Part shown: positions 1 through 48,127 of the stretch, one piece after another
Numbering within the stretch: the stretch's first letter is position 1
Layout of the letters: each line of letters opens with the position of its first letter
DNA from: Thermoplasmatota archaeon
GTDB lineage: Archaea; Thermoplasmatota; Penumbrarchaeia; Penumbrarchaeales; Penumbrarchaeaceae
Length of the DNA stretch: 48,127 nt
Assembly: GCA_049472175.1 (NCBI GenBank)
Contig: JBLIRF010000001.1
Span: 1-48,127 of the forward strand
Direction of reading: 5' to 3'
Translations under genes and position numbers: made by a program
Notes under the pieces: generated by a model
Databases searched by the model: none
What the model saw: only the letters and a program-made list of their open reading frames with translations
Told to the model about the DNA's origin: nothing

Positions 1-743
1 CGGTCTTCATGCATGATTATTACGGTTTCCCTTACCGGATAATAGACTCGACCATGAACAAGGGCATGCCTCTGTATATGGAGATCGTAGTCGGCATAGA
101 GAGAGGGCATCCGCAGTCGGAGTTCTTCACCAGAGGTTTCTACAACTACCTCAACGTCTCGATCACGTTCCATAACGGATCGATCGACGTGAACCCAGAA
201 GTGTACGGAGAATTTAATACTGACAACCTATCATATGATCTGGATGATGATGTTGACGGGGATGGCGTCCCCAGAGTGCTTGACATCAACCCGATGACCG
301 GCGCATGGATCTACAACCCCCAGGATTCCCAGTACCCGATGTTCGCTCTCGGTCTGGACGATCTCAACGTCCAGAACATCCCTGACGAGCTGATATTCGA
401 TGAGTTCAATCCGGCAGATTTCTACATCGATGGCTACGGGCCGTGGGCAGGACCGGACGATCCATACTACGTGGCTGCGACTGGAGAGAGACATGACGGC
501 CTCCAGCTGCCGTTCATCAACATATCCAATTATCCTGACCCGCAGGCACTGCACCCCCAGGGCTCGAACATCTGGTTCTACTGGTCGACCATGACCTTCT
601 ACAAGATAGGCTTCCATTTCATGGTGCCAGAGGGGGTCATGGCCGGGTTTGTGGTCATGGATATGCTGATAGATACGGAGCAGAACATACATGTCGAGGA
701 ATCCTTCGACGCCTTCGGAAGCTATCCATACATAGCCTACTGA
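1..743 (+). CDS. C-terminal part of a hypothetical secreted protein; the 5' end is probably outside the window
   Basis: The reading frame is open from the window edge, in frame with the ATG at 9, and stops at 741-743. It contains an acidic DDDVDGDGVP loop of the calcium-binding DxDxDG type. A hairpin plus T-run follows the stop. No family was recognised. Confidence 0.45.
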   Translation, partial: VFMHDYYGFPYRIIDSTMNKGMPLYMEIVVGIERGHPQSEFFTRGFYNYLNVSITFHNGSIDVNPEVYGEFNTDNLSYDLDDDVDGDGVPRVLDINPMTGAWIYNPQDSQYPMFALGLDDLNVQNIPDELIFDEFNPADFYIDGYGPWAGPDDPYYVAATGERHDGLQLPFINISNYPDPQALHPQGSNIWFYWSTMTFYKIGFHFMVPEGVMAGFVVMDMLIDTEQNIHVEESFDAFGSYPYIAY

Positions 744-763
744 GCCCGGAAAGACCGGGGAAA

Positions 764-790
764 GGGAGGCCGACTGCCTCCCTTTTTTTT
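764..790 (+). terminator. Hairpin plus oligo-T terminator after the first ORF
   Basis: GGGAGGC (764-770) pairs with GCCTCCC (776-782). This is followed directly by T8 (783-790) and a further TATTTT. Confidence 0.5.
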
Positions 791-823
791 TATTTTGAAA
801 AGTCCCTCTCCACTTAATGTGCC

Positions 824-857
824 ATAGATATAGTTATATCATATCTCCTCATATCTC
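824..857 (+). promoter_or_regulatory. TATA-like box and tandem 9-mers upstream of the BNR surface-protein gene
   Basis: ATAGATATAGTTATA lies at 824-838. TCATATCTC occurs twice, at 839-847 and 849-857, a 10-nt period. A GGAGG at 906-910 sits 8 nt before the ATG at 918. Confidence 0.3.
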
Positions 858-917
858 ATATCCCTTTCAAAAGACACCCGACACCCATTCGGCCAGGAAC
901 AGTCTGGAGGCATCTAA

Positions 918-3900
918 ATGAAATGGTCCAAGCTGGCAGTTCTTCTTGTTATTGCAACCATGGTGATGCCGTTGTTCATCTACGATCTGAAGGATGTTGA
1001 AGGGGGCAAACCCATTTTCAGATCGAACATCCTGGCTGTATGGGATAATACCAATTACAATCAGAGACCCATCGATATGGAAGTGGACCATAACGGCAGG
1101 ATATATATCACGTACACCACCGACCAGTTCTATTTTATGGACACATATCTCGTCTACTCGGATGACGACGGTATCACCTGGTCCTCATCACATCGGATCG
1201 ATGATGTGCTTCGGGACGGGAACTCGAGCAATGATAGATCGTCTCAGCTGGCGCCCAGGATGGCCATAGCTTCCAACAACACCGTATATGTCGTCTGGGC
1301 GGATGAGAGGGACAAGACCTACATCGAGCCACAGACAAGACATATCCGTATAGCCTGGTCGAAGGATGGGGAGAATTTCTCGAGAAGCGTCAGGATAGAC
1401 CCCATCAAGGAGGAGCAGACGTGGGAGGCCGGTCAGCCCGATATAGCCATCAACCAGGACGGAAGGATATTCGTGGCATGGCTGGACCAGAGGTTCGCCG
1501 GTGCCTATGACAATGTTTGGACTTCGTACTCCGATGATGGCGGAGCGACCTGGTCAGATATGCAGATGATCAACGACGACGGACTTTACTACAGGAACCA
1601 TGAGTATGCAAGATGTGTCATGCAGGGAGATGACGTATATGTCACCTGGCAGGACAAGAGGGGAGAGGACAACCAGTACAGACCTTATATGGATGCCTCG
1701 CATGATGGTGGAGAAACCTTCGGGGTCGATATTGCAGTCTCTGACGACATGGAGCAGTACAATTCCAGACAGTGGCCTTCCCCTGCCCTTGACGAGGCTG
1801 GAAACCTCTATGTGACCTGGAGGGACAAGAGGACCGCAAATGACGAAATATGGTTCGCCAGGAGCGAGGACAAAGGAGTAAGCTTTTCAACGAACATCAG
1901 ACTGGCGGTGGCCCCGGAAGGCTCTGAGGATATGTACCCTTACACTGCGGCCACAGGCATTGGAGGTGTAGGTGTGGTGTTCCAGCGATCCGTTGAATCG
2001 GGGGATATTACGGATGATGGTGAGATCTTCTACATAAACTCATCAGACGGTGGAAGGACCTGGGATGTATTGATGAGGGTCGATGACACTGACCGCTACA
2101 GCCCGGATACGACCATGCAGGAAAAACCCCTCCTTGTGTATGATAACACGGGGCGGGCAATATCAACCTGGGCGGATCACCGATACTTCTACAGTAAAAG
2201 CAGAGAGGTGTATTTCTCAGCTCACAGCGGCCCGGTCGATGGTCCGAACCACAGACCGATCATATACGACGAGGATTTCTGGTCAACTTTCCAGTTCAAC
2301 CCTAAGGTCGGCTCCTCGACCACGAACATTACCTTCTCCTGCAATTATTCTGACCATGACAATGATGTTCCCATTGAAGGCTACCCGCGGATCCACATTT
2401 ATGGGGATGAGGCGGGAAATGAACCGGTTTTCAATGAACCGAAGGTCATGAACAAGGTCTTTCCGAATGATATCGATTACATGGATGGTGCATACTACTT
2501 ATCCAGCTTCCAGATACCTGTCGAAGGTCAGACCTACTTCAGGATAGAGGTCATCGAGGAAAGGGATCCCGAACCCCTGTTCTCATCTCTCCTCGAAGGT
2601 CCCCTCATCGACGCCACACCGCCCAAGTTGACCGTTATCTCCCCGGCAAACGGGTCATGGCACAATACCGAGACCATATTCTGCAAGGTGAGGGTCGAGG
2701 ATTTCGAGGGGGGGAACGTCCAGGAAGGTTCAATAAAGGTTAGGAAATCCATAAACGATCTGGAGAACCTGGAGAAAGGGGTCGCCCTTCCCAACAAACA
2801 GATGATAGACAACAACACCTACGAGGCCTGGGGCAACGTCAGGCTGGACAGCGGGACGGACAACTACGTGGTTTTCGAGGCAAAGGACAAGGTTGGGAAC
2901 GGACCCGGTTTGTCTGTACCGGTAAATATCTGGATCGATCCCGATCCGCCCTACTATACGGGGGTCGGTCCAACCGAAATCCAGCTATTCGAGACCGTTA
3001 ACTGCACCATCCAGTGGCTTGACCATTTCCCCGGATCGAAAGCACAGACCTCCGGCCTCAATATCTCATCGATAGAATTTGCATACAGGACCACAAGCGG
3101 TCCCCTCACAGAATGGGCACCTCCCGAGGGTATGATAGACCTTGGTAACGAGACCTATCATTGCTGGGTTAACCTTCAATTCCCCGACGAAGGAGTATAC
3201 AGTTTCATCAAATGGAGGGCAAAGGACAACCTCGACAACGTCAAGGAGACAGGAGAGTTCCGGATAAAGGTGGATGTTCCAGACAATTACAGACCGATCT
3301 TCTTAGGAAAGGGATACCCGGACGGGGTCGTTTCTCCAAGGCCGCATCTATTCTGGGATGCAGCCTCGGACATCGAAGGAGACACTCTCTACTACCGGGT
3401 GATGCTGCTCAAATATCCCGGAGAGCTCCAGCTCACCCACTGGATAGACGTCGGTGAGAGGACCTTTTACGACATTCCAGACGATGATCCCCTGGATCCT
3501 GGCTATTATATCCTTCGGGTGAACGTATCGGACAAGATGGGGGGCTACGATTACGACACGATGGACCATTTATTCAGGATAATGGACAAAGGAACACCTC
3601 CACCGGAAAAGGTCCCCCGTTTCGGACCATTCTACTCAAGCGACTCGAATATTGAGATCAACTGGAGCCAGTCCCCGAGCCATACCGACATGGACATCCA
3701 TTACATGATAAGGATGGGAAGCAAGGCATATCATGGGGACATACTGGAATGGACGGACATAGGCCGTATACCAAGATATTCCCTCGGGGACCTGAACCTC
3801 GATATCGGGATATATTCCATCCAGATAATGGTGACCTCCAATTACAACTACAGCAGGGTCACACTGGGGACCTTGAAGATCAACGACTACAATCTGTCCC

Positions 3901-4766
3901 ATTGGAGCCCGCTGGAATCCCTTTCATACAGAGGATACGGACGCGGTTTCTCGGTCGATGTGGTCAATTACGCGACCTTCAGCGACAATGTGACGATAAC
4001 ATTGGAGGGTTATCTTGCTGAAGAAGGCGCTGCCTACCTGGACATCAGCGGTTCGAGGACAGGACATTTGAAGCTCTCATCTCAGAAGATCCTGTCAGAT
4101 CCGGAACCGATACATATCGAGGTGACCGTCTTCCCGGATGAGGATATCGAGAAAAGGGATTACAAGGTCAGGTTGAGGATTCAATCCGAGGATGGCAGGA
4201 CCGTCACCTACACAGACTACGTTACAGTGGAGGTCAAGGACAAGCCCCGGGATGGATTCGGTCAGGAAATTTCTGACAACCTTTACGACTTCCTGACCGA
4301 CACTCTACCTTTCCTCAAACCAGTTCGGCAGGACCTTCTGGTCCCGTTGTTCCTTGTCTTCGTCGCGATCCTGGTGACCCTGATATCGGGCATCGGTATA
4401 CTGATCTACAGGAAGAAGTTCAGAAAGGTTGTCAAGGATGACCCATATTCACATCAGAGGAAGCTTTACAGGGACCTCTACGGGGTGAATCCAAGTGATG
4501 AGCAGCTTAAACGGATGGAACAGGCCCAGACCCAGCCATCAGAGGACGATTTCTTCAGCGAGATCCCGGATATAGGGCCTGACAAGGACGATCGGACCGG
4601 GGTCCGGCCTCAGTCCGTCCGTGACGGCAATGCACAAAAGGAGGTTGGGACAGAAGATGAGGCATCCCGAGAATTGAAAGAAAAGGAGGAACCGGCGGGA
4701 GAAGAGGACCTTGAAGGGGTGGAGGAAAAGGAAGAGGGGGATTACATGGACCCGGATTCCCTCTGA
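918..4766 (+). CDS. Large cell-surface protein: signal peptide, six-Asp-box (BNR) beta-propeller, Ig/FN3-like modules, C-terminal TM anchor and acidic cytoplasmic tail
   Basis: The N-terminus MKWSKLAVLLVIATMVMPLFIY is hydrophobic. There are six SxDxGxTW/F Asp-boxes: SDDDGITW, SKDGENF, SDDGGATW, SHDGGETF, SEDKGVSF and SSDGGRTW (about 1150-2120). Ig-like modules downstream end in a D.xGN motif (EAKDKVGN, RAKDNLDN). The TM segment LLVPLFLVFVAILVTLISGIGILIY lies at 4336-4410. It is followed by RKKFRK and a 117-aa E/D-rich tail. Confidence 0.7.
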   Translation: MKWSKLAVLLVIATMVMPLFIYDLKDVEGGKPIFRSNILAVWDNTNYNQRPIDMEVDHNGRIYITYTTDQFYFMDTYLVYSDDDGITWSSSHRIDDVLRDGNSSNDRSSQLAPRMAIASNNTVYVVWADERDKTYIEPQTRHIRIAWSKDGENFSRSVRIDPIKEEQTWEAGQPDIAINQDGRIFVAWLDQRFAGAYDNVWTSYSDDGGATWSDMQMINDDGLYYRNHEYARCVMQGDDVYVTWQDKRGEDNQYRPYMDASHDGGETFGVDIAVSDDMEQYNSRQWPSPALDEAGNLYVTWRDKRTANDEIWFARSEDKGVSFSTNIRLAVAPEGSEDMYPYTAATGIGGVGVVFQRSVESGDITDDGEIFYINSSDGGRTWDVLMRVDDTDRYSPDTTMQEKPLLVYDNTGRAISTWADHRYFYSKSREVYFSAHSGPVDGPNHRPIIYDEDFWSTFQFNPKVGSSTTNITFSCNYSDHDNDVPIEGYPRIHIYGDEAGNEPVFNEPKVMNKVFPNDIDYMDGAYYLSSFQIPVEGQTYFRIEVIEERDPEPLFSSLLEGPLIDATPPKLTVISPANGSWHNTETIFCKVRVEDFEGGNVQEGSIKVRKSINDLENLEKGVALPNKQMIDNNTYEAWGNVRLDSGTDNYVVFEAKDKVGNGPGLSVPVNIWIDPDPPYYTGVGPTEIQLFETVNCTIQWLDHFPGSKAQTSGLNISSIEFAYRTTSGPLTEWAPPEGMIDLGNETYHCWVNLQFPDEGVYSFIKWRAKDNLDNVKETGEFRIKVDVPDNYRPIFLGKGYPDGVVSPRPHLFWDAASDIEGDTLYYRVMLLKYPGELQLTHWIDVGERTFYDIPDDDPLDPGYYILRVNVSDKMGGYDYDTMDHLFRIMDKGTPPPEKVPRFGPFYSSDSNIEINWSQSPSHTDMDIHYMIRMGSKAYHGDILEWTDIGRIPRYSLGDLNLDIGIYSIQIMVTSNYNYSRVTLGTLKINDYNLSHWSPLESLSYRGYGRGFSVDVVNYATFSDNVTITLEGYLAEEGAAYLDISGSRTGHLKLSSQKILSDPEPIHIEVTVFPDEDIEKRDYKVRLRIQSEDGRTVTYTDYVTVEVKDKPRDGFGQEISDNLYDFLTDTLPFLKPVRQDLLVPLFLVFVAILVTLISGIGILIYRKKFRKVVKDDPYSHQRKLYRDLYGVNPSDEQLKRMEQAQTQPSEDDFFSEIPDIGPDKDDRTGVRPQSVRDGNAQKEVGTEDEASRELKEKEEPAGEEDLEGVEEKEEGDYMDPDSL

Positions 4767-4871
4767 CGATGAAATGGTCCAACGATCTGGCATACTGATT
4801 TCGGGGCCCCATCCAAGAAGGTGAACGATAGTATATTATCCTGACGACATGAATAATGGCAGGGACATCCC

Positions 4872-6848
4872 ATGGTGAGGAGAAAGAAAGGAAAGAAGGC
4901 TCGACCATTATCCAAGGAGGAAATGCCCGGCATTTCCAGCTCCACCTTGGATTCCTTTCTGACCGATATTGAGGCCCTGGCGGAGGACGCTGATAACATA
5001 GTGAACGAACGAAGGGACCTCCCTCCTGCTCCCGTGATAAAGGTGAGGGAAACCCTGGAAAGGCCTGAAAAGGTCATGGAGAAGATACCGGTCCCCGAGC
5101 GAACAGAGATATCATTCCCCAGCGATGAGATCACTGCCAGAGAAGCCAGGACCTTCCTTGACGCACTCAAGCAACATCTATCCGCTACGTCAAAGGCCAG
5201 GCTTTTTTTTCATAATGATATGGACGGGCTCAATGGGGCGATCTTCATCCATTTCATATTCGGGTCCTGGTTCGGCAAAGATATTGATGTACATTTCTCC
5301 TCGATGGAATACAAAGATATCCAGACGCTGGAGATCGACGGGGCAACCACGTATATATTCGTTGATATGGACATGGACCTTAAAGGGGACAACATCTTCA
5401 GGATCGACCATCACGGCCTTGATAGGAACTTAAAATCCATCAACGAAAGGCTCTTCCTTCTCACTCCACCGGAGAACGATTACGACTATCCCTCCACTGC
5501 CACATCACTTTGTGCCTATCTCGAATACATCTCACGTGGCGGAGGTGCGACCTTCTTCGAATACCTTAACTCGGGCCCCTGGCAGAAGGACCAGTTCAGG
5601 AGACTGTTGATACTTCTGGCATCGGTCTGCGACAATCTGTGGCACCTCAACTTCCTGATAGATATCCCGATAAAGAGGTGGATCCCGGACAGGGAGGAGG
5701 AGAAATACCTGATCCTGATATCCATATCCGCATCCCTCATCCTGGGTGAGAAGGATAGAAGGGACACTGCCCTGGTAAATTTTTTCACCGCTGACCTGAC
5801 ACCCGATGTTTATCTGGGACAGATATGCCAGAGCGTCCAGGAAGCCCAGAATATCATGGACTTCACCCTGACCATTTCAAGAGGAGCTGAAGATTTCTAC
5901 AACAGGATCTTCTTCAACCTCACGGATTCCACGGAGAGGTCCTTCAAGACCCTCGGGAGGTTGAAGGAATCACTGGCCAGGTTCGACAGCTCGATGCCCG
6001 CTGATATGACGGAGGAGCCAGGGCCGTCAGGTGATGTCCCGGATGGACAGGGGGAAATGGATGCCGAGCATTTGAAGAGGGTACAGTTCTATCATAGAGA
6101 GATCGAGAAACTGAGGTCAAAGGTCAAAGCGGTCGAGAAGAGATTGATAGGACTGAGGTCTGCAAAGAAGATGATCTCGACCGAGAAGGGACCGAAATTA
6201 TGTGTTGTAATTCCGGCCCAGAGCTCTGCCCAGGTCAAGGGGATCATCGCATCACTTCTATACTACATGGGTTGGAAGAATGTTGTTATAGAGGATAGAG
6301 GACCGGAAGCTTACTGGGGCTCCAGGGGATTCTCCAAGGAAATGATAGGCGGTCTTTTCTCCAACCTGTCCTTCACCTCAGAGGAGTTGGAGGATTACAT
6401 CCTCATGGAGAATATTCTCAATGACCTTTCCGAGATCTTCAACAAGGAGATCAACATATCCCGGAACATATCCTATCACAAGATGTACAGCGGTGGAATG
6501 GGGGGAAGGGGGCTCGTGTTCGGAGGTGTGTTGACAGGTAACGTGCCAAGGGTCTTCTCACTGTTGGAGGAAACTGGCGATCTGGAAGAGAAGGTTCAGG
6601 AGCTCATACGGTACAAACAGCTTGGAAATGCCCTGCAGGGATTGACCGGGGGACCCTCAACCGTATCAACCGCTCATGCCATCAGGGCAAAGTTCAAATC
6701 GACCGGTTGGATGGTGCTGCAGATGGTCCCGGGAAGACACGGGGCAGATGTGATGCTCGGAAATTTCAGAACGGCAACGATCCACCTGGTCGGGTATACG
6801 GAAAGGATCAACTTCGAACTCAAGGACCTTTTGTCGACCTCGCAATGA
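4872..6848 (+). CDS. Divergent DHH-family phosphoesterase-like protein with a basic N-terminal extension and an internal coiled coil
   Basis: DHH motif I is FFHNDMDGLNGA (about 5203-5238), motif II is IFVDMDMD, and motif III is RIDHHG (5403-5417). A possible DHHA1 GGGH-like element, SGGMGGRG, lies near the C-terminus. The N-terminus MVRRKKGKKARP is basic. The segment HREIEKLRSKVKAVEKRLIGLRSAKK looks like a coiled coil. Confidence 0.55.
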   Translation: MVRRKKGKKARPLSKEEMPGISSSTLDSFLTDIEALAEDADNIVNERRDLPPAPVIKVRETLERPEKVMEKIPVPERTEISFPSDEITAREARTFLDALKQHLSATSKARLFFHNDMDGLNGAIFIHFIFGSWFGKDIDVHFSSMEYKDIQTLEIDGATTYIFVDMDMDLKGDNIFRIDHHGLDRNLKSINERLFLLTPPENDYDYPSTATSLCAYLEYISRGGGATFFEYLNSGPWQKDQFRRLLILLASVCDNLWHLNFLIDIPIKRWIPDREEEKYLILISISASLILGEKDRRDTALVNFFTADLTPDVYLGQICQSVQEAQNIMDFTLTISRGAEDFYNRIFFNLTDSTERSFKTLGRLKESLARFDSSMPADMTEEPGPSGDVPDGQGEMDAEHLKRVQFYHREIEKLRSKVKAVEKRLIGLRSAKKMISTEKGPKLCVVIPAQSSAQVKGIIASLLYYMGWKNVVIEDRGPEAYWGSRGFSKEMIGGLFSNLSFTSEELEDYILMENILNDLSEIFNKEINISRNISYHKMYSGGMGGRGLVFGGVLTGNVPRVFSLLEETGDLEEKVQELIRYKQLGNALQGLTGGPSTVSTAHAIRAKFKSTGWMVLQMVPGRHGADVMLGNFRTATIHLVGYTERINFELKDLLSTSQ

Positions 6849-6894
6849 TGGCACGCAGGCCATTTTGACCTTCATCCGTGATCACAGGTCCGGA

Positions 6895-9800
6895 TCATAT
6901 TGGCTGGGACTTCTGCCTGTAAGCGATGATCCCCAATGCCACCACGATCACCATTATCGCGAATATCACTATCCTCCAGTTCACTTCAAGAGTGCTCTCG
7001 GGTGTTTTTCCGATAACGACATTGTACCAGATGCCTGCATTGTCGAAATCATCGGTCTCCTTGATGTTGTTGTATGGATCGACAAGGACCTCGAGCGTAT
7101 GGAACTCATTCTCGGTTATATTGTAGTCCGTGACATTGAAACGAACCTTCGCGGACCCTGTCCCACCCTGGGGTATGTAGGGGACGACCCCCTCGGCTAC
7201 CACTTCTCCGTCGACCATGAGGGATACGTTGACGGAATGGGCATCACGATGAAGGGACTGAACGGTAATATTTGCCTCGACCGTACGATTCAGAACAGCA
7301 TCGTTAAGTCTGCGGTTGGTGATCTTCAGGAAGCCGGGAGGAAGCACGAGATTTGGCTTGTTTACCTCCATGGTGACCTCTTTCTTCACCACGTCACCCC
7401 AGCGGTTCTTCCCGGTGAAGGTCAGGGTCAGCCTTTCGTTGTAGAGGGAACTTTCGGACCCTTCCGGTGTCCAGACCGTTATCGCATACTTCCTGACACC
7501 CTTTGGAAGGAGTGTGGCATTCTCACCTGCTGCAGGGAACTCCGAGGACCCTTCCCATTCGACCTTCCAGCCCTCGATTTCCTCGGGTCTTGGGTCCATC
7601 TGTATGTTGACCACATCCTCCCCCGTCCCGAGATTGTCCACAGTTATGTTGAATACCCTCATCTCGTCGTAATCAACACCCATCACCTCGGGTATATCGA
7701 AGAGAAGATCGAACCTGTAGCTTGAAGGTGTCGATATCTGGACCTGGAATGTGTTCTTGGTATTCTGGTCCGATTCTCCCTGGAATATAAGTGAATTCGA
7801 GAAATCAGGTTCCGATGGAGAGGTGATATTTACCCATCTGGTGACCCTTTCGCCTATTTCGAGAGGTATATCAGTACCCTCGGGGAACTCCACTTTCCAG
7901 GAATCCGGTATCTCGCTGGTGACCACACTCACCGAGAAAGGCTCGTTCCCGACGTTCTCGATGTAATATTCGAGCCTGACGGTCTCCTTCGCGGCCATCT
8001 GGATCTCGTGCTGCAGGTCGTTCACAAGATCTATATCGAACGTATATTCTTTGATCTTCTCGAACTCGAATGCAAGGTCCTGCGCTGTCGTTGAGGAGTT
8101 GAGGGTGAACCTCTCTGAGATACTGTACGACATATCCATTCCGTATTCCTCGATGATGAACCGGGAGGACGCGAAATACTCGTAATATGGCATGTCCACT
8201 ACATAGGTCCCCTTCCGGTATTGAATGGTTATCTCGCCTCCTCCATCGACCTTCGAAAAGACGAGCTCGTCACCTTCCGGAGGTTCGTATATCAGCTCTC
8301 CATCCGTATTCCTGTATACGACCGTCCCCGATACCCTGGCTGCCGGAACCGCGGACCATTCAACATCGGTGAGGTCATCGCCCATGTCGATGTTGAGCTC
8401 GGCAAGGTACCCGAACATCGGACGACCGTCGCTATACCGCATACCGCTAACTGTATAGATACCGGGAGCAAGGTGTATCTCGAATGAACCGTCCCCCTCC
8501 GTGGTTATCCTGATCTCATCATCATTGAGGTCCTCGAATACAAGGTAGAGCCCGGAAGCAGGGGACTCCTCGGCATCGTATATGCCATCAAGATCATGGT
8601 CCACGTAGATGACTCCCTTCACGACGACATCCTCGGGAACCAGGGGTATGTCCCATAGAGAGAGACCATCCTCTGGAAGGTCAACAATTGCGACATCCTC
8701 CCTGGGGGAGGACTTGAAACCCTCCATGTCAACGGATATCGACAATCTGGTATAGGGTACCATCAACGAGTAATCACCGTTGGAGTCCGAATATGTCCAA
8801 ACAGGGTCCCCTCCATCCATGGGTGTGAAAGTGACATTAACACCTTCCTTTCTCTCCTCCAGCTGTATTGTCCTATCGTCATTTACATCGTAATATACGG
8901 CTCCGGTGACCTCCACGTTCTTGGAGATTTCCAGTAGAAGACCCACGACCGCACCGGATATCTCCACCGTTGATGTGTGGTAGTATTCTACTTGTATATC
9001 CTCATCGAAGGAAGGATCGAGGGTCAGGAAATTGTACTCCGCTGTGTAGACACCAGTGAGCAATATTGTGGAGAAATCCCCGTCCTCCTGGACCTCAGCA
9101 CCGACCCATAGTCCGTCCTTTACGAAGAACACCTCCGAATCGCCCATTCCGTCGAAATCCGGGCTTAAACTCCCTTCCACTGGGAAAGCCTGTACCATTT
9201 CGAATGTTCCGGGTTCAGAGCCGTAGTCCAGCGAAATGACATCCCAGTACATGTAATGGGTTCCCGGCCTCTCCTGGTGCGCTTCAAGTATGTAATCCCC
9301 TGCCGGCAGCTCCACTTGGAACTTCCCGTTGAAATCGGTCTCCCCTGATCCTATCGTCACCTTTATACCTTGTATGGAATTGAAGTTGACCGATATCTCC
9401 GCAGGATACTTCACAATGGAATTCTCAACGAGGAACATTGTCCCTTCATACGCTATGATATGTTCCACCTGACAGTCGAGATAGAAGATCCCCGTTGATG
9501 GCTCTACCCCCAGATACTCCGAGGTGTAGAGAGTATGATGAACTCCATCCTCGTCGAACTCCTCGGTAATTTCCAGGAAATACTCCCCGGGAGCAAGGGA
9601 AGCTGTCAGGATCCCGTCATTGTCCGTCCTCGCCCGGATGGGTCCTCCGACCATGTAGGTCTCGGCTGGATTTATCAAAAATTCCCTGTTGGACACCGAT
9701 TCATTATCGATCCCGTACCTTCCGTAAAAAGGTACAGTGGCATTTATCTGGATCTGTCTCTCACGGGCTTCGAGAGGGGCGTCCGTACCGTTCAATCCGA

Positions 9801-12800
9801 AGTTGAGGACCTCGGCCGATCTTTCCACGATCACTTCTCTTGTGAACGGGTAGAAACCGTCTATTATCACCTTCATCAGGTATTCGCCCGGTGGAAGAAA
9901 TGCCTCGAACTCTCCGTCCATAAATGTGGTGCAGGAAATGGAGCCGTTCGAGTATTCGAACTGGATCTCGATGTTTTCCAGACCGAACTCGATGGGGAGA
10001 GGAACAGGGTCGTCGATGGTGGATTCCAGGTCCTCCGATGTCGTAAAGATATTGTTCCCGTCCTTGTCCCAGTATACTCTCCCGGTGACGGATGCTGTCT
10101 GGGATGCAAACAGGTTCATTTCAATATTGTCGAGACCTCCCGTACTGGGAAGGTCCTGCATATGGAAGTATGTAACATTACCAGGATAGGAAGTGTTCTC
10201 CACCTTGACCCGATAATCCGCCCTTGGCAGAAATGCCTCATAATTTCCACGATCGTTGGTAGAGATCCATACAATGGCTCCATCATCCTCCCTGATGAAC
10301 GAGAACATCGTATTGTTGATCGGAATACCGGCCTGCTTGGTGATGGTCCCATTCACCCTGAACGCCCTTCCTAGGATCAGTGTCCGGGAAACCCTATCCT
10401 TCCATCCGATCTCGACCGAGGACACAGCCGCCCAGTAGCTGTCACGGTCCAGGGAATATACATGGACAGCATAGGTCCCCTCAGGGACCTCCATGTACAG
10501 GTACCCCTCCTCATCCAGGAACGCAGACCATCTCCGGGTAATATTGTTGGTATCGGTCAGATGCACGATGCCGCCGGTAACTGGAGCTAAGGCGTTTTCA
10601 ATGTTTTCCGTGAAACTGTATTCCGCCGGATACTTGACCTTCAATTCCAGGTCGCCTCTTGGCAGCAGAGTGATATTGAAGCTGAGGTTGTCTCCCTGGT
10701 CGATCTCGAACTTCACTGGATCGTGCACGAAAGCGGTGTTGATGACATTCAAAGTGTATATTCCCGGGAAGAGTCTGTCAACCGAGAAATTGCCTGCCAG
10801 GTCGGTCCTGGCCTCGACCGACCCCCCTTCAGAGTCAGTTATGAGGACTTTCTGGTCCTGGGCGGGGAACCCGCTTACGACCTTCACCCTGCCACCGACA
10901 ATTGTATTGTCCATTCGAATGTCCTTGGTGGATTCTCCCTGCAGGTCAACCTTGTAATCGGAAATCAGCGTCTGTTCCTTGCCTCCGAAGGTGTAGATGA
11001 TGTCATATCTTCCGGGAACGAGGTCTTCGAACCTGTAGCTTCCATCGACCTCGAGCCCATACGGGCCGTAGACCTTCCCGTTCGAACCTTTCAGTTCGAA
11101 GGTGATCTCACCCTTCTCAACGAGTTCATCCTCCCCCTCGGTGAAGGCAGAGTCGCCATCCAGGTCCCAGTATATCTTACCGGAAAGTGTCTTCCCGGAT
11201 ATGACCAGGTCCCTGGTCATCTTTCCGTTATCCACCCTCCGCATCGCCAGATCGTCCGATATTTCCAGGATGGTGCTGTTGAGCAGTGATGTGGGCTGTC
11301 CGGTCGACTGGTCCATCTGGAACTGGTAAAGCATATCGTACTGGTTCTCAAGGTCTCCCTCGGTTACGACAAGGTCAGCTTCTCCAGGGGGTACTATCAA
11401 ACTGTACTCGCCGTTCGGTCCGGTGAAAACGTTCCCGTGCGGTATGCCGAAATCATCAAGGACCGTCACCCTCACCCCCGGCACGCCGACCCCTCTTTCC
11501 GTTCTTACCCGGCCTTCGACAATGGCCCCGTCATAATACATCAGATAGAATACACCCTGACCCAGGCCGGATTTGATATCGCCGCCCTCACTGCGGTACT
11601 TGGTCATGGCGACCTTGGATTCCATGGGTTTGTAATCGTCCGGGAAGGTCGAGTTGCCCTCATCCTTTTCCGAATAGTAATATGTTCTGTAGACGAGCTT
11701 CCAGTGGGTCATGTTCCATCCCTGCATCGGGGGAAGGTTCTGAAGGGTGCCCGACACACCCGGGACCGACTTGCCGTCCTGGGCTTCATTCACATCACTG
11801 GGGGAGAAACCGATGTAGGTTTTGTAGAAGAGAGAGTTATAGAAAAGATCAGTGTAGAACATCTCGTAATTCTTGATCCTGAACTTGTAACCGAGCCTCT
11901 CGGATTCCTCCTTTGCTTTTTCCATTGTGATCGGATTGTCGGGATAATCGGTCCACTGGGGGTCCTCGTTGGATCCCCTTGTATTTTCCTGGGCATACAC
12001 TTTGTACTCGAGGAAGTCCTCGGTGTTCCTGTCGGCAAGCGTTATCGGGGCGTAGAAGATACCCGTGTTGCTGCTCGAGAACGGGAACAGACGGTAGTCC
12101 ACTGCGAAGTATCTGAGAGACCTGCCGGTCGTTTCGCGGACATCATGATACAGGTCCACGATGCCTTCCTCGCCCAGGTGCATCATGGCCCCGCGGGCAG
12201 CTGCATATCTTGCATTCGGCCAGGTGAGCCCTTCGAACTTCCCGTACTTGTCGGGATTGTTCTCGACCACCTTGATGTAGTCTTCCGGCCTTCTGTATAT
12301 CCTCTGGATCTCGTAGGCGCTCCTGGTCGAGTTCTTATCGCCACCCAGATGCTTGATAAGAGCATCCCAGACGTCATCGGAGAATTTCTGGTTGTTCTTG
12401 ATCCAATCCCCCTCGAGAAGCCGAGCAGTCATCAGGGCTACAGCCTCGGATTCGTTCTGGGAAGCGATCATCGAGCCGGTGAACTGGTAACCGTTCTGGA
12501 AGTTATCCGCTGCTGTGGGGTGTTTTCCCAGAAGGAGTTCATCAAAACCATAGTCCCACCAGCTCATGAAGGCGGGTCTGTCCTCCGGAGGAACTGTTTT
12601 GTTATTCACGAGGATGTCCTGCCGTGCCAGCCATTCATATGAATCCATCCAGTATTCGCTGTGGAGTGAAGAACCGAAGGACCCAAGATATTCGAGGTTG
12701 GGATCGAAATCGCTCTTGGTCTCGGTTGGTACAGCCGCATCGAAGGCAAAGAAGAGGCTTGGGAATATCACTAGGAAACCGACGCCCAGTGCGGTCAGGA

Positions 12801-14553
12801 TCTTCCTGAACTTGAAGGTCTCACGTTTCTTCTTATACTTCATGTATGCGAAATACCCTATGGACACAATGAAAATAGGTAACAGCATGAAGGTCATAAG
12901 GTTCCTTGAGAGATAGGTGTCCCATCCTTCCGATAGTACGAGTATCAGAATAATGAAGACCAGTGCGGCGACGATGGAATATACTATCGAAAGACCCTCG
13001 GCCTTGAAGTAGTCCACGATCTTCACCAAAACCCATCCCGCCAGAAGGGCGAAGGCAGGTGTGGCGTTGAAATTGAACCTGACAGCTGAGAGGGACATGT
13101 ATATGGCAACGGCGGTCCAGACAACCACAACAATGTAGTCCTTCCTCATCCTCTTGGGTATCTTGATGGCGGCCATTACCACTCCGATCAGACCCAGGAA
13201 GAAGGTTGCTGGGCCGTAAGTGAACACCACCCGTGAGATATCGGGTGCCTGAGCCTCCGCAATGGTCGAATAGAGTTTGGACTTTGCGAAGTATCCCCCG
13301 CCGGTGAACAGAAGATCTGCTGTCTCGGGAAATCCCCACTGAAGAATGAAGTAGGAAACGAAAAGCAGCAGAAGGAGTGTGGGAATGACCAGTAACCAGG
13401 GTATGTCCCTTGTCGGTACGATGAATATCCCTAGTACCGTCATGGCCAGAAGTATGTAGAATCCCTGGCTCCAGATCGTTATGGAGAATGTGAAATAGTA
13501 GGGCAGGGACACCAGTACGACGGTAATCATTGCGATGAACACGACCATGAACGTGCCCAGAGCGTCCTCGTTCCTGAAACGATGTATCAATAGCTGGACC
13601 ATGTAGTATATCAGCAATATTGCAAGAACGTATGCAAAACCCTGCCATGTCAATGCTATGGCCGCTATCGACAGACCTGTAAGGAATGCATACAGCAATG
13701 CTTCCCTGTTATGGATCGCGAAGGCTTTAAAACCCAGAAGTACCGCATCGGGTCTTCTCCAATCGGCAATGAAATTCTCATCCTTTTGGACAGAGAAAGC
13801 CCTGGTCATGAAATATATAGAGACAACTAGGAAAAAGACGATCAGAGAATCGTGGTCGGTGAATCCCAGGGTGGACCTTTCTATATGCGACGCTGTTATT
13901 GCCAGGAGGAAGGCGGCAACGATCCCAGCCTTTCTGCCGAATATCTCCTTTCCAAGCATGTACATCGGGAAGATCGTCAGAGCCCCCCAGAATGTGGGTG
14001 CGAATTCGAAGACCCACCAGGTTGCATTATCGACATTGAAGCCGAAGAGGGGAGAAAGGGCGAAACCTGCCAGTGCTATCGTCCAGTCGAATATCGGAGG
14101 CCTTGGGTTGCCTCCGGAAATGGGATAGTTCAGAAGCGGGTCGATCTTTATGTGATGATAGTCGCTCTGGATGAAGTCAATGACCCTCTTGTGATATGAA
14201 GGGTCATTTCCCACGATATTTGGGGGCCAGGTGTTGAACGAGATCTGATAATAGAAGTATTCCCTGATAAGAAATGCGAAAACGAATATGCCAAGCAGTA
14301 AGAAGATGGTATTCCTGTTGTTCTCGTACCATTCCCTGAGAGGGCTTTTTTCGGGCTTCTCCTGGAACCTTGTGGACTTCTTCGGAGCTCCTTCCTGAGC
14401 CTTGCCCTGGGACCCCTTTTCCACCTTCTTCTCCGGCACCGCGGCCTCCTCTTTGACGTTCTCCGATACGGCCTTCTTCTTTTCGGGCTTGGGAGAGACC
14501 CTTGATTCCTTCTTCTTTCCCTTCGCCTTTGAGGACCTTGCCCTGCGAGCCAT
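6895..14553 (-). CDS. aglB: Archaeal oligosaccharyltransferase AglB (STT3 family) fused to a very long multi-domain extracellular extension with a C-terminal TM anchor (2552 aa)
   Basis: The ORF is uninterrupted. It starts with a K/E-rich N-terminal tail of about 80 aa, followed by a polytopic TM region. The first loop carries GNDPSYHKR, the EL5-type motif is STIAEAQ (TIxE), and WWDYG is encoded at 12547-12561 (residues 665-669). From about residue 1010 there are many G-x-V/I...D..G.Y.L..PG.Y modules. CARDB-like modules lie near the end. The terminal TM segment is IVIFAIMVIVVALGIIAY. Confidence 0.85.
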   Translation of the reverse strand: MARRARSSKAKGKKKESRVSPKPEKKKAVSENVKEEAAVPEKKVEKGSQGKAQEGAPKKSTRFQEKPEKSPLREWYENNRNTIFLLLGIFVFAFLIREYFYYQISFNTWPPNIVGNDPSYHKRVIDFIQSDYHHIKIDPLLNYPISGGNPRPPIFDWTIALAGFALSPLFGFNVDNATWWVFEFAPTFWGALTIFPMYMLGKEIFGRKAGIVAAFLLAITASHIERSTLGFTDHDSLIVFFLVVSIYFMTRAFSVQKDENFIADWRRPDAVLLGFKAFAIHNREALLYAFLTGLSIAAIALTWQGFAYVLAILLIYYMVQLLIHRFRNEDALGTFMVVFIAMITVVLVSLPYYFTFSITIWSQGFYILLAMTVLGIFIVPTRDIPWLLVIPTLLLLLFVSYFILQWGFPETADLLFTGGGYFAKSKLYSTIAEAQAPDISRVVFTYGPATFFLGLIGVVMAAIKIPKRMRKDYIVVVVWTAVAIYMSLSAVRFNFNATPAFALLAGWVLVKIVDYFKAEGLSIVYSIVAALVFIILILVLSEGWDTYLSRNLMTFMLLPIFIVSIGYFAYMKYKKKRETFKFRKILTALGVGFLVIFPSLFFAFDAAVPTETKSDFDPNLEYLGSFGSSLHSEYWMDSYEWLARQDILVNNKTVPPEDRPAFMSWWDYGFDELLLGKHPTAADNFQNGYQFTGSMIASQNESEAVALMTARLLEGDWIKNNQKFSDDVWDALIKHLGGDKNSTRSAYEIQRIYRRPEDYIKVVENNPDKYGKFEGLTWPNARYAAARGAMMHLGEEGIVDLYHDVRETTGRSLRYFAVDYRLFPFSSSNTGIFYAPITLADRNTEDFLEYKVYAQENTRGSNEDPQWTDYPDNPITMEKAKEESERLGYKFRIKNYEMFYTDLFYNSLFYKTYIGFSPSDVNEAQDGKSVPGVSGTLQNLPPMQGWNMTHWKLVYRTYYYSEKDEGNSTFPDDYKPMESKVAMTKYRSEGGDIKSGLGQGVFYLMYYDGAIVEGRVRTERGVGVPGVRVTVLDDFGIPHGNVFTGPNGEYSLIVPPGEADLVVTEGDLENQYDMLYQFQMDQSTGQPTSLLNSTILEISDDLAMRRVDNGKMTRDLVISGKTLSGKIYWDLDGDSAFTEGEDELVEKGEITFELKGSNGKVYGPYGLEVDGSYRFEDLVPGRYDIIYTFGGKEQTLISDYKVDLQGESTKDIRMDNTIVGGRVKVVSGFPAQDQKVLITDSEGGSVEARTDLAGNFSVDRLFPGIYTLNVINTAFVHDPVKFEIDQGDNLSFNITLLPRGDLELKVKYPAEYSFTENIENALAPVTGGIVHLTDTNNITRRWSAFLDEEGYLYMEVPEGTYAVHVYSLDRDSYWAAVSSVEIGWKDRVSRTLILGRAFRVNGTITKQAGIPINNTMFSFIREDDGAIVWISTNDRGNYEAFLPRADYRVKVENTSYPGNVTYFHMQDLPSTGGLDNIEMNLFASQTASVTGRVYWDKDGNNIFTTSEDLESTIDDPVPLPIEFGLENIEIQFEYSNGSISCTTFMDGEFEAFLPPGEYLMKVIIDGFYPFTREVIVERSAEVLNFGLNGTDAPLEARERQIQINATVPFYGRYGIDNESVSNREFLINPAETYMVGGPIRARTDNDGILTASLAPGEYFLEITEEFDEDGVHHTLYTSEYLGVEPSTGIFYLDCQVEHIIAYEGTMFLVENSIVKYPAEISVNFNSIQGIKVTIGSGETDFNGKFQVELPAGDYILEAHQERPGTHYMYWDVISLDYGSEPGTFEMVQAFPVEGSLSPDFDGMGDSEVFFVKDGLWVGAEVQEDGDFSTILLTGVYTAEYNFLTLDPSFDEDIQVEYYHTSTVEISGAVVGLLLEISKNVEVTGAVYYDVNDDRTIQLEERKEGVNVTFTPMDGGDPVWTYSDSNGDYSLMVPYTRLSISVDMEGFKSSPREDVAIVDLPEDGLSLWDIPLVPEDVVVKGVIYVDHDLDGIYDAEESPASGLYLVFEDLNDDEIRITTEGDGSFEIHLAPGIYTVSGMRYSDGRPMFGYLAELNIDMGDDLTDVEWSAVPAARVSGTVVYRNTDGELIYEPPEGDELVFSKVDGGGEITIQYRKGTYVVDMPYYEYFASSRFIIEEYGMDMSYSISERFTLNSSTTAQDLAFEFEKIKEYTFDIDLVNDLQHEIQMAAKETVRLEYYIENVGNEPFSVSVVTSEIPDSWKVEFPEGTDIPLEIGERVTRWVNITSPSEPDFSNSLIFQGESDQNTKNTFQVQISTPSSYRFDLLFDIPEVMGVDYDEMRVFNITVDNLGTGEDVVNIQMDPRPEEIEGWKVEWEGSSEFPAAGENATLLPKGVRKYAITVWTPEGSESSLYNERLTLTFTGKNRWGDVVKKEVTMEVNKPNLVLPPGFLKITNRRLNDAVLNRTVEANITVQSLHRDAHSVNVSLMVDGEVVAEGVVPYIPQGGTGSAKVRFNVTDYNITENEFHTLEVLVDPYNNIKETDDFDNAGIWYNVVIGKTPESTLEVNWRIVIFAIMVIVVALGIIAYRQKSQPI
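6990..11520 (-). repeat. Protein-level tandem array inside aglB: at least 8 CarboxypepD_reg / Cna-B (SdrD-B)-like beta-sandwich modules, then about 3 CARDB-like modules
   Basis: Examples of the beta-sandwich modules are GRVRTERGVGVPGVRVTVLDDFGIPHGNVFTGPNGEYSLIVPPGEADL, GKIYWDLDGDSAFTEGEDELVEKGEITFEL..DGSYRFEDLVPGRYDI, GRVKVVSGFPAQDQKVLITDSEGGSVEARTDLAGNFSVDRLFPGIYTL, GAVYYDVNDD..SDSNGDYSLMVPY and GVIYVDHDLDGIYDAEE..GDGSFEIHLAPGIYTV. A CARDB-like example is ANITVQSLHRDAHSVNVSLMVDGEVV...VLVDPYNNIKETDDFDN. Confidence 0.6.
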
Positions 14554-14650
14554 CTGTGTTCACCTGTCAGCTGCCTTCGCTGATACCCACTCAGAGAAAG
14601 TCTGGATTGATGGAAGGTCAGCGCTATTGGGGAGCCCAAATATCCTTCTC

Positions 14651-15190
14651 TTACTTATTCGTTTTTATTGTACTATGTTTACCATCATGGCCTGGAAGGG
14701 TCTTATCGGTCTTTTTACCGGTCCGGCCTAGCAGTACCGGGCCTGTCAGGAAGATGGAGAGGGCCATCGTTATGAAAACCTGGAGAAGCCCATCAGATGA
14801 GAGGTAAACACCGATCCTCTGGACCCTGACTAGTATCATCAAGATCGAGAAGAAACCGACAACCATCCCTGCGGTCACAAGGACTGGAACGATGGATATC
14901 CTGAGCAAACGGAACGGTTTCGGAGAGATAGAGATCTCCAGGAGGACGATGATCGGCAATAGCAGGCTGATGGTCAGAAGCAACAGTCGTGGCAGGTCCG
15001 AGAAGGAGGGTGTTCCGATATGTCCGATACTGACCATCGAGAACAGCACAAGACCTGCAAGGGACAGTGAGCGTTTTTCCCACAGGAAACCCGCAAGGAC
15101 CAATACCAGGGGGGCCGCCCAGAGCGGATTGGGATCTATCAGAACGACGGAGATCAATCCTAGATACAGGACCACAAGATACCTGATCAT
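14651..15190 (-). CDS. Polytopic membrane protein of unknown function, last gene of the DUF1616-DUF58 operon
   Basis: The 179-aa product has about 5 hydrophobic segments. Its ATG overlaps the upstream stop as ATGA at 15187-15190. No family was recognised. Confidence 0.5.
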   Translation of the reverse strand: MIRYLVVLYLGLISVVLIDPNPLWAAPLVLVLAGFLWEKRSLSLAGLVLFSMVSIGHIGTPSFSDLPRLLLLTISLLLPIIVLLEISISPKPFRLLRISIVPVLVTAGMVVGFFSILMILVRVQRIGVYLSSDGLLQVFITMALSIFLTGPVLLGRTGKKTDKTLPGHDGKHSTIKTNK

Positions 15191-16608
15191 CTACTCATCC
15201 TCCTCAGACCCGAGAGTACAGCATCACCCCTCTCACGAGGGCCGACCTCGATCACCTTCGCCCCTGCTGCCATCAACCCCCTCAGCAGTCCCTGCTTTGC
15301 CTGATGGTCCATGTAAGCCTTCTCGAGAACGTATGGTGTAATATCCTTCTTGTCCAGATGGTATGTCCAGGAGAAAGGTGATATCACAATTACCCTGTGT
15401 CCCCGTGAGACCGCGATCTTCACTGACCTGAGCAAGGATGAGGTATTCGTCTCCATATCCGATATGATAACTATGAGCAGGCCAGTCCCTTCGTAAGCCC
15501 TGATCTCCCTGAAAGCTTCGAATATCCCGGTCAAACTGTCCCTGGTCGGGGCTGCCCTGCCCCTCCTATCAAGGAACGGGGAGACATTCTCTAAGAACGG
15601 GGGAACATCGACATCGCTGGGTCGTTCGGTATACGGAGGGATACCCGGATACATGTCAGTCATTATCGGATTGGGGAGTCTGAACAGGGACATCAGGACC
15701 TGCTCCACATCCGAGGTTCCCGGGATGATATGGTCTCGGACCGTGGTCTCGTCGAAGGTTATCATACCCAATGGATGGTTCTGACGGTCCATCACTATAG
15801 CTATCTGGATCGCCAGCGCGACGGCATGATCGAGTTTCGATCTCCTCCTCACGATCTCCCTCATTGACAGAGAGGAATCCACAAGAAGAAGTGTGGGCAG
15901 GTTCGTCTCCGTTTCGTACTCCTTGGTCATCAATCTTGTCAACCGTGATGTCACCTTCCAGTCTATGTCCCTGAACCGGTCCCCCGGCAAATAATCCCTG
16001 ACTGACCTGAGGTCAGTTCTGAAGGTCCTCGTGTGCCTCCTATTGGCAGGTCCGGTTATTTCGAACTGCTTCCTTTTGGACATTATATGGGCCATAGAGA
16101 TGTCCCTTTTGGATGCCCTGACAAAGATCTCCGTCCCTGGGTCCACCAGGATCTCTGACTCGAAGAGGTCCCTCCCCTCGGTGACCTTGACCTTTAACGG
16201 TGGAAACCTAAAAGCACCCCTTTCCATCGGAACAAGGGAAAAGAATGTTTCCAGATATCTGCCCGGTTCGAGCTTCCCCTTGAAGGATGTGCTCCCCGAC
16301 CTCAGATCGAAATTATCCGGTATCAGTTCCGACCCCTGAACGTTGATCGTCTCGCTGGCGGAAAGGGTCAATTTGACACTGAACGGACTGTCCTTGTGTA
16401 TGATATCCTCAAGTACGAGCCTCTCGGAGAGTATATCAACATTCTTGACCAGACCGTGGAACTCCATCCTTCTATATGCCATGTACAGTAGGATCCCGGA
16501 ACCCACCATTGCGACCATGAGGTTTCCGATGAGATATGCCCATACGAAAAGGCAAACGACCATCACAGCAAGCACCCTGCCAAGGGCAGTGAAATTGCTG
16601 CTCATCAC
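15187..16608 (-). CDS. DUF58-family protein with two N-terminal TM helices and a vWA-like domain carrying a MIDAS motif
   Basis: The N-terminus has two hydrophobic helices. It carries the DUF58 signature region DYLPGDRFRDIDWKVTSRLTRLMTKEYE. LLVDSSLSM is a DxSxS MIDAS-type motif. The start is GTG at 16608 or ATG at 16605, and either overlaps the upstream stop. Confidence 0.7.
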   Translation of the reverse strand: MMSSNFTALGRVLAVMVVCLFVWAYLIGNLMVAMVGSGILLYMAYRRMEFHGLVKNVDILSERLVLEDIIHKDSPFSVKLTLSASETINVQGSELIPDNFDLRSGSTSFKGKLEPGRYLETFFSLVPMERGAFRFPPLKVKVTEGRDLFESEILVDPGTEIFVRASKRDISMAHIMSKRKQFEITGPANRRHTRTFRTDLRSVRDYLPGDRFRDIDWKVTSRLTRLMTKEYETETNLPTLLLVDSSLSMREIVRRRSKLDHAVALAIQIAIVMDRQNHPLGMITFDETTVRDHIIPGTSDVEQVLMSLFRLPNPIMTDMYPGIPPYTERPSDVDVPPFLENVSPFLDRRGRAAPTRDSLTGIFEAFREIRAYEGTGLLIVIISDMETNTSSLLRSVKIAVSRGHRVIVISPFSWTYHLDKKDITPYVLEKAYMDHQAKQGLLRGLMAAGAKVIEVGPRERGDAVLSGLRRMSR

Positions 16609-18098
16609 GGACCCTCCACCGAGACCCTGTGGATCACCCGGGATGTACCCTTTGGTGTCTTTAGCTGGACTTCAAGGTCCCACTCTCCCGCGGGAAGGTG
16701 GAGAGACACATCCACCGGGCCCCAGGACGAGGTGGAGTTGAACAAGGTCTCTAAAAAAAGGCCATCCGAGGGTTCCAGATCACCGGCCAATGGATAACCC
16801 TGTAAAGGTATCCAATGGCCATTATCTCCGATGCTGAAGGTGATATTGGCGATTGTGTCCTCTTCGTTCATATTACGTCCTCCGACCGAGAGAACAAGGT
16901 CGGAGCTGGGATCCATCGAGGAGGGGAGCAGAGAAGGGTCGCCTCCGGCCCCTGCCAAGAAGAACTCGATCTTTCGATTTGCGATATTCTTCAGATACCC
17001 TTCCTGGAATACCCTTATCCAGATATGGAGGTCTCGGTACTCCCTTCCATCCTTGAACAGGAGGAACCTGAGTTTGTAGGACCCCGTTTCCAGAACAGAG
17101 AAGTTGCACTGCAGTTCGATGGTCTTCTCATCCGGGACGTTGACCTCCATCGCCGGCTGCCGGTTTCTCGATATTGTAACGTTGTCGAAGGAGCCAACGG
17201 TATCGTTCCTTGCACCGGGGTCCAGTGTCATGACGAGAGTATACTCCATGTTCTCATTCTCATGGTTCCCCACGCCAATGTATAGTAAATTGCTCTCCCC
17301 GAGAAGCAAGTTCCCGGGATAACCTTCCGCTTTATGATTGGGACCCAGTATGTAGAACTCGGTGAAGGATTCACCCTCCCTGGGGACCACGATTATGTAT
17401 ACCAGCAATCCAACGGAAAGCACCATCATCACCGCGATCCCGACCGTCAATACCCTATCCATCAGTGTTTGGTCCTTGGGAAATCTCAGATCGATGACGA
17501 TGCTGAACCTATCCTCTACCGGAATGCGCATCCTTTTATAAACTGCAATTCCTCCGACAATGAGGATGAATGCGAACTGGGACACAAGTATCGGTATCAA
17601 CCTTATTCCGAGTGTATCGGGCGCCCAGTCGTAAGTATAATTGAGCACCAGTCCGATCAGAGGTGTAATGGCGATGGAAAGACCAAGTGAAAGGGCGACC
17701 CTCTCCAGACCGTCCAGACCCTTGCCTTTGGGCCAATCCGGTCCATCATCTCCGGTATCCATTCCTTTTTCTTTCTCAACAGGGGATCCCCTTCGGTCCT
17801 TCCTCCGGGTCCGGGAACCTGCCTTGCTCTCCGCCCCCTCCCTTACATCTTCGTGACCTCTCTCATCCTCGCCGGAAGGAGGCGGCACTTCCTTGCCGTC
17901 CCTGTCGAAGTACTTCTTTCTCTCGGGATACAGGCTACAAATCAGCACATATCCAGGAAAGAATAGTATGAACGGAAGCCCAAGGATTATACGGATAACA
18001 TCCAATTTGGGGATTATAAGTATGACCAGAACGAGGATGAACGAGGCTCCAATGACAGCGTAGAGATCATAAGGCCTTTCCCTGACTTCCAGTTTCAT
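16605..18098 (-). CDS. DUF1616-like archaeal membrane protein with a beta-rich extracellular C-terminal domain
   Basis: The N-terminal region YDLYAVIGASFILVLVILIIPKLDVIRIILGLPFILFFPGYVLICSLYP matches the pattern I recall for DUF1616. A charged insert of about 70 aa follows, then three more TM helices and a C-terminal beta-rich domain of about 270 aa. Confidence 0.55.
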   Translation of the reverse strand: MKLEVRERPYDLYAVIGASFILVLVILIIPKLDVIRIILGLPFILFFPGYVLICSLYPERKKYFDRDGKEVPPPSGEDERGHEDVREGAESKAGSRTRRKDRRGSPVEKEKGMDTGDDGPDWPKGKGLDGLERVALSLGLSIAITPLIGLVLNYTYDWAPDTLGIRLIPILVSQFAFILIVGGIAVYKRMRIPVEDRFSIVIDLRFPKDQTLMDRVLTVGIAVMMVLSVGLLVYIIVVPREGESFTEFYILGPNHKAEGYPGNLLLGESNLLYIGVGNHENENMEYTLVMTLDPGARNDTVGSFDNVTISRNRQPAMEVNVPDEKTIELQCNFSVLETGSYKLRFLLFKDGREYRDLHIWIRVFQEGYLKNIANRKIEFFLAGAGGDPSLLPSSMDPSSDLVLSVGGRNMNEEDTIANITFSIGDNGHWIPLQGYPLAGDLEPSDGLFLETLFNSTSSWGPVDVSLHLPAGEWDLEVQLKTPKGTSRVIHRVSVEGP

Positions 18099-18183
18099 TG
18101 CGGGATATGAGAGATTATTAGGTTATATCGTTTATGTTCCCGCAGGAAACCTGTGATGGCCACTCATGAACAAGGACCTCCGA

Positions 18184-19125
18184 TCAGAGAGGTGTCTCCA
18201 TCTCTCTTTGTGGTTTGAAACCAAGACCGTAGACCTCGTGCAGGTCGGATATCACCATGAATGCCTTGGGGTCTTCTTCCACCACGATCTGGCGAACCTT
18301 GAAGATGTTCCTCCGGGTAACAACGCAGAAGATCACCTCTTTCTGTTTCCCTGTGTAACCCCCCTGTCCATGCAGTATCGTTACCCCGCGTTCGATCTCA
18401 TGAAGAATACGCTCGTTTATGGGCTTCCAATTGTCGGAAATTATGTACAGACCTTTGGTGTTGCCCAATCCCTCCACGACTATGTCGACCGTCTTGGAGG
18501 AGACGAATAGAGCGACGAAACCTATCAATGCGTACCCCACATTGCCAAAGGCCACCGCTCCTGCCAAGATCACGAGGAAATCGAAAATCATGAAGGCCTG
18601 CCCGGCGGTCAGCACCCGGTACTTGACAGCTATCTGTGCGATGATGTCGGAACCTCCGGTCGAGCCCTGTGCCCTGAAAACCAGACCGAGTCCACCGCCC
18701 AGAAGGACCCCCCCGAATATTGCTGCCAGAAGGGGGTCCAGATCGCTCAAGACCTTGACACCGCTCGGATCCGAGAGAAGGTATGAATGCGTGTTCAGAA
18801 CCCTCTGGTAAACGATCCTCTCTATGAACTCGACCATTACGGAGAACATCATGAATCCGTAGAAGGTCCTGATACCGAACCTTCTCCCGAGCATCCTGAT
18901 ACCTATCAGGAACAATGGAAGGTTCAATGCCATCATTGACAGACCGAGTGGGACTCCGAGGGTGTTCCTCAGGATGATGGAGATCCCGGAGATACCTCCT
19001 GCCGAGGCTTTGTATGGGTCAAGGAACCATAGCAGGCCGAGCGACATGATTAGAGCACCCAAAGTGATCAAAAGATAATCCTTTATTACCCTGTGAGCGA
19101 CCCTTCTGTCCTTCAGGTATGGCAC
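18184..19125 (-). CDS. YitT-family membrane protein with a DUF2179 C-terminal domain
   Basis: A GGISGISIIL...LNLPLFLIG repeat-type membrane core is followed by a soluble tail, KGLYIISDNWKPINERILHEIERGVTILHGQGGYTGKQKEVIFCVV. The start is GTG, with GGGAGG 8-13 nt upstream. Confidence 0.7.
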   Translation of the reverse strand: MPYLKDRRVAHRVIKDYLLITLGALIMSLGLLWFLDPYKASAGGISGISIILRNTLGVPLGLSMMALNLPLFLIGIRMLGRRFGIRTFYGFMMFSVMVEFIERIVYQRVLNTHSYLLSDPSGVKVLSDLDPLLAAIFGGVLLGGGLGLVFRAQGSTGGSDIIAQIAVKYRVLTAGQAFMIFDFLVILAGAVAFGNVGYALIGFVALFVSSKTVDIVVEGLGNTKGLYIISDNWKPINERILHEIERGVTILHGQGGYTGKQKEVIFCVVTRRNIFKVRQIVVEEDPKAFMVISDLHEVYGLGFKPQREMETPL

Positions 19126-19193
19126 AAGCCCGACCTCCCGATATCGAGAGAGTTGTGAGATTGACCTTTTATTGATATTTTACGGTTGGAGCC

Positions 19194-22100
19194 TCACTCA
19201 TTCCAATCCTCAATATCGTCCATTTCTTCGAGCTCTTCAAGGTCATCGATGTCTTCCCATTCAGGTACCTCTTCATCTTCCTGATCCGCCCCTTCATTAT
19301 CCGCCTCTCCCCAGATAGGGATCTGATCCTCATCCTCGTCCCAGACAGGGACCTCGTGGGAAAGCTCCTTCCCATCAGTGTGGGGTATATCATGAACTTC
19401 AGGTACCCGGACATCTTCTTTTTCCAAAACTGTCGTGGTTTCCCTGCCGGTCTTATCCACAAACGGACGTTCTGATACTTCCGTTGGGCTTTCCTCTGCC
19501 CTGATGATCTCAATATCTTCCGATGAGGTTCTCATTTCCGGGACCATGTCCTCCCCTATATTGATCACCCGCTTCTGCTTCCTCCTCTCAGCTGCAGGTC
19601 TGATATAACCAGAACCCTCCTCCGTGGTTTCTATCTTTCCGCCTGTGGCCGGAGGGAGGTCCATCAGCTGGAGTCCTTGAGGAGGAAGTGTATGATGTAT
19701 GGGAGCCGCTGGGATAGATAAACCCGGCCTTTTTGGCCTTTTCACTTCTTCATCCTCATGCTTTCTCGACCTTTTACGTGATATTATTATTGCGATTATC
19801 ATGATTGCCAGCAGCAAGCCCACCAATCCCATTGCCAGGATACCGAAGAAAGGGATCGAGCTTCCGTCCCCGTCATCCGGCCCACCGCCTCCACTCCCGA
19901 TAAAGAAAGACCAGTTACCCCCATCGGAATTCCCTGCCTTGTCTATGATCTTCAGTGTGATGGTGTGTTCGCCTTGTTCGAGACCCTCGAACTTATAGAA
20001 GTTCCCGGTGGTGACCATCCCGAAACCCTCTCCATCGATATCTATCATGGTAGAGGCTATACCGGACACCGTGTCCTTGGCGGACCAGTAGATCATTGCC
20101 TGGTTTCCGGATACATATGACCTCTCCAGGTCAATGCTAAGTACAGGCGGGGTCAGATCGATGACCAACATCTCGGAACCCGATATGAACCACTCCCAAC
20201 CGACCCGATCCAGTGCTCTCAATGTAAAGGTATATTCCCCTTCTCCCAGCGTGAGGTTGATGTACGATGCTTCAGGATCAAGGTAAACTGCCGTGCCGTC
20301 GAATTCCAGAGACAGGTTTGCGATGCCGTTTCGGTCGAATGCGGCCCAGCTGATGTTGAACCAGTTCTCGCAAACGAACCCGGCCGGTTCGTTCACCCAT
20401 TCGAGATCGGGCAGGTGCATATCAACAATGACGCCTACGGTCCTTGTTACCAGATTACCGGCCATGTCCGAGGCAATGAGGGATATGTAATGGTCTCCCT
20501 CGATACCCAGCGCTGCATTGTAGGAAGTCCTTCCGAGCACATCCAAGAATATGCGGTTATCTATGACAAGGGTGAGGTTGCTCAGCAGATGGTCATCCAA
20601 AGCTTTCCAGGTTATCATGACCGATGAATCCTTCAGGATCTCACCGTCTGCCGGAGAGATTATCTCCACTACCGGAGGTTCTATGTCGATGACGAAGTGC
20701 AACTCCTTTTCCATTGAATTGCCCGCAGGATCGATGGCCTTTATCCTCAGCTTGTGGTTGCCTGGAGATAAGGTTAGGTCCATAGATGTGAAGTTCCCCA
20801 TGTCAAGTGCGGGTCCGTCATCAATATACAGCTCAAAACTCCTCACCTCCTGACCGAACTGGTCCCGTGATGTCCATATAACCTTGAGATCCGTTCTGTT
20901 GATCACTGAGTTCTCCTCGGGTGTCACGAAGTCCACCAGTGGAGATCTCGTATCCCTTATCACGGTGATGGTACTCTCGATGTAATTTCCGTCATCGTCC
21001 TGCAATCTTATCGAGACCGGATATTCCCCGTCCTCCGGGAGTGGGATCTCCAGCTCTCTTTCACCCCTGATGTCCTCCAGAGCTCCTTTTCCTATCTTTA
21101 AAAAAGAACGACTCCAGGGGAACTGACCGGAATATTCCCATTTCAATATGAACGATCCGTTCCGGGTCGCTGTACCATCCGGAGGCTCCACGATCTCTAT
21201 CCCGGTATCTCCACCAATAAGGATCGACAGGCTGACGTTCGTAACCGACCCTGCAAGGTCGAAAGCCCTTATGTTCATGGTGTGAGGGCCGTCCGGAAGG
21301 AGGTCGGAGAATTGCGAAATGCCGGTCCGGTCTATATATGGCCCTTCATCCAGACACGCATCCACGCGGTGAATTCCGTAATTATCCTCCACGGTGATAT
21401 TGAAGGTCACGTAGTTGTTCGAGATCACCGAACCGGGTTGCGGGGACCTGATGAATATCTGCGGAGGGGTGACATCTATGGTAAATGTGGAGGATCTAGA
21501 TAGTTCCAGACCATCGTCATCCCTAACGGTCAGCCTGACCGTATGGGGCCCTTCGCCAAGAGACCGGATGGCAGCCTTCGTACTGGGGGGAAGATAGGTG
21601 AGGAGACCGTCCACATCCAATGAAAGGTTCTCGGGAACGAAATACGGCATTAAGGTCCAGGTTATCCGATACATACTGGTCGAGTTGTATTCCCCCTCGA
21701 TCGGATGTTCGATTATGATTACATCTTCGGTTTCCGGGATGAAAACGGCGACACTGTCTTCCCCGTAAAGGCCAGCAAGATCGTAGGCCTTGACCCTGAT
21801 ATCGTGGTTACCTTTTTCAAGAAAGAGGCTTTTTTGCATACCTTCATCGACATTCACGAAAGGACCGCCGTCAAGTGAGATCATTGTCCTGGATATGCCT
21901 GACCCGATATCGGTCGCTGTCCAGGTCGCTCTGAGATATGAACGGGTGATCGTACCGGACGATGGTTCCGTGATGGTAACGACCGGTCCGGCAGTATCGA
22001 AATAGGGGTTCGTGGAGGGTCTTGTATCCAACCCGTTGCTTGGTATGGTGTAATTGATATCCACGATACCGTTGTTGTCCAGGTCAGGCTGGCGGTGGTT

Positions 22101-23210
22101 GGCCCAGAAATTACCGACGCCGCCCACGGTCCATTTGTTCTCGTAATAAGGGGAGTAATAGTTTTGGGTAGCTTGCGAACCTGATGTGGAATTATCGGTA
22201 CCTGCATTATGATAGAATATGTTCCTCCAGATGCGGTTCGTCATTCCGTTGTTCAATGCTATCGCATAGGATGTGCAGTTGCCGAAATAATTGTAAAGGA
22301 TGTGGGTATAGGTCAATCTTGTCTGGTAAGAGCCTTCCGTGTTCAATCCCACGTCGCAGGATTCGAAGGTATTGTTATCGATCACCTGGGTTGTTGTGAT
22401 CGATTGCCAAGCGAGAGAATTGAAGTAGATGCCGTTGGTCCCATGAAAATAGTTCTGAGAGATCACCAACCGATATGTTGACACTATTCTAAGAGCATCC
22501 CCATTTGAGTTGTCAAAGTGGTTATTCACTATCATGGAGCCCGTATTGCCGTCCTGAACGGTGACCTGTGAATCATGGAAGGTGGAATTTGCGATCACAC
22601 CATTACTAAAGAACCTCAGGTCCTCGTATGCTACTCCAGAGCATGTATTGTTTATAAAACGGTGTCCCGTACCCTGGCTGAACCCGATCCTTCCCGCTCC
22701 GGTCAGAACGTTCTCGGAGAATGATGAATTCTGGATGGTGACCGAACTGCAGGATAGGAAGTCGAATGAGTTCGTAGAGTATCTGATACTTGAGAAATTG
22801 CTGTTTACTATCATGATATCGTTCAGGACATAACCGTAAACAACCCTTGACCTGTCTATGGTCGTGACGTTCTCTATCACTACGTTGTCAGCATTATAAA
22901 GGAACAATGCCCACGAATCCGAGCTGGAGAAGGTTATATTGCGCAGTATGAGGTGTTTGGAAGTATTCTTTATCTGGATATTATGAGGTCCAAGATCAAG
23001 ATCTGAAACTATGTAAGGACGTGAACTTGAACCAGTACCGCTCTTAACATAAGGTGATGTGAAGGAATTATTGCCCTCGAACACTATGTTCTCATCCACA
23101 TCATCAAGCCCGTCCGAGACGGGCAGGATAACGCATAGCATCATCAACACTATCGCTATCGATGCTGCCGTTTCCCAGCATTTTATCACAGGAATACTTC
23201 CTGGCCTCAC
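19194..23210 (-). CDS. Large cell-surface protein: signal peptide, right-handed parallel beta-helix (PbH1/NosD-like), about 8 tandem Ig-like modules, TM anchor and an acidic Trp-containing cytoplasmic tail
   Basis: Beta-helix rungs are visible as NITFSS, IENVTT, IVNSNFS, IQNSSFSEN, FINNTCSG, IANSTFHDS, IVNNHFDNS, ISQNYFHG and IDNNTFESC. The Ig-like modules follow the pattern W.a.D..sGI....l.lDG......L.eG.H.i.vkA.D.AGN. The TM segment IPFFGILAMGLVGLLLAIMIIAIII lies at about 19785-19865. The tail is about 190 aa. The start is GTG at 23210. Confidence 0.7.
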   Translation of the reverse strand: MRPGSIPVIKCWETAASIAIVLMMLCVILPVSDGLDDVDENIVFEGNNSFTSPYVKSGTGSSSRPYIVSDLDLGPHNIQIKNTSKHLILRNITFSSSDSWALFLYNADNVVIENVTTIDRSRVVYGYVLNDIMIVNSNFSSIRYSTNSFDFLSCSSVTIQNSSFSENVLTGAGRIGFSQGTGHRFINNTCSGVAYEDLRFFSNGVIANSTFHDSQVTVQDGNTGSMIVNNHFDNSNGDALRIVSTYRLVISQNYFHGTNGIYFNSLAWQSITTTQVIDNNTFESCDVGLNTEGSYQTRLTYTHILYNYFGNCTSYAIALNNGMTNRIWRNIFYHNAGTDNSTSGSQATQNYYSPYYENKWTVGGVGNFWANHRQPDLDNNGIVDINYTIPSNGLDTRPSTNPYFDTAGPVVTITEPSSGTITRSYLRATWTATDIGSGISRTMISLDGGPFVNVDEGMQKSLFLEKGNHDIRVKAYDLAGLYGEDSVAVFIPETEDVIIIEHPIEGEYNSTSMYRITWTLMPYFVPENLSLDVDGLLTYLPPSTKAAIRSLGEGPHTVRLTVRDDDGLELSRSSTFTIDVTPPQIFIRSPQPGSVISNNYVTFNITVEDNYGIHRVDACLDEGPYIDRTGISQFSDLLPDGPHTMNIRAFDLAGSVTNVSLSILIGGDTGIEIVEPPDGTATRNGSFILKWEYSGQFPWSRSFLKIGKGALEDIRGERELEIPLPEDGEYPVSIRLQDDDGNYIESTITVIRDTRSPLVDFVTPEENSVINRTDLKVIWTSRDQFGQEVRSFELYIDDGPALDMGNFTSMDLTLSPGNHKLRIKAIDPAGNSMEKELHFVIDIEPPVVEIISPADGEILKDSSVMITWKALDDHLLSNLTLVIDNRIFLDVLGRTSYNAALGIEGDHYISLIASDMAGNLVTRTVGVIVDMHLPDLEWVNEPAGFVCENWFNISWAAFDRNGIANLSLEFDGTAVYLDPEASYINLTLGEGEYTFTLRALDRVGWEWFISGSEMLVIDLTPPVLSIDLERSYVSGNQAMIYWSAKDTVSGIASTMIDIDGEGFGMVTTGNFYKFEGLEQGEHTITLKIIDKAGNSDGGNWSFFIGSGGGGPDDGDGSSIPFFGILAMGLVGLLLAIMIIAIIISRKRSRKHEDEEVKRPKRPGLSIPAAPIHHTLPPQGLQLMDLPPATGGKIETTEEGSGYIRPAAERRKQKRVINIGEDMVPEMRTSSEDIEIIRAEESPTEVSERPFVDKTGRETTTVLEKEDVRVPEVHDIPHTDGKELSHEVPVWDEDEDQIPIWGEADNEGADQEDEEVPEWEDIDDLEELEEMDDIEDWNE
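19910..22010 (-). repeat. Protein-level tandem array of about 8 Ig-like modules of roughly 90 aa inside the beta-helix surface protein
   Basis: Repeated blocks include ATWTATDIGSGISRTMISLDGGPF..EKGNHDIRVKAYDLAG, VIWTSRDQFGQEVRSFELYIDDGP..SPGNHKLRIKAIDPAGN, ITWKALDDHLLSNLTLVIDN..EGDHYISLIASDMAGN and IYWSAKDTVSGIASTMIDIDGEG..EQGEHTITLKIIDKAGN. Confidence 0.6.
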
Positions 23211-23233
23211 GAATATCGAATCGGGTACGTACC

Positions 23234-23245
23234 TATAAATATATT
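23234..23245 (-). promoter_or_regulatory. TATA-like box for the beta-helix surface-protein gene
   Basis: The minus strand reads ATATATTTATA, centred about 29 nt upstream of the GTG at 23210. This geometry fits a leaderless or very short-leader transcript. Confidence 0.35.
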
Positions 23246-23265
23246 CCCGAGCCGCTTGTATGAAT

Positions 23266-23293
23266 TGGGAGAGGGCAGGCCTAGGCCCTCTCC
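23266..23293 (-). terminator. Perfect 10-bp hairpin spanning the stop codon of the HTH regulator gene
   Basis: GGGAGAGGGC (23266-23275) pairs with GCCCTCTCCC (23284-23293). The 8-nt loop is AGGCCTAG. The TAG stop (23281-23283) lies inside the structure. Confidence 0.3.
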
Positions 23294-24219
23294 CTTATCA
23301 TCCTTATTAGTCCGGTTGGATCCTCGGTGGATTTCAGCTCAGAGACCCTTAGAATTGGAGTCCCATCGATCTTCCGGGCCTTCACCGAGTCAGAAACCAC
23401 CACGAGTGAATCACCACCAGTTATCCTGCTTATGCATTTAAGGTCCTTTGCCCTGTTCCTGATACCTCTGGGTCCGACCCCGACAGAGGCCAGCAAGAGT
23501 TCGTTCTTATCCCTGGCCAGGGCATCGAATGGACATCTCTGGGTCGGAACGACCTCCATTCCTATGGAATCAAGATGTTCCATTACTTCTTTCTTCATAC
23601 CATGATAAGTATCGATCCCGTCCCTAATGGACTGCAACTCATCATCATAGGAGAACGGGTCCATGGGCAGGATAAGTTGTGTCTGCAGGAACTTCTCCAT
23701 CAACAATGCGACCTCCATATCCGCACCCATCCCTGCCTCGTACATCTGAATTGCCTTTCTGGAAACACCGACAGCATCTGCCAGGGCACCGAGTGAGACC
23801 TGCATCATCTCTCTTCTTTTTCGAAGAAGGGACCCATCCAGGGTCACGAAGAAGCCGTGGGAGCCATGGTATATCAAAGGTGGTATCTCCTCTATCAGAT
23901 GGTCAAATAGTGTGTTGAAGGTAAGGAGAGGGATGCCGTAACTGATATAGAGAACACCATCCTGATATGGCAGAGAAGGGGTGGATGGGACGACTATCAT
24001 CGGGGACCCCTTCAAGACCCGTGTCAGGTTCACCATGCTTCTCGATACGTTCCGTGAGATCTCATCACGGGCTATGATCACCTTTATCAAAAGCAGCAGG
24101 TCATCTCTCCGGGAAACAAGATTGAAACTGACCTCGCCCGGACTTTTGAACTCCGAGGTTGCGAAATCGGACCTGTCCAGTATCGTTTTCAGATCCCTGA
24201 TAAGGTCATGGGACCTCAA
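23281..24219 (-). CDS. Archaeal long HTH-type transcriptional regulator with an XRE-type HTH in the middle
   Basis: The 312-aa product has a central HTH_3-like segment, LRKRREMMQVSLGALADAVGVSRKAIQMYEAGMGADMEVALLMEKF. The overall layout matches the archaeal family annotated as putative HTH-type transcriptional regulatory protein. The start is TTG, with GGAGG 9 nt upstream. Confidence 0.65.
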   Translation of the reverse strand: MRSHDLIRDLKTILDRSDFATSEFKSPGEVSFNLVSRRDDLLLLIKVIIARDEISRNVSRSMVNLTRVLKGSPMIVVPSTPSLPYQDGVLYISYGIPLLTFNTLFDHLIEEIPPLIYHGSHGFFVTLDGSLLRKRREMMQVSLGALADAVGVSRKAIQMYEAGMGADMEVALLMEKFLQTQLILPMDPFSYDDELQSIRDGIDTYHGMKKEVMEHLDSIGMEVVPTQRCPFDALARDKNELLLASVGVGPRGIRNRAKDLKCISRITGGDSLVVVSDSVKARKIDGTPILRVSELKSTEDPTGLIRMIRERA

Positions 24220-24268
24220 TATGGCTCCTCCACCGATCGTATGATATATCTTTCATGATAAAAAGAGT

Positions 24269-24388
24269 GTTGCAGGGGTCTCGGAAGAGAGGATTGTTCA
24301 GCATATTGGAGTGATACACCTAAGAAACAGCTACTCCCCTGCAACGTAGTTCGTATAGCGAGTTGTATGGGGCGATGATCCATACAAC
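24269..24388. promoter_or_regulatory. Two hairpin-forming inverted repeats in the divergent HTH-regulator/argF intergenic region
   Basis: H1: GTTGCAGGGG (24269-24278) pairs with CCCCTGCAAC (24336-24345) around a 57-nt interior. H2: GTTGTATGG (24362-24370) pairs with CCATACAAC (24380-24388) around a 9-nt loop. Both left arms begin GTTGYA. Confidence 0.25.
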
Positions 24389-24502
24389 ATAGGGTATTTG
24401 TTTTCAACATAAATAAGTTTATCTAATGGAGGAATGGTGCGGTCCGGGAAATATATATATCGGACCTGTTCCTAGCTCCGATGTCTGGCTGGAGGATACT
24501 CT

Positions 24503-25426
24503 ATGAAAAGGGATTTTGTTTCCATTCTGGACCTTAAAGATGAGCTTGGGGAGGTCATAGACCTTGCGATCACCATGAAAGGCGAGAGAAATGACGGTAA
24601 GGAAACAGCACCCTTCAAAGGAAGGATCCTTGCCATGATCTTCGAGAAACCAAGTCTAAGAACGAGAGTCTCCTTCGAGGTAGGGTTCCAGCAACTCGGA
24701 GGATGCGCCCTTTATCTGTCCCCCGACGAGATAAAGGTCGGCAAGAGGGAATCCGTCCATGACGTGGCAAAGGTGCTGTCCCGTTTCTCGGACCTCATAA
24801 TGTACCGGGCATTCGAGAACAGGAACGTTCAGGACCTCGCCAGATATGCTGACGTTCCCGTGATCAACGGTTTGGATAACTTGGAGCACCCATGCCAGGC
24901 GGTTGCTGACTTCATGACCATGACCGAGGTCAAGGGAGACCTCACTGGAAGAACCCTGGCCTGGGTCGGGGACGGGAACAATGTCCTTCACTCCCTTCTC
25001 CTGGGAGCCGCCATCCTGGGCATGAATGTTAAGGCGGCATGCCCTGTGGGATACAAACCACGGCAGGATATCCTGAACATGGCCCTTTCTATTACCAAAG
25101 GGTCCGGTTCCCGGATGGAGATCGTGGATGACCCAGTTAAAGCTATCACCGGTGCCGATGTGGTCTATGCCGACACCTTCATCTCCATGGGGGATGAGGA
25201 CCAGAAGGAAGAGAGATTGAGGACGTTCGCCAGCTACCAGGTGAACATGGAGCTCTTCTCAAAGGCAGATCCAGATGCCATATTCATGCATTGCCTGCCT
25301 GCCCACAGGGGTGAGGAGGTCACGGACGAGGTGATAGACTCTTCAAGGTCCGTGGTTTTCCAGGAAGCCGAGAACAGGATGCATGCGCAGAAGGCGATCA
25401 TGATGAGGCTTGCGGGTCTCAGGTGA
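24503..25426 (+). CDS. argF: Ornithine carbamoyltransferase
   Basis: The carbamoyl-phosphate site is SLRTRVSFE. HPCQAVAD is present. FMHCLPAHRGEEV is the OTCase-type HCLP motif, not the ATCase HPLP. The product is 307 aa, and GGAGG lies 8 nt before the ATG. Confidence 0.9.
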   Translation: MKRDFVSILDLKDELGEVIDLAITMKGERNDGKETAPFKGRILAMIFEKPSLRTRVSFEVGFQQLGGCALYLSPDEIKVGKRESVHDVAKVLSRFSDLIMYRAFENRNVQDLARYADVPVINGLDNLEHPCQAVADFMTMTEVKGDLTGRTLAWVGDGNNVLHSLLLGAAILGMNVKAACPVGYKPRQDILNMALSITKGSGSRMEIVDDPVKAITGADVVYADTFISMGDEDQKEERLRTFASYQVNMELFSKADPDAIFMHCLPAHRGEEVTDEVIDSSRSVVFQEAENRMHAQKAIMMRLAGLR

Positions 25427-27185
25427 GCTCCCATGCGTGCATTGTGTCCGGTAGATCAAGCTCTACAATGCCCATCTTTCCGGGTTGGGGTTTGAGGTTC
25501 ATCATCTTCTGGAACGGGGTCTGCGACTGCCAGGTAGACCCTTCGATTAGCTGTACACCCCTGTAATTCTCCAGTCCGAACCTGTGTACATGGCCGGAGA
25601 CGAAGATGTCCGGGATGTCCTCGATTATCATGTTATCCCTTTCTTCAGGGGAGATCTGGTTCCTCATACCATAACTTGGACAGAAATGTCTGAACCTCAG
25701 CATCTCCTTCATACCTTCTATGGGATTCTCGTAGGTCACGTCCTTGAAGAGCGTTACGAGATCGTCTATCGATTTTCCGTGATATCCGGCCACATGAACC
25801 CCGTGGATCGAGAAGAACGCGGGATTGGAAAGAAAGTGAATATGGGAATTCGAGAAGCAATCCTGGAATTCCCCGGGCAGCGGTGGTTGCGGCTCGGCGA
25901 TCCTGACCGCATCGTGGTTCCCTGGTAGTAAAACCACATGGATGTGGTCAGGGACCATCGAGAGAGATTCACCAAGTGCCTCGTACTGCTTGAAAATATC
26001 CTTTATGAGCAGGTCCCTGTCCTGGTCTGGATAGGTCCCGATCCCGTCGACAAGGTCTCCGGCAAGCACCAGATATTTCACCCTGGTACCATCCTTACCG
26101 GGGAGGGATGCCTCGATCTCACCCCTCAACCACCTCACCATCCTCTTCCATTCCTTGTCCAGGTACATCCTTGAGCCAATGTGGATGTCCGAAGTAAAGG
26201 CTGCGGTAAGTCCCTTCACGTCCGAAAGCCTTCTCCGATGATCGGCGGGAATGTCCACCTTGTAGATGCTATCCGCGAATACTATCGATCCTCCACGTAC
26301 ATCACCCGACTTGAACTTGCCTACGATACCTATGACCTCGTCATTGACTATACTCAAGGCTTCAAGTTCCCTCTTGTTCTTTGATAAAAGTACCCTGACA
26401 CTCCCCGTTGGATCCTCAACATTGACCATTCGGTGGCCATTCCTCGTTGTCCTGATATTCTCGACAATTCCTATGAACCTGACCTCATCCTCGGAAGCTC
26501 TTAAGGATCCGATATCCAGGCACGAGGAAAGGGCTCCATACTGCATCAACAGTATATCCCTCAGGGTCCGGTACCGGTCCATGAACAGCTTCTTGAAGTC
26601 ATCGATCCTCCCCTGAGCCCCCATGTTGGAAGTGGGATCCTTGATCATCCTCAGATCGCCATCATACTCCGCCGCGAGCGGCCTCGGCCTCCCTCCGGGC
26701 CCAGAAGGGTGGTCGATCCTGATGTGTGCCCCTTCACCGAGCTTCGTTGTCCCAGTTAAAGGCCGGTGGATCCCCGCAAGAGCTCCAGCTGAGGGGATCC
26801 TCTTGTCATCCCACCAAGTCGCTCCTGCCATGACCTTTGGACCAGGTGTCGAACTGACTGATAATGAAGGGGGGTCCACCCGGATATCTTTTATCGTGGA
26901 TTCGACCCGTTCCATTTGGATGGGGGCAGGATCAGGCGGCGTACTTTTAATGTCTTTGACCCGGGATCCTTTCTCAGCGTTATCGACAACGTTCTTGATT
27001 TCGGACATGGTAACCGGGTCCAGTGCTTCCAGATGAGAGCGCTCGATAACGAGCGGGAGGTCTGCGCCTCCTTCCAGAACATCTTCCAACCGGTCCATCA
27101 GTCCCGGGGCGCCTGCAAGGGTATCGTGGGCTTCAGGTGATAGCAGTTTCTTGTATCGAAAGAGCCTCCTAGCTATGTCCGGCAT
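25419..27185 (-). CDS. polB: DNA polymerase II (PolD) small subunit DP1
   Basis: An OB-fold-like middle region is followed by calcineurin-type phosphoesterase motifs: LVLAGDLVDGIG, LLPGNHDAVR and FVSGHVHRF. The product is 588 aa. The minus-strand TATA-like box GTATAAAAA (27210-27218) is centred about 29 nt upstream of the ATG. Confidence 0.9.
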   Translation of the reverse strand: MPDIARRLFRYKKLLSPEAHDTLAGAPGLMDRLEDVLEGGADLPLVIERSHLEALDPVTMSEIKNVVDNAEKGSRVKDIKSTPPDPAPIQMERVESTIKDIRVDPPSLSVSSTPGPKVMAGATWWDDKRIPSAGALAGIHRPLTGTTKLGEGAHIRIDHPSGPGGRPRPLAAEYDGDLRMIKDPTSNMGAQGRIDDFKKLFMDRYRTLRDILLMQYGALSSCLDIGSLRASEDEVRFIGIVENIRTTRNGHRMVNVEDPTGSVRVLLSKNKRELEALSIVNDEVIGIVGKFKSGDVRGGSIVFADSIYKVDIPADHRRRLSDVKGLTAAFTSDIHIGSRMYLDKEWKRMVRWLRGEIEASLPGKDGTRVKYLVLAGDLVDGIGTYPDQDRDLLIKDIFKQYEALGESLSMVPDHIHVVLLPGNHDAVRIAEPQPPLPGEFQDCFSNSHIHFLSNPAFFSIHGVHVAGYHGKSIDDLVTLFKDVTYENPIEGMKEMLRFRHFCPSYGMRNQISPEERDNMIIEDIPDIFVSGHVHRFGLENYRGVQLIEGSTWQSQTPFQKMMNLKPQPGKMGIVELDLPDTMHAWELT

Positions 27186-27310
27186 CGAACGGTCAGTAAC
27201 GATAGTTGGTTTTTATACTTCCCGGGAGGACCCTAAAAGTTTCGAGGACAACGTCTGTCTCATCCATGAAAATGTAAGCCCAGATGCGAAATAGGTCGGG
27301 CATAACTGCA

Positions 27311-27345
27311 ATATTGTCGGACATTTTAAATATTTGTCCGACATA
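27311..27345 (+). promoter_or_regulatory. Inverted repeat bracketing a TATA-like box; probable autoregulatory operator of the RHH gene
   Basis: TGTCGGACA (27315-27323) and TGTCCGACA (27335-27343) flank TTTTAAATATT (27324-27334). The element lies about 50-60 nt upstream of the ATG at 27385. Confidence 0.45.
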
Positions 27346-27384
27346 TCAAGGTAGACAGCAGGCGGTTTGGTAGAGGTTGTGAAA

Positions 27385-27774
27385 ATGGATAAGGCGGAGA
27401 AGTTGACCATAAGACTGAACGCCGACCAGGTCGATGCGCTGGACTTCATGGTCGAGCACGGCCAGTACAAGACACGCTCCGATGCCCTCCGCGCTGCTCT
27501 AGACCTCTTGATAAAGGATCCAGAGGAGGATGTTGTCAACTCAGGTTTTACCGTGGACCTGCCAGATGTCATGATCGCGATGATCGACAAGTTGGTGGAC
27601 CTGGGTCATTTCCGCAGCAGGGACCACGGTTTGTTCGAACTTGTCCGGAACGGTCTGGACACGATCGATGTGGAAGAGGTCCAGCTCAAACAGAGGCGGA
27701 GATTGGAAATACTGGCAGAGAAGAAGACCTCGGACATTCTGGAGAATGTCTACCGCGATTATGTTAACCAATGA
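27385..27774 (+). CDS. Ribbon-helix-helix (CopG/Arc-like) DNA-binding protein that appears to carry two RHH-like modules
   Basis: Module 1 is KLTIRLNADQVDALDFMVEHGQYKTRSDALRAALDLLI. Module 2 is GFTVDLPDVMIAMIDKLVDLGHFRSRDHGLFELVRNGL. I prefer the ATG at 27385, which has GAGG upstream, over the ORF-track TTG at 27367. Confidence 0.6.
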   Translation: MDKAEKLTIRLNADQVDALDFMVEHGQYKTRSDALRAALDLLIKDPEEDVVNSGFTVDLPDVMIAMIDKLVDLGHFRSRDHGLFELVRNGLDTIDVEEVQLKQRRRLEILAEKKTSDILENVYRDYVNQ

Positions 27775-27824
27775 TCTAGACGAATGAACAAAAAGATGGG
27801 AAACGAAATGGGATGCACTCTGTA

Positions 27825-27877
27825 GGGGCCCGAAAACATTTTTTTCGGGGGAAACCGGGCCCCTAACTCCTTTTTTT
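27825..27877 (+). terminator. GC-rich hairpin plus T7 terminator after the RHH gene
   Basis: GGGGCCCG (27825-27832) pairs with CGGGCCCC (27856-27863). An alternative inner hairpin is CCCGAAAA/TTTTCGGG. A T7 run lies at 27871-27877. Confidence 0.5.
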
Positions 27878-27947
27878 CACTTAAAGTGACCTTGAATTCG
27901 ACATTCGATATAACAAGTTTTCATTATATGGTCCGTATTGAGCCTTT

Positions 27948-29252
27948 ATGGAAACCGAGGGGATCGGACGGAGGGCAGTCCTCATATGGATAACACCTGA
28001 CCATGCAAGGGTAAGTGAGATGCTGGAGCTATGCCGTTGTGCAGGGTATGATATCGTGGAACAGAGCGGTCAGTCCAGGGACGATCCTGACCCGCGATAT
28101 TACGTTGGTACGGGAAAGATCGATGAGGTCGGGGCTCTGGATGTCGATCACATCATCACTGCGGGTGACCTTACCCCGTCCCAGACATACTGCATCTCCC
28201 ACAGGACCGGAAAGAGGACAGCGGACAGGACCAGGGTGATCCTGGACATCTTCAGGAGAAATGCCAAAGGTCCAGAGGCCAGGATGCAGGTGGAGATCGC
28301 GGACCTGAGATATCAGCTCCCCGTCCTGAAGGAGTACATACATCAGGGGACGCTCTCCGAAAGGCCTGGGTTCATGGCAGGTGGAGAATACGCGGTCAAC
28401 TACTACCACGACATGATAAAGAAAAGGATGGCCTCTCTGAAGAGGAAGCTTGAGGAAGAGAGGAGCAGAAGAGGGCAGAAAAGAGCATCGAGGCGAAGAA
28501 AAGGTGTCTATCTTGTTTCCATAGCCGGATATACGAATGCGGGCAAATCCTCCCTTTTCAATGCCTTAATAACATCTCGCTCGGATCACAAGGCCACGGA
28601 GGTAGGAGGACAGATGTTCACCACCATTTCAACGACCACGAGGAAGATGAAAGGCAGCAGGGGATGCCTGATATCAGATACGGTGGGGTTCATAAAGGAC
28701 ATTCCTCCCTGGCTTGTGGAGGGTTTCATGTCAACCCTTGAAGAGATATTCGAAGCCGATGTTGTGGTCCTTGTCCTTGACGCATCAGAACTTCAACATG
28801 ATGCCTCACACAAACTCTCGGATTCCCTCGAGATCCTGAGAAAAGGTGGAACGAGAGGGAGGATCCTTCTCGCCCTGAACAAGATGGACCTCATACCGGA
28901 CCCTGTTTCAGAGGTCGATATGAGGGAAGGCATAATGAATATGCTTTCAAGTTCTGAAAGGTCCATGATCGATGCAGCCGTACCGATCTCCGCCCTGAAT
29001 GGTATGGGCCTCGGGGAGCTAATGGATATTATCGAGGAACTGCTGCCGTCTCTTATGAAGGTCAACATGATCATGCCATTTCCCGGTAACAACGAGGAAC
29101 TCGTGGCATCCTTGAGGAAGCATTCCACCATCATCGACGAGGGCTTTCACGATGGTTTACTGACCATCACGGCATTGATGGAGGAAAGGTGGGCGGGACA
29201 TTTCATGAAACACGTAGTGGAAGCAGGTGGGATCGCCAAACCTGAACGATAG
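27948..29252 (+). CDS. hflX: GTPase HflX
   Basis: The HflX N-terminal domain is followed by G1 GYTNAGKSSLFNAL, G3 DTVGFI and G4 NKMD. The TATA-like TTCATTATAT (27920-27929) is centred about 24 nt upstream of the ATG. Confidence 0.9.
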   Translation: METEGIGRRAVLIWITPDHARVSEMLELCRCAGYDIVEQSGQSRDDPDPRYYVGTGKIDEVGALDVDHIITAGDLTPSQTYCISHRTGKRTADRTRVILDIFRRNAKGPEARMQVEIADLRYQLPVLKEYIHQGTLSERPGFMAGGEYAVNYYHDMIKKRMASLKRKLEEERSRRGQKRASRRRKGVYLVSIAGYTNAGKSSLFNALITSRSDHKATEVGGQMFTTISTTTRKMKGSRGCLISDTVGFIKDIPPWLVEGFMSTLEEIFEADVVVLVLDASELQHDASHKLSDSLEILRKGGTRGRILLALNKMDLIPDPVSEVDMREGIMNMLSSSERSMIDAAVPISALNGMGLGELMDIIEELLPSLMKVNMIMPFPGNNEELVASLRKHSTIIDEGFHDGLLTITALMEERWAGHFMKHVVEAGGIAKPER

Positions 29253-29316
29253 AGCGGAGTGGTCCATAAAAAAGGTTAATATCCTGTACCTAATAAACGG
29301 GTACAGGTGCGCGTCC

Positions 29317-30186
29317 ATGAAAGCTATCATTCCTGCAGCAGGTCTCGGGACCCGGCTTCTCCCCATGACAAAGATACAACCGAAGGAAATGATGCCTATC
29401 CTGAACAAACCCGCCATCCAGTACGTCGTGGAGGAAGCCTCGTTCTCCGGTTTTGACCAGATACTCATCATCACCAACCGTAACAAGAAGATCATGGAGG
29501 ACCATTTCGACAAGAACATCGAACTGGAGATCGCCCTCAGGAAGAAGGGAGCGGAAAAGGCACTGAAGGAACTGGAAAGGATCGAGGGCCTTGCGGACCT
29601 GTTCTACCTTCGCCAGAAGGAGCAGAAAGGCCTTGGCGATGCGGTTCTGTGCGCAGAGAATTACGTGAGCAATGAATCCTTCGCAGTCCTCCTGGGGGAC
29701 GATATCATTATCTCGGAGGTTCCCGCTATCAGACAGCTGTGGGAGGCCCATCTGAGGGTCAATGCACCTGTCATCGGCCTCGAGGTCATACCTAAGGAAC
29801 ATGTTGAGAGATACGGTATAGTAGATCCGGGGGAAGAGGTCGAACCAGGGCTTTTCAAATTGAAAAGTGTCGTGGAGAAGCCGCCTTTAGAAGATGCTCC
29901 ATCGAACATGGCCATCATCGGCAGGTACATCCTTGATCCGCAGATCTTCTCATGGCTCCGGGTGTCCAGGAACGGAGTTGGTGGGGAGCTTCAGCTCACA
30001 GATTCCATATCCAGGTATATATCCTCGAAAGGACTTTTCGGCTTGTTGATCAAGGGCCACAGGGTCGATATAGGTTCGACTTCCGATTGGTTGAAAGCGA
30101 ACCTTGAAGTGGCCCTTCTGAACCCGGAACTGAGACCAAAGGTCTCGCAGTACTTCGATGATCTGAGGGCACAAGGACGCATATGA
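29317..30186 (+). CDS. galU: UTP--glucose-1-phosphate uridylyltransferase
   Basis: The product carries MKAIIPAAGLGTRLLPMTKIQPKEMMPI, LGDAV and VVEKPPLEDAPSNMAIIGRYIL. I chose the internal ATG at 29317 rather than the ORF-track start at 29227, which overlaps hflX and adds a non-homologous leader. Confidence 0.85.
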   Translation: MKAIIPAAGLGTRLLPMTKIQPKEMMPILNKPAIQYVVEEASFSGFDQILIITNRNKKIMEDHFDKNIELEIALRKKGAEKALKELERIEGLADLFYLRQKEQKGLGDAVLCAENYVSNESFAVLLGDDIIISEVPAIRQLWEAHLRVNAPVIGLEVIPKEHVERYGIVDPGEEVEPGLFKLKSVVEKPPLEDAPSNMAIIGRYILDPQIFSWLRVSRNGVGGELQLTDSISRYISSKGLFGLLIKGHRVDIGSTSDWLKANLEVALLNPELRPKVSQYFDDLRAQGRI

Positions 30187-31017
30187 TCAGGGACGGAACT
30201 CGAAACCGTTCACCAAACTGATGTTCCCATCCGGCATGAGACGGGCTTCCCTGAAGAATACGATCGATCCATCCATTTCATGGTCCACGGGCAACGAGGG
30301 GAGGGTCTCCCAGGGGATATGGACCGGGAGAGGGCAGTCTCCCGATTCAAGGACATCCTTCCCCAAATCGAAAAGGACCAGTGGAGGGTCAATGACCATT
30401 ATGTCCCCGCATCCCAGGGAGGTCTCATCCCTCCAACCCGGAATGACCGCTCCGGGCCCGTTCAAAAGAGAGTCCAGTTCAGCAACAAGGGATGGGAGGG
30501 GGAGCTTCCCGATCTCCTCCGGATATACGTATACACTGCCATCGGAGCATTGAGATGGAATGCACATCCTCAGGACAAATGGAGTTCGGGCCGTGAAACC
30601 CCCTGACAACAGGGAGATCTTTCGGGAGAGCGATCCGTTCAACCCAACCGGGCTCAGAGGGGGGAGGCTGGGAATTATCCACGATCCGGTCGCTGCCATT
30701 GAAAGGTGCTCACCTCTCCTTATCGATAATGCACCTGGTCTTACTTCGATGTCGAAATACCCTTCGTTCACCGAGGAAGGCAAAACAATGCTCCCATCAT
30801 CAATGGCCCCGCCATCCCCGAACGTTATCTTCATGGATGATCCAGCTTCTTTGAGATGGAGGGTGTTTATCAACAGACCAAGCTCACTCGAGATCTCCTT
30901 CATCCGTTCGAGCGGTTCTTGCTCCATCCTTCCGACAAGGGATCCCCCGAAAAGACCCGCAAGAACGAGTACCGAAAGCATAAGGCCTGCCCTGAACAGC
31001 ATATCCTGATCTATCAT
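30187..31017 (-). CDS. Hypothetical secreted or membrane-anchored protein
   Basis: The ORF is open to 31254. The only N-terminal signal-anchor, MIDQDMLFRAGLMLSVLVLAGLFGGSLVG, begins at the ATG at 31017 or 31002. Using either start removes the 150-200 nt overlap with the divergent gene. No family was recognised. Confidence 0.45.
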   Translation of the reverse strand: MIDQDMLFRAGLMLSVLVLAGLFGGSLVGRMEQEPLERMKEISSELGLLINTLHLKEAGSSMKITFGDGGAIDDGSIVLPSSVNEGYFDIEVRPGALSIRRGEHLSMAATGSWIIPSLPPLSPVGLNGSLSRKISLLSGGFTARTPFVLRMCIPSQCSDGSVYVYPEEIGKLPLPSLVAELDSLLNGPGAVIPGWRDETSLGCGDIMVIDPPLVLFDLGKDVLESGDCPLPVHIPWETLPSLPVDHEMDGSIVFFREARLMPDGNISLVNGFEFRP

Positions 31018-31102
31018 CGCACTCGGGGGGTACAATGTTCTGATAGGATAAATTATGTTCGGCTGCGTGAAATCTAAATATCTACCGGTCCTTCCCGACT
31101 TC

Positions 31103-31798
31103 ATGTCACCGAAGAGGGGGCTGGGGGGAACGGTTTCGAGCGGTATCACCGCACTTGATGGTTCGTTGGAGAAAAGAGGTTTCAAGAAAGGCTCCATCAT
31201 CCTATATGTCGGGGACCCTGGTTCCAGGAAGGACCTTTTCGGATACTCGTTCATATTAGATGGCCTCGAGAAGGGGGAGAGGGTGGCTTTCTATGATGTG
31301 GAGGCCTCGAGCGACGAGATCCTCGAGATCATACAGGAGAATGTGAGCCAGGAGCTCCTTCAGAACCTTGATTTCATGGACGCCTGCCCTGAATATTCGA
31401 AGTTCTTCATAAACGCGGTCCCGGCAAGGATCATAGAGCATATGAGGATGCTGCCCGAGGACAGGGTCAACCGGGTACTCATCAATCCTCTGACCTTCTT
31501 TCTTGAAAAGTTCGGGATCCCCGACACCGACGACCTCATCATAATGGTAAGGGAGATCGCAATGCAGAAAGGGATCGTCGTGGTATTCCTGATGGCCGAT
31601 ATACTTGGAGAGCGGGAGATGCAGTCGGTGATCGATAAGTTCGATGGGATCCTCGAGCTGAGATCGACCCGCATCATTGATGGGATATACCATACATTGA
31701 CCGTGAACAAGTTCTCCCTCGAGCAAAAGAGCATCCAGCTGTCCTACAATATCGTCGGCAACAAGATACAGGTCACAAGCACCGGGAAGATAATATAG
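31103..31798 (+). CDS. KaiC/RecA-superfamily (archaeal ATPase-domain) protein with degenerate Walker A and B motifs
   Basis: The N-terminal region reads SSGITALDGSLEKRGFKKGSIILYVGDPGSRKDLFGYSFILDGLEKGERVAFYDVEASSDEI. At the Walker A position it has GDPGSRKD (31211-31234) instead of GxxGxGK[ST]. At the Walker B position it has VLINPLT instead of hhhhD. The start is ATG at 31103 or 31055. Confidence 0.55.
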   Translation: MSPKRGLGGTVSSGITALDGSLEKRGFKKGSIILYVGDPGSRKDLFGYSFILDGLEKGERVAFYDVEASSDEILEIIQENVSQELLQNLDFMDACPEYSKFFINAVPARIIEHMRMLPEDRVNRVLINPLTFFLEKFGIPDTDDLIIMVREIAMQKGIVVVFLMADILGEREMQSVIDKFDGILELRSTRIIDGIYHTLTVNKFSLEQKSIQLSYNIVGNKIQVTSTGKII

Positions 31799-31821
31799 GG
31801 TCTGTTCACTGACGGCCGCCA

Positions 31822-32580
31822 TCAATCAGAGCTGCCGGTCAGATCAGATGCTTTCTCGAAAAAACTGTCCGCTTCATGGTATACTTCGAGAGATCCTATA
31901 TCGAACCAGTTACCGGAGAACCTCCAGGCATGAACAGGTTTCTTCCTGACCAGATAATCCACGAAATGACCCAGAGCATCCGGTTTCCCTCCCTCATCAA
32001 TATATTTCAGGACAAGGGACATGGTATCTCCAGTGAAGATATAGAACGCAGTAGCGGCGAGCGTGGAGGGGGGATTATCTGGTTTCTCGAGAAAACCGGT
32101 GATGACCCCGTCATCATCCACATCCACTATCCCGTAAAGCCTAGCCCTTTCCTTTGTCCCTACATCATGGACGGCCACAAGGTCCATATCGATCTCCCGG
32201 AACCTCTCCACAGCTTCTGATGGATGGAACTCGAAGATGTTGTCCCCGCCGATTATCATCGTATCCCTTGAAAGTCGTTCCTTTCTTATCAGGTAACCAA
32301 GACCACCCACGGAGCCGAGTTTCTTTTCCTCCGCGGTGGAAGGCTCTATCACGAGCTTGATCTTTTCGTCGCCATGATCACTTAAAAAAAACCTGAAATT
32401 CTCCTCGAATACCTCGTTGGTGGACAAGAACACATTCTCCAGGCAATCCATATCCTTCAATTTATCCAGGGTGTAACTTATCATGGGCTTCCCCGCAATG
32501 GGCAGAAGTTGTTTGGGTCTGTCCCTGGTCAGAGGCCACATTCTCCTCGCGAAACCACCGGCAAGGACGATGACGTCCAT
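31822..32580 (-). CDS. Sugar-phosphate nucleotidyltransferase (NTP_transferase family)
   Basis: The product begins MDVIVLAGGFARRMWPLTRDRPKQLLPIAGKPMISY and contains GGDNIF. I prefer the ATG at 32580 over 32616, which avoids overlap with the upstream phosphatase gene. Confidence 0.8.
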   Translation of the reverse strand: MDVIVLAGGFARRMWPLTRDRPKQLLPIAGKPMISYTLDKLKDMDCLENVFLSTNEVFEENFRFFLSDHGDEKIKLVIEPSTAEEKKLGSVGGLGYLIRKERLSRDTMIIGGDNIFEFHPSEAVERFREIDMDLVAVHDVGTKERARLYGIVDVDDDGVITGFLEKPDNPPSTLAATAFYIFTGDTMSLVLKYIDEGGKPDALGHFVDYLVRKKPVHAWRFSGNWFDIGSLEVYHEADSFFEKASDLTGSSD

Positions 32581-32587
32581 CCCTGGT

Positions 32588-33142
32588 TCAGCTTCCTCTC
32601 TCTGCCTTCCATTCATATATCATCCTCTCCTGCTGCGAGGTCTGTATCGAACCGCTCCTCCTGCTTCTTACAAGCGTTATCGCCTCGGAGGGGGATAAGC
32701 CCTTATCGACAAGAAACAGGGCTATCATGGTCCCGGTCCTTCCGATCCCCGCTGCACAATGGACCATGACAGGCCCATCCTGTGCCGAGACGATCCTTAT
32801 GGCCTCCCTCACCTGGTCCCGGGTCGGTACTGACATGTCCACCACAGGAATATGATAACACATGATCCCAGACCCTTCGGACCACTCCCCGGGCCATGGA
32901 CTCTCAGAGAGATTGATCGAAACCCCTATCCCCTCGAACCTTTTTAGGAATTCAAGATATTCAAGGTCCGGCGGATAGACCGATGCCATCAGTTTCCCTG
33001 GGACTATCCAGTCATATGGCACTAATCCGTACCTTGACCACCCGAGAACCTTTTCCTGTGACATCTTCATTATATCTTCTCCGAATCCCAGAGACCGACA
33101 TGACCCGGCCGTCCGATATGAATTCCAATACCTGGTTCCCAT
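32588..33142 (-). CDS. Dual-specificity / protein-tyrosine phosphatase (CX5R)
   Basis: The active-site loop is VHCAAGIGRTGTMIA. An alternative start at 33070 (MKMSQEK), preceded by GGAG, would give a more typical 160-aa protein. Confidence 0.8.
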   Translation of the reverse strand: MGTRYWNSYRTAGSCRSLGFGEDIMKMSQEKVLGWSRYGLVPYDWIVPGKLMASVYPPDLEYLEFLKRFEGIGVSINLSESPWPGEWSEGSGIMCYHIPVVDMSVPTRDQVREAIRIVSAQDGPVMVHCAAGIGRTGTMIALFLVDKGLSPSEAITLVRSRRSGSIQTSQQERMIYEWKAERGS

Positions 33143-33209
33143 ATAAACATTACCTGAGAAGGCTCCTTACCTGGAAAAGTGATAAGTATGCATATATTAT
33201 GAAGTTCTC

Positions 33210-34052
33210 GTGCGAAGAATAACCGTATACGAACCGGGCAGTTCCTTTCCTTCCGTTTCAGTAACGGGAACAAGATGCGCCCTTTCATGTGACCACTGCT
33301 GTGGAAAATACCTCAAGGGAATGAAGGATGTTTCGCAAAAAGGGGCACTGTACAATTTCGGGATCGATCTGTGGGAAAGGAATGGATCGGGAATTCTGGT
33401 TTCTGGAGGGTGCGATCCTTTCGGTGCCGTGGACCTTCCACCTCATACATTCGAAGATATCAGGAAGCTGAAGGAAGAGACCGGTCTTCTGATCAACCTG
33501 CATTGCGGGCTTGTCGGGGAAAGGGTGGCGTCTTCAATATCGACCTCCGGTGTCGACAAGGTATCATTCGACCTTGTATACGATGATATAACCATCAGAG
33601 ATGTCCTTCATCTTGACAGGAGAAAAGAGGATTTCGCAGATACATTGAGGGTACTGATGAGAAAGGGCGTCGACGTGGTTCCCCATATACTTGCCGGTCT
33701 TGACAGAGGAAAGATATCCTGGGAATATGAAGCAGTTGACGTGCTCTCCAAAATGAACGTGGATACCGTGGTCCTTCTCATACTGATACCCACAAAAGGG
33801 ACCCCATTTCAGAGATCACCGCCCCCACCCTCCAGTGACATCCTGGACCTGGCCGCGAGGATGAGGAATGTCCTGAAAGGAAGATTGGTACTTGGCTGCA
33901 TGAGACCGAAGGGGTACTCCGGGATCGAGGTCAAATTGCTCAAGATGGGGTTCGACGGGATCGTACTTCCCGGAAGGTCGACCCTCAGATGGATGGATTC
34001 GGAGTGTCCTATCGTGGAAAGGAAGTCCGTATGCTGCTCCATGGACCGATGA
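33210..34052 (+). CDS. Radical SAM protein of unassigned subfamily
   Basis: The CX3CX2C cluster motif CALSCDHC lies near the N-terminus. The glycine-rich segment ILVSGGCDP is present. The product is about 280 aa with a TIM-barrel-like pattern. The start is GTG. Confidence 0.75.
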   Translation: MRRITVYEPGSSFPSVSVTGTRCALSCDHCCGKYLKGMKDVSQKGALYNFGIDLWERNGSGILVSGGCDPFGAVDLPPHTFEDIRKLKEETGLLINLHCGLVGERVASSISTSGVDKVSFDLVYDDITIRDVLHLDRRKEDFADTLRVLMRKGVDVVPHILAGLDRGKISWEYEAVDVLSKMNVDTVVLLILIPTKGTPFQRSPPPPSSDILDLAARMRNVLKGRLVLGCMRPKGYSGIEVKLLKMGFDGIVLPGRSTLRWMDSECPIVERKSVCCSMDR

Positions 34053-34166
34053 TTCCATGGAAATCGAATAACACCCATATTTTATTATAAAACCATAACG
34101 ATTGATACCCAATAATCAGATTTCCGACCTATCGGATGAACTTGTTCCAGTTAATGGTGATGAACT

Positions 34167-35660
34167 TTGAGGACTTTTACTTTGTATGGCCCTAAGGTCT
34201 ATTCAATTATCCTTTTCAGACCCGAGAAGGGAAAGGAAAAGCAGATCCTCGAGTTCCTCAGGACGAATTACCCGAACACATCTGGGATAAAATGCGATCC
34301 CTCGATAAAAGAGGATATGGTCTTGATAGAGCTATCCACAGAGGTCCAGCCTGATGCAAGAGGTCCTGTTGAGGTCTCCCCTGACCTTATCAAGATGAAG
34401 TACGACGAGATCACGGCATACAGGAAATCGATAATTGAAAAACTGCACCCCCACATGAACAATAAGGGCTCTACCCATTTCTACAACCTTTTCGTTTGTG
34501 CAAGCAACGAGAAGGTCTGGCTCCGGACCTACTCGGACATATCTTTCCTTTACAAGGAAAGGGATCGAATGGAGGAGGACTTGGACCTCCTGCAATCCAA
34601 TATTTCCTATCTGAACCGCATCATGAACAGGACGGAGCAGCTCATGATCAATTCCATCCAGCATGGAAAGATCTCATCCTCCCTTTATGTCATGGGTCAA
34701 CCGCAGGGGGGGACAAAGGACATCCTCTCACACGATATGGTCCTCGAACTGGATATGGGCGATATCAGGTCCCTCGGAACCTATGGGGATTTTCCCATAC
34801 AAATATCGGCCAATTCTCCATACGGCAGAGAAAGCCCGAATGAAAAGACGCTCTACCAGATCAGGCAGACATACCTCATAAATATGATGGCCATCAAATC
34901 CAAGCTTATCGATCTTTTCATAATACTTTCCAAATTCAACGATCTAAAGAGGACGGAGCTAAAGGACATACTCTCCAACGGAAAGGACCTCAAGGACCAG
35001 ATCTTCCAGCTACAGAACAATATCCATACCCACATGCAGATCTACACTCCGACGGCCAGGGTGAAGAAGAAAAAGAAGGAGAAGGACTTCCTTGAACGGG
35101 AGAGTTTCGAGACAGAAAAAGAGCTGCTCACGAGAGCTTCTATCAGGTTCTCCCTCGTTTCCGAGGTCGAGCATCAGATAATGAGATACTCCTCCAAAAT
35201 GCAGGATATGTATCAGGGAGTTGCAGAGGTCGCCTCATCGATCTCCCTGAGAGGGCAAACTGCGTCGATCGATGACCTGTCGCAGACGATCGGAGGTATC
35301 ATGCAGAGGAGCATCGAGACCACAAGACGCGACCTTAACATCCTGCTTGAAGAACTTTCCCATTCCAGGGATATCCTTTCCTCCACGATCGAGGTACTGC
35401 GGACCTTCATCGACACCAGACAGCGAGAGGTCTCCGAGGAGATGAGCCGATTGATGAACGTCCTGTTCCTGGTCTTCGCCTGCATCGGACTGGCGGATGC
35501 ATTGGGTAATTTCGTCATACTGGCTATCGAATACATTTTCTTCGATGATCCAACCGTCAGTGAGGTCCTTGAATGGTCTTCCTTCGGACTCATGATTACG
35601 CTTCTTCCATTGCTTATTGCTGTCATCTTCCTTGTCATGTTCTTCAGTAAGAGAAAATGA
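34167..35660 (+). CDS. Hypothetical coiled-coil protein with a C-terminal two-helix membrane hairpin (CorA-like topology)
   Basis: The 497-aa product has long heptad-like stretches. Its C-terminus is EEMSRLMNVLFLVFACIGLADALGNFVILAIEYIFF-DDPTVSEVLEWSS-FGLMITLLPLLIAVIFLVMFF-SKRK. The start is TTG, with GGTGA 9 nt upstream, and is uncertain. Confidence 0.5.
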   Translation: MRTFTLYGPKVYSIILFRPEKGKEKQILEFLRTNYPNTSGIKCDPSIKEDMVLIELSTEVQPDARGPVEVSPDLIKMKYDEITAYRKSIIEKLHPHMNNKGSTHFYNLFVCASNEKVWLRTYSDISFLYKERDRMEEDLDLLQSNISYLNRIMNRTEQLMINSIQHGKISSSLYVMGQPQGGTKDILSHDMVLELDMGDIRSLGTYGDFPIQISANSPYGRESPNEKTLYQIRQTYLINMMAIKSKLIDLFIILSKFNDLKRTELKDILSNGKDLKDQIFQLQNNIHTHMQIYTPTARVKKKKKEKDFLERESFETEKELLTRASIRFSLVSEVEHQIMRYSSKMQDMYQGVAEVASSISLRGQTASIDDLSQTIGGIMQRSIETTRRDLNILLEELSHSRDILSSTIEVLRTFIDTRQREVSEEMSRLMNVLFLVFACIGLADALGNFVILAIEYIFFDDPTVSEVLEWSSFGLMITLLPLLIAVIFLVMFFSKRK

Positions 35661-35785
35661 AAGAAAGGGGAAGATGTTCTTTCACCCACCCCCTCATCTT
35701 CATTTAAATCATGGTTTCAAATAACAATCGATCACGCTCACGAATATATGGAGGTTACCGGGTGGTTGTACCTTATGCCCAAAAA

Positions 35786-37636
35786 ATGGCCGAGAACCAG
35801 AAGGAGATCTCGATCTCGGACTTCTTCTCCAAGAACAGACAGATACTCGGATTTGATAACCCTTCAAAGGCGATGCTGGTATCGGTGAAGGAAGCTGTTG
35901 ACAATTCCTTGGATGCCTGCGAGGAAGCGGGGATCCTTCCCGTCATTGACGTTAAGATACAAAAGGCAGATGAACGTGACAGATACAGGATAACCATCAG
36001 GGACAACGGTCCCGGGATCGTGAAACAGCAGATTCCCAACGTCTTCGGTAGGCTCCTCTACGGGTCAAGGTTCCATTCCATAAGGCAATCAAGGGGGCAG
36101 CAAGGTATCGGTATTTCCTCCGTGGTGCTCTATTCGCAGTTGACCACTGGGAAAACGATAACCATCATATCAAAGATCGGAGAGGACTACCCCTGCAACA
36201 GAATGGAGATACAGATCAATACAAAGAACAACAGACCGCACATTATCTCGAGCGAGGTGGTCCTTTGGGACGCCCCCCACGGCACCGAGTTCAGCTGCGA
36301 GATCGAGGGGAGATACCAGAAGAACAAGAAACAGACCGTTCCTGAGTATCTCAGGTCCACAGCAATCGTCAATCCCCATGTGGATATTTACTTCGAGGAC
36401 CCTGACGGTGAGAGATTCCACTTCCAGAAGGTCGTGGACAAGATGCCAGAACCTGCGAAGGAGAGCAAACCCCATCCTCACGGGACAGAGCTCGGGGTCC
36501 TGAAGAGCATGCTTCAGTACACGGAAGCGAAACGAGCTTCCTCTTTTCTCACGAACGAATTCGCGCGGATATCACCACGGGGTGCCCGTGAGATACTTGA
36601 CAAGGCTGGCATAAAAGATACCATGAACCCAAGGAGAATCGCCCTTGATGAGATCCAGACATTGTATTCGGTCATGCAGGACATGAAGTTCATGTCACCC
36701 CCGACAGACTGTCTTTCCCCGATAGGCGACAGATTGATCAGGAAGGGGCTTCGCAAGGAGATAGACTCCAAGTTCGCATACACCGTAACCAGGGACCCAA
36801 AGGTCTTCAGGGGCACACCCTTCCAGGTTGAGGCAGGGATAGTGTACGGCGGCGAGCTCCCCCCCGGAGATACTGTCCAGGTGCTTCGGTTCGCAAACAG
36901 GGTGCCCCTGCTATATGCGCAGGGGGGATGCGCAATGACCCATGCCATCGAGAAGATCAACTGGAGGCCCTACGGCCTGGAGCAAAGAGGGGGCAAAGGA
37001 CTCCCTGCCGGGCCCGCGGTGATATTGATCCATATCGCATCCACGAACGTTCCTTTCACCTCCGAATCCAAGGAAGCCGTCGCCGATGTTGACGAGATCA
37101 TCGAGGAATGCACGAGAGCCCTTATGGACTGTGGACGAAGGGTGAAATCACATATCAACAAGAAGAAGAAGCTCAAGAAGGTCTCGGAGAAGTACACCCT
37201 CATCAAGGAAATACTCCCGGAGATCGCAAGGAAGAGCTCCGATATCCTCGAGAGACCTCAACTCCCCTTGGAAGAGGTCATAACCAAGATCATGAACGTG
37301 CATGTGATAGATTCCGGGATACACTTCCATGAAGTTGGGGAAGGGGAGGATAAACAGCCTGTCACTGAGGTCACGATCCGGGTCCAGAACTACACCCAGA
37401 AAGAGAGGAAGTTCAAACTGGCAGTTAAAGTACCTGACACACTGGTCCAGGGTATTTATCCGGAGACCTACAGGATGAGACCTGGTGTGATCGAATGGGA
37501 TGTGGGACCTCTCCTTCCCGCCAGATCTCTTCATCTTGGGTTCACCCTTTTGGGGCTGGACAAGGATGAATACGAGGAGGTCGAGATATTCTATTCGAAG
37601 CTTTCAGGCGAGGTGATCGGGGCCGACCCCATGTAA
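35786..37636 (+). CDS. top6B: DNA topoisomerase VI subunit B
   Basis: GHKL/Bergerat motifs are present: [16 protein letters not shown] and GQQGIGIS. Transducer-domain-like sequence follows. I prefer the ATG at 35786 ([14 protein letters not shown]) over the ORF-track start at 35711. Confidence 0.9.
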
Positions 37637-37647
37637 GAGGTGATCGA

Positions 37648-38754
37648 TTGACTAAGGTGGAGATCACGAAGGCGAACCAACTGGCCAAAGACAGGCTCTG
37701 GAGCATAGCCGGTGTCATCTACGATCAAATGAAACAAGGGGAAGTACCACATCTGGAGGTCTCCTCCAGGACCAAGAACAACATAGTCCTATCCAAGCAC
37801 CACAAGGTCTGGAAGTACGGAGATGATGTGGTCAGGAGGTCCGCAAAGGACCTTGGCGGTGCGACCAACCTCCTGCGTACACTCTACACCATAGACTTCA
37901 TTGGAGACATGATCAGGTCCGGGAAATCATCCACACTGAGGGAGATGTACTACATTTCGGAAGGATGGAGCAAGGCCAAGTTCCCAACACAGGATGAATC
38001 GAACCGGCTGGCCGAGGACCTCGAGATAATCACCGCCTCATTGAGGGAAGATTTCAAGCTAAGACCCGAGGAGGACGGTGCACGGGTCATCGGAGACCTG
38101 ACCATAGAGGAGAAGAACAGGAAAGGGGAGATCAAGAAGATCAACTGCAAGGATGACGTGGGTGATTCTGGTTACGGTATCCCTTACAATGTCGAGGAGG
38201 ACAAGCTGAGGTTCAAGAAAATCAACGCCAAGATGGTCGTTGCGGTAGAGACCGGAGGTATGTTCGACAGACTAGTGGAGAACGGTTTCGATGACAGCCA
38301 CAAGGCCGTTCTTGTTCATCTGAAGGGACAGCCAGCACGGTCCACCAGACGTTTCATAAAACGTCTACATGAGTTCTCCAGGATTCCGGTGGTGATCTTC
38401 ACGGATGGTGATCCCTGGTCCTACAGGATATTCGCCTCTGTCGCCTACGGGGCCATCAAGACAGCACATATATCGGAATACCTGGCGACGCCTTCCGCCC
38501 AGTATCTGGGGATCACACCGTCCGACATCGTGAACTACGATCTTCCCAGCGACGGTCTTTCAGACAACGATATAAATGCCCTCAAGTCGGAGCTGACCGA
38601 TCCCAGGTTCACTTCGACCAGATGGAAGGAAGAGATCAAACTGCAGTTGAAGCTCAAGAAGAAATCCGAGCAGCAGGCACTCGCGAAATACGGGTTGGAC
38701 TTCGTAACAGATACGTATCTCCCCGAAAAGCTTTCGGAGATGAGCATAATTTAA
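37648..38754 (+). CDS. top6A: DNA topoisomerase VI subunit A (Spo11 homologue)
   Basis: The catalytic Tyr region is [11 protein letters not shown]. The Toprim motifs are [13 protein letters not shown] and [11 protein letters not shown]. The start is TTG, 11 nt after the top6B stop. Confidence 0.9.
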
Positions 38755-38779
38755 TATCGAACATCCTCTAGGGGCGACC

Positions 38780-39550
38780 ATGAAGACGCTTTCATTGATC
38801 GGTCTCGGGCTCTCCAGCGAGAGGTCGATCCCCCTGGAGGGTCTCGACAGATTGAAGGTTGCGGATGTCATATTTGCAGAGTTCTTCACCTCTCTTCTGG
38901 AGAAGGGAACGCTGGGCAGGTTGGAAAGACTTGCAGGAAAGAACGTAATTCTTCTGAACAGGAAGGAAGTGGAAGAGGAAGAGGTGGTGATGGAATCCTT
39001 GAAGAGCAACGAAAAGGTATGCTTTCTGACGGCAGGGGACCCACTTACCGCGACCACCCATCAGGAGCTTCGATTCGATGCAATGGACAGGGGAATCTGC
39101 GTCGAGATCATTCATTCGGCCTCCATTTTCAACGCTGCCTCGGGCCTGGCTGGACTGCAGCACTATAAGTTCGGAAGAACGACCACGCTCGCGTTCCCTG
39201 AGGGCAATTATTTCCCGACCTCGCCGTTGGATATCATTACAGAGAACATGGAAAGGGGGCTTCATACCCTCGTCCTGCTTGACATTCAGGCCGAGAGGGA
39301 CAGGTACATGACAGCATCCGAAGGATGTGAACTTCTGCTCAGGATGGAAGCCGAGAGAGGAGGTGGGAAGATCAGCGGCAGGACCAAAACCGTTGCCGTG
39401 CTCAGAGCGGGCAGGGTAGACCGGAAGGTGCTCTACGGAGAACTTGGGAAGCTCAAGGGGATCGATATGGGGCCACCCCCGCATTGTCTGATTATCCCGG
39501 GCAACCTGCACTTTGCAGAGGAGGAGGCCCTTGAGCATTTCAGGGTATGA
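38780..39550 (+). CDS. dphB: Diphthine synthase
   Basis: The tetrapyrrole-methylase fold is indicated by LSLIGLGL, FLTAGDPLTATTH and PPHCLIIPG. The product is 256 aa. Confidence 0.9.
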   Translation: MKTLSLIGLGLSSERSIPLEGLDRLKVADVIFAEFFTSLLEKGTLGRLERLAGKNVILLNRKEVEEEEVVMESLKSNEKVCFLTAGDPLTATTHQELRFDAMDRGICVEIIHSASIFNAASGLAGLQHYKFGRTTTLAFPEGNYFPTSPLDIITENMERGLHTLVLLDIQAERDRYMTASEGCELLLRMEAERGGGKISGRTKTVAVLRAGRVDRKVLYGELGKLKGIDMGPPPHCLIIPGNLHFAEEEALEHFRV

Positions 39551-39688
39551 TATGACGCTCTTCTCAAGTTGTTGAAGGGCCCCTCTCAATTGGGAGGGAC
39601 ATGGCCTGCCCAAATGCTTGCATGAACAGTACGCCGCAGGCTACCTGACCCACCGATGAAGCATGGATCAAGGTGTGATCTTCAACGC

Positions 39689-40246
39689 TCATTTTCCATT
39701 TGGAATGACATCGTATATGAAATCGATACCCCTCTTCGTTATCTTGTACCTTCCCTGCTTCTTGCCGTGTTCCAGCAGACCCTTGCGGTCCTCCGACATC
39801 TTTCTAAGGAAGTAGCTGAGGTTCTTTGGGGTTTCCACCTTCAGCTTCTTGTAGAGCGGAGGAAGGTCCATTGCCCTGAACTCCCTCTTCCCCTCTACCT
39901 TGTTAATGTAATATCCCAGGAGAATGACCCTCTGGTTCTCTCTCTTTGGTGCTTTGATCTTGAAGATCTGTTCAAGGGTCATCTTGCTCATGTCGACCCT
40001 GTCCTTCTTGGGGACCTTCTTCGATTTGGCCTTCTTTTTGGGTTTCGGACCGGGCTTCTTCTTCCTGCCCGGTTTCTTCCTTCTCTTTGACGGTTTCTTG
40101 TCAGCCAGGCTTCTTGGGACCTTGAGATCCTTGTCAAGTATCCTACGTATTTCGTTGAATGCTTTCTTTACAAACTTCCTGTCCCCTGCCAACTCAACAA
40201 CCAAATCTTCCCCTTTTACTTTAATTCTGTACATCTTTTCATCCAT
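39689..40246 (-). CDS. Hypothetical DNA-binding-like protein: small N-domain, Lys/Pro-rich basic linker and a winged-helix-like C-terminal domain
   Basis: The linker KKPSKRRKKPGRKKKPGPKPKKKAKSKKVPKK lies at about 39997-40126. The C-terminus reads NLSYFLRKMSEDRKGLLEHGKKQGRYKITKRGIDFI. GGAGGTG lies 8 nt upstream of the ATG, and an AT-rich promoter region precedes it. Confidence 0.5.
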   Translation of the reverse strand: MDEKMYRIKVKGEDLVVELAGDRKFVKKAFNEIRRILDKDLKVPRSLADKKPSKRRKKPGRKKKPGPKPKKKAKSKKVPKKDRVDMSKMTLEQIFKIKAPKRENQRVILLGYYINKVEGKREFRAMDLPPLYKKLKVETPKNLSYFLRKMSEDRKGLLEHGKKQGRYKITKRGIDFIYDVIPNGK

Positions 40247-40303
40247 AAATGCACCTCCAGGTCAAGGTGGAACCTGAATGCACATACAATTATTAAATTA
40301 TAT

Positions 40304-40330
40304 ATTTTTCCCTGAACTAATGGGAAAAAA
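40304..40330 (-). terminator. Hairpin plus oligo-T downstream of rsgA, overlapping the promoter region of the 185-aa gene
   Basis: TTTTTCCC (40304-40311) pairs with GGGAAAAA (40321-40328). The plus-strand A7 run at 40324-40330 reads as T7 on the minus strand. Confidence 0.3.
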
Positions 40331-40465
40331 ATTTTTAAAGCGAATCCTATCTATCAATGCAATTTTCGATATCTCAAGGATTCTATATGAACATGAATTC
40401 ATCATTTGGGAGACCTGATAGCATTGCAATATCTATACTGTCAATATCCCGACAGCAATTCGAAC

Positions 40466-41578
40466 TCATCTCCCTTCCTTCTTGAAACGTTGATAGTGCT
40501 TGACATCCTTTGTTAGGGGCCTCCATCTCGCCTTCTCCTCGGTCCTAGCTCCCTTATCCGTCTTGAGAGCGAGAAATCGGAGCTCCCTTCTCATCTTGAT
40601 GTAATTATCGAATCGAGATCTCTCGATCTCCCCTTCTTCGAGAGCACGCTTCACCGCACATCCAGGTTCGGACAGGTGCTGACAGTCCTTGAACCTGCAC
40701 TTCCGGGAAAGTCCGAGGATATCTTTGAAAGCTTCTTCAAGAGTTGTTTCGTCACCCCATAGCTGCAGCTCCCTTATCCCGGGATTGTCTATCAGGATCC
40801 CGCCTTCCGGGAGAACCATCAGCTCCCTGGAAGTGGTCACATGACTTCCCTTTCCGCAACTTTTTCTCAATTCACCGGTCCTCATCTTCTCCTCACCCAG
40901 TAATCGGTTCATAAGGGTGGATTTTCCCACACCCGAGGACCCAATGAGTGCAACGGTCACTCCTTTTCTTAGATACCTGTCAAGGACATCCATTCCGTCG
41001 CCGTTCATTGCACTGATATGATGCACCGGAACCTCTCCGGACACCTCATGGACCTGCTGGAGTTTGGCCGGGAGGTCCTTGGCATCATCGGATTTGTTCA
41101 GAAGGATCACCGGTCTTGAACCGGAGGCGGATACCATGACAAGATACCTTTCCAGCCTTCTGAGGTTGAAATCATTGTCGAGCCCCATCATGACGAAGAT
41201 AATGTCGACGTTTGCTGCGAATACCTGCTCATGGACCTCCTTTCCCGGCACCTTTCGTGAGATGCAACCCTTCCTCGGGAGGACCGAAATGATGATATTG
41301 GATGTACCGGACAGTTTAACGACGACCCAATCACCGACCGCTGGTCCACCTGCCATCAGGACCTTCGAGGATGCTCTTGTCCTGACCTCGCCTTCTCCGG
41401 TGATGACAGTGTAGCGGGAACCATCGAGAAATGACACCCTGCCCACATCTATACCTTCGATCCCTTCGATCTCAAGGGCCCTCACGGAATCTTCGAAATG
41501 ACGGTCCCAGCCCAACCTGTCAAGGTTCGTTCTCGATGACATCCATCCGACAAAGGGCTTGGATATTAAAACATTCAC
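40466..41578 (-). CDS. rsgA: Ribosome small-subunit-dependent GTPase A (YjeQ/RsgA), a circularly permuted GTPase
   Basis: The motif order is permuted: G4 LLNKSDD, then G1 IGSSGVGKSTLMNRL, then G3 IDNPGIRE. The C-terminal zinc knuckle is CRFKDCQHLSEPGC. The start is GTG at 41578 or ATG at 41542. Confidence 0.85.
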   Translation of the reverse strand: MNVLISKPFVGWMSSRTNLDRLGWDRHFEDSVRALEIEGIEGIDVGRVSFLDGSRYTVITGEGEVRTRASSKVLMAGGPAVGDWVVVKLSGTSNIIISVLPRKGCISRKVPGKEVHEQVFAANVDIIFVMMGLDNDFNLRRLERYLVMVSASGSRPVILLNKSDDAKDLPAKLQQVHEVSGEVPVHHISAMNGDGMDVLDRYLRKGVTVALIGSSGVGKSTLMNRLLGEEKMRTGELRKSCGKGSHVTTSRELMVLPEGGILIDNPGIRELQLWGDETTLEEAFKDILGLSRKCRFKDCQHLSEPGCAVKRALEEGEIERSRFDNYIKMRRELRFLALKTDKGARTEEKARWRPLTKDVKHYQRFKKEGR

Positions 41579-41590
41579 CAGAGGTGAAGA

Positions 41591-44500
41591 TCAAACCCTC
41601 TCCACACCCCCCTCCCATATGACCACTCTGAGCAGGTAGAAGTCCTGTGTCATTCCGATGTTGCCGATATCATAGAAGAGCGATACAATGGCATCAGGAG
41701 CATCCTTGATATAGACACCCATGCTGATGAAGATCCCTCCCACATCCCGTCCCAGAAGCTTCATCGGGAGGGCCAGATTGACCTTCCCCATAATAGCCAG
41801 TGTGAAAGAATCAGGTAGATCAGCCCCTTCCGGGGCCATATTGGCGATCGGGCCTGGCATCTCCACCTCCATGAACATATCCAGGCCTATGTAGCACCTT
41901 GAGAGGATAGCCATGGGAAAGGCCCGGTAATCTCCGGAATTCTCCGGGTCGGCAAGGTTATTGATGAAGATCTTGATGTTCCCATAAAGCCAGGAAAGAA
42001 AATCCGCAACTGCTTCTCCATCAGCCTGGAAGGACAGCTCCAGCCCACCTCCGGCTGATCCCGATGCATCCTCGATCTCCACGGAAAGGAACATACGGAC
42101 ATCGACCACCAGCTCTCTGACCACTGAAAGGAATCTCTCCATGAACAGCTCGATCGCTCTTTCAAGGAACGGGACCACCACATCGAAGGTCAGGCCAAAG
42201 ATGCGGTATGATTCTGTCCAGGCTTCCTTGAGCGAGGTCAGTGCAATGGATATCAGAAGTGACCTGATATTGGTGGGAAGGGCTCCTCCATTGGGGGCTT
42301 CGGGAGTCCCCGAGGTTTCCCTCCATACACCATACCCATCAGCATCCCTCGAGTACCAACCTCCAATGTCCAGATCAGCCTCAAGATCATCCCAGATCAG
42401 ACCAGATGGGGACCTTAAGACTATTCGAACACGCCCATCGTCCGGTATCCTGCCTTCCCACCTCCATAGACAAGTTTGGTCGATACCGCAAAGAGAGTAC
42501 CTTTCAGCCTCGGGCTCAAGGCTCCATGATCCGATCAAGCATCCCTCTAGATTCTCGATGGACAGGGTGGAGCTGTAAACGGGAAAGCACCTGGGATTGA
42601 ATATCTCGATCTCTGAGATGTTCCTCCCGTACAAGTGCACCTCGTTGATGTGTGGGCCCAGTTCTTCCGGCATCCTGTAGTTGAGCCTGAATCCAGCATC
42701 TATCACGGCCTGCACTCCAAGGGGTGGGATCGGAATGAAGGGCTCGATCCCAAGAGTGTCACCAAGTGATACCTGACAGGACCTGTACTCTTCCAGGGCC
42801 GGGCATTCGATGGAGGCCATCAGGTACTCGCCTGGACCCGCCTCGTATCGGGCCTCTATCGATATCATGTGAGGAGCCCTCAGCATGAAAGGATCAAGCT
42901 CGAGCCTGAGATACAGGGGGCCGATATCGAAGGTCACGATTCCACTGAAGTCGAACTTACCTCCGTCGACCCTGTTGAAGGACATGAAGCAGCACATACC
43001 TATCGATGATATGTCGAGAGATATGTTCAGGATGTTGCCTTCCTCACCCATCAATGCTCCCCTTTCCGTATGGAGCCCTGCCCTGAAAGGCCCCATATCG
43101 AGTTCAAGTTCTATCTCGTCTATTCCAAGGACCCTGCATGTCGCGTTCAATATCCCGCTTATCCCCAGATCGATCAGGTGTCGGATGAGGTCCTTGACGG
43201 TCTCCCTCAATGTGGAGGAGAGGTCCAGGGTCACATTGGATGCCACCCTTGCAATTTCCGCGATGTCGAGATCGTTTCCCCTCACTATCTCGAGTACGAT
43301 GGGCGGAACCTCCCTCAATGAGGACATGGACCCACCCAGCAGGTCCTGGACAAGACAGTTCAATTCCGCCTTAAGAGAATCACCTGCCTCGAGGACCCGG
43401 TCCACCAGGTATTCTTGGAAATTACCTGTTTGCACGTATTCAACTCCGAGCATTGGCCATTGAGAACCCACTTCGAAGTTGATAGAAAGTGACACGGGGA
43501 AGCTCATGTTCGAGGCCCCCATGACCTCAAGATCCTTCTCCCTCAGGATGAACACGATGTCGTAAGTCCCCTTCAAGTCAAGCTGATAACCGGTTGTGTA
43601 CGGTGCGGAGCTGTCAAGAGGGTCAGTATCGTATTCTCCGGATGAAGGACTCAGAACGGTCTGGTACGTTTCTTTCCTGTGGATCCGGAGGTCCGTGTAC
43701 AGTTCCCGATGTCCCGGGGCATCGAAGTTCATCCCTGAGACCTCGATATGATCATCCTTCGGTAACGGAGGCAGGAAGAACCTGCCTCCAGCAAGATGAA
43801 GGCCCTGGTCGAACGAGCTACCTATGGCATCCAATCCTTTCCTCACGAGCCTCTCCACCTCCTTCATGACGCCAAGGCTGTCCCCGTTGTATGAGGAGAA
43901 GGTCAACTCGAACCCCCTCGTGGAAGGCTGTACCATTTCTCTCCTTATCCATCCTTCCTCGTCCGTACCGCTTCCATCTCCGAACTCCCTCCTTGTCATC
44001 TCCAGATATGATGATGAAACGTATGAGGACCAGAGCATGTCAAGTTCGGGATCCATGGGGATCTTGACACACAGTCCGAGAGCTATCCATTTTGCGAGTT
44101 CGGGGTACTGGTAGAGAACCTCGGTATTGTCCTTTCCGAACTCCACCTTGTTCCCTCCGTAAATGACGCACTCCTGGGTTTTTTCGATGTCCATTATATG
44201 AACGGTGGTGTTATCGAAGATGATGGAGGTGCAGTTCTCCTCACAGCTCTTCATCTGGCCGCCCCTGTCGGCCCAGATATCGTAATTCATCAGAAGCCAG
44301 TCGGCAATAAGCGCCGAATATCCTTTCTCGACCTCGAAGAGGGTTTCGAAAAGGCTCACTGCATTGAACTCCTCCACAAGGGCGGATGCGAAATCCTCCA
44401 CCAGTTCCATGAGAGGCCACAGATCGCAATCGATCATGGAGCCGACAGAAGGGAAGGCGTTATCCATCGATGTGATTTCCTCGATGGTCCATCCCCTCCA

Positions 44501-46225
44501 GAGCTTCAACCATCTATCGTTGGCAGGAGTCGTTGTACTTCTGAAGAGCTCGTCTATCACCTTTTTAATGGCATACCTGCCCTTCTCACGGAACTCGTTC
44601 TCCGACAGGGAACCTGTGTCACTCTCGTCCGTTCCAAGGAAGTAGGCAAGGGACGAGATGAACTCCTCATCGGCAAGCAGGTCTCGGGACCTGAACGGTG
44701 GTTCCATGGGGTCGAAATCAAAGAAGGCGGTGACATTGTATATACTGCACATCAGACCAACGAATTCCTCGGATGGATCGTAGTATTCCGCCTTTGAATG
44801 TATGGTTCCGTTCACGGAACGATAGTATTCGTTACTCGGTCCACCGTCCGACAAGCCGATCTCGAAGCACCTTTCCATACCGGGGATATCTATGACGGGA
44901 TAGGTGGATATCGCAGCCCCGTTCCATGATGCTCCCGGCATCCCCCTGACCATTATTAGGTCATCATCAGGGTCGAGAAGCGGACTTCTCTCCAGCAGGG
45001 CCTTTAAAATACCTTCCGCCGTCTCTCTGCTGGCATCGATGATATCGATACCAAGGATCGAGCTCGAAAGGGAATCCGCTGCCTCGACCCCAAGTTCCAT
45101 GATGGTCTTCAATCCCCCCAGACCCGAATACAGATCATCATCCAGCCCGATGTAGGAGACGATCCTGTTCACGATGAGGTCCACCATAGAATAGAAGAAG
45201 GGTCTGAACATGGTCTGAAGAGAAGGCGGATTGTCCTGATGGAAGATGCCCTCTCCGAGGAGCACCATCATGCCTGGATCGATGTAACAGGTGGAATTCT
45301 CAAGAACATCGATGAGGGTAGTCTCACCTATGGCTCCGGGGGCGGAGGCGAGCGATCCTCCGATATCCTCCATGAAATGCTCATCTCTTGACCTCAGATA
45401 CGACTGGGCGAGCAGGGAGAAGGCAAGGTCCATCACCGAAACGAGCTCATTATCCGTGAGGAGAGAGAGAGGGACTATCTCGCCGGCCCCTGGCTCCCTC
45501 CCGTACCCCATCAGGCATTTCATCTGGGCAAGTGACCCGACCATGTATTCCACCAGGGATGACATCTCTCCACTTTCAACTGCATCCTGCAACCTCCCCA
45601 TGCGACTTTTTAAAAAAACTGCCATTGAGAACCTGCTGACCTCGATATCGAGCTCGTCCTTCATCACCATAGATCCAAAACGGTCCTTCATTTCAAGCTC
45701 GATATGGACCGTCGTATTCACACCGAACATCTCCGTCCTGGTGCATATGGAAGGAAGCCCGGAAATGTCGGGCTCCGTTCTTGTCCCCGGAACTGGAATG
45801 TCCACACCGCCCTGGATCGGCCTCGAGTCCACGGTCCAGTTTGTGATGTCGAACAGGAACCTGGCATCATCGGCCTGATGAGAAATACCGATGCTCTCGA
45901 TCTCCGTCGAGAGCTGTTCCATCAGCCTGGCCTCCACATATCCATCCAATCTTTGACCTGATGCCTCTCTGGAAAGTTCCGCATCAGCATAGGCCATCGA
46001 TTCATCGTGCATGGAAACGATCTCGCGAGAGAGCGAGGTCCTGAACTCCTCCAGCTCCGAGACCATATCGGATATCCTGGACCCCTCTCTCAAGTTCCTG
46101 TCCCATTCCCGTTCGATCGATAATTGATACGACACATAGAAAGTCGTCAGCACCATGAGGGAGATCGCCAGATATGCGAAAGCCTCCCTCCCGTTGATGT
46201 CATCCTTTATGCAGAGATACCTCAC
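41591..46225 (-). CDS. Giant hypothetical protein (1544 aa) with a single N-terminal hydrophobic anchor; no catalytic family recognised
   Basis: The ORF is uninterrupted. Its GTG start overlaps the upstream stop as GTGA at 46222-46225. The N-terminus is MRYLCIKDDINGREAFAYLAISLMVLTTFYVSYQL. The remainder is acidic and mixed alpha/beta with scattered Cys. A lamin-tail-like stretch lies near 42300-42652. Confidence 0.6.
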   Translation of the reverse strand: MRYLCIKDDINGREAFAYLAISLMVLTTFYVSYQLSIEREWDRNLREGSRISDMVSELEEFRTSLSREIVSMHDESMAYADAELSREASGQRLDGYVEARLMEQLSTEIESIGISHQADDARFLFDITNWTVDSRPIQGGVDIPVPGTRTEPDISGLPSICTRTEMFGVNTTVHIELEMKDRFGSMVMKDELDIEVSRFSMAVFLKSRMGRLQDAVESGEMSSLVEYMVGSLAQMKCLMGYGREPGAGEIVPLSLLTDNELVSVMDLAFSLLAQSYLRSRDEHFMEDIGGSLASAPGAIGETTLIDVLENSTCYIDPGMMVLLGEGIFHQDNPPSLQTMFRPFFYSMVDLIVNRIVSYIGLDDDLYSGLGGLKTIMELGVEAADSLSSSILGIDIIDASRETAEGILKALLERSPLLDPDDDLIMVRGMPGASWNGAAISTYPVIDIPGMERCFEIGLSDGGPSNEYYRSVNGTIHSKAEYYDPSEEFVGLMCSIYNVTAFFDFDPMEPPFRSRDLLADEEFISSLAYFLGTDESDTGSLSENEFREKGRYAIKKVIDELFRSTTTPANDRWLKLWRGWTIEEITSMDNAFPSVGSMIDCDLWPLMELVEDFASALVEEFNAVSLFETLFEVEKGYSALIADWLLMNYDIWADRGGQMKSCEENCTSIIFDNTTVHIMDIEKTQECVIYGGNKVEFGKDNTEVLYQYPELAKWIALGLCVKIPMDPELDMLWSSYVSSSYLEMTRREFGDGSGTDEEGWIRREMVQPSTRGFELTFSSYNGDSLGVMKEVERLVRKGLDAIGSSFDQGLHLAGGRFFLPPLPKDDHIEVSGMNFDAPGHRELYTDLRIHRKETYQTVLSPSSGEYDTDPLDSSAPYTTGYQLDLKGTYDIVFILREKDLEVMGASNMSFPVSLSINFEVGSQWPMLGVEYVQTGNFQEYLVDRVLEAGDSLKAELNCLVQDLLGGSMSSLREVPPIVLEIVRGNDLDIAEIARVASNVTLDLSSTLRETVKDLIRHLIDLGISGILNATCRVLGIDEIELELDMGPFRAGLHTERGALMGEEGNILNISLDISSIGMCCFMSFNRVDGGKFDFSGIVTFDIGPLYLRLELDPFMLRAPHMISIEARYEAGPGEYLMASIECPALEEYRSCQVSLGDTLGIEPFIPIPPLGVQAVIDAGFRLNYRMPEELGPHINEVHLYGRNISEIEIFNPRCFPVYSSTLSIENLEGCLIGSWSLEPEAERYSLCGIDQTCLWRWEGRIPDDGRVRIVLRSPSGLIWDDLEADLDIGGWYSRDADGYGVWRETSGTPEAPNGGALPTNIRSLLISIALTSLKEAWTESYRIFGLTFDVVVPFLERAIELFMERFLSVVRELVVDVRMFLSVEIEDASGSAGGGLELSFQADGEAVADFLSWLYGNIKIFINNLADPENSGDYRAFPMAILSRCYIGLDMFMEVEMPGPIANMAPEGADLPDSFTLAIMGKVNLALPMKLLGRDVGGIFISMGVYIKDAPDAIVSLFYDIGNIGMTQDFYLLRVVIWEGGVERV

Positions 46226-46713
46226 GGGAACCTGCCTCCTATCTCCATGGAACCATCATGGATCGAAAGATACACAAGAAAGACCCAGCCGGTCCCGTCT
46301 CCATGGGTCCATCTTACGAACTCGCCCCCGGGTGGGCCAAATGTATATTCGGAATTGGATACTATGAGCATGGATTGAAGGCCGTCCGGAGTTGCCGAAA
46401 GAATACACGAAAGACCGGATAGCGGGTGCGATGTATCGTTGAACGATTTCCGAACATCGCGTCCATCCCAGACCAGGACGATCTCATCATCCAAGAGAGT
46501 GTCCGGCATGCCTGCTACTGAACCCTGCAGGTAGGCTATAAGGGAAATACCAAGGCTCCTTGCCTGGTAGTTCCTCAGATATACGAGGTCCTCATCATGG
46601 CCTTCGCTCTCCTGAATGAAAGAGAGGGCCCCGAATATGAGCCCCGCGGAGATGATCAGAAGGAACATCGAGGTTGCGGTCTCCATCCCGATCGTGTCAT
46701 TTGGATCCCTCAT
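46222..46713 (-). CDS. Small hypothetical protein with an N-terminal hydrophobic anchor (possible pilin-like class III signal)
   Basis: The N-terminus is MRDPNDTIGMETATSMFLLIISAGLIFGALSF. The ATG overlaps the upstream stop as ATGA at 46710-46713. The product is 163 aa. Confidence 0.45.
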   Translation of the reverse strand: MRDPNDTIGMETATSMFLLIISAGLIFGALSFIQESEGHDEDLVYLRNYQARSLGISLIAYLQGSVAGMPDTLLDDEIVLVWDGRDVRKSFNDTSHPLSGLSCILSATPDGLQSMLIVSNSEYTFGPPGGEFVRWTHGDGTGWVFLVYLSIHDGSMEIGGRFP

Positions 46714-47165
46714 TCTCCGGAACCCCCATAGATGGAAACCTCCATGACGCAGGGGAACATAACTGCACCATTGTCGATGAGAACGGTACAGCCATGAACG
46801 ATCGAGCGGTGTTCTGCCATTCCGACAGAACTGTCAAGGAACCCCTGAGAGAAGTGAAAGCTCAGAAAAAAGGACACCGACCTGAATGCCACTGTAACCT
46901 CCCCGCTCAGAGGGAACGGGCAGCTTTTAAAACTGTCCAGAGAGGAGATAGCTTCCATTTCAAGTATGCCATCCCCATCCGGGTCGAACCCTCTCCATGT
47001 CCTGATCGAACCTAGGACGAACACCCAATCCACCGGATCTTTTTCCGGACCATCACCTTCCATTGTTCCCACGCCGTATATCAAGGACAGTACAATAACA
47101 ATAGCAAGAGAGAATGCCAGCAGGTCCCCTGCACAGGAGACGGCACCAACGTCCCCAATCCTCAT
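46710..47165 (-). CDS. Small hypothetical protein with an N-terminal hydrophobic anchor; first gene of the operon
   Basis: I prefer the ATG at 47165 (MRIGDVGAVSCAGDLLAFSLAIVIVLSLIYG). A TATA-like box lies about 31 nt upstream, inside the longer ORF-track model that runs to 47270. Confidence 0.4.
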   Translation of the reverse strand: MRIGDVGAVSCAGDLLAFSLAIVIVLSLIYGVGTMEGDGPEKDPVDWVFVLGSIRTWRGFDPDGDGILEMEAISSLDSFKSCPFPLSGEVTVAFRSVSFFLSFHFSQGFLDSSVGMAEHRSIVHGCTVLIDNGAVMFPCVMEVSIYGGSGE

Positions 47166-47188
47166 GACCGGAAAAGAAAGGAGATGGG

Positions 47189-47202
47189 ATTTAAAATTTA
47201 TC
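47189..47202 (-). promoter_or_regulatory. TATA-like box of the three-gene giant-protein operon
   Basis: The minus strand reads GATAAATTTTAAAT, centred about 31 nt upstream of the ATG at 47165. Confidence 0.35.
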
Positions 47203-47332
47203 TGACCAGTATCAGGACCGTTGTTTTGGCCTCGTTCAAATCTATCATTCCGCATGATCGAAGCCTGCATAATGGGGCAGGTTATGCCCTATCACGCCGA
47301 ATTTGGATCGTGACCCCATGGAGCAGATGAGC

Positions 47333-48127
47333 TCAGACCACACCATGATCTATCATGGAATCTGCCACCTTGATGAAGCCAGCAATGTTGGCTCCGACAA
47401 CAAGGTTCCCCTTGTGTCCGTACTTCTCGGCAGCGTCCCAGGAATTCTTGTGGATGTTCACCATGATCTGATGGAGCTCCTGGTCGACCCTCTGGAAGGT
47501 CCAGGCGAGTCCCACATGGTTCTGGGCCATCTCGAGACCGGATGTGGCCACTCCTCCCGCATTGGCGGCTTTTGCCGGTCCGAAGAGTATCCCGCTCTCG
47601 ATGAAGTGGTCGACAGCTTCTGGAACGGTTGGCATGTTGGCACCCTCTGAAACGGCGATGCATCCGTTGTTAACGAGTGCTTTTGCCTCATCGAGGTTTA
47701 TCTCGTTCTGAGTGGCACACGGCATGGCCACATCGCAGGGTATCTCCCATGGCCTCTTGCCGGGTATGTATTGGACACCGAACTTGTCAGCGTATTCGGA
47801 GATCCGGCCCCTCCTGATGTTCTTGAGCTCCATGAGGAAATCCCATTTCTTTCCCGTTACACCATCGGGATCGTGGATATATCCGCCGGAATCAGAGAGC
47901 GTTATGACCTTACCACCAAGCTGGTTGACCTTCTGGACAGCATACTGGGCAACATTACCGGACCCGGAAATGGTGACGGTCTTCCCCTTGAATGACTCGC
48001 CCCTGGTCTTGAGCATCTCCTCTGCAAAATACGTCGCTCCGTAACCTGTAGCTTCCGGTCTCGCCAGGGAACCCCCCCAGTTGATCCCCTTCCCGGTCAG
48101 AACGGATTCGAACCTGTTCACGAGTTT
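47333..48127 (-). CDS. gdhA: Glutamate dehydrogenase, C-terminal (NAD(P)-binding) part; the 5' end lies outside the window
   Basis: The product reads GGSLARPEATGYGATYFAEEML followed by the Rossmann motif GKTVTISGSGNVAQYAVQK. The frame stays open to the window edge. Confidence 0.9.
   Translation of the reverse strand, partial: KLVNRFESVLTGKGINWGGSLARPEATGYGATYFAEEMLKTRGESFKGKTVTISGSGNVAQYAVQKVNQLGGKVITLSDSGGYIHDPDGVTGKKWDFLMELKNIRRGRISEYADKFGVQYIPGKRPWEIPCDVAMPCATQNEINLDEAKALVNNGCIAVSEGANMPTVPEAVDHFIESGILFGPAKAANAGGVATSGLEMAQNHVGLAWTFQRVDQELHQIMVNIHKNSWDAAEKYGHKGNLVVGANIAGFIKVADSMIDHGVV

Follow-up and report, generated by a model that had tools for sequence, protein, structure and literature searches.

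A predicted giant form of the AglB oligosaccharyltransferase in Thermoplasmatota with a beta-sandwich rod and a second membrane anchor

Overview

The archaeal gene described here encodes a protein of 2552 amino acids that appears to be an AglB (STT3-type) oligosaccharyltransferase (OST) in a giant form typical of much of Thermoplasmatota. The accepted picture of AglB is that of a single-subunit enzyme, ~600-1000 residues long, with an external domain that ends free. In the giant form, a predicted catalytic core would continue into a rod of beta-sandwich modules, and the chain would arch back to the membrane and end in what looks like a fused accessory subunit. This explanation as a whole, with its arch, subunit, and rod, is in our judgment the right one on balance. 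The gene lies in a window, meaning the whole stretch of DNA that was analyzed, of 48,127 nucleotides. An initial annotation of this DNA had proposed that a single gene joins an AglB/STT3 core to a long ectodomain of beta-sandwiches and to a second membrane anchor, and this architecture was borne out (Table 1).

Table 1. Features of the giant AglB gene and of the genes upstream of it
Feature	Residues (aa)	Position (nt)	Strand	Basis
Whole gene, predicted giant AglB/STT3 OST	2552 plus stop	6895..14553	-	Uninterrupted ORF
Basic low-complexity N-terminal tail, predicted cytoplasmic	1-80	14314..14553	-	Composition, no hydrophobic segment
Polytopic STT3 membrane domain, ~13-15 TM helices	81-620	12694..14313	-	Pfam STT3, AfAglB-L alignment, hydrophobic segments
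GNDPSYH, first catalytic acidic motif, external loop 1	115-121 (DPSYH 117-121)	14191..14211 (DPSYH 14191-14205)	-
TDHD, second DxD-type motif	232-235	13849..13860	-
TIAE, TIXE motif, external loop 5	430-433	13255..13266	-
WWDYG, OST signature motif	665-669	12547..12561	-
NTGIFYAP, candidate DK/MI-type Ser/Thr-pocket motif, Ile type	829-836	12046..12069	-	By-eye assignment
External globular AglB domain (mixed alpha/beta)	621-1000	11554..12693	-	AglB_core-like match, PDB matches, AF2
D1-D12, twelve transthyretin-like (CarboxypepD_reg/SdrD_B-type) modules	1001-2151	8101..11553	-	Pfam, AF2, hhalign
D13-D14, two modules of a second beta-sandwich type	2155-2398	7360..8091	-	hhalign
D15, CARDB domain	2400-2514	7012..7356	-	Pfam CARDB, PDB matches
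NWR juxtamembrane, TM helix (aa 2526-2545), and tail RQKSQPI	2525-2552	6898..6981	-	Hydropathy, AF2
C-terminal hydrophobic stretch IVIFAIMVIVVALGIIAY	2528-2545	6919-6972	-	Sequence
RQKSQPI tail	2546-2552		-	Sequence
DUF1616 gene, upstream of aglB, co-oriented		16605-18098	-	Pfam
DUF58/VWA gene, upstream of aglB, co-oriented		15187-16608	-	Pfam
Small polytopic membrane protein gene, upstream of aglB, co-oriented		14651-15190	-

A single gene conserved across Thermoplasmatota

The open reading frame runs through 2552 codons with no internal stop, confirming the unbroken frame given in the initial annotation. The same annotation had allowed that two genes might have been joined through a sequencing or assembly error. 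This alternative was rejected and keeps almost no credence. Full-length orthologues (41 proteins, 27-77% identity) are collinear with the window protein from end to end, independent assemblies by the dozen (NCBI, JGI, ENA, and Logan) show the same uninterrupted architecture, and every domain junction is spanned by conserved residues in an alignment of 42 sequences.

A survey of long STT3 homologues, as the initial annotation had suggested, indicates that such fusions are the norm in the lineage and are already annotated automatically as STT3-domain proteins, which lowers the novelty of the architecture. At E<=1e-10 there are 275 homologue clusters, and the full-length members among the matches listed are 2100-2800 aa long; at E<=1e-30, the majority of 276 representatives at 50% identity exceed 2000 aa. 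Complete genes from 80 genome loci encode 2075-2824 aa, each with a C-terminal TM helix and a basic tail, and gene length varies by only ~1-2% inside clades. Giant AglB is encoded by hundreds of Thermoplasmatota species, and the lineages that carry it include DHVE2 and Methanomassiliicoccales. It is common in databases as a variant of a known enzyme; the open-access full-text literature yielded no description of giant AglB fusions, or of an AglB partner gene, in Thermoplasmatota. The automatic names given to these genes include "glycosyltransferase family 39," "carboxypeptidase regulatory-like domain-containing protein," and "peptide transporter."

The three co-oriented genes upstream of aglB (14651..18098) overlap one another by 4 nt. 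The gene order Big-protein/YitT/DUF1616/DUF58/orf179/AglB/orf658/BNR-protein is kept only in the close clade (L001-L025), and the neighborhood says little about the function of the giant AglB. No Rfam match was found anywhere in the window.

The catalytic core

Judged from its sequence, the N-terminal third of the protein is a standard OST catalytic core, with a polytopic domain, the GNDP, DHD, TIAE, and WWDYG motifs, and an external globular domain. It is preceded by a tail that the initial annotation had described as charged and that proves to be basic (K+R 31% and D+E 15% over 80 aa) and poorly conserved, with 26% mean identity to close orthologues. The Pfam STT3 family (PF02516) matches at E 3e-18 (67 bits vs a cut-off of 24.5), so that one of the checks on which the earlier proposal had been staked came out positive, and the Archaeoglobus fulgidus AglB-L (AfAglB-L; 5gmy/3waj) aligns to aa 105-506 at E 1e-11.

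The DPSYH and TIAE loop motifs and WWDYG are present as described, with WWDYG at exactly the stated nucleotides and as the only such motif in the window. GNDPSYH pairs with GNDPWYY of AfAglB-L and GFTDHD with GFNDHH. Across the 42 family sequences, G, N, D, P, Y, and H of the first motif, D-H-D of the second, and T-I-A-E-A-Q are nearly invariant, and WWDYG is invariant in that alignment and present in 120 of 120 homologues among the matches listed. The external globular domain has an AglB_core-like match at aa 650-708 and is matched by the C-terminal domains of AglB proteins in the PDB (3vgp and 3vu0); its AlphaFold2 (AF2) model has a pLDDT mostly >85.

Within this domain, TGIFYAP is invariant across the 42 sequences, the preceding N is nearly so, and the motif falls in a predicted helix (AF2). 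NTGIFYAP resembles what we take to be the pocket stretch of AfAglB-L, ETGKYYAM, in a comparison made by eye rather than by rigorous alignment. Judged by eye and not by structural superposition, the match suggests an apparently Ile-type Ser/Thr pocket in the window protein, vs the Lys-type variant of AfAglB-L. The consensus for the Ser/Thr (+2) pocket is DXXKXXX(M/I), MXXIXXX(I/V/W), or E<>KXXX(M/I/P), the last being the variant of AfAglB-L, with pocket residues E613 and K618 (PMC3703281).

A rod of fifteen beta-sandwich modules

AF2 models and profile-profile comparison resolve the ectodomain into 15 beta-sandwich modules, D1-D15. The two models (pLDDT 85.6 and 89.0) consist of all-beta tandem domains and a terminal helix. 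The initial annotation had counted at least eight modules of the CarboxypepD_reg/Cna-B type and about three of the CARDB type; the count held as a minimum but was low, and Pfam recognizes CARDB in just one of the last three modules. The start of the array, put near 11520, agrees with a first module beginning at ~aa 1001-1012. Each of the Pfam families that had been named for checking is present: CarboxypepD_reg in six stretches (E 2e-45), SdrD_B (E 2e-10), and CARDB (E 1.6e-6 at aa 2421-2506 in the whole-protein scan, and E 3.4e-7 on D15 itself). D1-D12 are mutually homologous, with hhalign probabilities between module profiles mostly >90%. D13 and D14 are homologous to each other (96%), unrelated to D1-D12 or D15 by hhalign, and without a Pfam match. 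D15 is also matched by PDB entries 2l0d and 2kut.

Conservation along the protein is U-shaped, with conserved membrane-proximal ends and a variable middle. Mean identity to close orthologues is 71-73% in the core and 74% in D1, falls to 32% in D4 and D7, and rises again in D13-D15 (55-63%) and in the juxtamembrane and TM segment (59%); D13-D14 are thus more conserved than the middle of the rod. Inter-module identity has a median of 13%. Apart from a 29-nt chance match, the ORF contains no DNA tandem repeats, and recent repeat expansion was rejected.

The high conservation of D1 bears on the idea that the protein is a precursor, cleaved after the AglB globular domain to give a normal-sized AglB and a separate anchored surface protein. 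A feature in keeping with cleavage, though only indirectly, is a poorly structured insert after D1 (aa 1066-1120 in the AF2 model). D1 is conserved like the catalytic domain, however, with invariant residues continuous over the junction, and relatives of ~1100-1290 aa keep D1-type modules. Free-standing rod or anchor proteins were sought with the last 452 aa, and this search gave four fragments on short contigs and no independent gene for the rod. Cleavage therefore seems very unlikely.

The ectodomain is acidic and holds 23 sequons against 9.7 expected (z 4.3), and the enrichment (z >2) is seen in 42 of 42 relatives. The variable, sequon-rich apex, D3-D12, is probably itself N-glycosylated. 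Known S-layer families have no Pfam match in the window protein.

An adhesin or ligand-binding stalk, directed at cells, polymers, or minerals in the manner of Cna-B/SdrD-type stalks of Gram-positive bacteria, might be expected from the top fold matches, which are pilins, the Bacillus anthracis TIE protein (BaTIE), SdrD, and the stalks of ice-binding adhesins, and from SdrD_B among the Pfam matches. Foldseek with both AF2 models returned generic tandem Ig/transthyretin arrays only and no functional tip domain; Pfam and hhalign likewise gave no tip or ligand-binding domain, all modules being stalk-type sandwiches. Nothing would be presented distally, because both ends of the rod are bound to the membrane. 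The modules are also of great age and constant number, whereas the repeats of adhesins expand and contract. The adhesin reading is improbable on these grounds. A structural or spacer role fits the rod better, because lengths are fixed within clades and the modules are old and have not been homogenized. The initial annotation had raised two uses for the rod, coupling of glycosylation to envelope assembly and action as a ruler, and both are conjectural.

The C-terminal anchor and its separate counterpart

The terminal TM helix followed by RQKSQPI was found as described in the initial annotation, with a hydropathy of 2.73 and an AF2 helix at aa 2526-2549. The pattern NWRIVIF...AYRQ+TQPI is kept in orthologues. 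When a protein's final helix is followed by a basic tail, that helix usually lies in the cytoplasmic membrane. From the basic N-terminal tail, the external catalytic domain, and the basic tail that follows the final TM helix, we infer that both ends of the protein lie in the same membrane, and this topology supports the tethering at both ends that had been suggested. With the catalytic domain and the last helix in or on one membrane, the chain should bend into an arch or hairpin that stands on two feet. One foot would be D1 beside the catalytic domain and the other D13-D15 with the TM helix; these are the conserved parts of the ectodomain.

The tail signature weighs against placing the STT3 core and the C-terminal helix in two different membranes, which the protein would tether or space in double-membraned Thermoplasmatota. 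In its favor, the rod would have a contour of ~34-70 nm when scaled from NOMO1 (~27 nm) and BaTIE (19 nm for four domains) (PMC8327139). Nothing in the analysis pointed to an outer membrane in this lineage, and a two-membrane arrangement strikes us as highly improbable.

A separate counterpart of the anchor occurs in sister clades with shorter forms of the protein. There, a ~255-aa gene encodes a signal peptide, a CARDB domain recognized by Pfam, and a TM helix, and its ATG overlaps the aglB stop; the ATGA overlap was confirmed at one locus (L053). Among ~33 loci of the shorter form, 29-30 have this partner gene directly downstream of aglB, as against 0 of 22 for the long form, a pattern that goes back to a single evolutionary event or a small number of them rather than to many independent events. 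The partner profile aligns with aa 2293-2517 of the window protein at 98.6% (E 1e-15) and with D15 alone at 97.6% (E 4.7e-12). With a partner HMM, at least 14 long forms are matched over their final ~110 aa; the window protein is among them, with a weak hmmsearch hit (E 5.6e-4). Part of the similarity between the partner and D15 could be generic, because CARDB domains are common.

The second anchor is probably a fused accessory subunit rather than a mere tether, since the partner is homologous to the last domains and anchor of the window protein. A plain end-to-end fusion does not fit exactly, because the partner has two domains and the window protein has only one extra domain relative to the shorter forms. 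From gene fusion and operon structure, we infer that the archaeal module or its separate partner associates with the STT3 core. A split version was also considered beside a short form of 1190 aa that has no C-terminal TM (P0177), and its 714-aa neighbor is unrelated; by eye, this neighbor has a HEHAH motif (HExxH, zinc-protease type), with a faint CARDB match and a best BLASTP E of 0.96.

These findings also bear on a rival account for organisms whose cell walls are weak or absent. In it, the rod mainly serves as a building block of the envelope or glycocalyx, or as a spacer, and is joined to AglB only for coexpression and glycosylation in cis, with the helix as a plain anchor that has no part in the enzyme. 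The sequon-rich, acidic ectodomain and its fixed length inside clades are in keeping with this account, as are the beads-on-a-string architecture of the NOMO/BaTIE kind and the role of NOMO1 in setting ER intermembrane spacing (PMC8327139); M. luminyensis is described as showing no conspicuous structure that resembles a cell wall (PMC4153887). A plain anchor, however, would not need membrane-proximal modules and a TM helix as conserved as these, and the translationally coupled separate counterpart of the terminal module in sister clades speaks for a specific pairing with the enzyme. Wall building is also unlikely at one copy per enzyme molecule. We consider the envelope-block account doubtful, while granting it a real share of the probability.

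Proposed working of the giant form

In the explanation that we prefer, the enzyme would work at the membrane surface like any AglB, transferring lipid-linked glycans to Asn-X-Ser/Thr. It would differ from an ordinary AglB in being a single-chain "holoenzyme," with a built-in accessory subunit (the CARDB and TM foot) packed near the core. The fixed-length glycosylated rod would organize the space above the enzyme, serving either its spacing from an envelope layer or substrate access. The OST activity, the arch, and the contact between foot and core belong to one explanation, which as a whole we think somewhat probable.

A more specific proposal, offered only tentatively and less probable than not, is that the OST of much of Thermoplasmatota would consist of an STT3 core and a single-pass CARDB/Ig-like subunit, with a NOMO-like, fixed-length, glycosylated spacer rod that perhaps sets the depth from membrane to envelope. 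In this two-part reading, DHVE2, Methanomassiliicoccales, and other clades encode the subunit separately, and the clade of the window protein has it fused.

The giant AglB family is 2.5 to 3 times larger than the textbook AglB and is conserved in hundreds of species, and its second anchor has an equivalent in sister clades, where a gene of its own, translationally coupled, encodes it. If the partnership is real, some archaeal OSTs have accessory subunits, and cultured relatives with split and fused forms offer a tractable system for the role of beta-sandwich scaffolds beside STT3. It would also link the N-glycosylation machinery with the way in which wall-less or weakly walled archaea build their poorly understood envelopes. 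If true, the two-part machine would mean that multi-subunit OSTs, and luminal beta-sandwich scaffolds where glycosylation or translocation takes place, have a precedent among prokaryotes. Even if the rod is mere decoration, the automatic gene names would be usefully corrected.

Comparison with known systems

AfAglB-L (3WAJ/3WAK, 5GMY, 7E9S) and the other characterized AglB enzymes share with the window protein the STT3 domain, the GNDP, DH-type DxD, TIXE, and WWDYG motifs, and a globular external domain that follows the final helix of the core. AfAglB-L has 868 aa and ends free outside the cell (PMC3703281). The window protein adds ~1550 aa, made up of the 15 beta-sandwich modules and the second anchor, as well as the basic N-terminal tail and probably two extra core helices.

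The window protein, an archaeal STT3 that ends in a TM helix and a basic tail, is also a relative of TIGR04154 (archaeo_STT3, archaeosortase A system-associated); by the NCBI threshold it is not a member, as the match (E 5e-66, 223.6 bits) falls below the 450-bit cut-off. PGF-type motifs precede the helix in some other members of the window protein's family (P0047, P0050, P0051, P0053, P0060, and P0075). The window C terminus, TLEVNWRIVIFAIMVIVVALGIIAYRQKSQPI (...LEVNWRIVIF...), has no PGF motif ahead of its TM helix, and it was rejected as a PGF-CTERM substrate of archaeosortase A.

Stalks and pilins of Gram-positive bacteria (BaTIE 6FWV, PitA, BcpA, SpaA, and the SdrD B-domains) are also tandem Cna-B/transthyretin-like sandwiches and gave the best Foldseek E-values, from 1e-14 to 1e-8. 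They are sortase-anchored or polymerized and have a distal functional domain, whereas the window rod has both ends embedded in the membrane, no tip domain, and ancient modules fixed in number.

NOMO, a subunit of the BOS complex (9C7V/9C7U), has a similar layout, in which a string of transthyretin-like/CarboxypepD_reg domains leads to a single C-terminal TM helix with a short tail in the cytosol. NOMO1 reportedly has 12 domains. It has been described as a rod ~27 nm long, with at least eight discernible domains, that determines how far apart membranes lie, and BaTIE is the top structural relative of NOMO as it is of the window rod (PMC8327139 for NOMO). NOMO2 is the best PDB sequence-profile match (E 1e-23, several modules), a generic transthyretin-like similarity obtained with the family profile only. 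Specific NOMO homology was rejected: a single-sequence phmmer search with the ectodomain had no significant match in the PDB, and the NOMO_5th and NOMO_3rd Pfam models reached 21.1 and 14.3 bits, beneath stronger CarboxypepD_reg matches. The relation is at the level of superfamily and architecture only, since these scores are below the cut-offs of 27. NOMO stands alone as a type I protein, has a signal peptide, and acts together with NCLN and TMEM147 at the translocon of eukaryotes, whereas the rod of the window protein is fused to the catalytic subunit of an OST. The rod, TM helix, and tail of the type I layout are present, and the signal peptide is absent, the rod being a continuation of the AglB domain.

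The eukaryotic OST subunits Wbp1/OST48, Ost1/ribophorin I, and Swp1/ribophorin II place luminal beta-sandwiches on a single C-terminal TM helix beside STT3. The matches to the window protein include no non-catalytic subunit of the eukaryotic OST, by sequence or by fold. The CARDB and TM module, fused here and separate and translationally coupled in the sister clades, nevertheless resembles these subunits.

Gene and catalytic core

The giant aglB gene is a single reading frame of 2552 codons with no internal stop, and the motif positions of the initial annotation were all correct on recomputation. The four Pfam families that it had named (STT3, CarboxypepD_reg, SdrD_B and CARDB) all matched. 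The archaeal STT3 model of NCBIfam, TIGR04154, covers aa 84-860 (E 5e-66) with 223 bits, under its 450-bit cut-off. The N-terminal 80 residues are basic (K+R 31%, D+E 15%), and a WWDYG-type motif occurs once within the whole window. By every sequence criterion tested, the protein is a member of the STT3/AglB family.

Features of the giant AglB protein, its neighbours in the window and the partner gene
Feature	Nucleotides (strand)	Residues	Remarks
Giant aglB	6895-14553 (-)		2552 aa
STT3 (Pfam)			E 3e-18, 67 bits, cut-off 24.5
DPSYH		117-121
TIAE		430-433
Three hydrophobic segments	12745-12993	521-603
WWDYG	12547-12561	665-669
Module D1	11359-11553	1001-1065
CarboxypepD_reg (Pfam)			six stretches, E 2e-45
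SdrD_B (Pfam)			E 2e-10
CARDB (Pfam)		2421-2506	E 1.6e-6
C-terminal helix IVIFAIMVIVVALGIIAY		2528-2545	followed by RQKSQPI
DUF1616	within 14651-18098 (-)		497 aa, membrane
DUF58/VWA	within 14651-18098 (-)		473 aa
Polytopic membrane protein	within 14651-18098 (-)		179 aa
BNR/sialidase-like protein	918-4766 (+)		1282 aa
Beta-helix plus Big_7/Big_13 protein	19194-23210 (-)		1338 aa
NTP_transferase	29227-30186 (+)
NTP_transferase	31822-32616 (-)
ORF without Pfam match	41591-46225 (-)		1544 aa
tRNA-Arg(CCG), ARAGORN	42243-42340 (-)		98 nt
Partner gene at locus L053	L053:14638-15414 (+)

Residues 105-506 align with A. fulgidus AglB-L (E 1e-11), with GNDPSYH over GNDPWYY and GFTDHD over GFNDHH. In a 42-sequence family alignment these two blocks, TIAEAQ and SWWDYGF show no or almost no variation, which at the level of sequence shows an intact and conserved oligosaccharyltransferase (OST) catalytic core. 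Another near-invariant block in the 42 sequences, NTGIFYAP (aa 829-836), lies inside a predicted helix and resembles, in a match made by eye only, the AfAglB-L stretch around E613/K618, which we take to read ETGKYYAM. The resemblance suggests an Ile-type Ser/Thr pocket, with the DK/MI assignment approximate. E613, K618 and the consensus of this pocket motif have been reported for AfAglB-L (PMC3703281).

From the point aligned to AfAglB residue 440 to WWDYG there are 159 residues in the window protein and 110 in AfAglB-L. This interval of the window protein holds three hydrophobic segments, which lie between the last AfAglB-L-aligned helix and the external domain, in a region that is an indel hotspot of the family alignment. 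Because the 110 residues of AfAglB-L leave room for just one segment, an estimate made without structural alignment, the window protein likely has two extra core helices, the transmembrane (TM) count being approximate.

A chain of 15 modules

Two AlphaFold2 models built on the 42-sequence alignment cover aa 621-1700 (pLDDT 85.6) and aa 1601-2552 (pLDDT 89.0). They predict the mixed alpha/beta globular domain of AglB until about aa 1000, only beta-sandwiches thereafter and a terminal helix at aa 2526-2549. Counted from the strand pattern, with approximate boundaries, the modules number 15 (D1 to D15 in chain order), and profile-profile comparison sorts them into three types. D1-D12 form one family (probability mostly >90%), D13 and D14 make up a related pair (96%) that matches no other module, and D15 is the Pfam CARDB domain. 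Thus the models show the ectodomain as a 15-module beta-sandwich chain with a terminal TM helix; of the at least eight CarboxypepD_reg/Cna-B-like and about three CARDB-like modules first proposed, the count has grown, and among the last three modules the Pfam CARDB match is to D15.

The modules are old and fixed. Identity between them has a median of 13% and a maximum of 29%, the ORF holds no DNA tandem repeats, and protein length varies within clades by only 1-2% (2519-2558 aa in 20 complete close orthologues, bar one 2479-aa entry; 2075-2097 aa in DHVE2 forms). Mean identity to the 20 close orthologues follows a U-shaped profile along the chain, from 71% in the core, 73% in the globular domain and 74% in D1, through 32% in D4 and D7, to 55% in D13, 56% in D14, 63% in D15 and 59% in the juxtamembrane/TM segment. 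D1, conserved at the level of the catalytic domain, keeps several residues, among them D1033 and H1039 of DDFGIPH, without change even in relatives at ~30% identity; it may belong to the enzyme proper and not to the rod. The ectodomain carries 23 N-X-S/T sequons where 9.7 are expected (z 4.3), and sequons are enriched in 42 of 42 family members tested (median z 5.25).

Spread and relatives

A search of 5.8 billion proteins gave 275 clusters at E<=1e-10. WWDYG is present in all of the best 120 of these; apart from about eight truncated entries, the same 120 measure 2100-2800 aa, with a hydrophobic helix and then a basic tail at the C-terminus. A core-only query (aa 81-1000; exhaustive HMMER search, E<=1e-30) returned 276 representatives at 50% identity. 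Among 187 apparently complete relatives, 4 fall below 1900 aa, 23 at 1900-2100, 78 at 2100-2300, 34 at 2300-2500, 24 at 2500-2700, 17 at 2700-2900 and 7 at about 3150 aa. GTDB species-representative genomes hold 304 loci with a relative, and in the best 80 of these all complete genes encode 2075-2824 aa with the terminal helix present. By record title the loci belong to Thermoplasmatota, among them DHVE2, Methanomassiliicoccales and, nearest to the window, the EX4484-6-type sediment lineage; an Aciduliprofundum sp. entry falls in one cluster of 2075 aa.

The initial annotation had allowed for two genes fused by error. This is not borne out: over its whole length the window protein is collinear with 41 orthologues (27-77% identity) taken from NCBI, JGI, ENA and Logan assemblies, by which we reject an assembly or sequencing artefact. 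STT3 homologues longer than 2000 aa proved commonplace. Two loci do have interrupted giant genes, L020:10001-13228 (a 1249-aa ORF, then a separate C-terminal ORF) and L055 (runs of X/N); these are probably assembly or frameshift problems, unlike the intact gene of the window.

A sister group of about 1100-1290 aa (P0177, P0180, P0181, P0185, P0186, P0190 and others; L081:10001-13573) has neither rod nor terminal helix, with ~550-630 residues beyond WWDYG, and may represent the state before rod acquisition or after rod loss. The P0177 gene adjoins a GT4 glycosyltransferase gene. In relatives of ~3150 aa (P0228, P0230, P0241, P0243 and P0249), which share the C-terminal TM helix and basic tail, the STT3 match begins only at residue ~370-440, and these proteins therefore have a long N-terminal extension too.

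The ending of the chain also varies. A PGF-type motif (e.g., IPGFEGLILIV...RRR) precedes the last helix in the homologues P0047, P0050, P0051, P0053, P0060 and P0075 and at loci L041, L051 and L065, where it is likely a PGF-CTERM/archaeosortase A signal. Those lineages may thus process their second anchor and link it to lipid, unlike the lineage of the window, whose protein has no PGF-CTERM signal.

A putative partner gene in sister clades

Neighbours of giant aglB were clustered across 80 loci. At 32 of them, in shorter-form clades (L035-L080), a ~255-aa ORF lies directly downstream of aglB on the same strand, and in most its start overlaps the aglB stop (ATGA, confirmed at L053). The partner begins with a signal peptide, followed by one unassigned beta domain, a CARDB domain (Pfam, E 1e-8 to 2e-9) and a TM helix, and its basic tail ends PKWKK in DHVE2-type loci; each protein has 3 to 11 sequons. 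Where the locus has an intact 3' end and sufficient flank, it is present for 29 of 38 genes below 2470 aa and for 0 of 22 long forms. Five of the nine partner-less genes are 5'-truncated long forms, and BLAST found one more partner.

The window has no partner gene, and a homologous module sits on the AglB C-terminus there. At least 14 long forms, the window protein included (E 5.6e-4), match the partner HMM over their final ~110 residues. Profile-profile comparison aligns the partner with aa 2293-2517 (probability 98.6%, E 1e-15) and with D15 alone (97.6%, E 4.7e-12), and the shorter forms terminate after D13/D14-type modules. We read this sequence pattern as fusion or fission, the CARDB and TM foot of the window protein being an in-cis version of the small membrane protein co-translated with AglB in sister clades. 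However, CARDB is a common domain, so the match is possibly in part nonspecific; the pattern reflects one or a few evolutionary events, and the domain arithmetic does not match a simple end-to-end join.

Neighbourhood in the window

The window is ordinary archaeal chromosome, with genes for the DNA polymerase D small subunit, topoisomerase VI A and B, HflX and ornithine/aspartate carbamoyltransferase. Upstream of aglB lie three co-oriented genes with 4-nt overlaps, whose order (DUF1616, DUF58/VWA, 179-aa protein) is kept only in the close clade (L001-L025). The two large surface proteins are anchored unlike AglB: each has a signal-like helix at the N-terminus and a single TM near residue 1125-1145, beyond which a long cytoplasmic tail is very acidic. 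Two sugar-nucleotidyltransferase genes, 15-18 kb from aglB, could provide the activated sugars from which glycans are made; next to aglB in the window, genes for glycosyltransferases or flippases were not seen. The 1544-aa ORF has no strong hydrophobic segment and contains the ARAGORN tRNA call on its own strand; Rfam at gathering threshold gives no tRNA there, and either the call is false or a stretch of the ORF is.

Proposed working

Topology would place the basic N- and C-terminal tails in the cytoplasm and the whole stretch from the last core helix to the terminal helix outside. With both tails cytoplasmic and the middle outside, the chain would therefore start and finish at one membrane, where the rival view of an inter-membrane tether has it span two. 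The earlier proposal of tethering at both ends stands in that core and terminal helix are both present; the same-membrane return would follow from the predicted topology.

NOMO1 has 12 domains. It has been described as a rod of about 27 nm with at least 8 discernible domains, and BaTIE as 19 nm for 4 domains (PMC8327139). Scaled from the two, the contour length would be ~34-70 nm, so the arch might stand some 15-30 nm high, with a variable, sequon-rich and exposed apex. Less likely, the rod is a pure envelope element; that the ectodomain is an adhesin or the protein a processed precursor is improbable. The conservation of the feet, and the occurrence of one of them elsewhere as a separate co-translated protein, favour a role of the feet alongside the enzyme. 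The best account would be a single-chain OST 'holoenzyme' that includes its own accessory subunit and a glycosylated spacer of fixed length; the spacer might keep a distance to an outer layer, act as a fence or guide substrates.

Comparison with known systems

Eukaryotic OST accessory subunits have a beta-sandwich ectodomain and a single TM helix beside STT3, a layout to which that proposed here bears a likeness; none of our search results supports it. Searched against the PDB, the family profile matches NOMO2 best (E 1e-23, several modules covered), ahead of AfAglB (1.4e-21). The best fold match is B. anthracis TIE, also the best structural relative reported for NOMO1 (PMC8327139). NOMO-specific Pfam models stay under threshold for the window protein, and the NOMO likeness is therefore one of superfamily and architecture, not of membership.

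Giant AglB genes are plentiful in databases, where they carry automatic names (STT3 domain-containing, glycosyltransferase family 39, carboxypeptidase regulatory-like domain-containing, even 'peptide transporter'). Full-text searches of the open-access literature, archaeal AglB/STT3 and NOMO-archaea topics included, retrieved no paper on the giant architecture or the partner gene. From characterised AglBs, such as AfAglB-L with its 868 aa (PMC3703281), the window protein differs by its rod, second anchor and fused partner. The enzyme is ordinary; the architecture and the inferred subunit are out of the ordinary.

Follow-up and report, generated by a model that had tools for sequence, protein, structure and literature searches.

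Type IV pilins and other proteins with class III signals have a short charged leader, a Gly or Ala, an N-terminal helix of some 20 residues and a beta-rich extracellular domain, and in the archaea the pilin genes often lie apart from those of the assembly machinery (PMC4858521; PMC12448462). Archaeal prepilin peptidases have been described as depending critically on a charged residue at position -2 (PMC4371748). In the small proteins FlaF and FlaG (ArlF and ArlG) the N-terminal hydrophobic helix is not cleaved off and the outer domain is rich in beta structure; they are believed to connect a membrane machine with the surface layer (PMC12448462). As to the cell surface itself, the Thermoplasmatales are covered by an unordered layer of protein, about 20 nm thick, and no S-layer-like genes have been found in their genomes (PMC12448462), and Methanomethylophilus alvi is without a wall or S-layer (PMC10673518). 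Prokaryotic surface proteins with a lamin-tail domain (LTD, PF00932) provide a further comparison, and we found no mention in the literature of such domains in the Methanomassiliicoccales. The bacterial TadE, TadF and TadG proteins, two small and one large, are encoded together and have a pilin-like N-terminal helix with an acidic residue. DUF7286 (PF23957) is a large family of archaeal proteins that we take to be haloarchaeal and suspect of occurring in T4P loci; no mention of DUF7286 to DUF7289 was found in the literature.

The locus described here lies in the window, by which is meant the whole stretch of 48,127 nucleotides from a Thermoplasmatota archaeon that was analysed, and comprises three genes, A, B and C (Table 1), whose products recall several of these systems in general layout. 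They have no sequence or fold match to FlaF or FlaG, and no archaellum genes lie nearby; as for the Tad proteins, there is no match to TadE_N or any other Tad family and no tad locus, the domain of life is a different one and the acidic residue is placed elsewhere. The earlier note had described three co-directional ORFs with 4-nt stop/start overlaps, and all are present as described, on what is the minus strand, with ATGA at 46710-46713 joining A to B and GTGA at 46222-46225 joining B to C. NTGA overlaps at both junctions are also found in six homologous loci (for L005 the A/B overlap was counted with B started at the ATG overlapping the stop of A, not at the called start), and GGAGG-like Shine-Dalgarno motifs are found 8-15 nt upstream of the starts of B and C. 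The ORF originally given for A, taken from the first ATG (46710-47270, 186 aa), proved too long: because 21/21 homologues contain MR[IV][GE][DN]VG, most of them starting there, the start was moved to MRIG, which leaves a gene of 151 codons. All three proteins are acidic (pI about 4.3) and each has one N-terminal hydrophobic helix and none elsewhere. The GC content of the operon is the same as that of the rest of the window. A viral or plasmid origin was considered and excluded, there being no relatives in viral or plasmid collections.

Table 1. Features of the A-B-C locus and of gene D, with positions in the window
Feature	Position	Strand	Remarks
Gene A, 151 aa	46710-47165	(-)	Start set by 21 homologues
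Gene B, 163 aa	46222-46713	(-)	Start overlaps stop of A (ATGA)
Gene C, 1544 aa, pI 4.3	41591-46225	(-)	GTG start overlaps stop of B (GTGA)
Gene D, about 276 aa	30187-31017	(-)	N-terminal transmembrane helix; no family match (Pfam, NCBIfam)
TATA-like box GATAAATTTTAAAT	47189-47202	(-)	About 30 nt upstream of the A (MRIG) start codon
Conserved motif CTGATACTGG	47206-47215	(-)	Just upstream of the TATA box
First 18 nt of gene A	47148-47165	(-)	Invariant at synonymous sites
DPDGDG loop of A, residues 61-66	46968-46985	(-)	DxDxDG-type, candidate calcium-binding motif
N-terminal hydrophobic helix of C, residues 15-33, AFAYLAISLMVLTTFYVSY	46127-46183	(-)	Conserved in all full-length homologues
Degenerate lamin-tail domain (LTD) beta-sandwich, C 1189-1283	42377-42661	(-)	Only confident AF2 stretch, pLDDT 57-83

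It had been proposed that the co-occurrence of the three genes be examined in relatives, and the trio was found to recur in nine independent contigs whose flanks are otherwise different, with gene order, sizes and 4-nt overlaps constant across the nine contexts whilst the identity of C falls to 38% or less (only about 31% for P0048, the copy of C in L007). These observations support A, B and C as a conserved co-occurring module. The gene rsgA, for which linkage had likewise been in question, adjoins the trio only in close relatives and is therefore not part of the module. In the distant subfamilies represented by L106, L109 and L115 two small N-terminally anchored ORFs (A' and B') also lie upstream of the giant gene, at a C identity of only 17-28%, but no homology was detected by hhalign between A and A', between B and B', or indeed between A and B. 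Partners of this kind are missing from most of the distant C relatives, which mostly stand alone, and HMMs of A, B and D gave no match in 80 Methanomethylophilaceae loci nor elsewhere in the window. Gene D is a candidate fourth component, a homologue of it being convergent and immediately 3' of C in L002, L003 and L007 (tblastn against the window, E 4e-21, 5e-21 and 2e-8).

The TATA-like box reported upstream of the operon bears scrutiny, as an A/T-rich box occurs at the same distance in 9/9 aligned loci, and the spacing to the start codon implies a leaderless or near-leaderless mRNA. The adjacent CTGATACTGG motif is seen in the alignment only in closer relatives (the window, L001, L004 and L005, and partly L006) and is possibly a BRE or a site for a regulator. 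At the 5' end of gene A, codons 2, 4, 5 and 6 are each represented by a single codon across nine loci, and conserved residues from codon 7 onwards use 2-5 codons each, with the exception of D14 (GAC only). The synonymous-site invariance of the first 18 nt implies a constraint at the nucleotide level; this stretch has no Rfam match.

A has the N-terminus MRIGDVGAVS..GDLLAFSLA, invariant from residue 1, followed by a transmembrane helix at about residues 11-34, the calcium-type loop DPDGDG and a small domain of four strands. In the loop D61, D65 and G66 do not vary among 21 sequences and D63 hardly does, and weak EF-hand Pfam matches were obtained for 2-3 members of the set. In the AF2 model of A (pLDDT 80, pTM 0.61) the helix at 11-34 is accompanied by a linker of low confidence, by short helices and by four strands. 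B starts with a variable basic leader of 7-10 aa and an invariant G, after which the seven closest relatives have M-E-T whereas L007 and L008, which are more distant, have F-E-T and I-E-T; a single transmembrane helix and some 130 aa of acidic domain complete the protein. C begins with a variable leader of 10-12 aa, the invariant G12, [RK]-E-A-F-A-Y-L-A and one hydrophobic helix, with a Kyte-Doolittle mean of 1.59 (calculated by hand) that is just below the cut-off of 1.6 applied, and continues into a large ectodomain. Common to all three is a Gly, an acidic residue within 1-2 residues of it and a hydrophobic helix. The conserved Gly before the helix hints at processing, and a plain signal anchor does not account for it.

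The earlier note had allowed for the giant ORF being an assembly chimera, which is contradicted by ten collinear homologues of 1473-1544 aa from independent assemblies. Its statement that the 1544-aa protein contains no recognisable motif is correct insofar as profile-HMM searches with A, B and C of the window gave no Pfam, NCBIfam or PDB sequence match, but it overlooked C 1189-1283, which is a degenerate lamin-tail domain. The AF2 model of C (residues 345-1544, seven-sequence alignment) is poor, with a mean pLDDT of 39.6, and shows long strands mixed with long helices; its one confident stretch resembles the tail of lamin B2 (2lll, Foldseek probability 1.00, TMt 0.49). All other Foldseek matches were disregarded on account of the low pLDDT. 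Pfam LTD matches were found in 15/34 C relatives at an E of 0.01 or lower, the best being 4e-12; a number of them lie below the gathering score of 34.3 bits (e.g. P0101 at 26.7 bits), and those of five relatives map onto C 1189-1283. The domain in the window differs from described LTDs in being without the NPxGxDxGxEW loop and in falling below any LTD threshold, C giving no Pfam match even at E up to 1; moreover it makes up only 6% of the protein, of which the remaining roughly 1450 residues match nothing. Against PDB sequences the profiles of the close and the wide C family yielded only a compositional helical match to FtbJ and designed helical bundles. The 12 sequons counted in C, compared with about 7 expected by chance on a rough estimate, are unremarkable in density. 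Given so poor an AF2 model of most of its fold, C might yet have an enzymatic or transport function. The wide-family alignment shows no obvious catalytic-type motif: only Gly, Trp and Phe form invariant columns, and where a column is nearly invariant the residue is mostly Pro, Asp or Gly.

The description of the operon as an orphan with no recognisable function was overstated, given the lamin-tail domain and the size of the family to which C belongs. A profile of C 345-1544 recovered 184 cluster representatives (50% clusters), 47 of them at an E of 1e-30 or better, the alignment of the distant members covering positions of about 520-1193 in the profile. At least 423 genomic stretches in a one-genome-per-species collection encode a C relative, most of them from Methanomassiliicoccales, and every source name seen for the family is Thermoplasmatota, Thermoplasmata or Methanomassiliicoccales. 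The C of the window fits this family in being collinear over the C-terminal ~670 residues, in its N-terminal anchor and in its length (1265-1690 aa in the family). Sequence comparison places C as one branch within a large family of giant, apparently N-anchored proteins that is specific to the Thermoplasmatota. Many of the relatives bear the NCBI name 'lamin tail domain-containing protein', and the extra domains found among them, LTD, PKD, Big_5, TSP3, DUF11 and TGase_elicitor, are typical of extracellular proteins. In the Methanomethylophilaceae the C-family gene lies in a conserved housekeeping neighbourhood, adjoining the genes for mevalonate kinase and geranylgeranyl reductase, and with NOG1, PolD and a radical SAM gene also present. 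The last was considered as a tetraether synthase, and hence as a link to lipids, and rejected, Pfam showing an HMPTM-type zinc ribbon.

It is an about even prospect, and the explanation we favour, that A, B and C make up a translationally coupled, N-anchored and non-enzymatic cell-surface complex. An archaeal TATA promoter would give rise to a probably leaderless mRNA of the A-B-C operon, with coupled translation, and each protein would be held by its single N-terminal hydrophobic helix with the short N-terminus inside and the bulk outside. C would contribute an acidic ectodomain of roughly 1500 residues ending in the lamin-tail-type beta-sandwich, and A, with its calcium-type loop and small sheet domain, and B would be small accessory subunits, their association with C probably being mediated by the three membrane helices or by the ectodomains. 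A structural or adhesive role is likely, as a component of the envelope or surface coat in organisms where wall and S-layer are often missing. The topology, the physical association of the three proteins and the surface-structural role are in each case what we infer to be most likely. In A and B the stretch following the helix carries more negative charge than does the leader; in the C of the window the charges are balanced across the helix, and its topology therefore rests on the homologues.

The main competitor builds on the pilin interpretation of the earlier note: a prepilin peptidase encoded elsewhere would cut after the conserved Gly and a PilB/PilC-type machine, also encoded elsewhere, would assemble a pilus with C as its giant tip or adhesin. 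We consider this unlikely, though less so than any of the other alternatives. The class III-like layout is real as far as the Gly is concerned: a G, A or S at -1 before the hydrophobic domain is represented by the invariant G9 of B and G12 of C, each immediately before the helix and behind a variable charged leader, and by the invariant G13 of A before DLLAFSLA. The layout fails at position -2, which at the conserved Gly is uncharged in A, B and C of the window, is N, F, H, Q or S in the close-family C proteins (0/10 charged) and A, V, I or S in A, and is variable in B, with a charge in 2/7 close relatives, or 3/9 if L007 and L008 are included. Nor is the stretch from +1 uncharged, since the Gly is followed by R/K-E in C, M-E in B and D in A, unlike known sites. 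A rule-based class III test was passed by 0/21 A and 0/7 B proteins, and by C only via EA|F and not at the conserved Gly. Among the distant C relatives, however, 37/91 pass, with the site [KR][GA]|[QSNA]MPFA..., which resembles the known KGQV and RAQI (PMC4371748), and the anchor region of 7/34 weakly matches positions 1-56 of the DUF7286 profile, albeit at 15-18 bits against a cut-off of 27, with nothing beyond the N-terminus and with no match for the C of the window. Two small proteins and one large one do recall minor-pilin sets, but the N-terminus of A, invariant over its 13 residues, is unlike a variable leader, and the confident model of A has no pilin match in the PDB (Foldseek, best E-value 0.15); pilin, archaellin and TadE Pfam families were likewise not found in A, B or their analogues at E-values up to 5. 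Nothing in the analysis shows C to be a pilus tip. As the earlier note itself observed, no PilB/PilC-type ATPase or platform and no peptidase is encoded nearby: there is none in the window, and neither T2SSE, T2SSF nor A24 prepilin peptidase Pfam matches in nine annotated contexts. The motif G..G[SAT]GK[ST]T, which we take to be the secretion-ATPase form of Walker A, was used for scanning 1.8 Mb of flanks at 127 loci and revealed no secretion-ATPase ORF once matches of the ABC, MeaB and FtsY types had been set aside. The separation of archaeal pilin genes from those of the machinery, noted above, would accommodate such a result, and Methanomethylophilus alvus does have one clade-4 secretion ATPase (PMC4858521 supplement). 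The suggestion that the wide C family occurs in genomes without T4P ATPases was dropped, M. alvus and BRNA1 each having one clade-4 ATPase (PMC4858521 supplement).

Three further explanations deserve consideration, two of them improbable and the third still more so. It is a long shot that in wall-less Thermoplasmatota the C family serves as chief scaffold of the unordered exterior protein layer found in place of an S-layer, with a variant class III-like signal (Gly at -1, acidic at +1/+2) that is cut by a prepilin-type peptidase without the protein being built into a pilus, and with A, B and perhaps D as membrane adaptors holding C. It is equally improbable that C is a giant membrane-anchored machine, acting in bridge-like lipid or polymer transfer or in membrane remodelling or fusion, with A and B as regulatory or docking subunits. 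An anchor followed by about 1500 residues of long strands and helices is the layout of such proteins, a helical segment (profile about 846-936) matches the tape-measure protein FtbJ with an E of 8e-8 and, far more weakly, the heptad regions of viral fusion proteins (E 0.08-0.6), the top low-probability Foldseek matches include porins, LptD, lipovitellin and MTP, and in Methanomethylophilaceae the genes for mevalonate kinase and geranylgeranyl reductase adjoin the C-family gene. The FtbJ match is, however, compositional, since it is distributed over four repeats that overlap and have high bias scores, the non-lamin Foldseek probabilities of 0.02-0.3 are not meaningful on a model of this quality, and among the other neighbours the HMPTM-type radical SAM protein is no lipid enzyme and NOG1 and PolD stand alongside it. 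Finally, A, B and C might be mere neighbours, unrelated membrane proteins with no shared function, as the lack of detectable similarity of A and B to each other or to the distant A' and B' ORFs and the solitary state of most distant C relatives would allow; this we regard as highly improbable in view of the constancy of order, sizes and overlaps in nine contexts despite the divergence of C and the changed flanks, and of the same architecture in L106, L109 and L115.

The favoured explanation, a cell-surface complex, bears on a wider question. Many Thermoplasmatota, including the gut methanogens of the Methanomassiliicoccales, have no wall or S-layer. The C family would be a concrete candidate for the protein of their surface coat, its members being giant, acidic and apparently N-anchored and occurring across the sampled Thermoplasmatota lineages and, judging by named sources, only there. 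In several lineages C comes with two dedicated small partners, which would provide defined targets for proteomics, cryo-electron tomography and genetics. The operon may also serve to test how much divergence in class III-like signal peptides is compatible with their processing.

The three minus-strand genes of the trio, A and B for the two small proteins and C for the 1544-aa giant, exist as the earlier note gave them, and the stop/start overlaps (ATGA between A and B, GTGA between B and C) can be read in the sequence. The 186-aa first-ATG ORF taken for A is overlong; MR[IV][GE][DN]VG is present in 21 out of 21 A homologues and most of them start there, so that the gene is best called as a 151-aa protein. 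The TATA-like box then lies about 30 nt 5' of the corrected ATG, each of the nine aligned loci has an equivalent box with the same offset, and this spacing suggests a leaderless mRNA for the trio. GGAGG-like motifs 8-15 nt 5' of the B and C starts, seen in every locus compared, support both the called starts and translational coupling. The A proteins of the nine loci are only about 30% identical, yet the first 18 nt of the gene are synonymously fixed, with one codon each used for codons 2, 4, 5 and 6, whereas later conserved residues use two to five, D14 being the sole exception. Such fixed codons suggest either that the 5' end of a leaderless mRNA is constrained or that a DNA-binding site lies here; Rfam gave no match for these 18 nt. 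Motif CTGATACTGG, which may be a regulator site, is kept in the window, L001, L004 and L005 (homologous loci on other contigs), is partial in L006 and is not conserved in more distant loci. An AsnC-type HTH gene and a PCI-domain gene occur just 5' of the operon in L001, L005 and L006.

Positions of the trio and of other features, in the window unless another locus is named
Feature	Position	Strand	Description
Gene A	46710-47165	minus	151 aa
Gene B	46222-46713	minus	163 aa
Gene C	41591-46225	minus	1544 aa
A/B overlap	46710-46713		ATGA
B/C overlap	46222-46225		GTGA
Initial 18 nt of gene A, ATGAGGATTGGGGACGTT	47148-47165	minus	no synonymous variation in nine loci
TATA-like box	47189-47202
Motif CTGATACTGG	47206-47215	minus	immediately 5' of the TATA-like box
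Gene D	30187-31017	minus	about 276 aa, N-anchored, no family; homologue of D in distant loci
AglB/STT3 fusion	6895-14553	minus	2552 aa
DUF58 gene	15187-16608
DUF1616 gene	16605-18098
Beta-helix giant	19194-23210	minus	1338 aa, predicted surface protein; Big_7/Big_13 repeats
BNR-repeat giant	918-4766	plus	1282 aa, predicted surface protein
Lysine-rich protein	39689-40246	minus	185 aa
Methanomethylophilaceae neighbourhood (L010-L089)	e.g. L012 3844-16424		recurs in about ten loci inspected

The suspicion that C might be an assembly chimera can be dismissed, since ten close relatives of 1473-1544 aa (38-100% identity) occur, all in assemblies named as Thermoplasmatota. The window itself is a 48,127-nt contig of a Thermoplasmatota MAG, and its archaeal assignment agrees with other genes in it, for topoisomerase VI (A and B subunits), the small subunit of PolD and the AglB/STT3 fusion; GC over the trio region (0.52-0.54) equals that of the remainder. 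The fusion, an oligosaccharyltransferase with many CarboxypepD_reg, SdrD_B and CARDB repeats, is unusually large for an N-glycosylation enzyme and is adjoined by DUF58 and DUF1616 genes. Contexts were compared for L001-L006, the contig of protein P0007 (without DNA) and L007-L009, the last three reached via distant A and B homologues. In every one of them the giant gene follows two small genes, the first coding for 147-152 aa and the second for 154-168 aa; 4-nt overlaps are nearly always kept, and the flanking genes vary from one context to another. The gene rsgA, whose linkage was raised earlier, is not part of the module, because only the closest relatives have it 3' of C (L001, L004, L005), and even in L001 the two are separated by a toxin-antitoxin pair. 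Conserved 3' of rsgA in the same three loci is the 185-aa protein, whose central stretch (KKPSKRRKKPGRKKKPGPKPKKKAKSKK) is very rich in lysine and whose C-terminus gives a weak winged-helix match. In L001 and L007 relatives of the 1338-aa beta-helix protein reappear close to the operon. A candidate fourth component, D (260-276 aa, with an N-terminal helix), is the gene that comes next after C, in convergent orientation, in L002, L003 and L007; in the window it sits about 10 kb from the trio, and NTP-transferase and dual-specificity phosphatase genes come after it both there and in L007.

The observation is confirmed: the operon is genuine, is conserved and is uncharacterised, yet no orphan. 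Counted as 50% cluster representatives, the hits of an exhaustive search with a profile of C residues 345-1544 form a family of 184, 47 of them with E of 1e-30 or better, and every source name is that of a Thermoplasmata, Methanomassiliicoccales or Methanomethylophilaceae MAG. About 17 belong to the close subfamily with a G[RK]EAFAYLA N-terminus; the remainder (1265-1690 aa) have the C-terminal approximately 670 residues in common and have N-termini resembling ...[KR][GA][QSN]MPFA[LV]IAV. Many carry the database label "lamin tail domain-containing protein", and of 34 members analysed with Pfam, 15 have the lamin tail domain (LTD), seven weakly match DUF7286 over its first 56 positions and three have TGase_elicitor with TSP3. 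In P0152, P0167 and P0172 an added C-terminal module combines bacterial TSP3 repeats with TGase_elicitor, a transglutaminase (E down to 1e-31), which hints that some members may cross-link surface proteins. A one-genome-per-species scan found at least 423 C relatives, of which the 80 retained were almost all from Methanomassiliicoccales, where the gene stands alone and its housekeeping neighbours are conserved: mevalonate kinase, geranylgeranyl reductase and a divergent radical SAM enzyme of HMPTM type come before the C-like gene, and a NOG1-type GTPase and the large subunit of PolD after it. Scanning metagenomes with an intermediate subfamily added further loci, and in L106, L109 and L115 a C relative only 17-28% identical to other members is again preceded by a pair of small N-anchored ORFs with overlaps of 4 nt. 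No similarity of these small proteins to A and B was detected and P0058-type loci lack the two upstream ORFs, so the three-part layout is found on deep branches, though it is not universal. No C relatives were found in viral and plasmid collections, and a profile match to the tape-measure protein FtbJ was repeated, high-bias and helical, and was rejected as not meaningful.

A, B, C and D each have one N-terminal hydrophobic helix, are acidic (pI 4.3-4.7; about 4.3 for the trio) and match no sequence in Pfam, NCBIfam or the PDB. The earlier description of the giant as having no recognisable function goes too far, since a degenerate lamin-tail domain is present in C. AF2 gave a poor model of C 345-1544 (pLDDT 39.6) except for residues 1189-1294, a beta-sandwich matching the lamin B2 tail (Foldseek probability 1.00), and Pfam LTD matches from five relatives project onto 1189-1283; the NPxGxDxGxEW loop is lost in the window's subfamily. 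Conservation over the wide family falls mainly on Gly, Pro, Trp, Asp and Phe columns, among which nothing looks like a catalytic motif. In the AF2 model of A, from 21 sequences, a flexible linker joins helix 11-34 to a short helix, which is followed by a DPDGDG loop and four strands; the loop is invariant and of the DxDxDG calcium type, with weak EF-hand matches in relatives.

A further question is whether the trio is a pilin set with class III (type IV pilin-like) signals, which carry G, A or S at -1 ahead of the hydrophobic domain and in which a charged -2 residue is critical for archaeal peptidases (PMC4371748). A conserved Gly is indeed found in A, B and C alike, but the residues that come after it are charged, and position -2 is never charged in close-family C, is uncharged in A and is charged in only two of seven close B proteins. 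A rule-based test passed none of 21 A and none of 7 B proteins; 14 of 16 C proteins passed, solely via an alternative EA|F site. Among distant C relatives, however, 37 of 91 passed, with genuine-looking sites such as KG|QMPFA and RA|QMPFA. The proposed signal has partial support for the C family and none for A, whose confident model (pLDDT 80) found neither a pilin nor any similar solved structure in Foldseek. The earlier observation that no ATPase, platform or prepilin peptidase lies nearby was borne out, T2SSE, T2SSF and A24 families being absent from the window and nine annotated contexts, and the flanks of 127 loci, 1.8 Mb in all, held no ORF bearing the Walker A motif typical of secretion ATPases. 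The pilin model is weakened but retains some probability, since pilins are often encoded in trans (PMC4858521; PMC12448462) and M. alvus has one clade-4 ATPase (supplement, PMC4858521). The proposed role of C as a pilus tip adhesin gained no support. The three N-termini share a Gly followed within two residues by Asp/Glu (A G13-D, B G9-M-E, C G12-R-E), which hints at common handling.

The trio is rated among N-anchored or pilin-like archaeal surface proteins, and is most likely a membrane-anchored surface complex. One mRNA would yield A, B and C in a fixed ratio, each would be inserted N-in/C-out by its N-terminal helix, and the assembled complex would be dominated by the C ectodomain. The distribution of charges in A and B speaks for an outside topology, which also fits the add-on domains of relatives (LTD, PKD, Big_5, TSP3, DUF11, TGase_elicitor), which are typically extracellular. 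The exterior protein layer of Thermoplasmatales is unordered and about 20 nm thick, and their genomes yielded no S-layer-like genes (PMC12448462); M. alvi has neither wall nor S-layer (PMC10673518). The C family, so far confined to Thermoplasmatota, would be a reasonable candidate for a component of this exterior protein layer.
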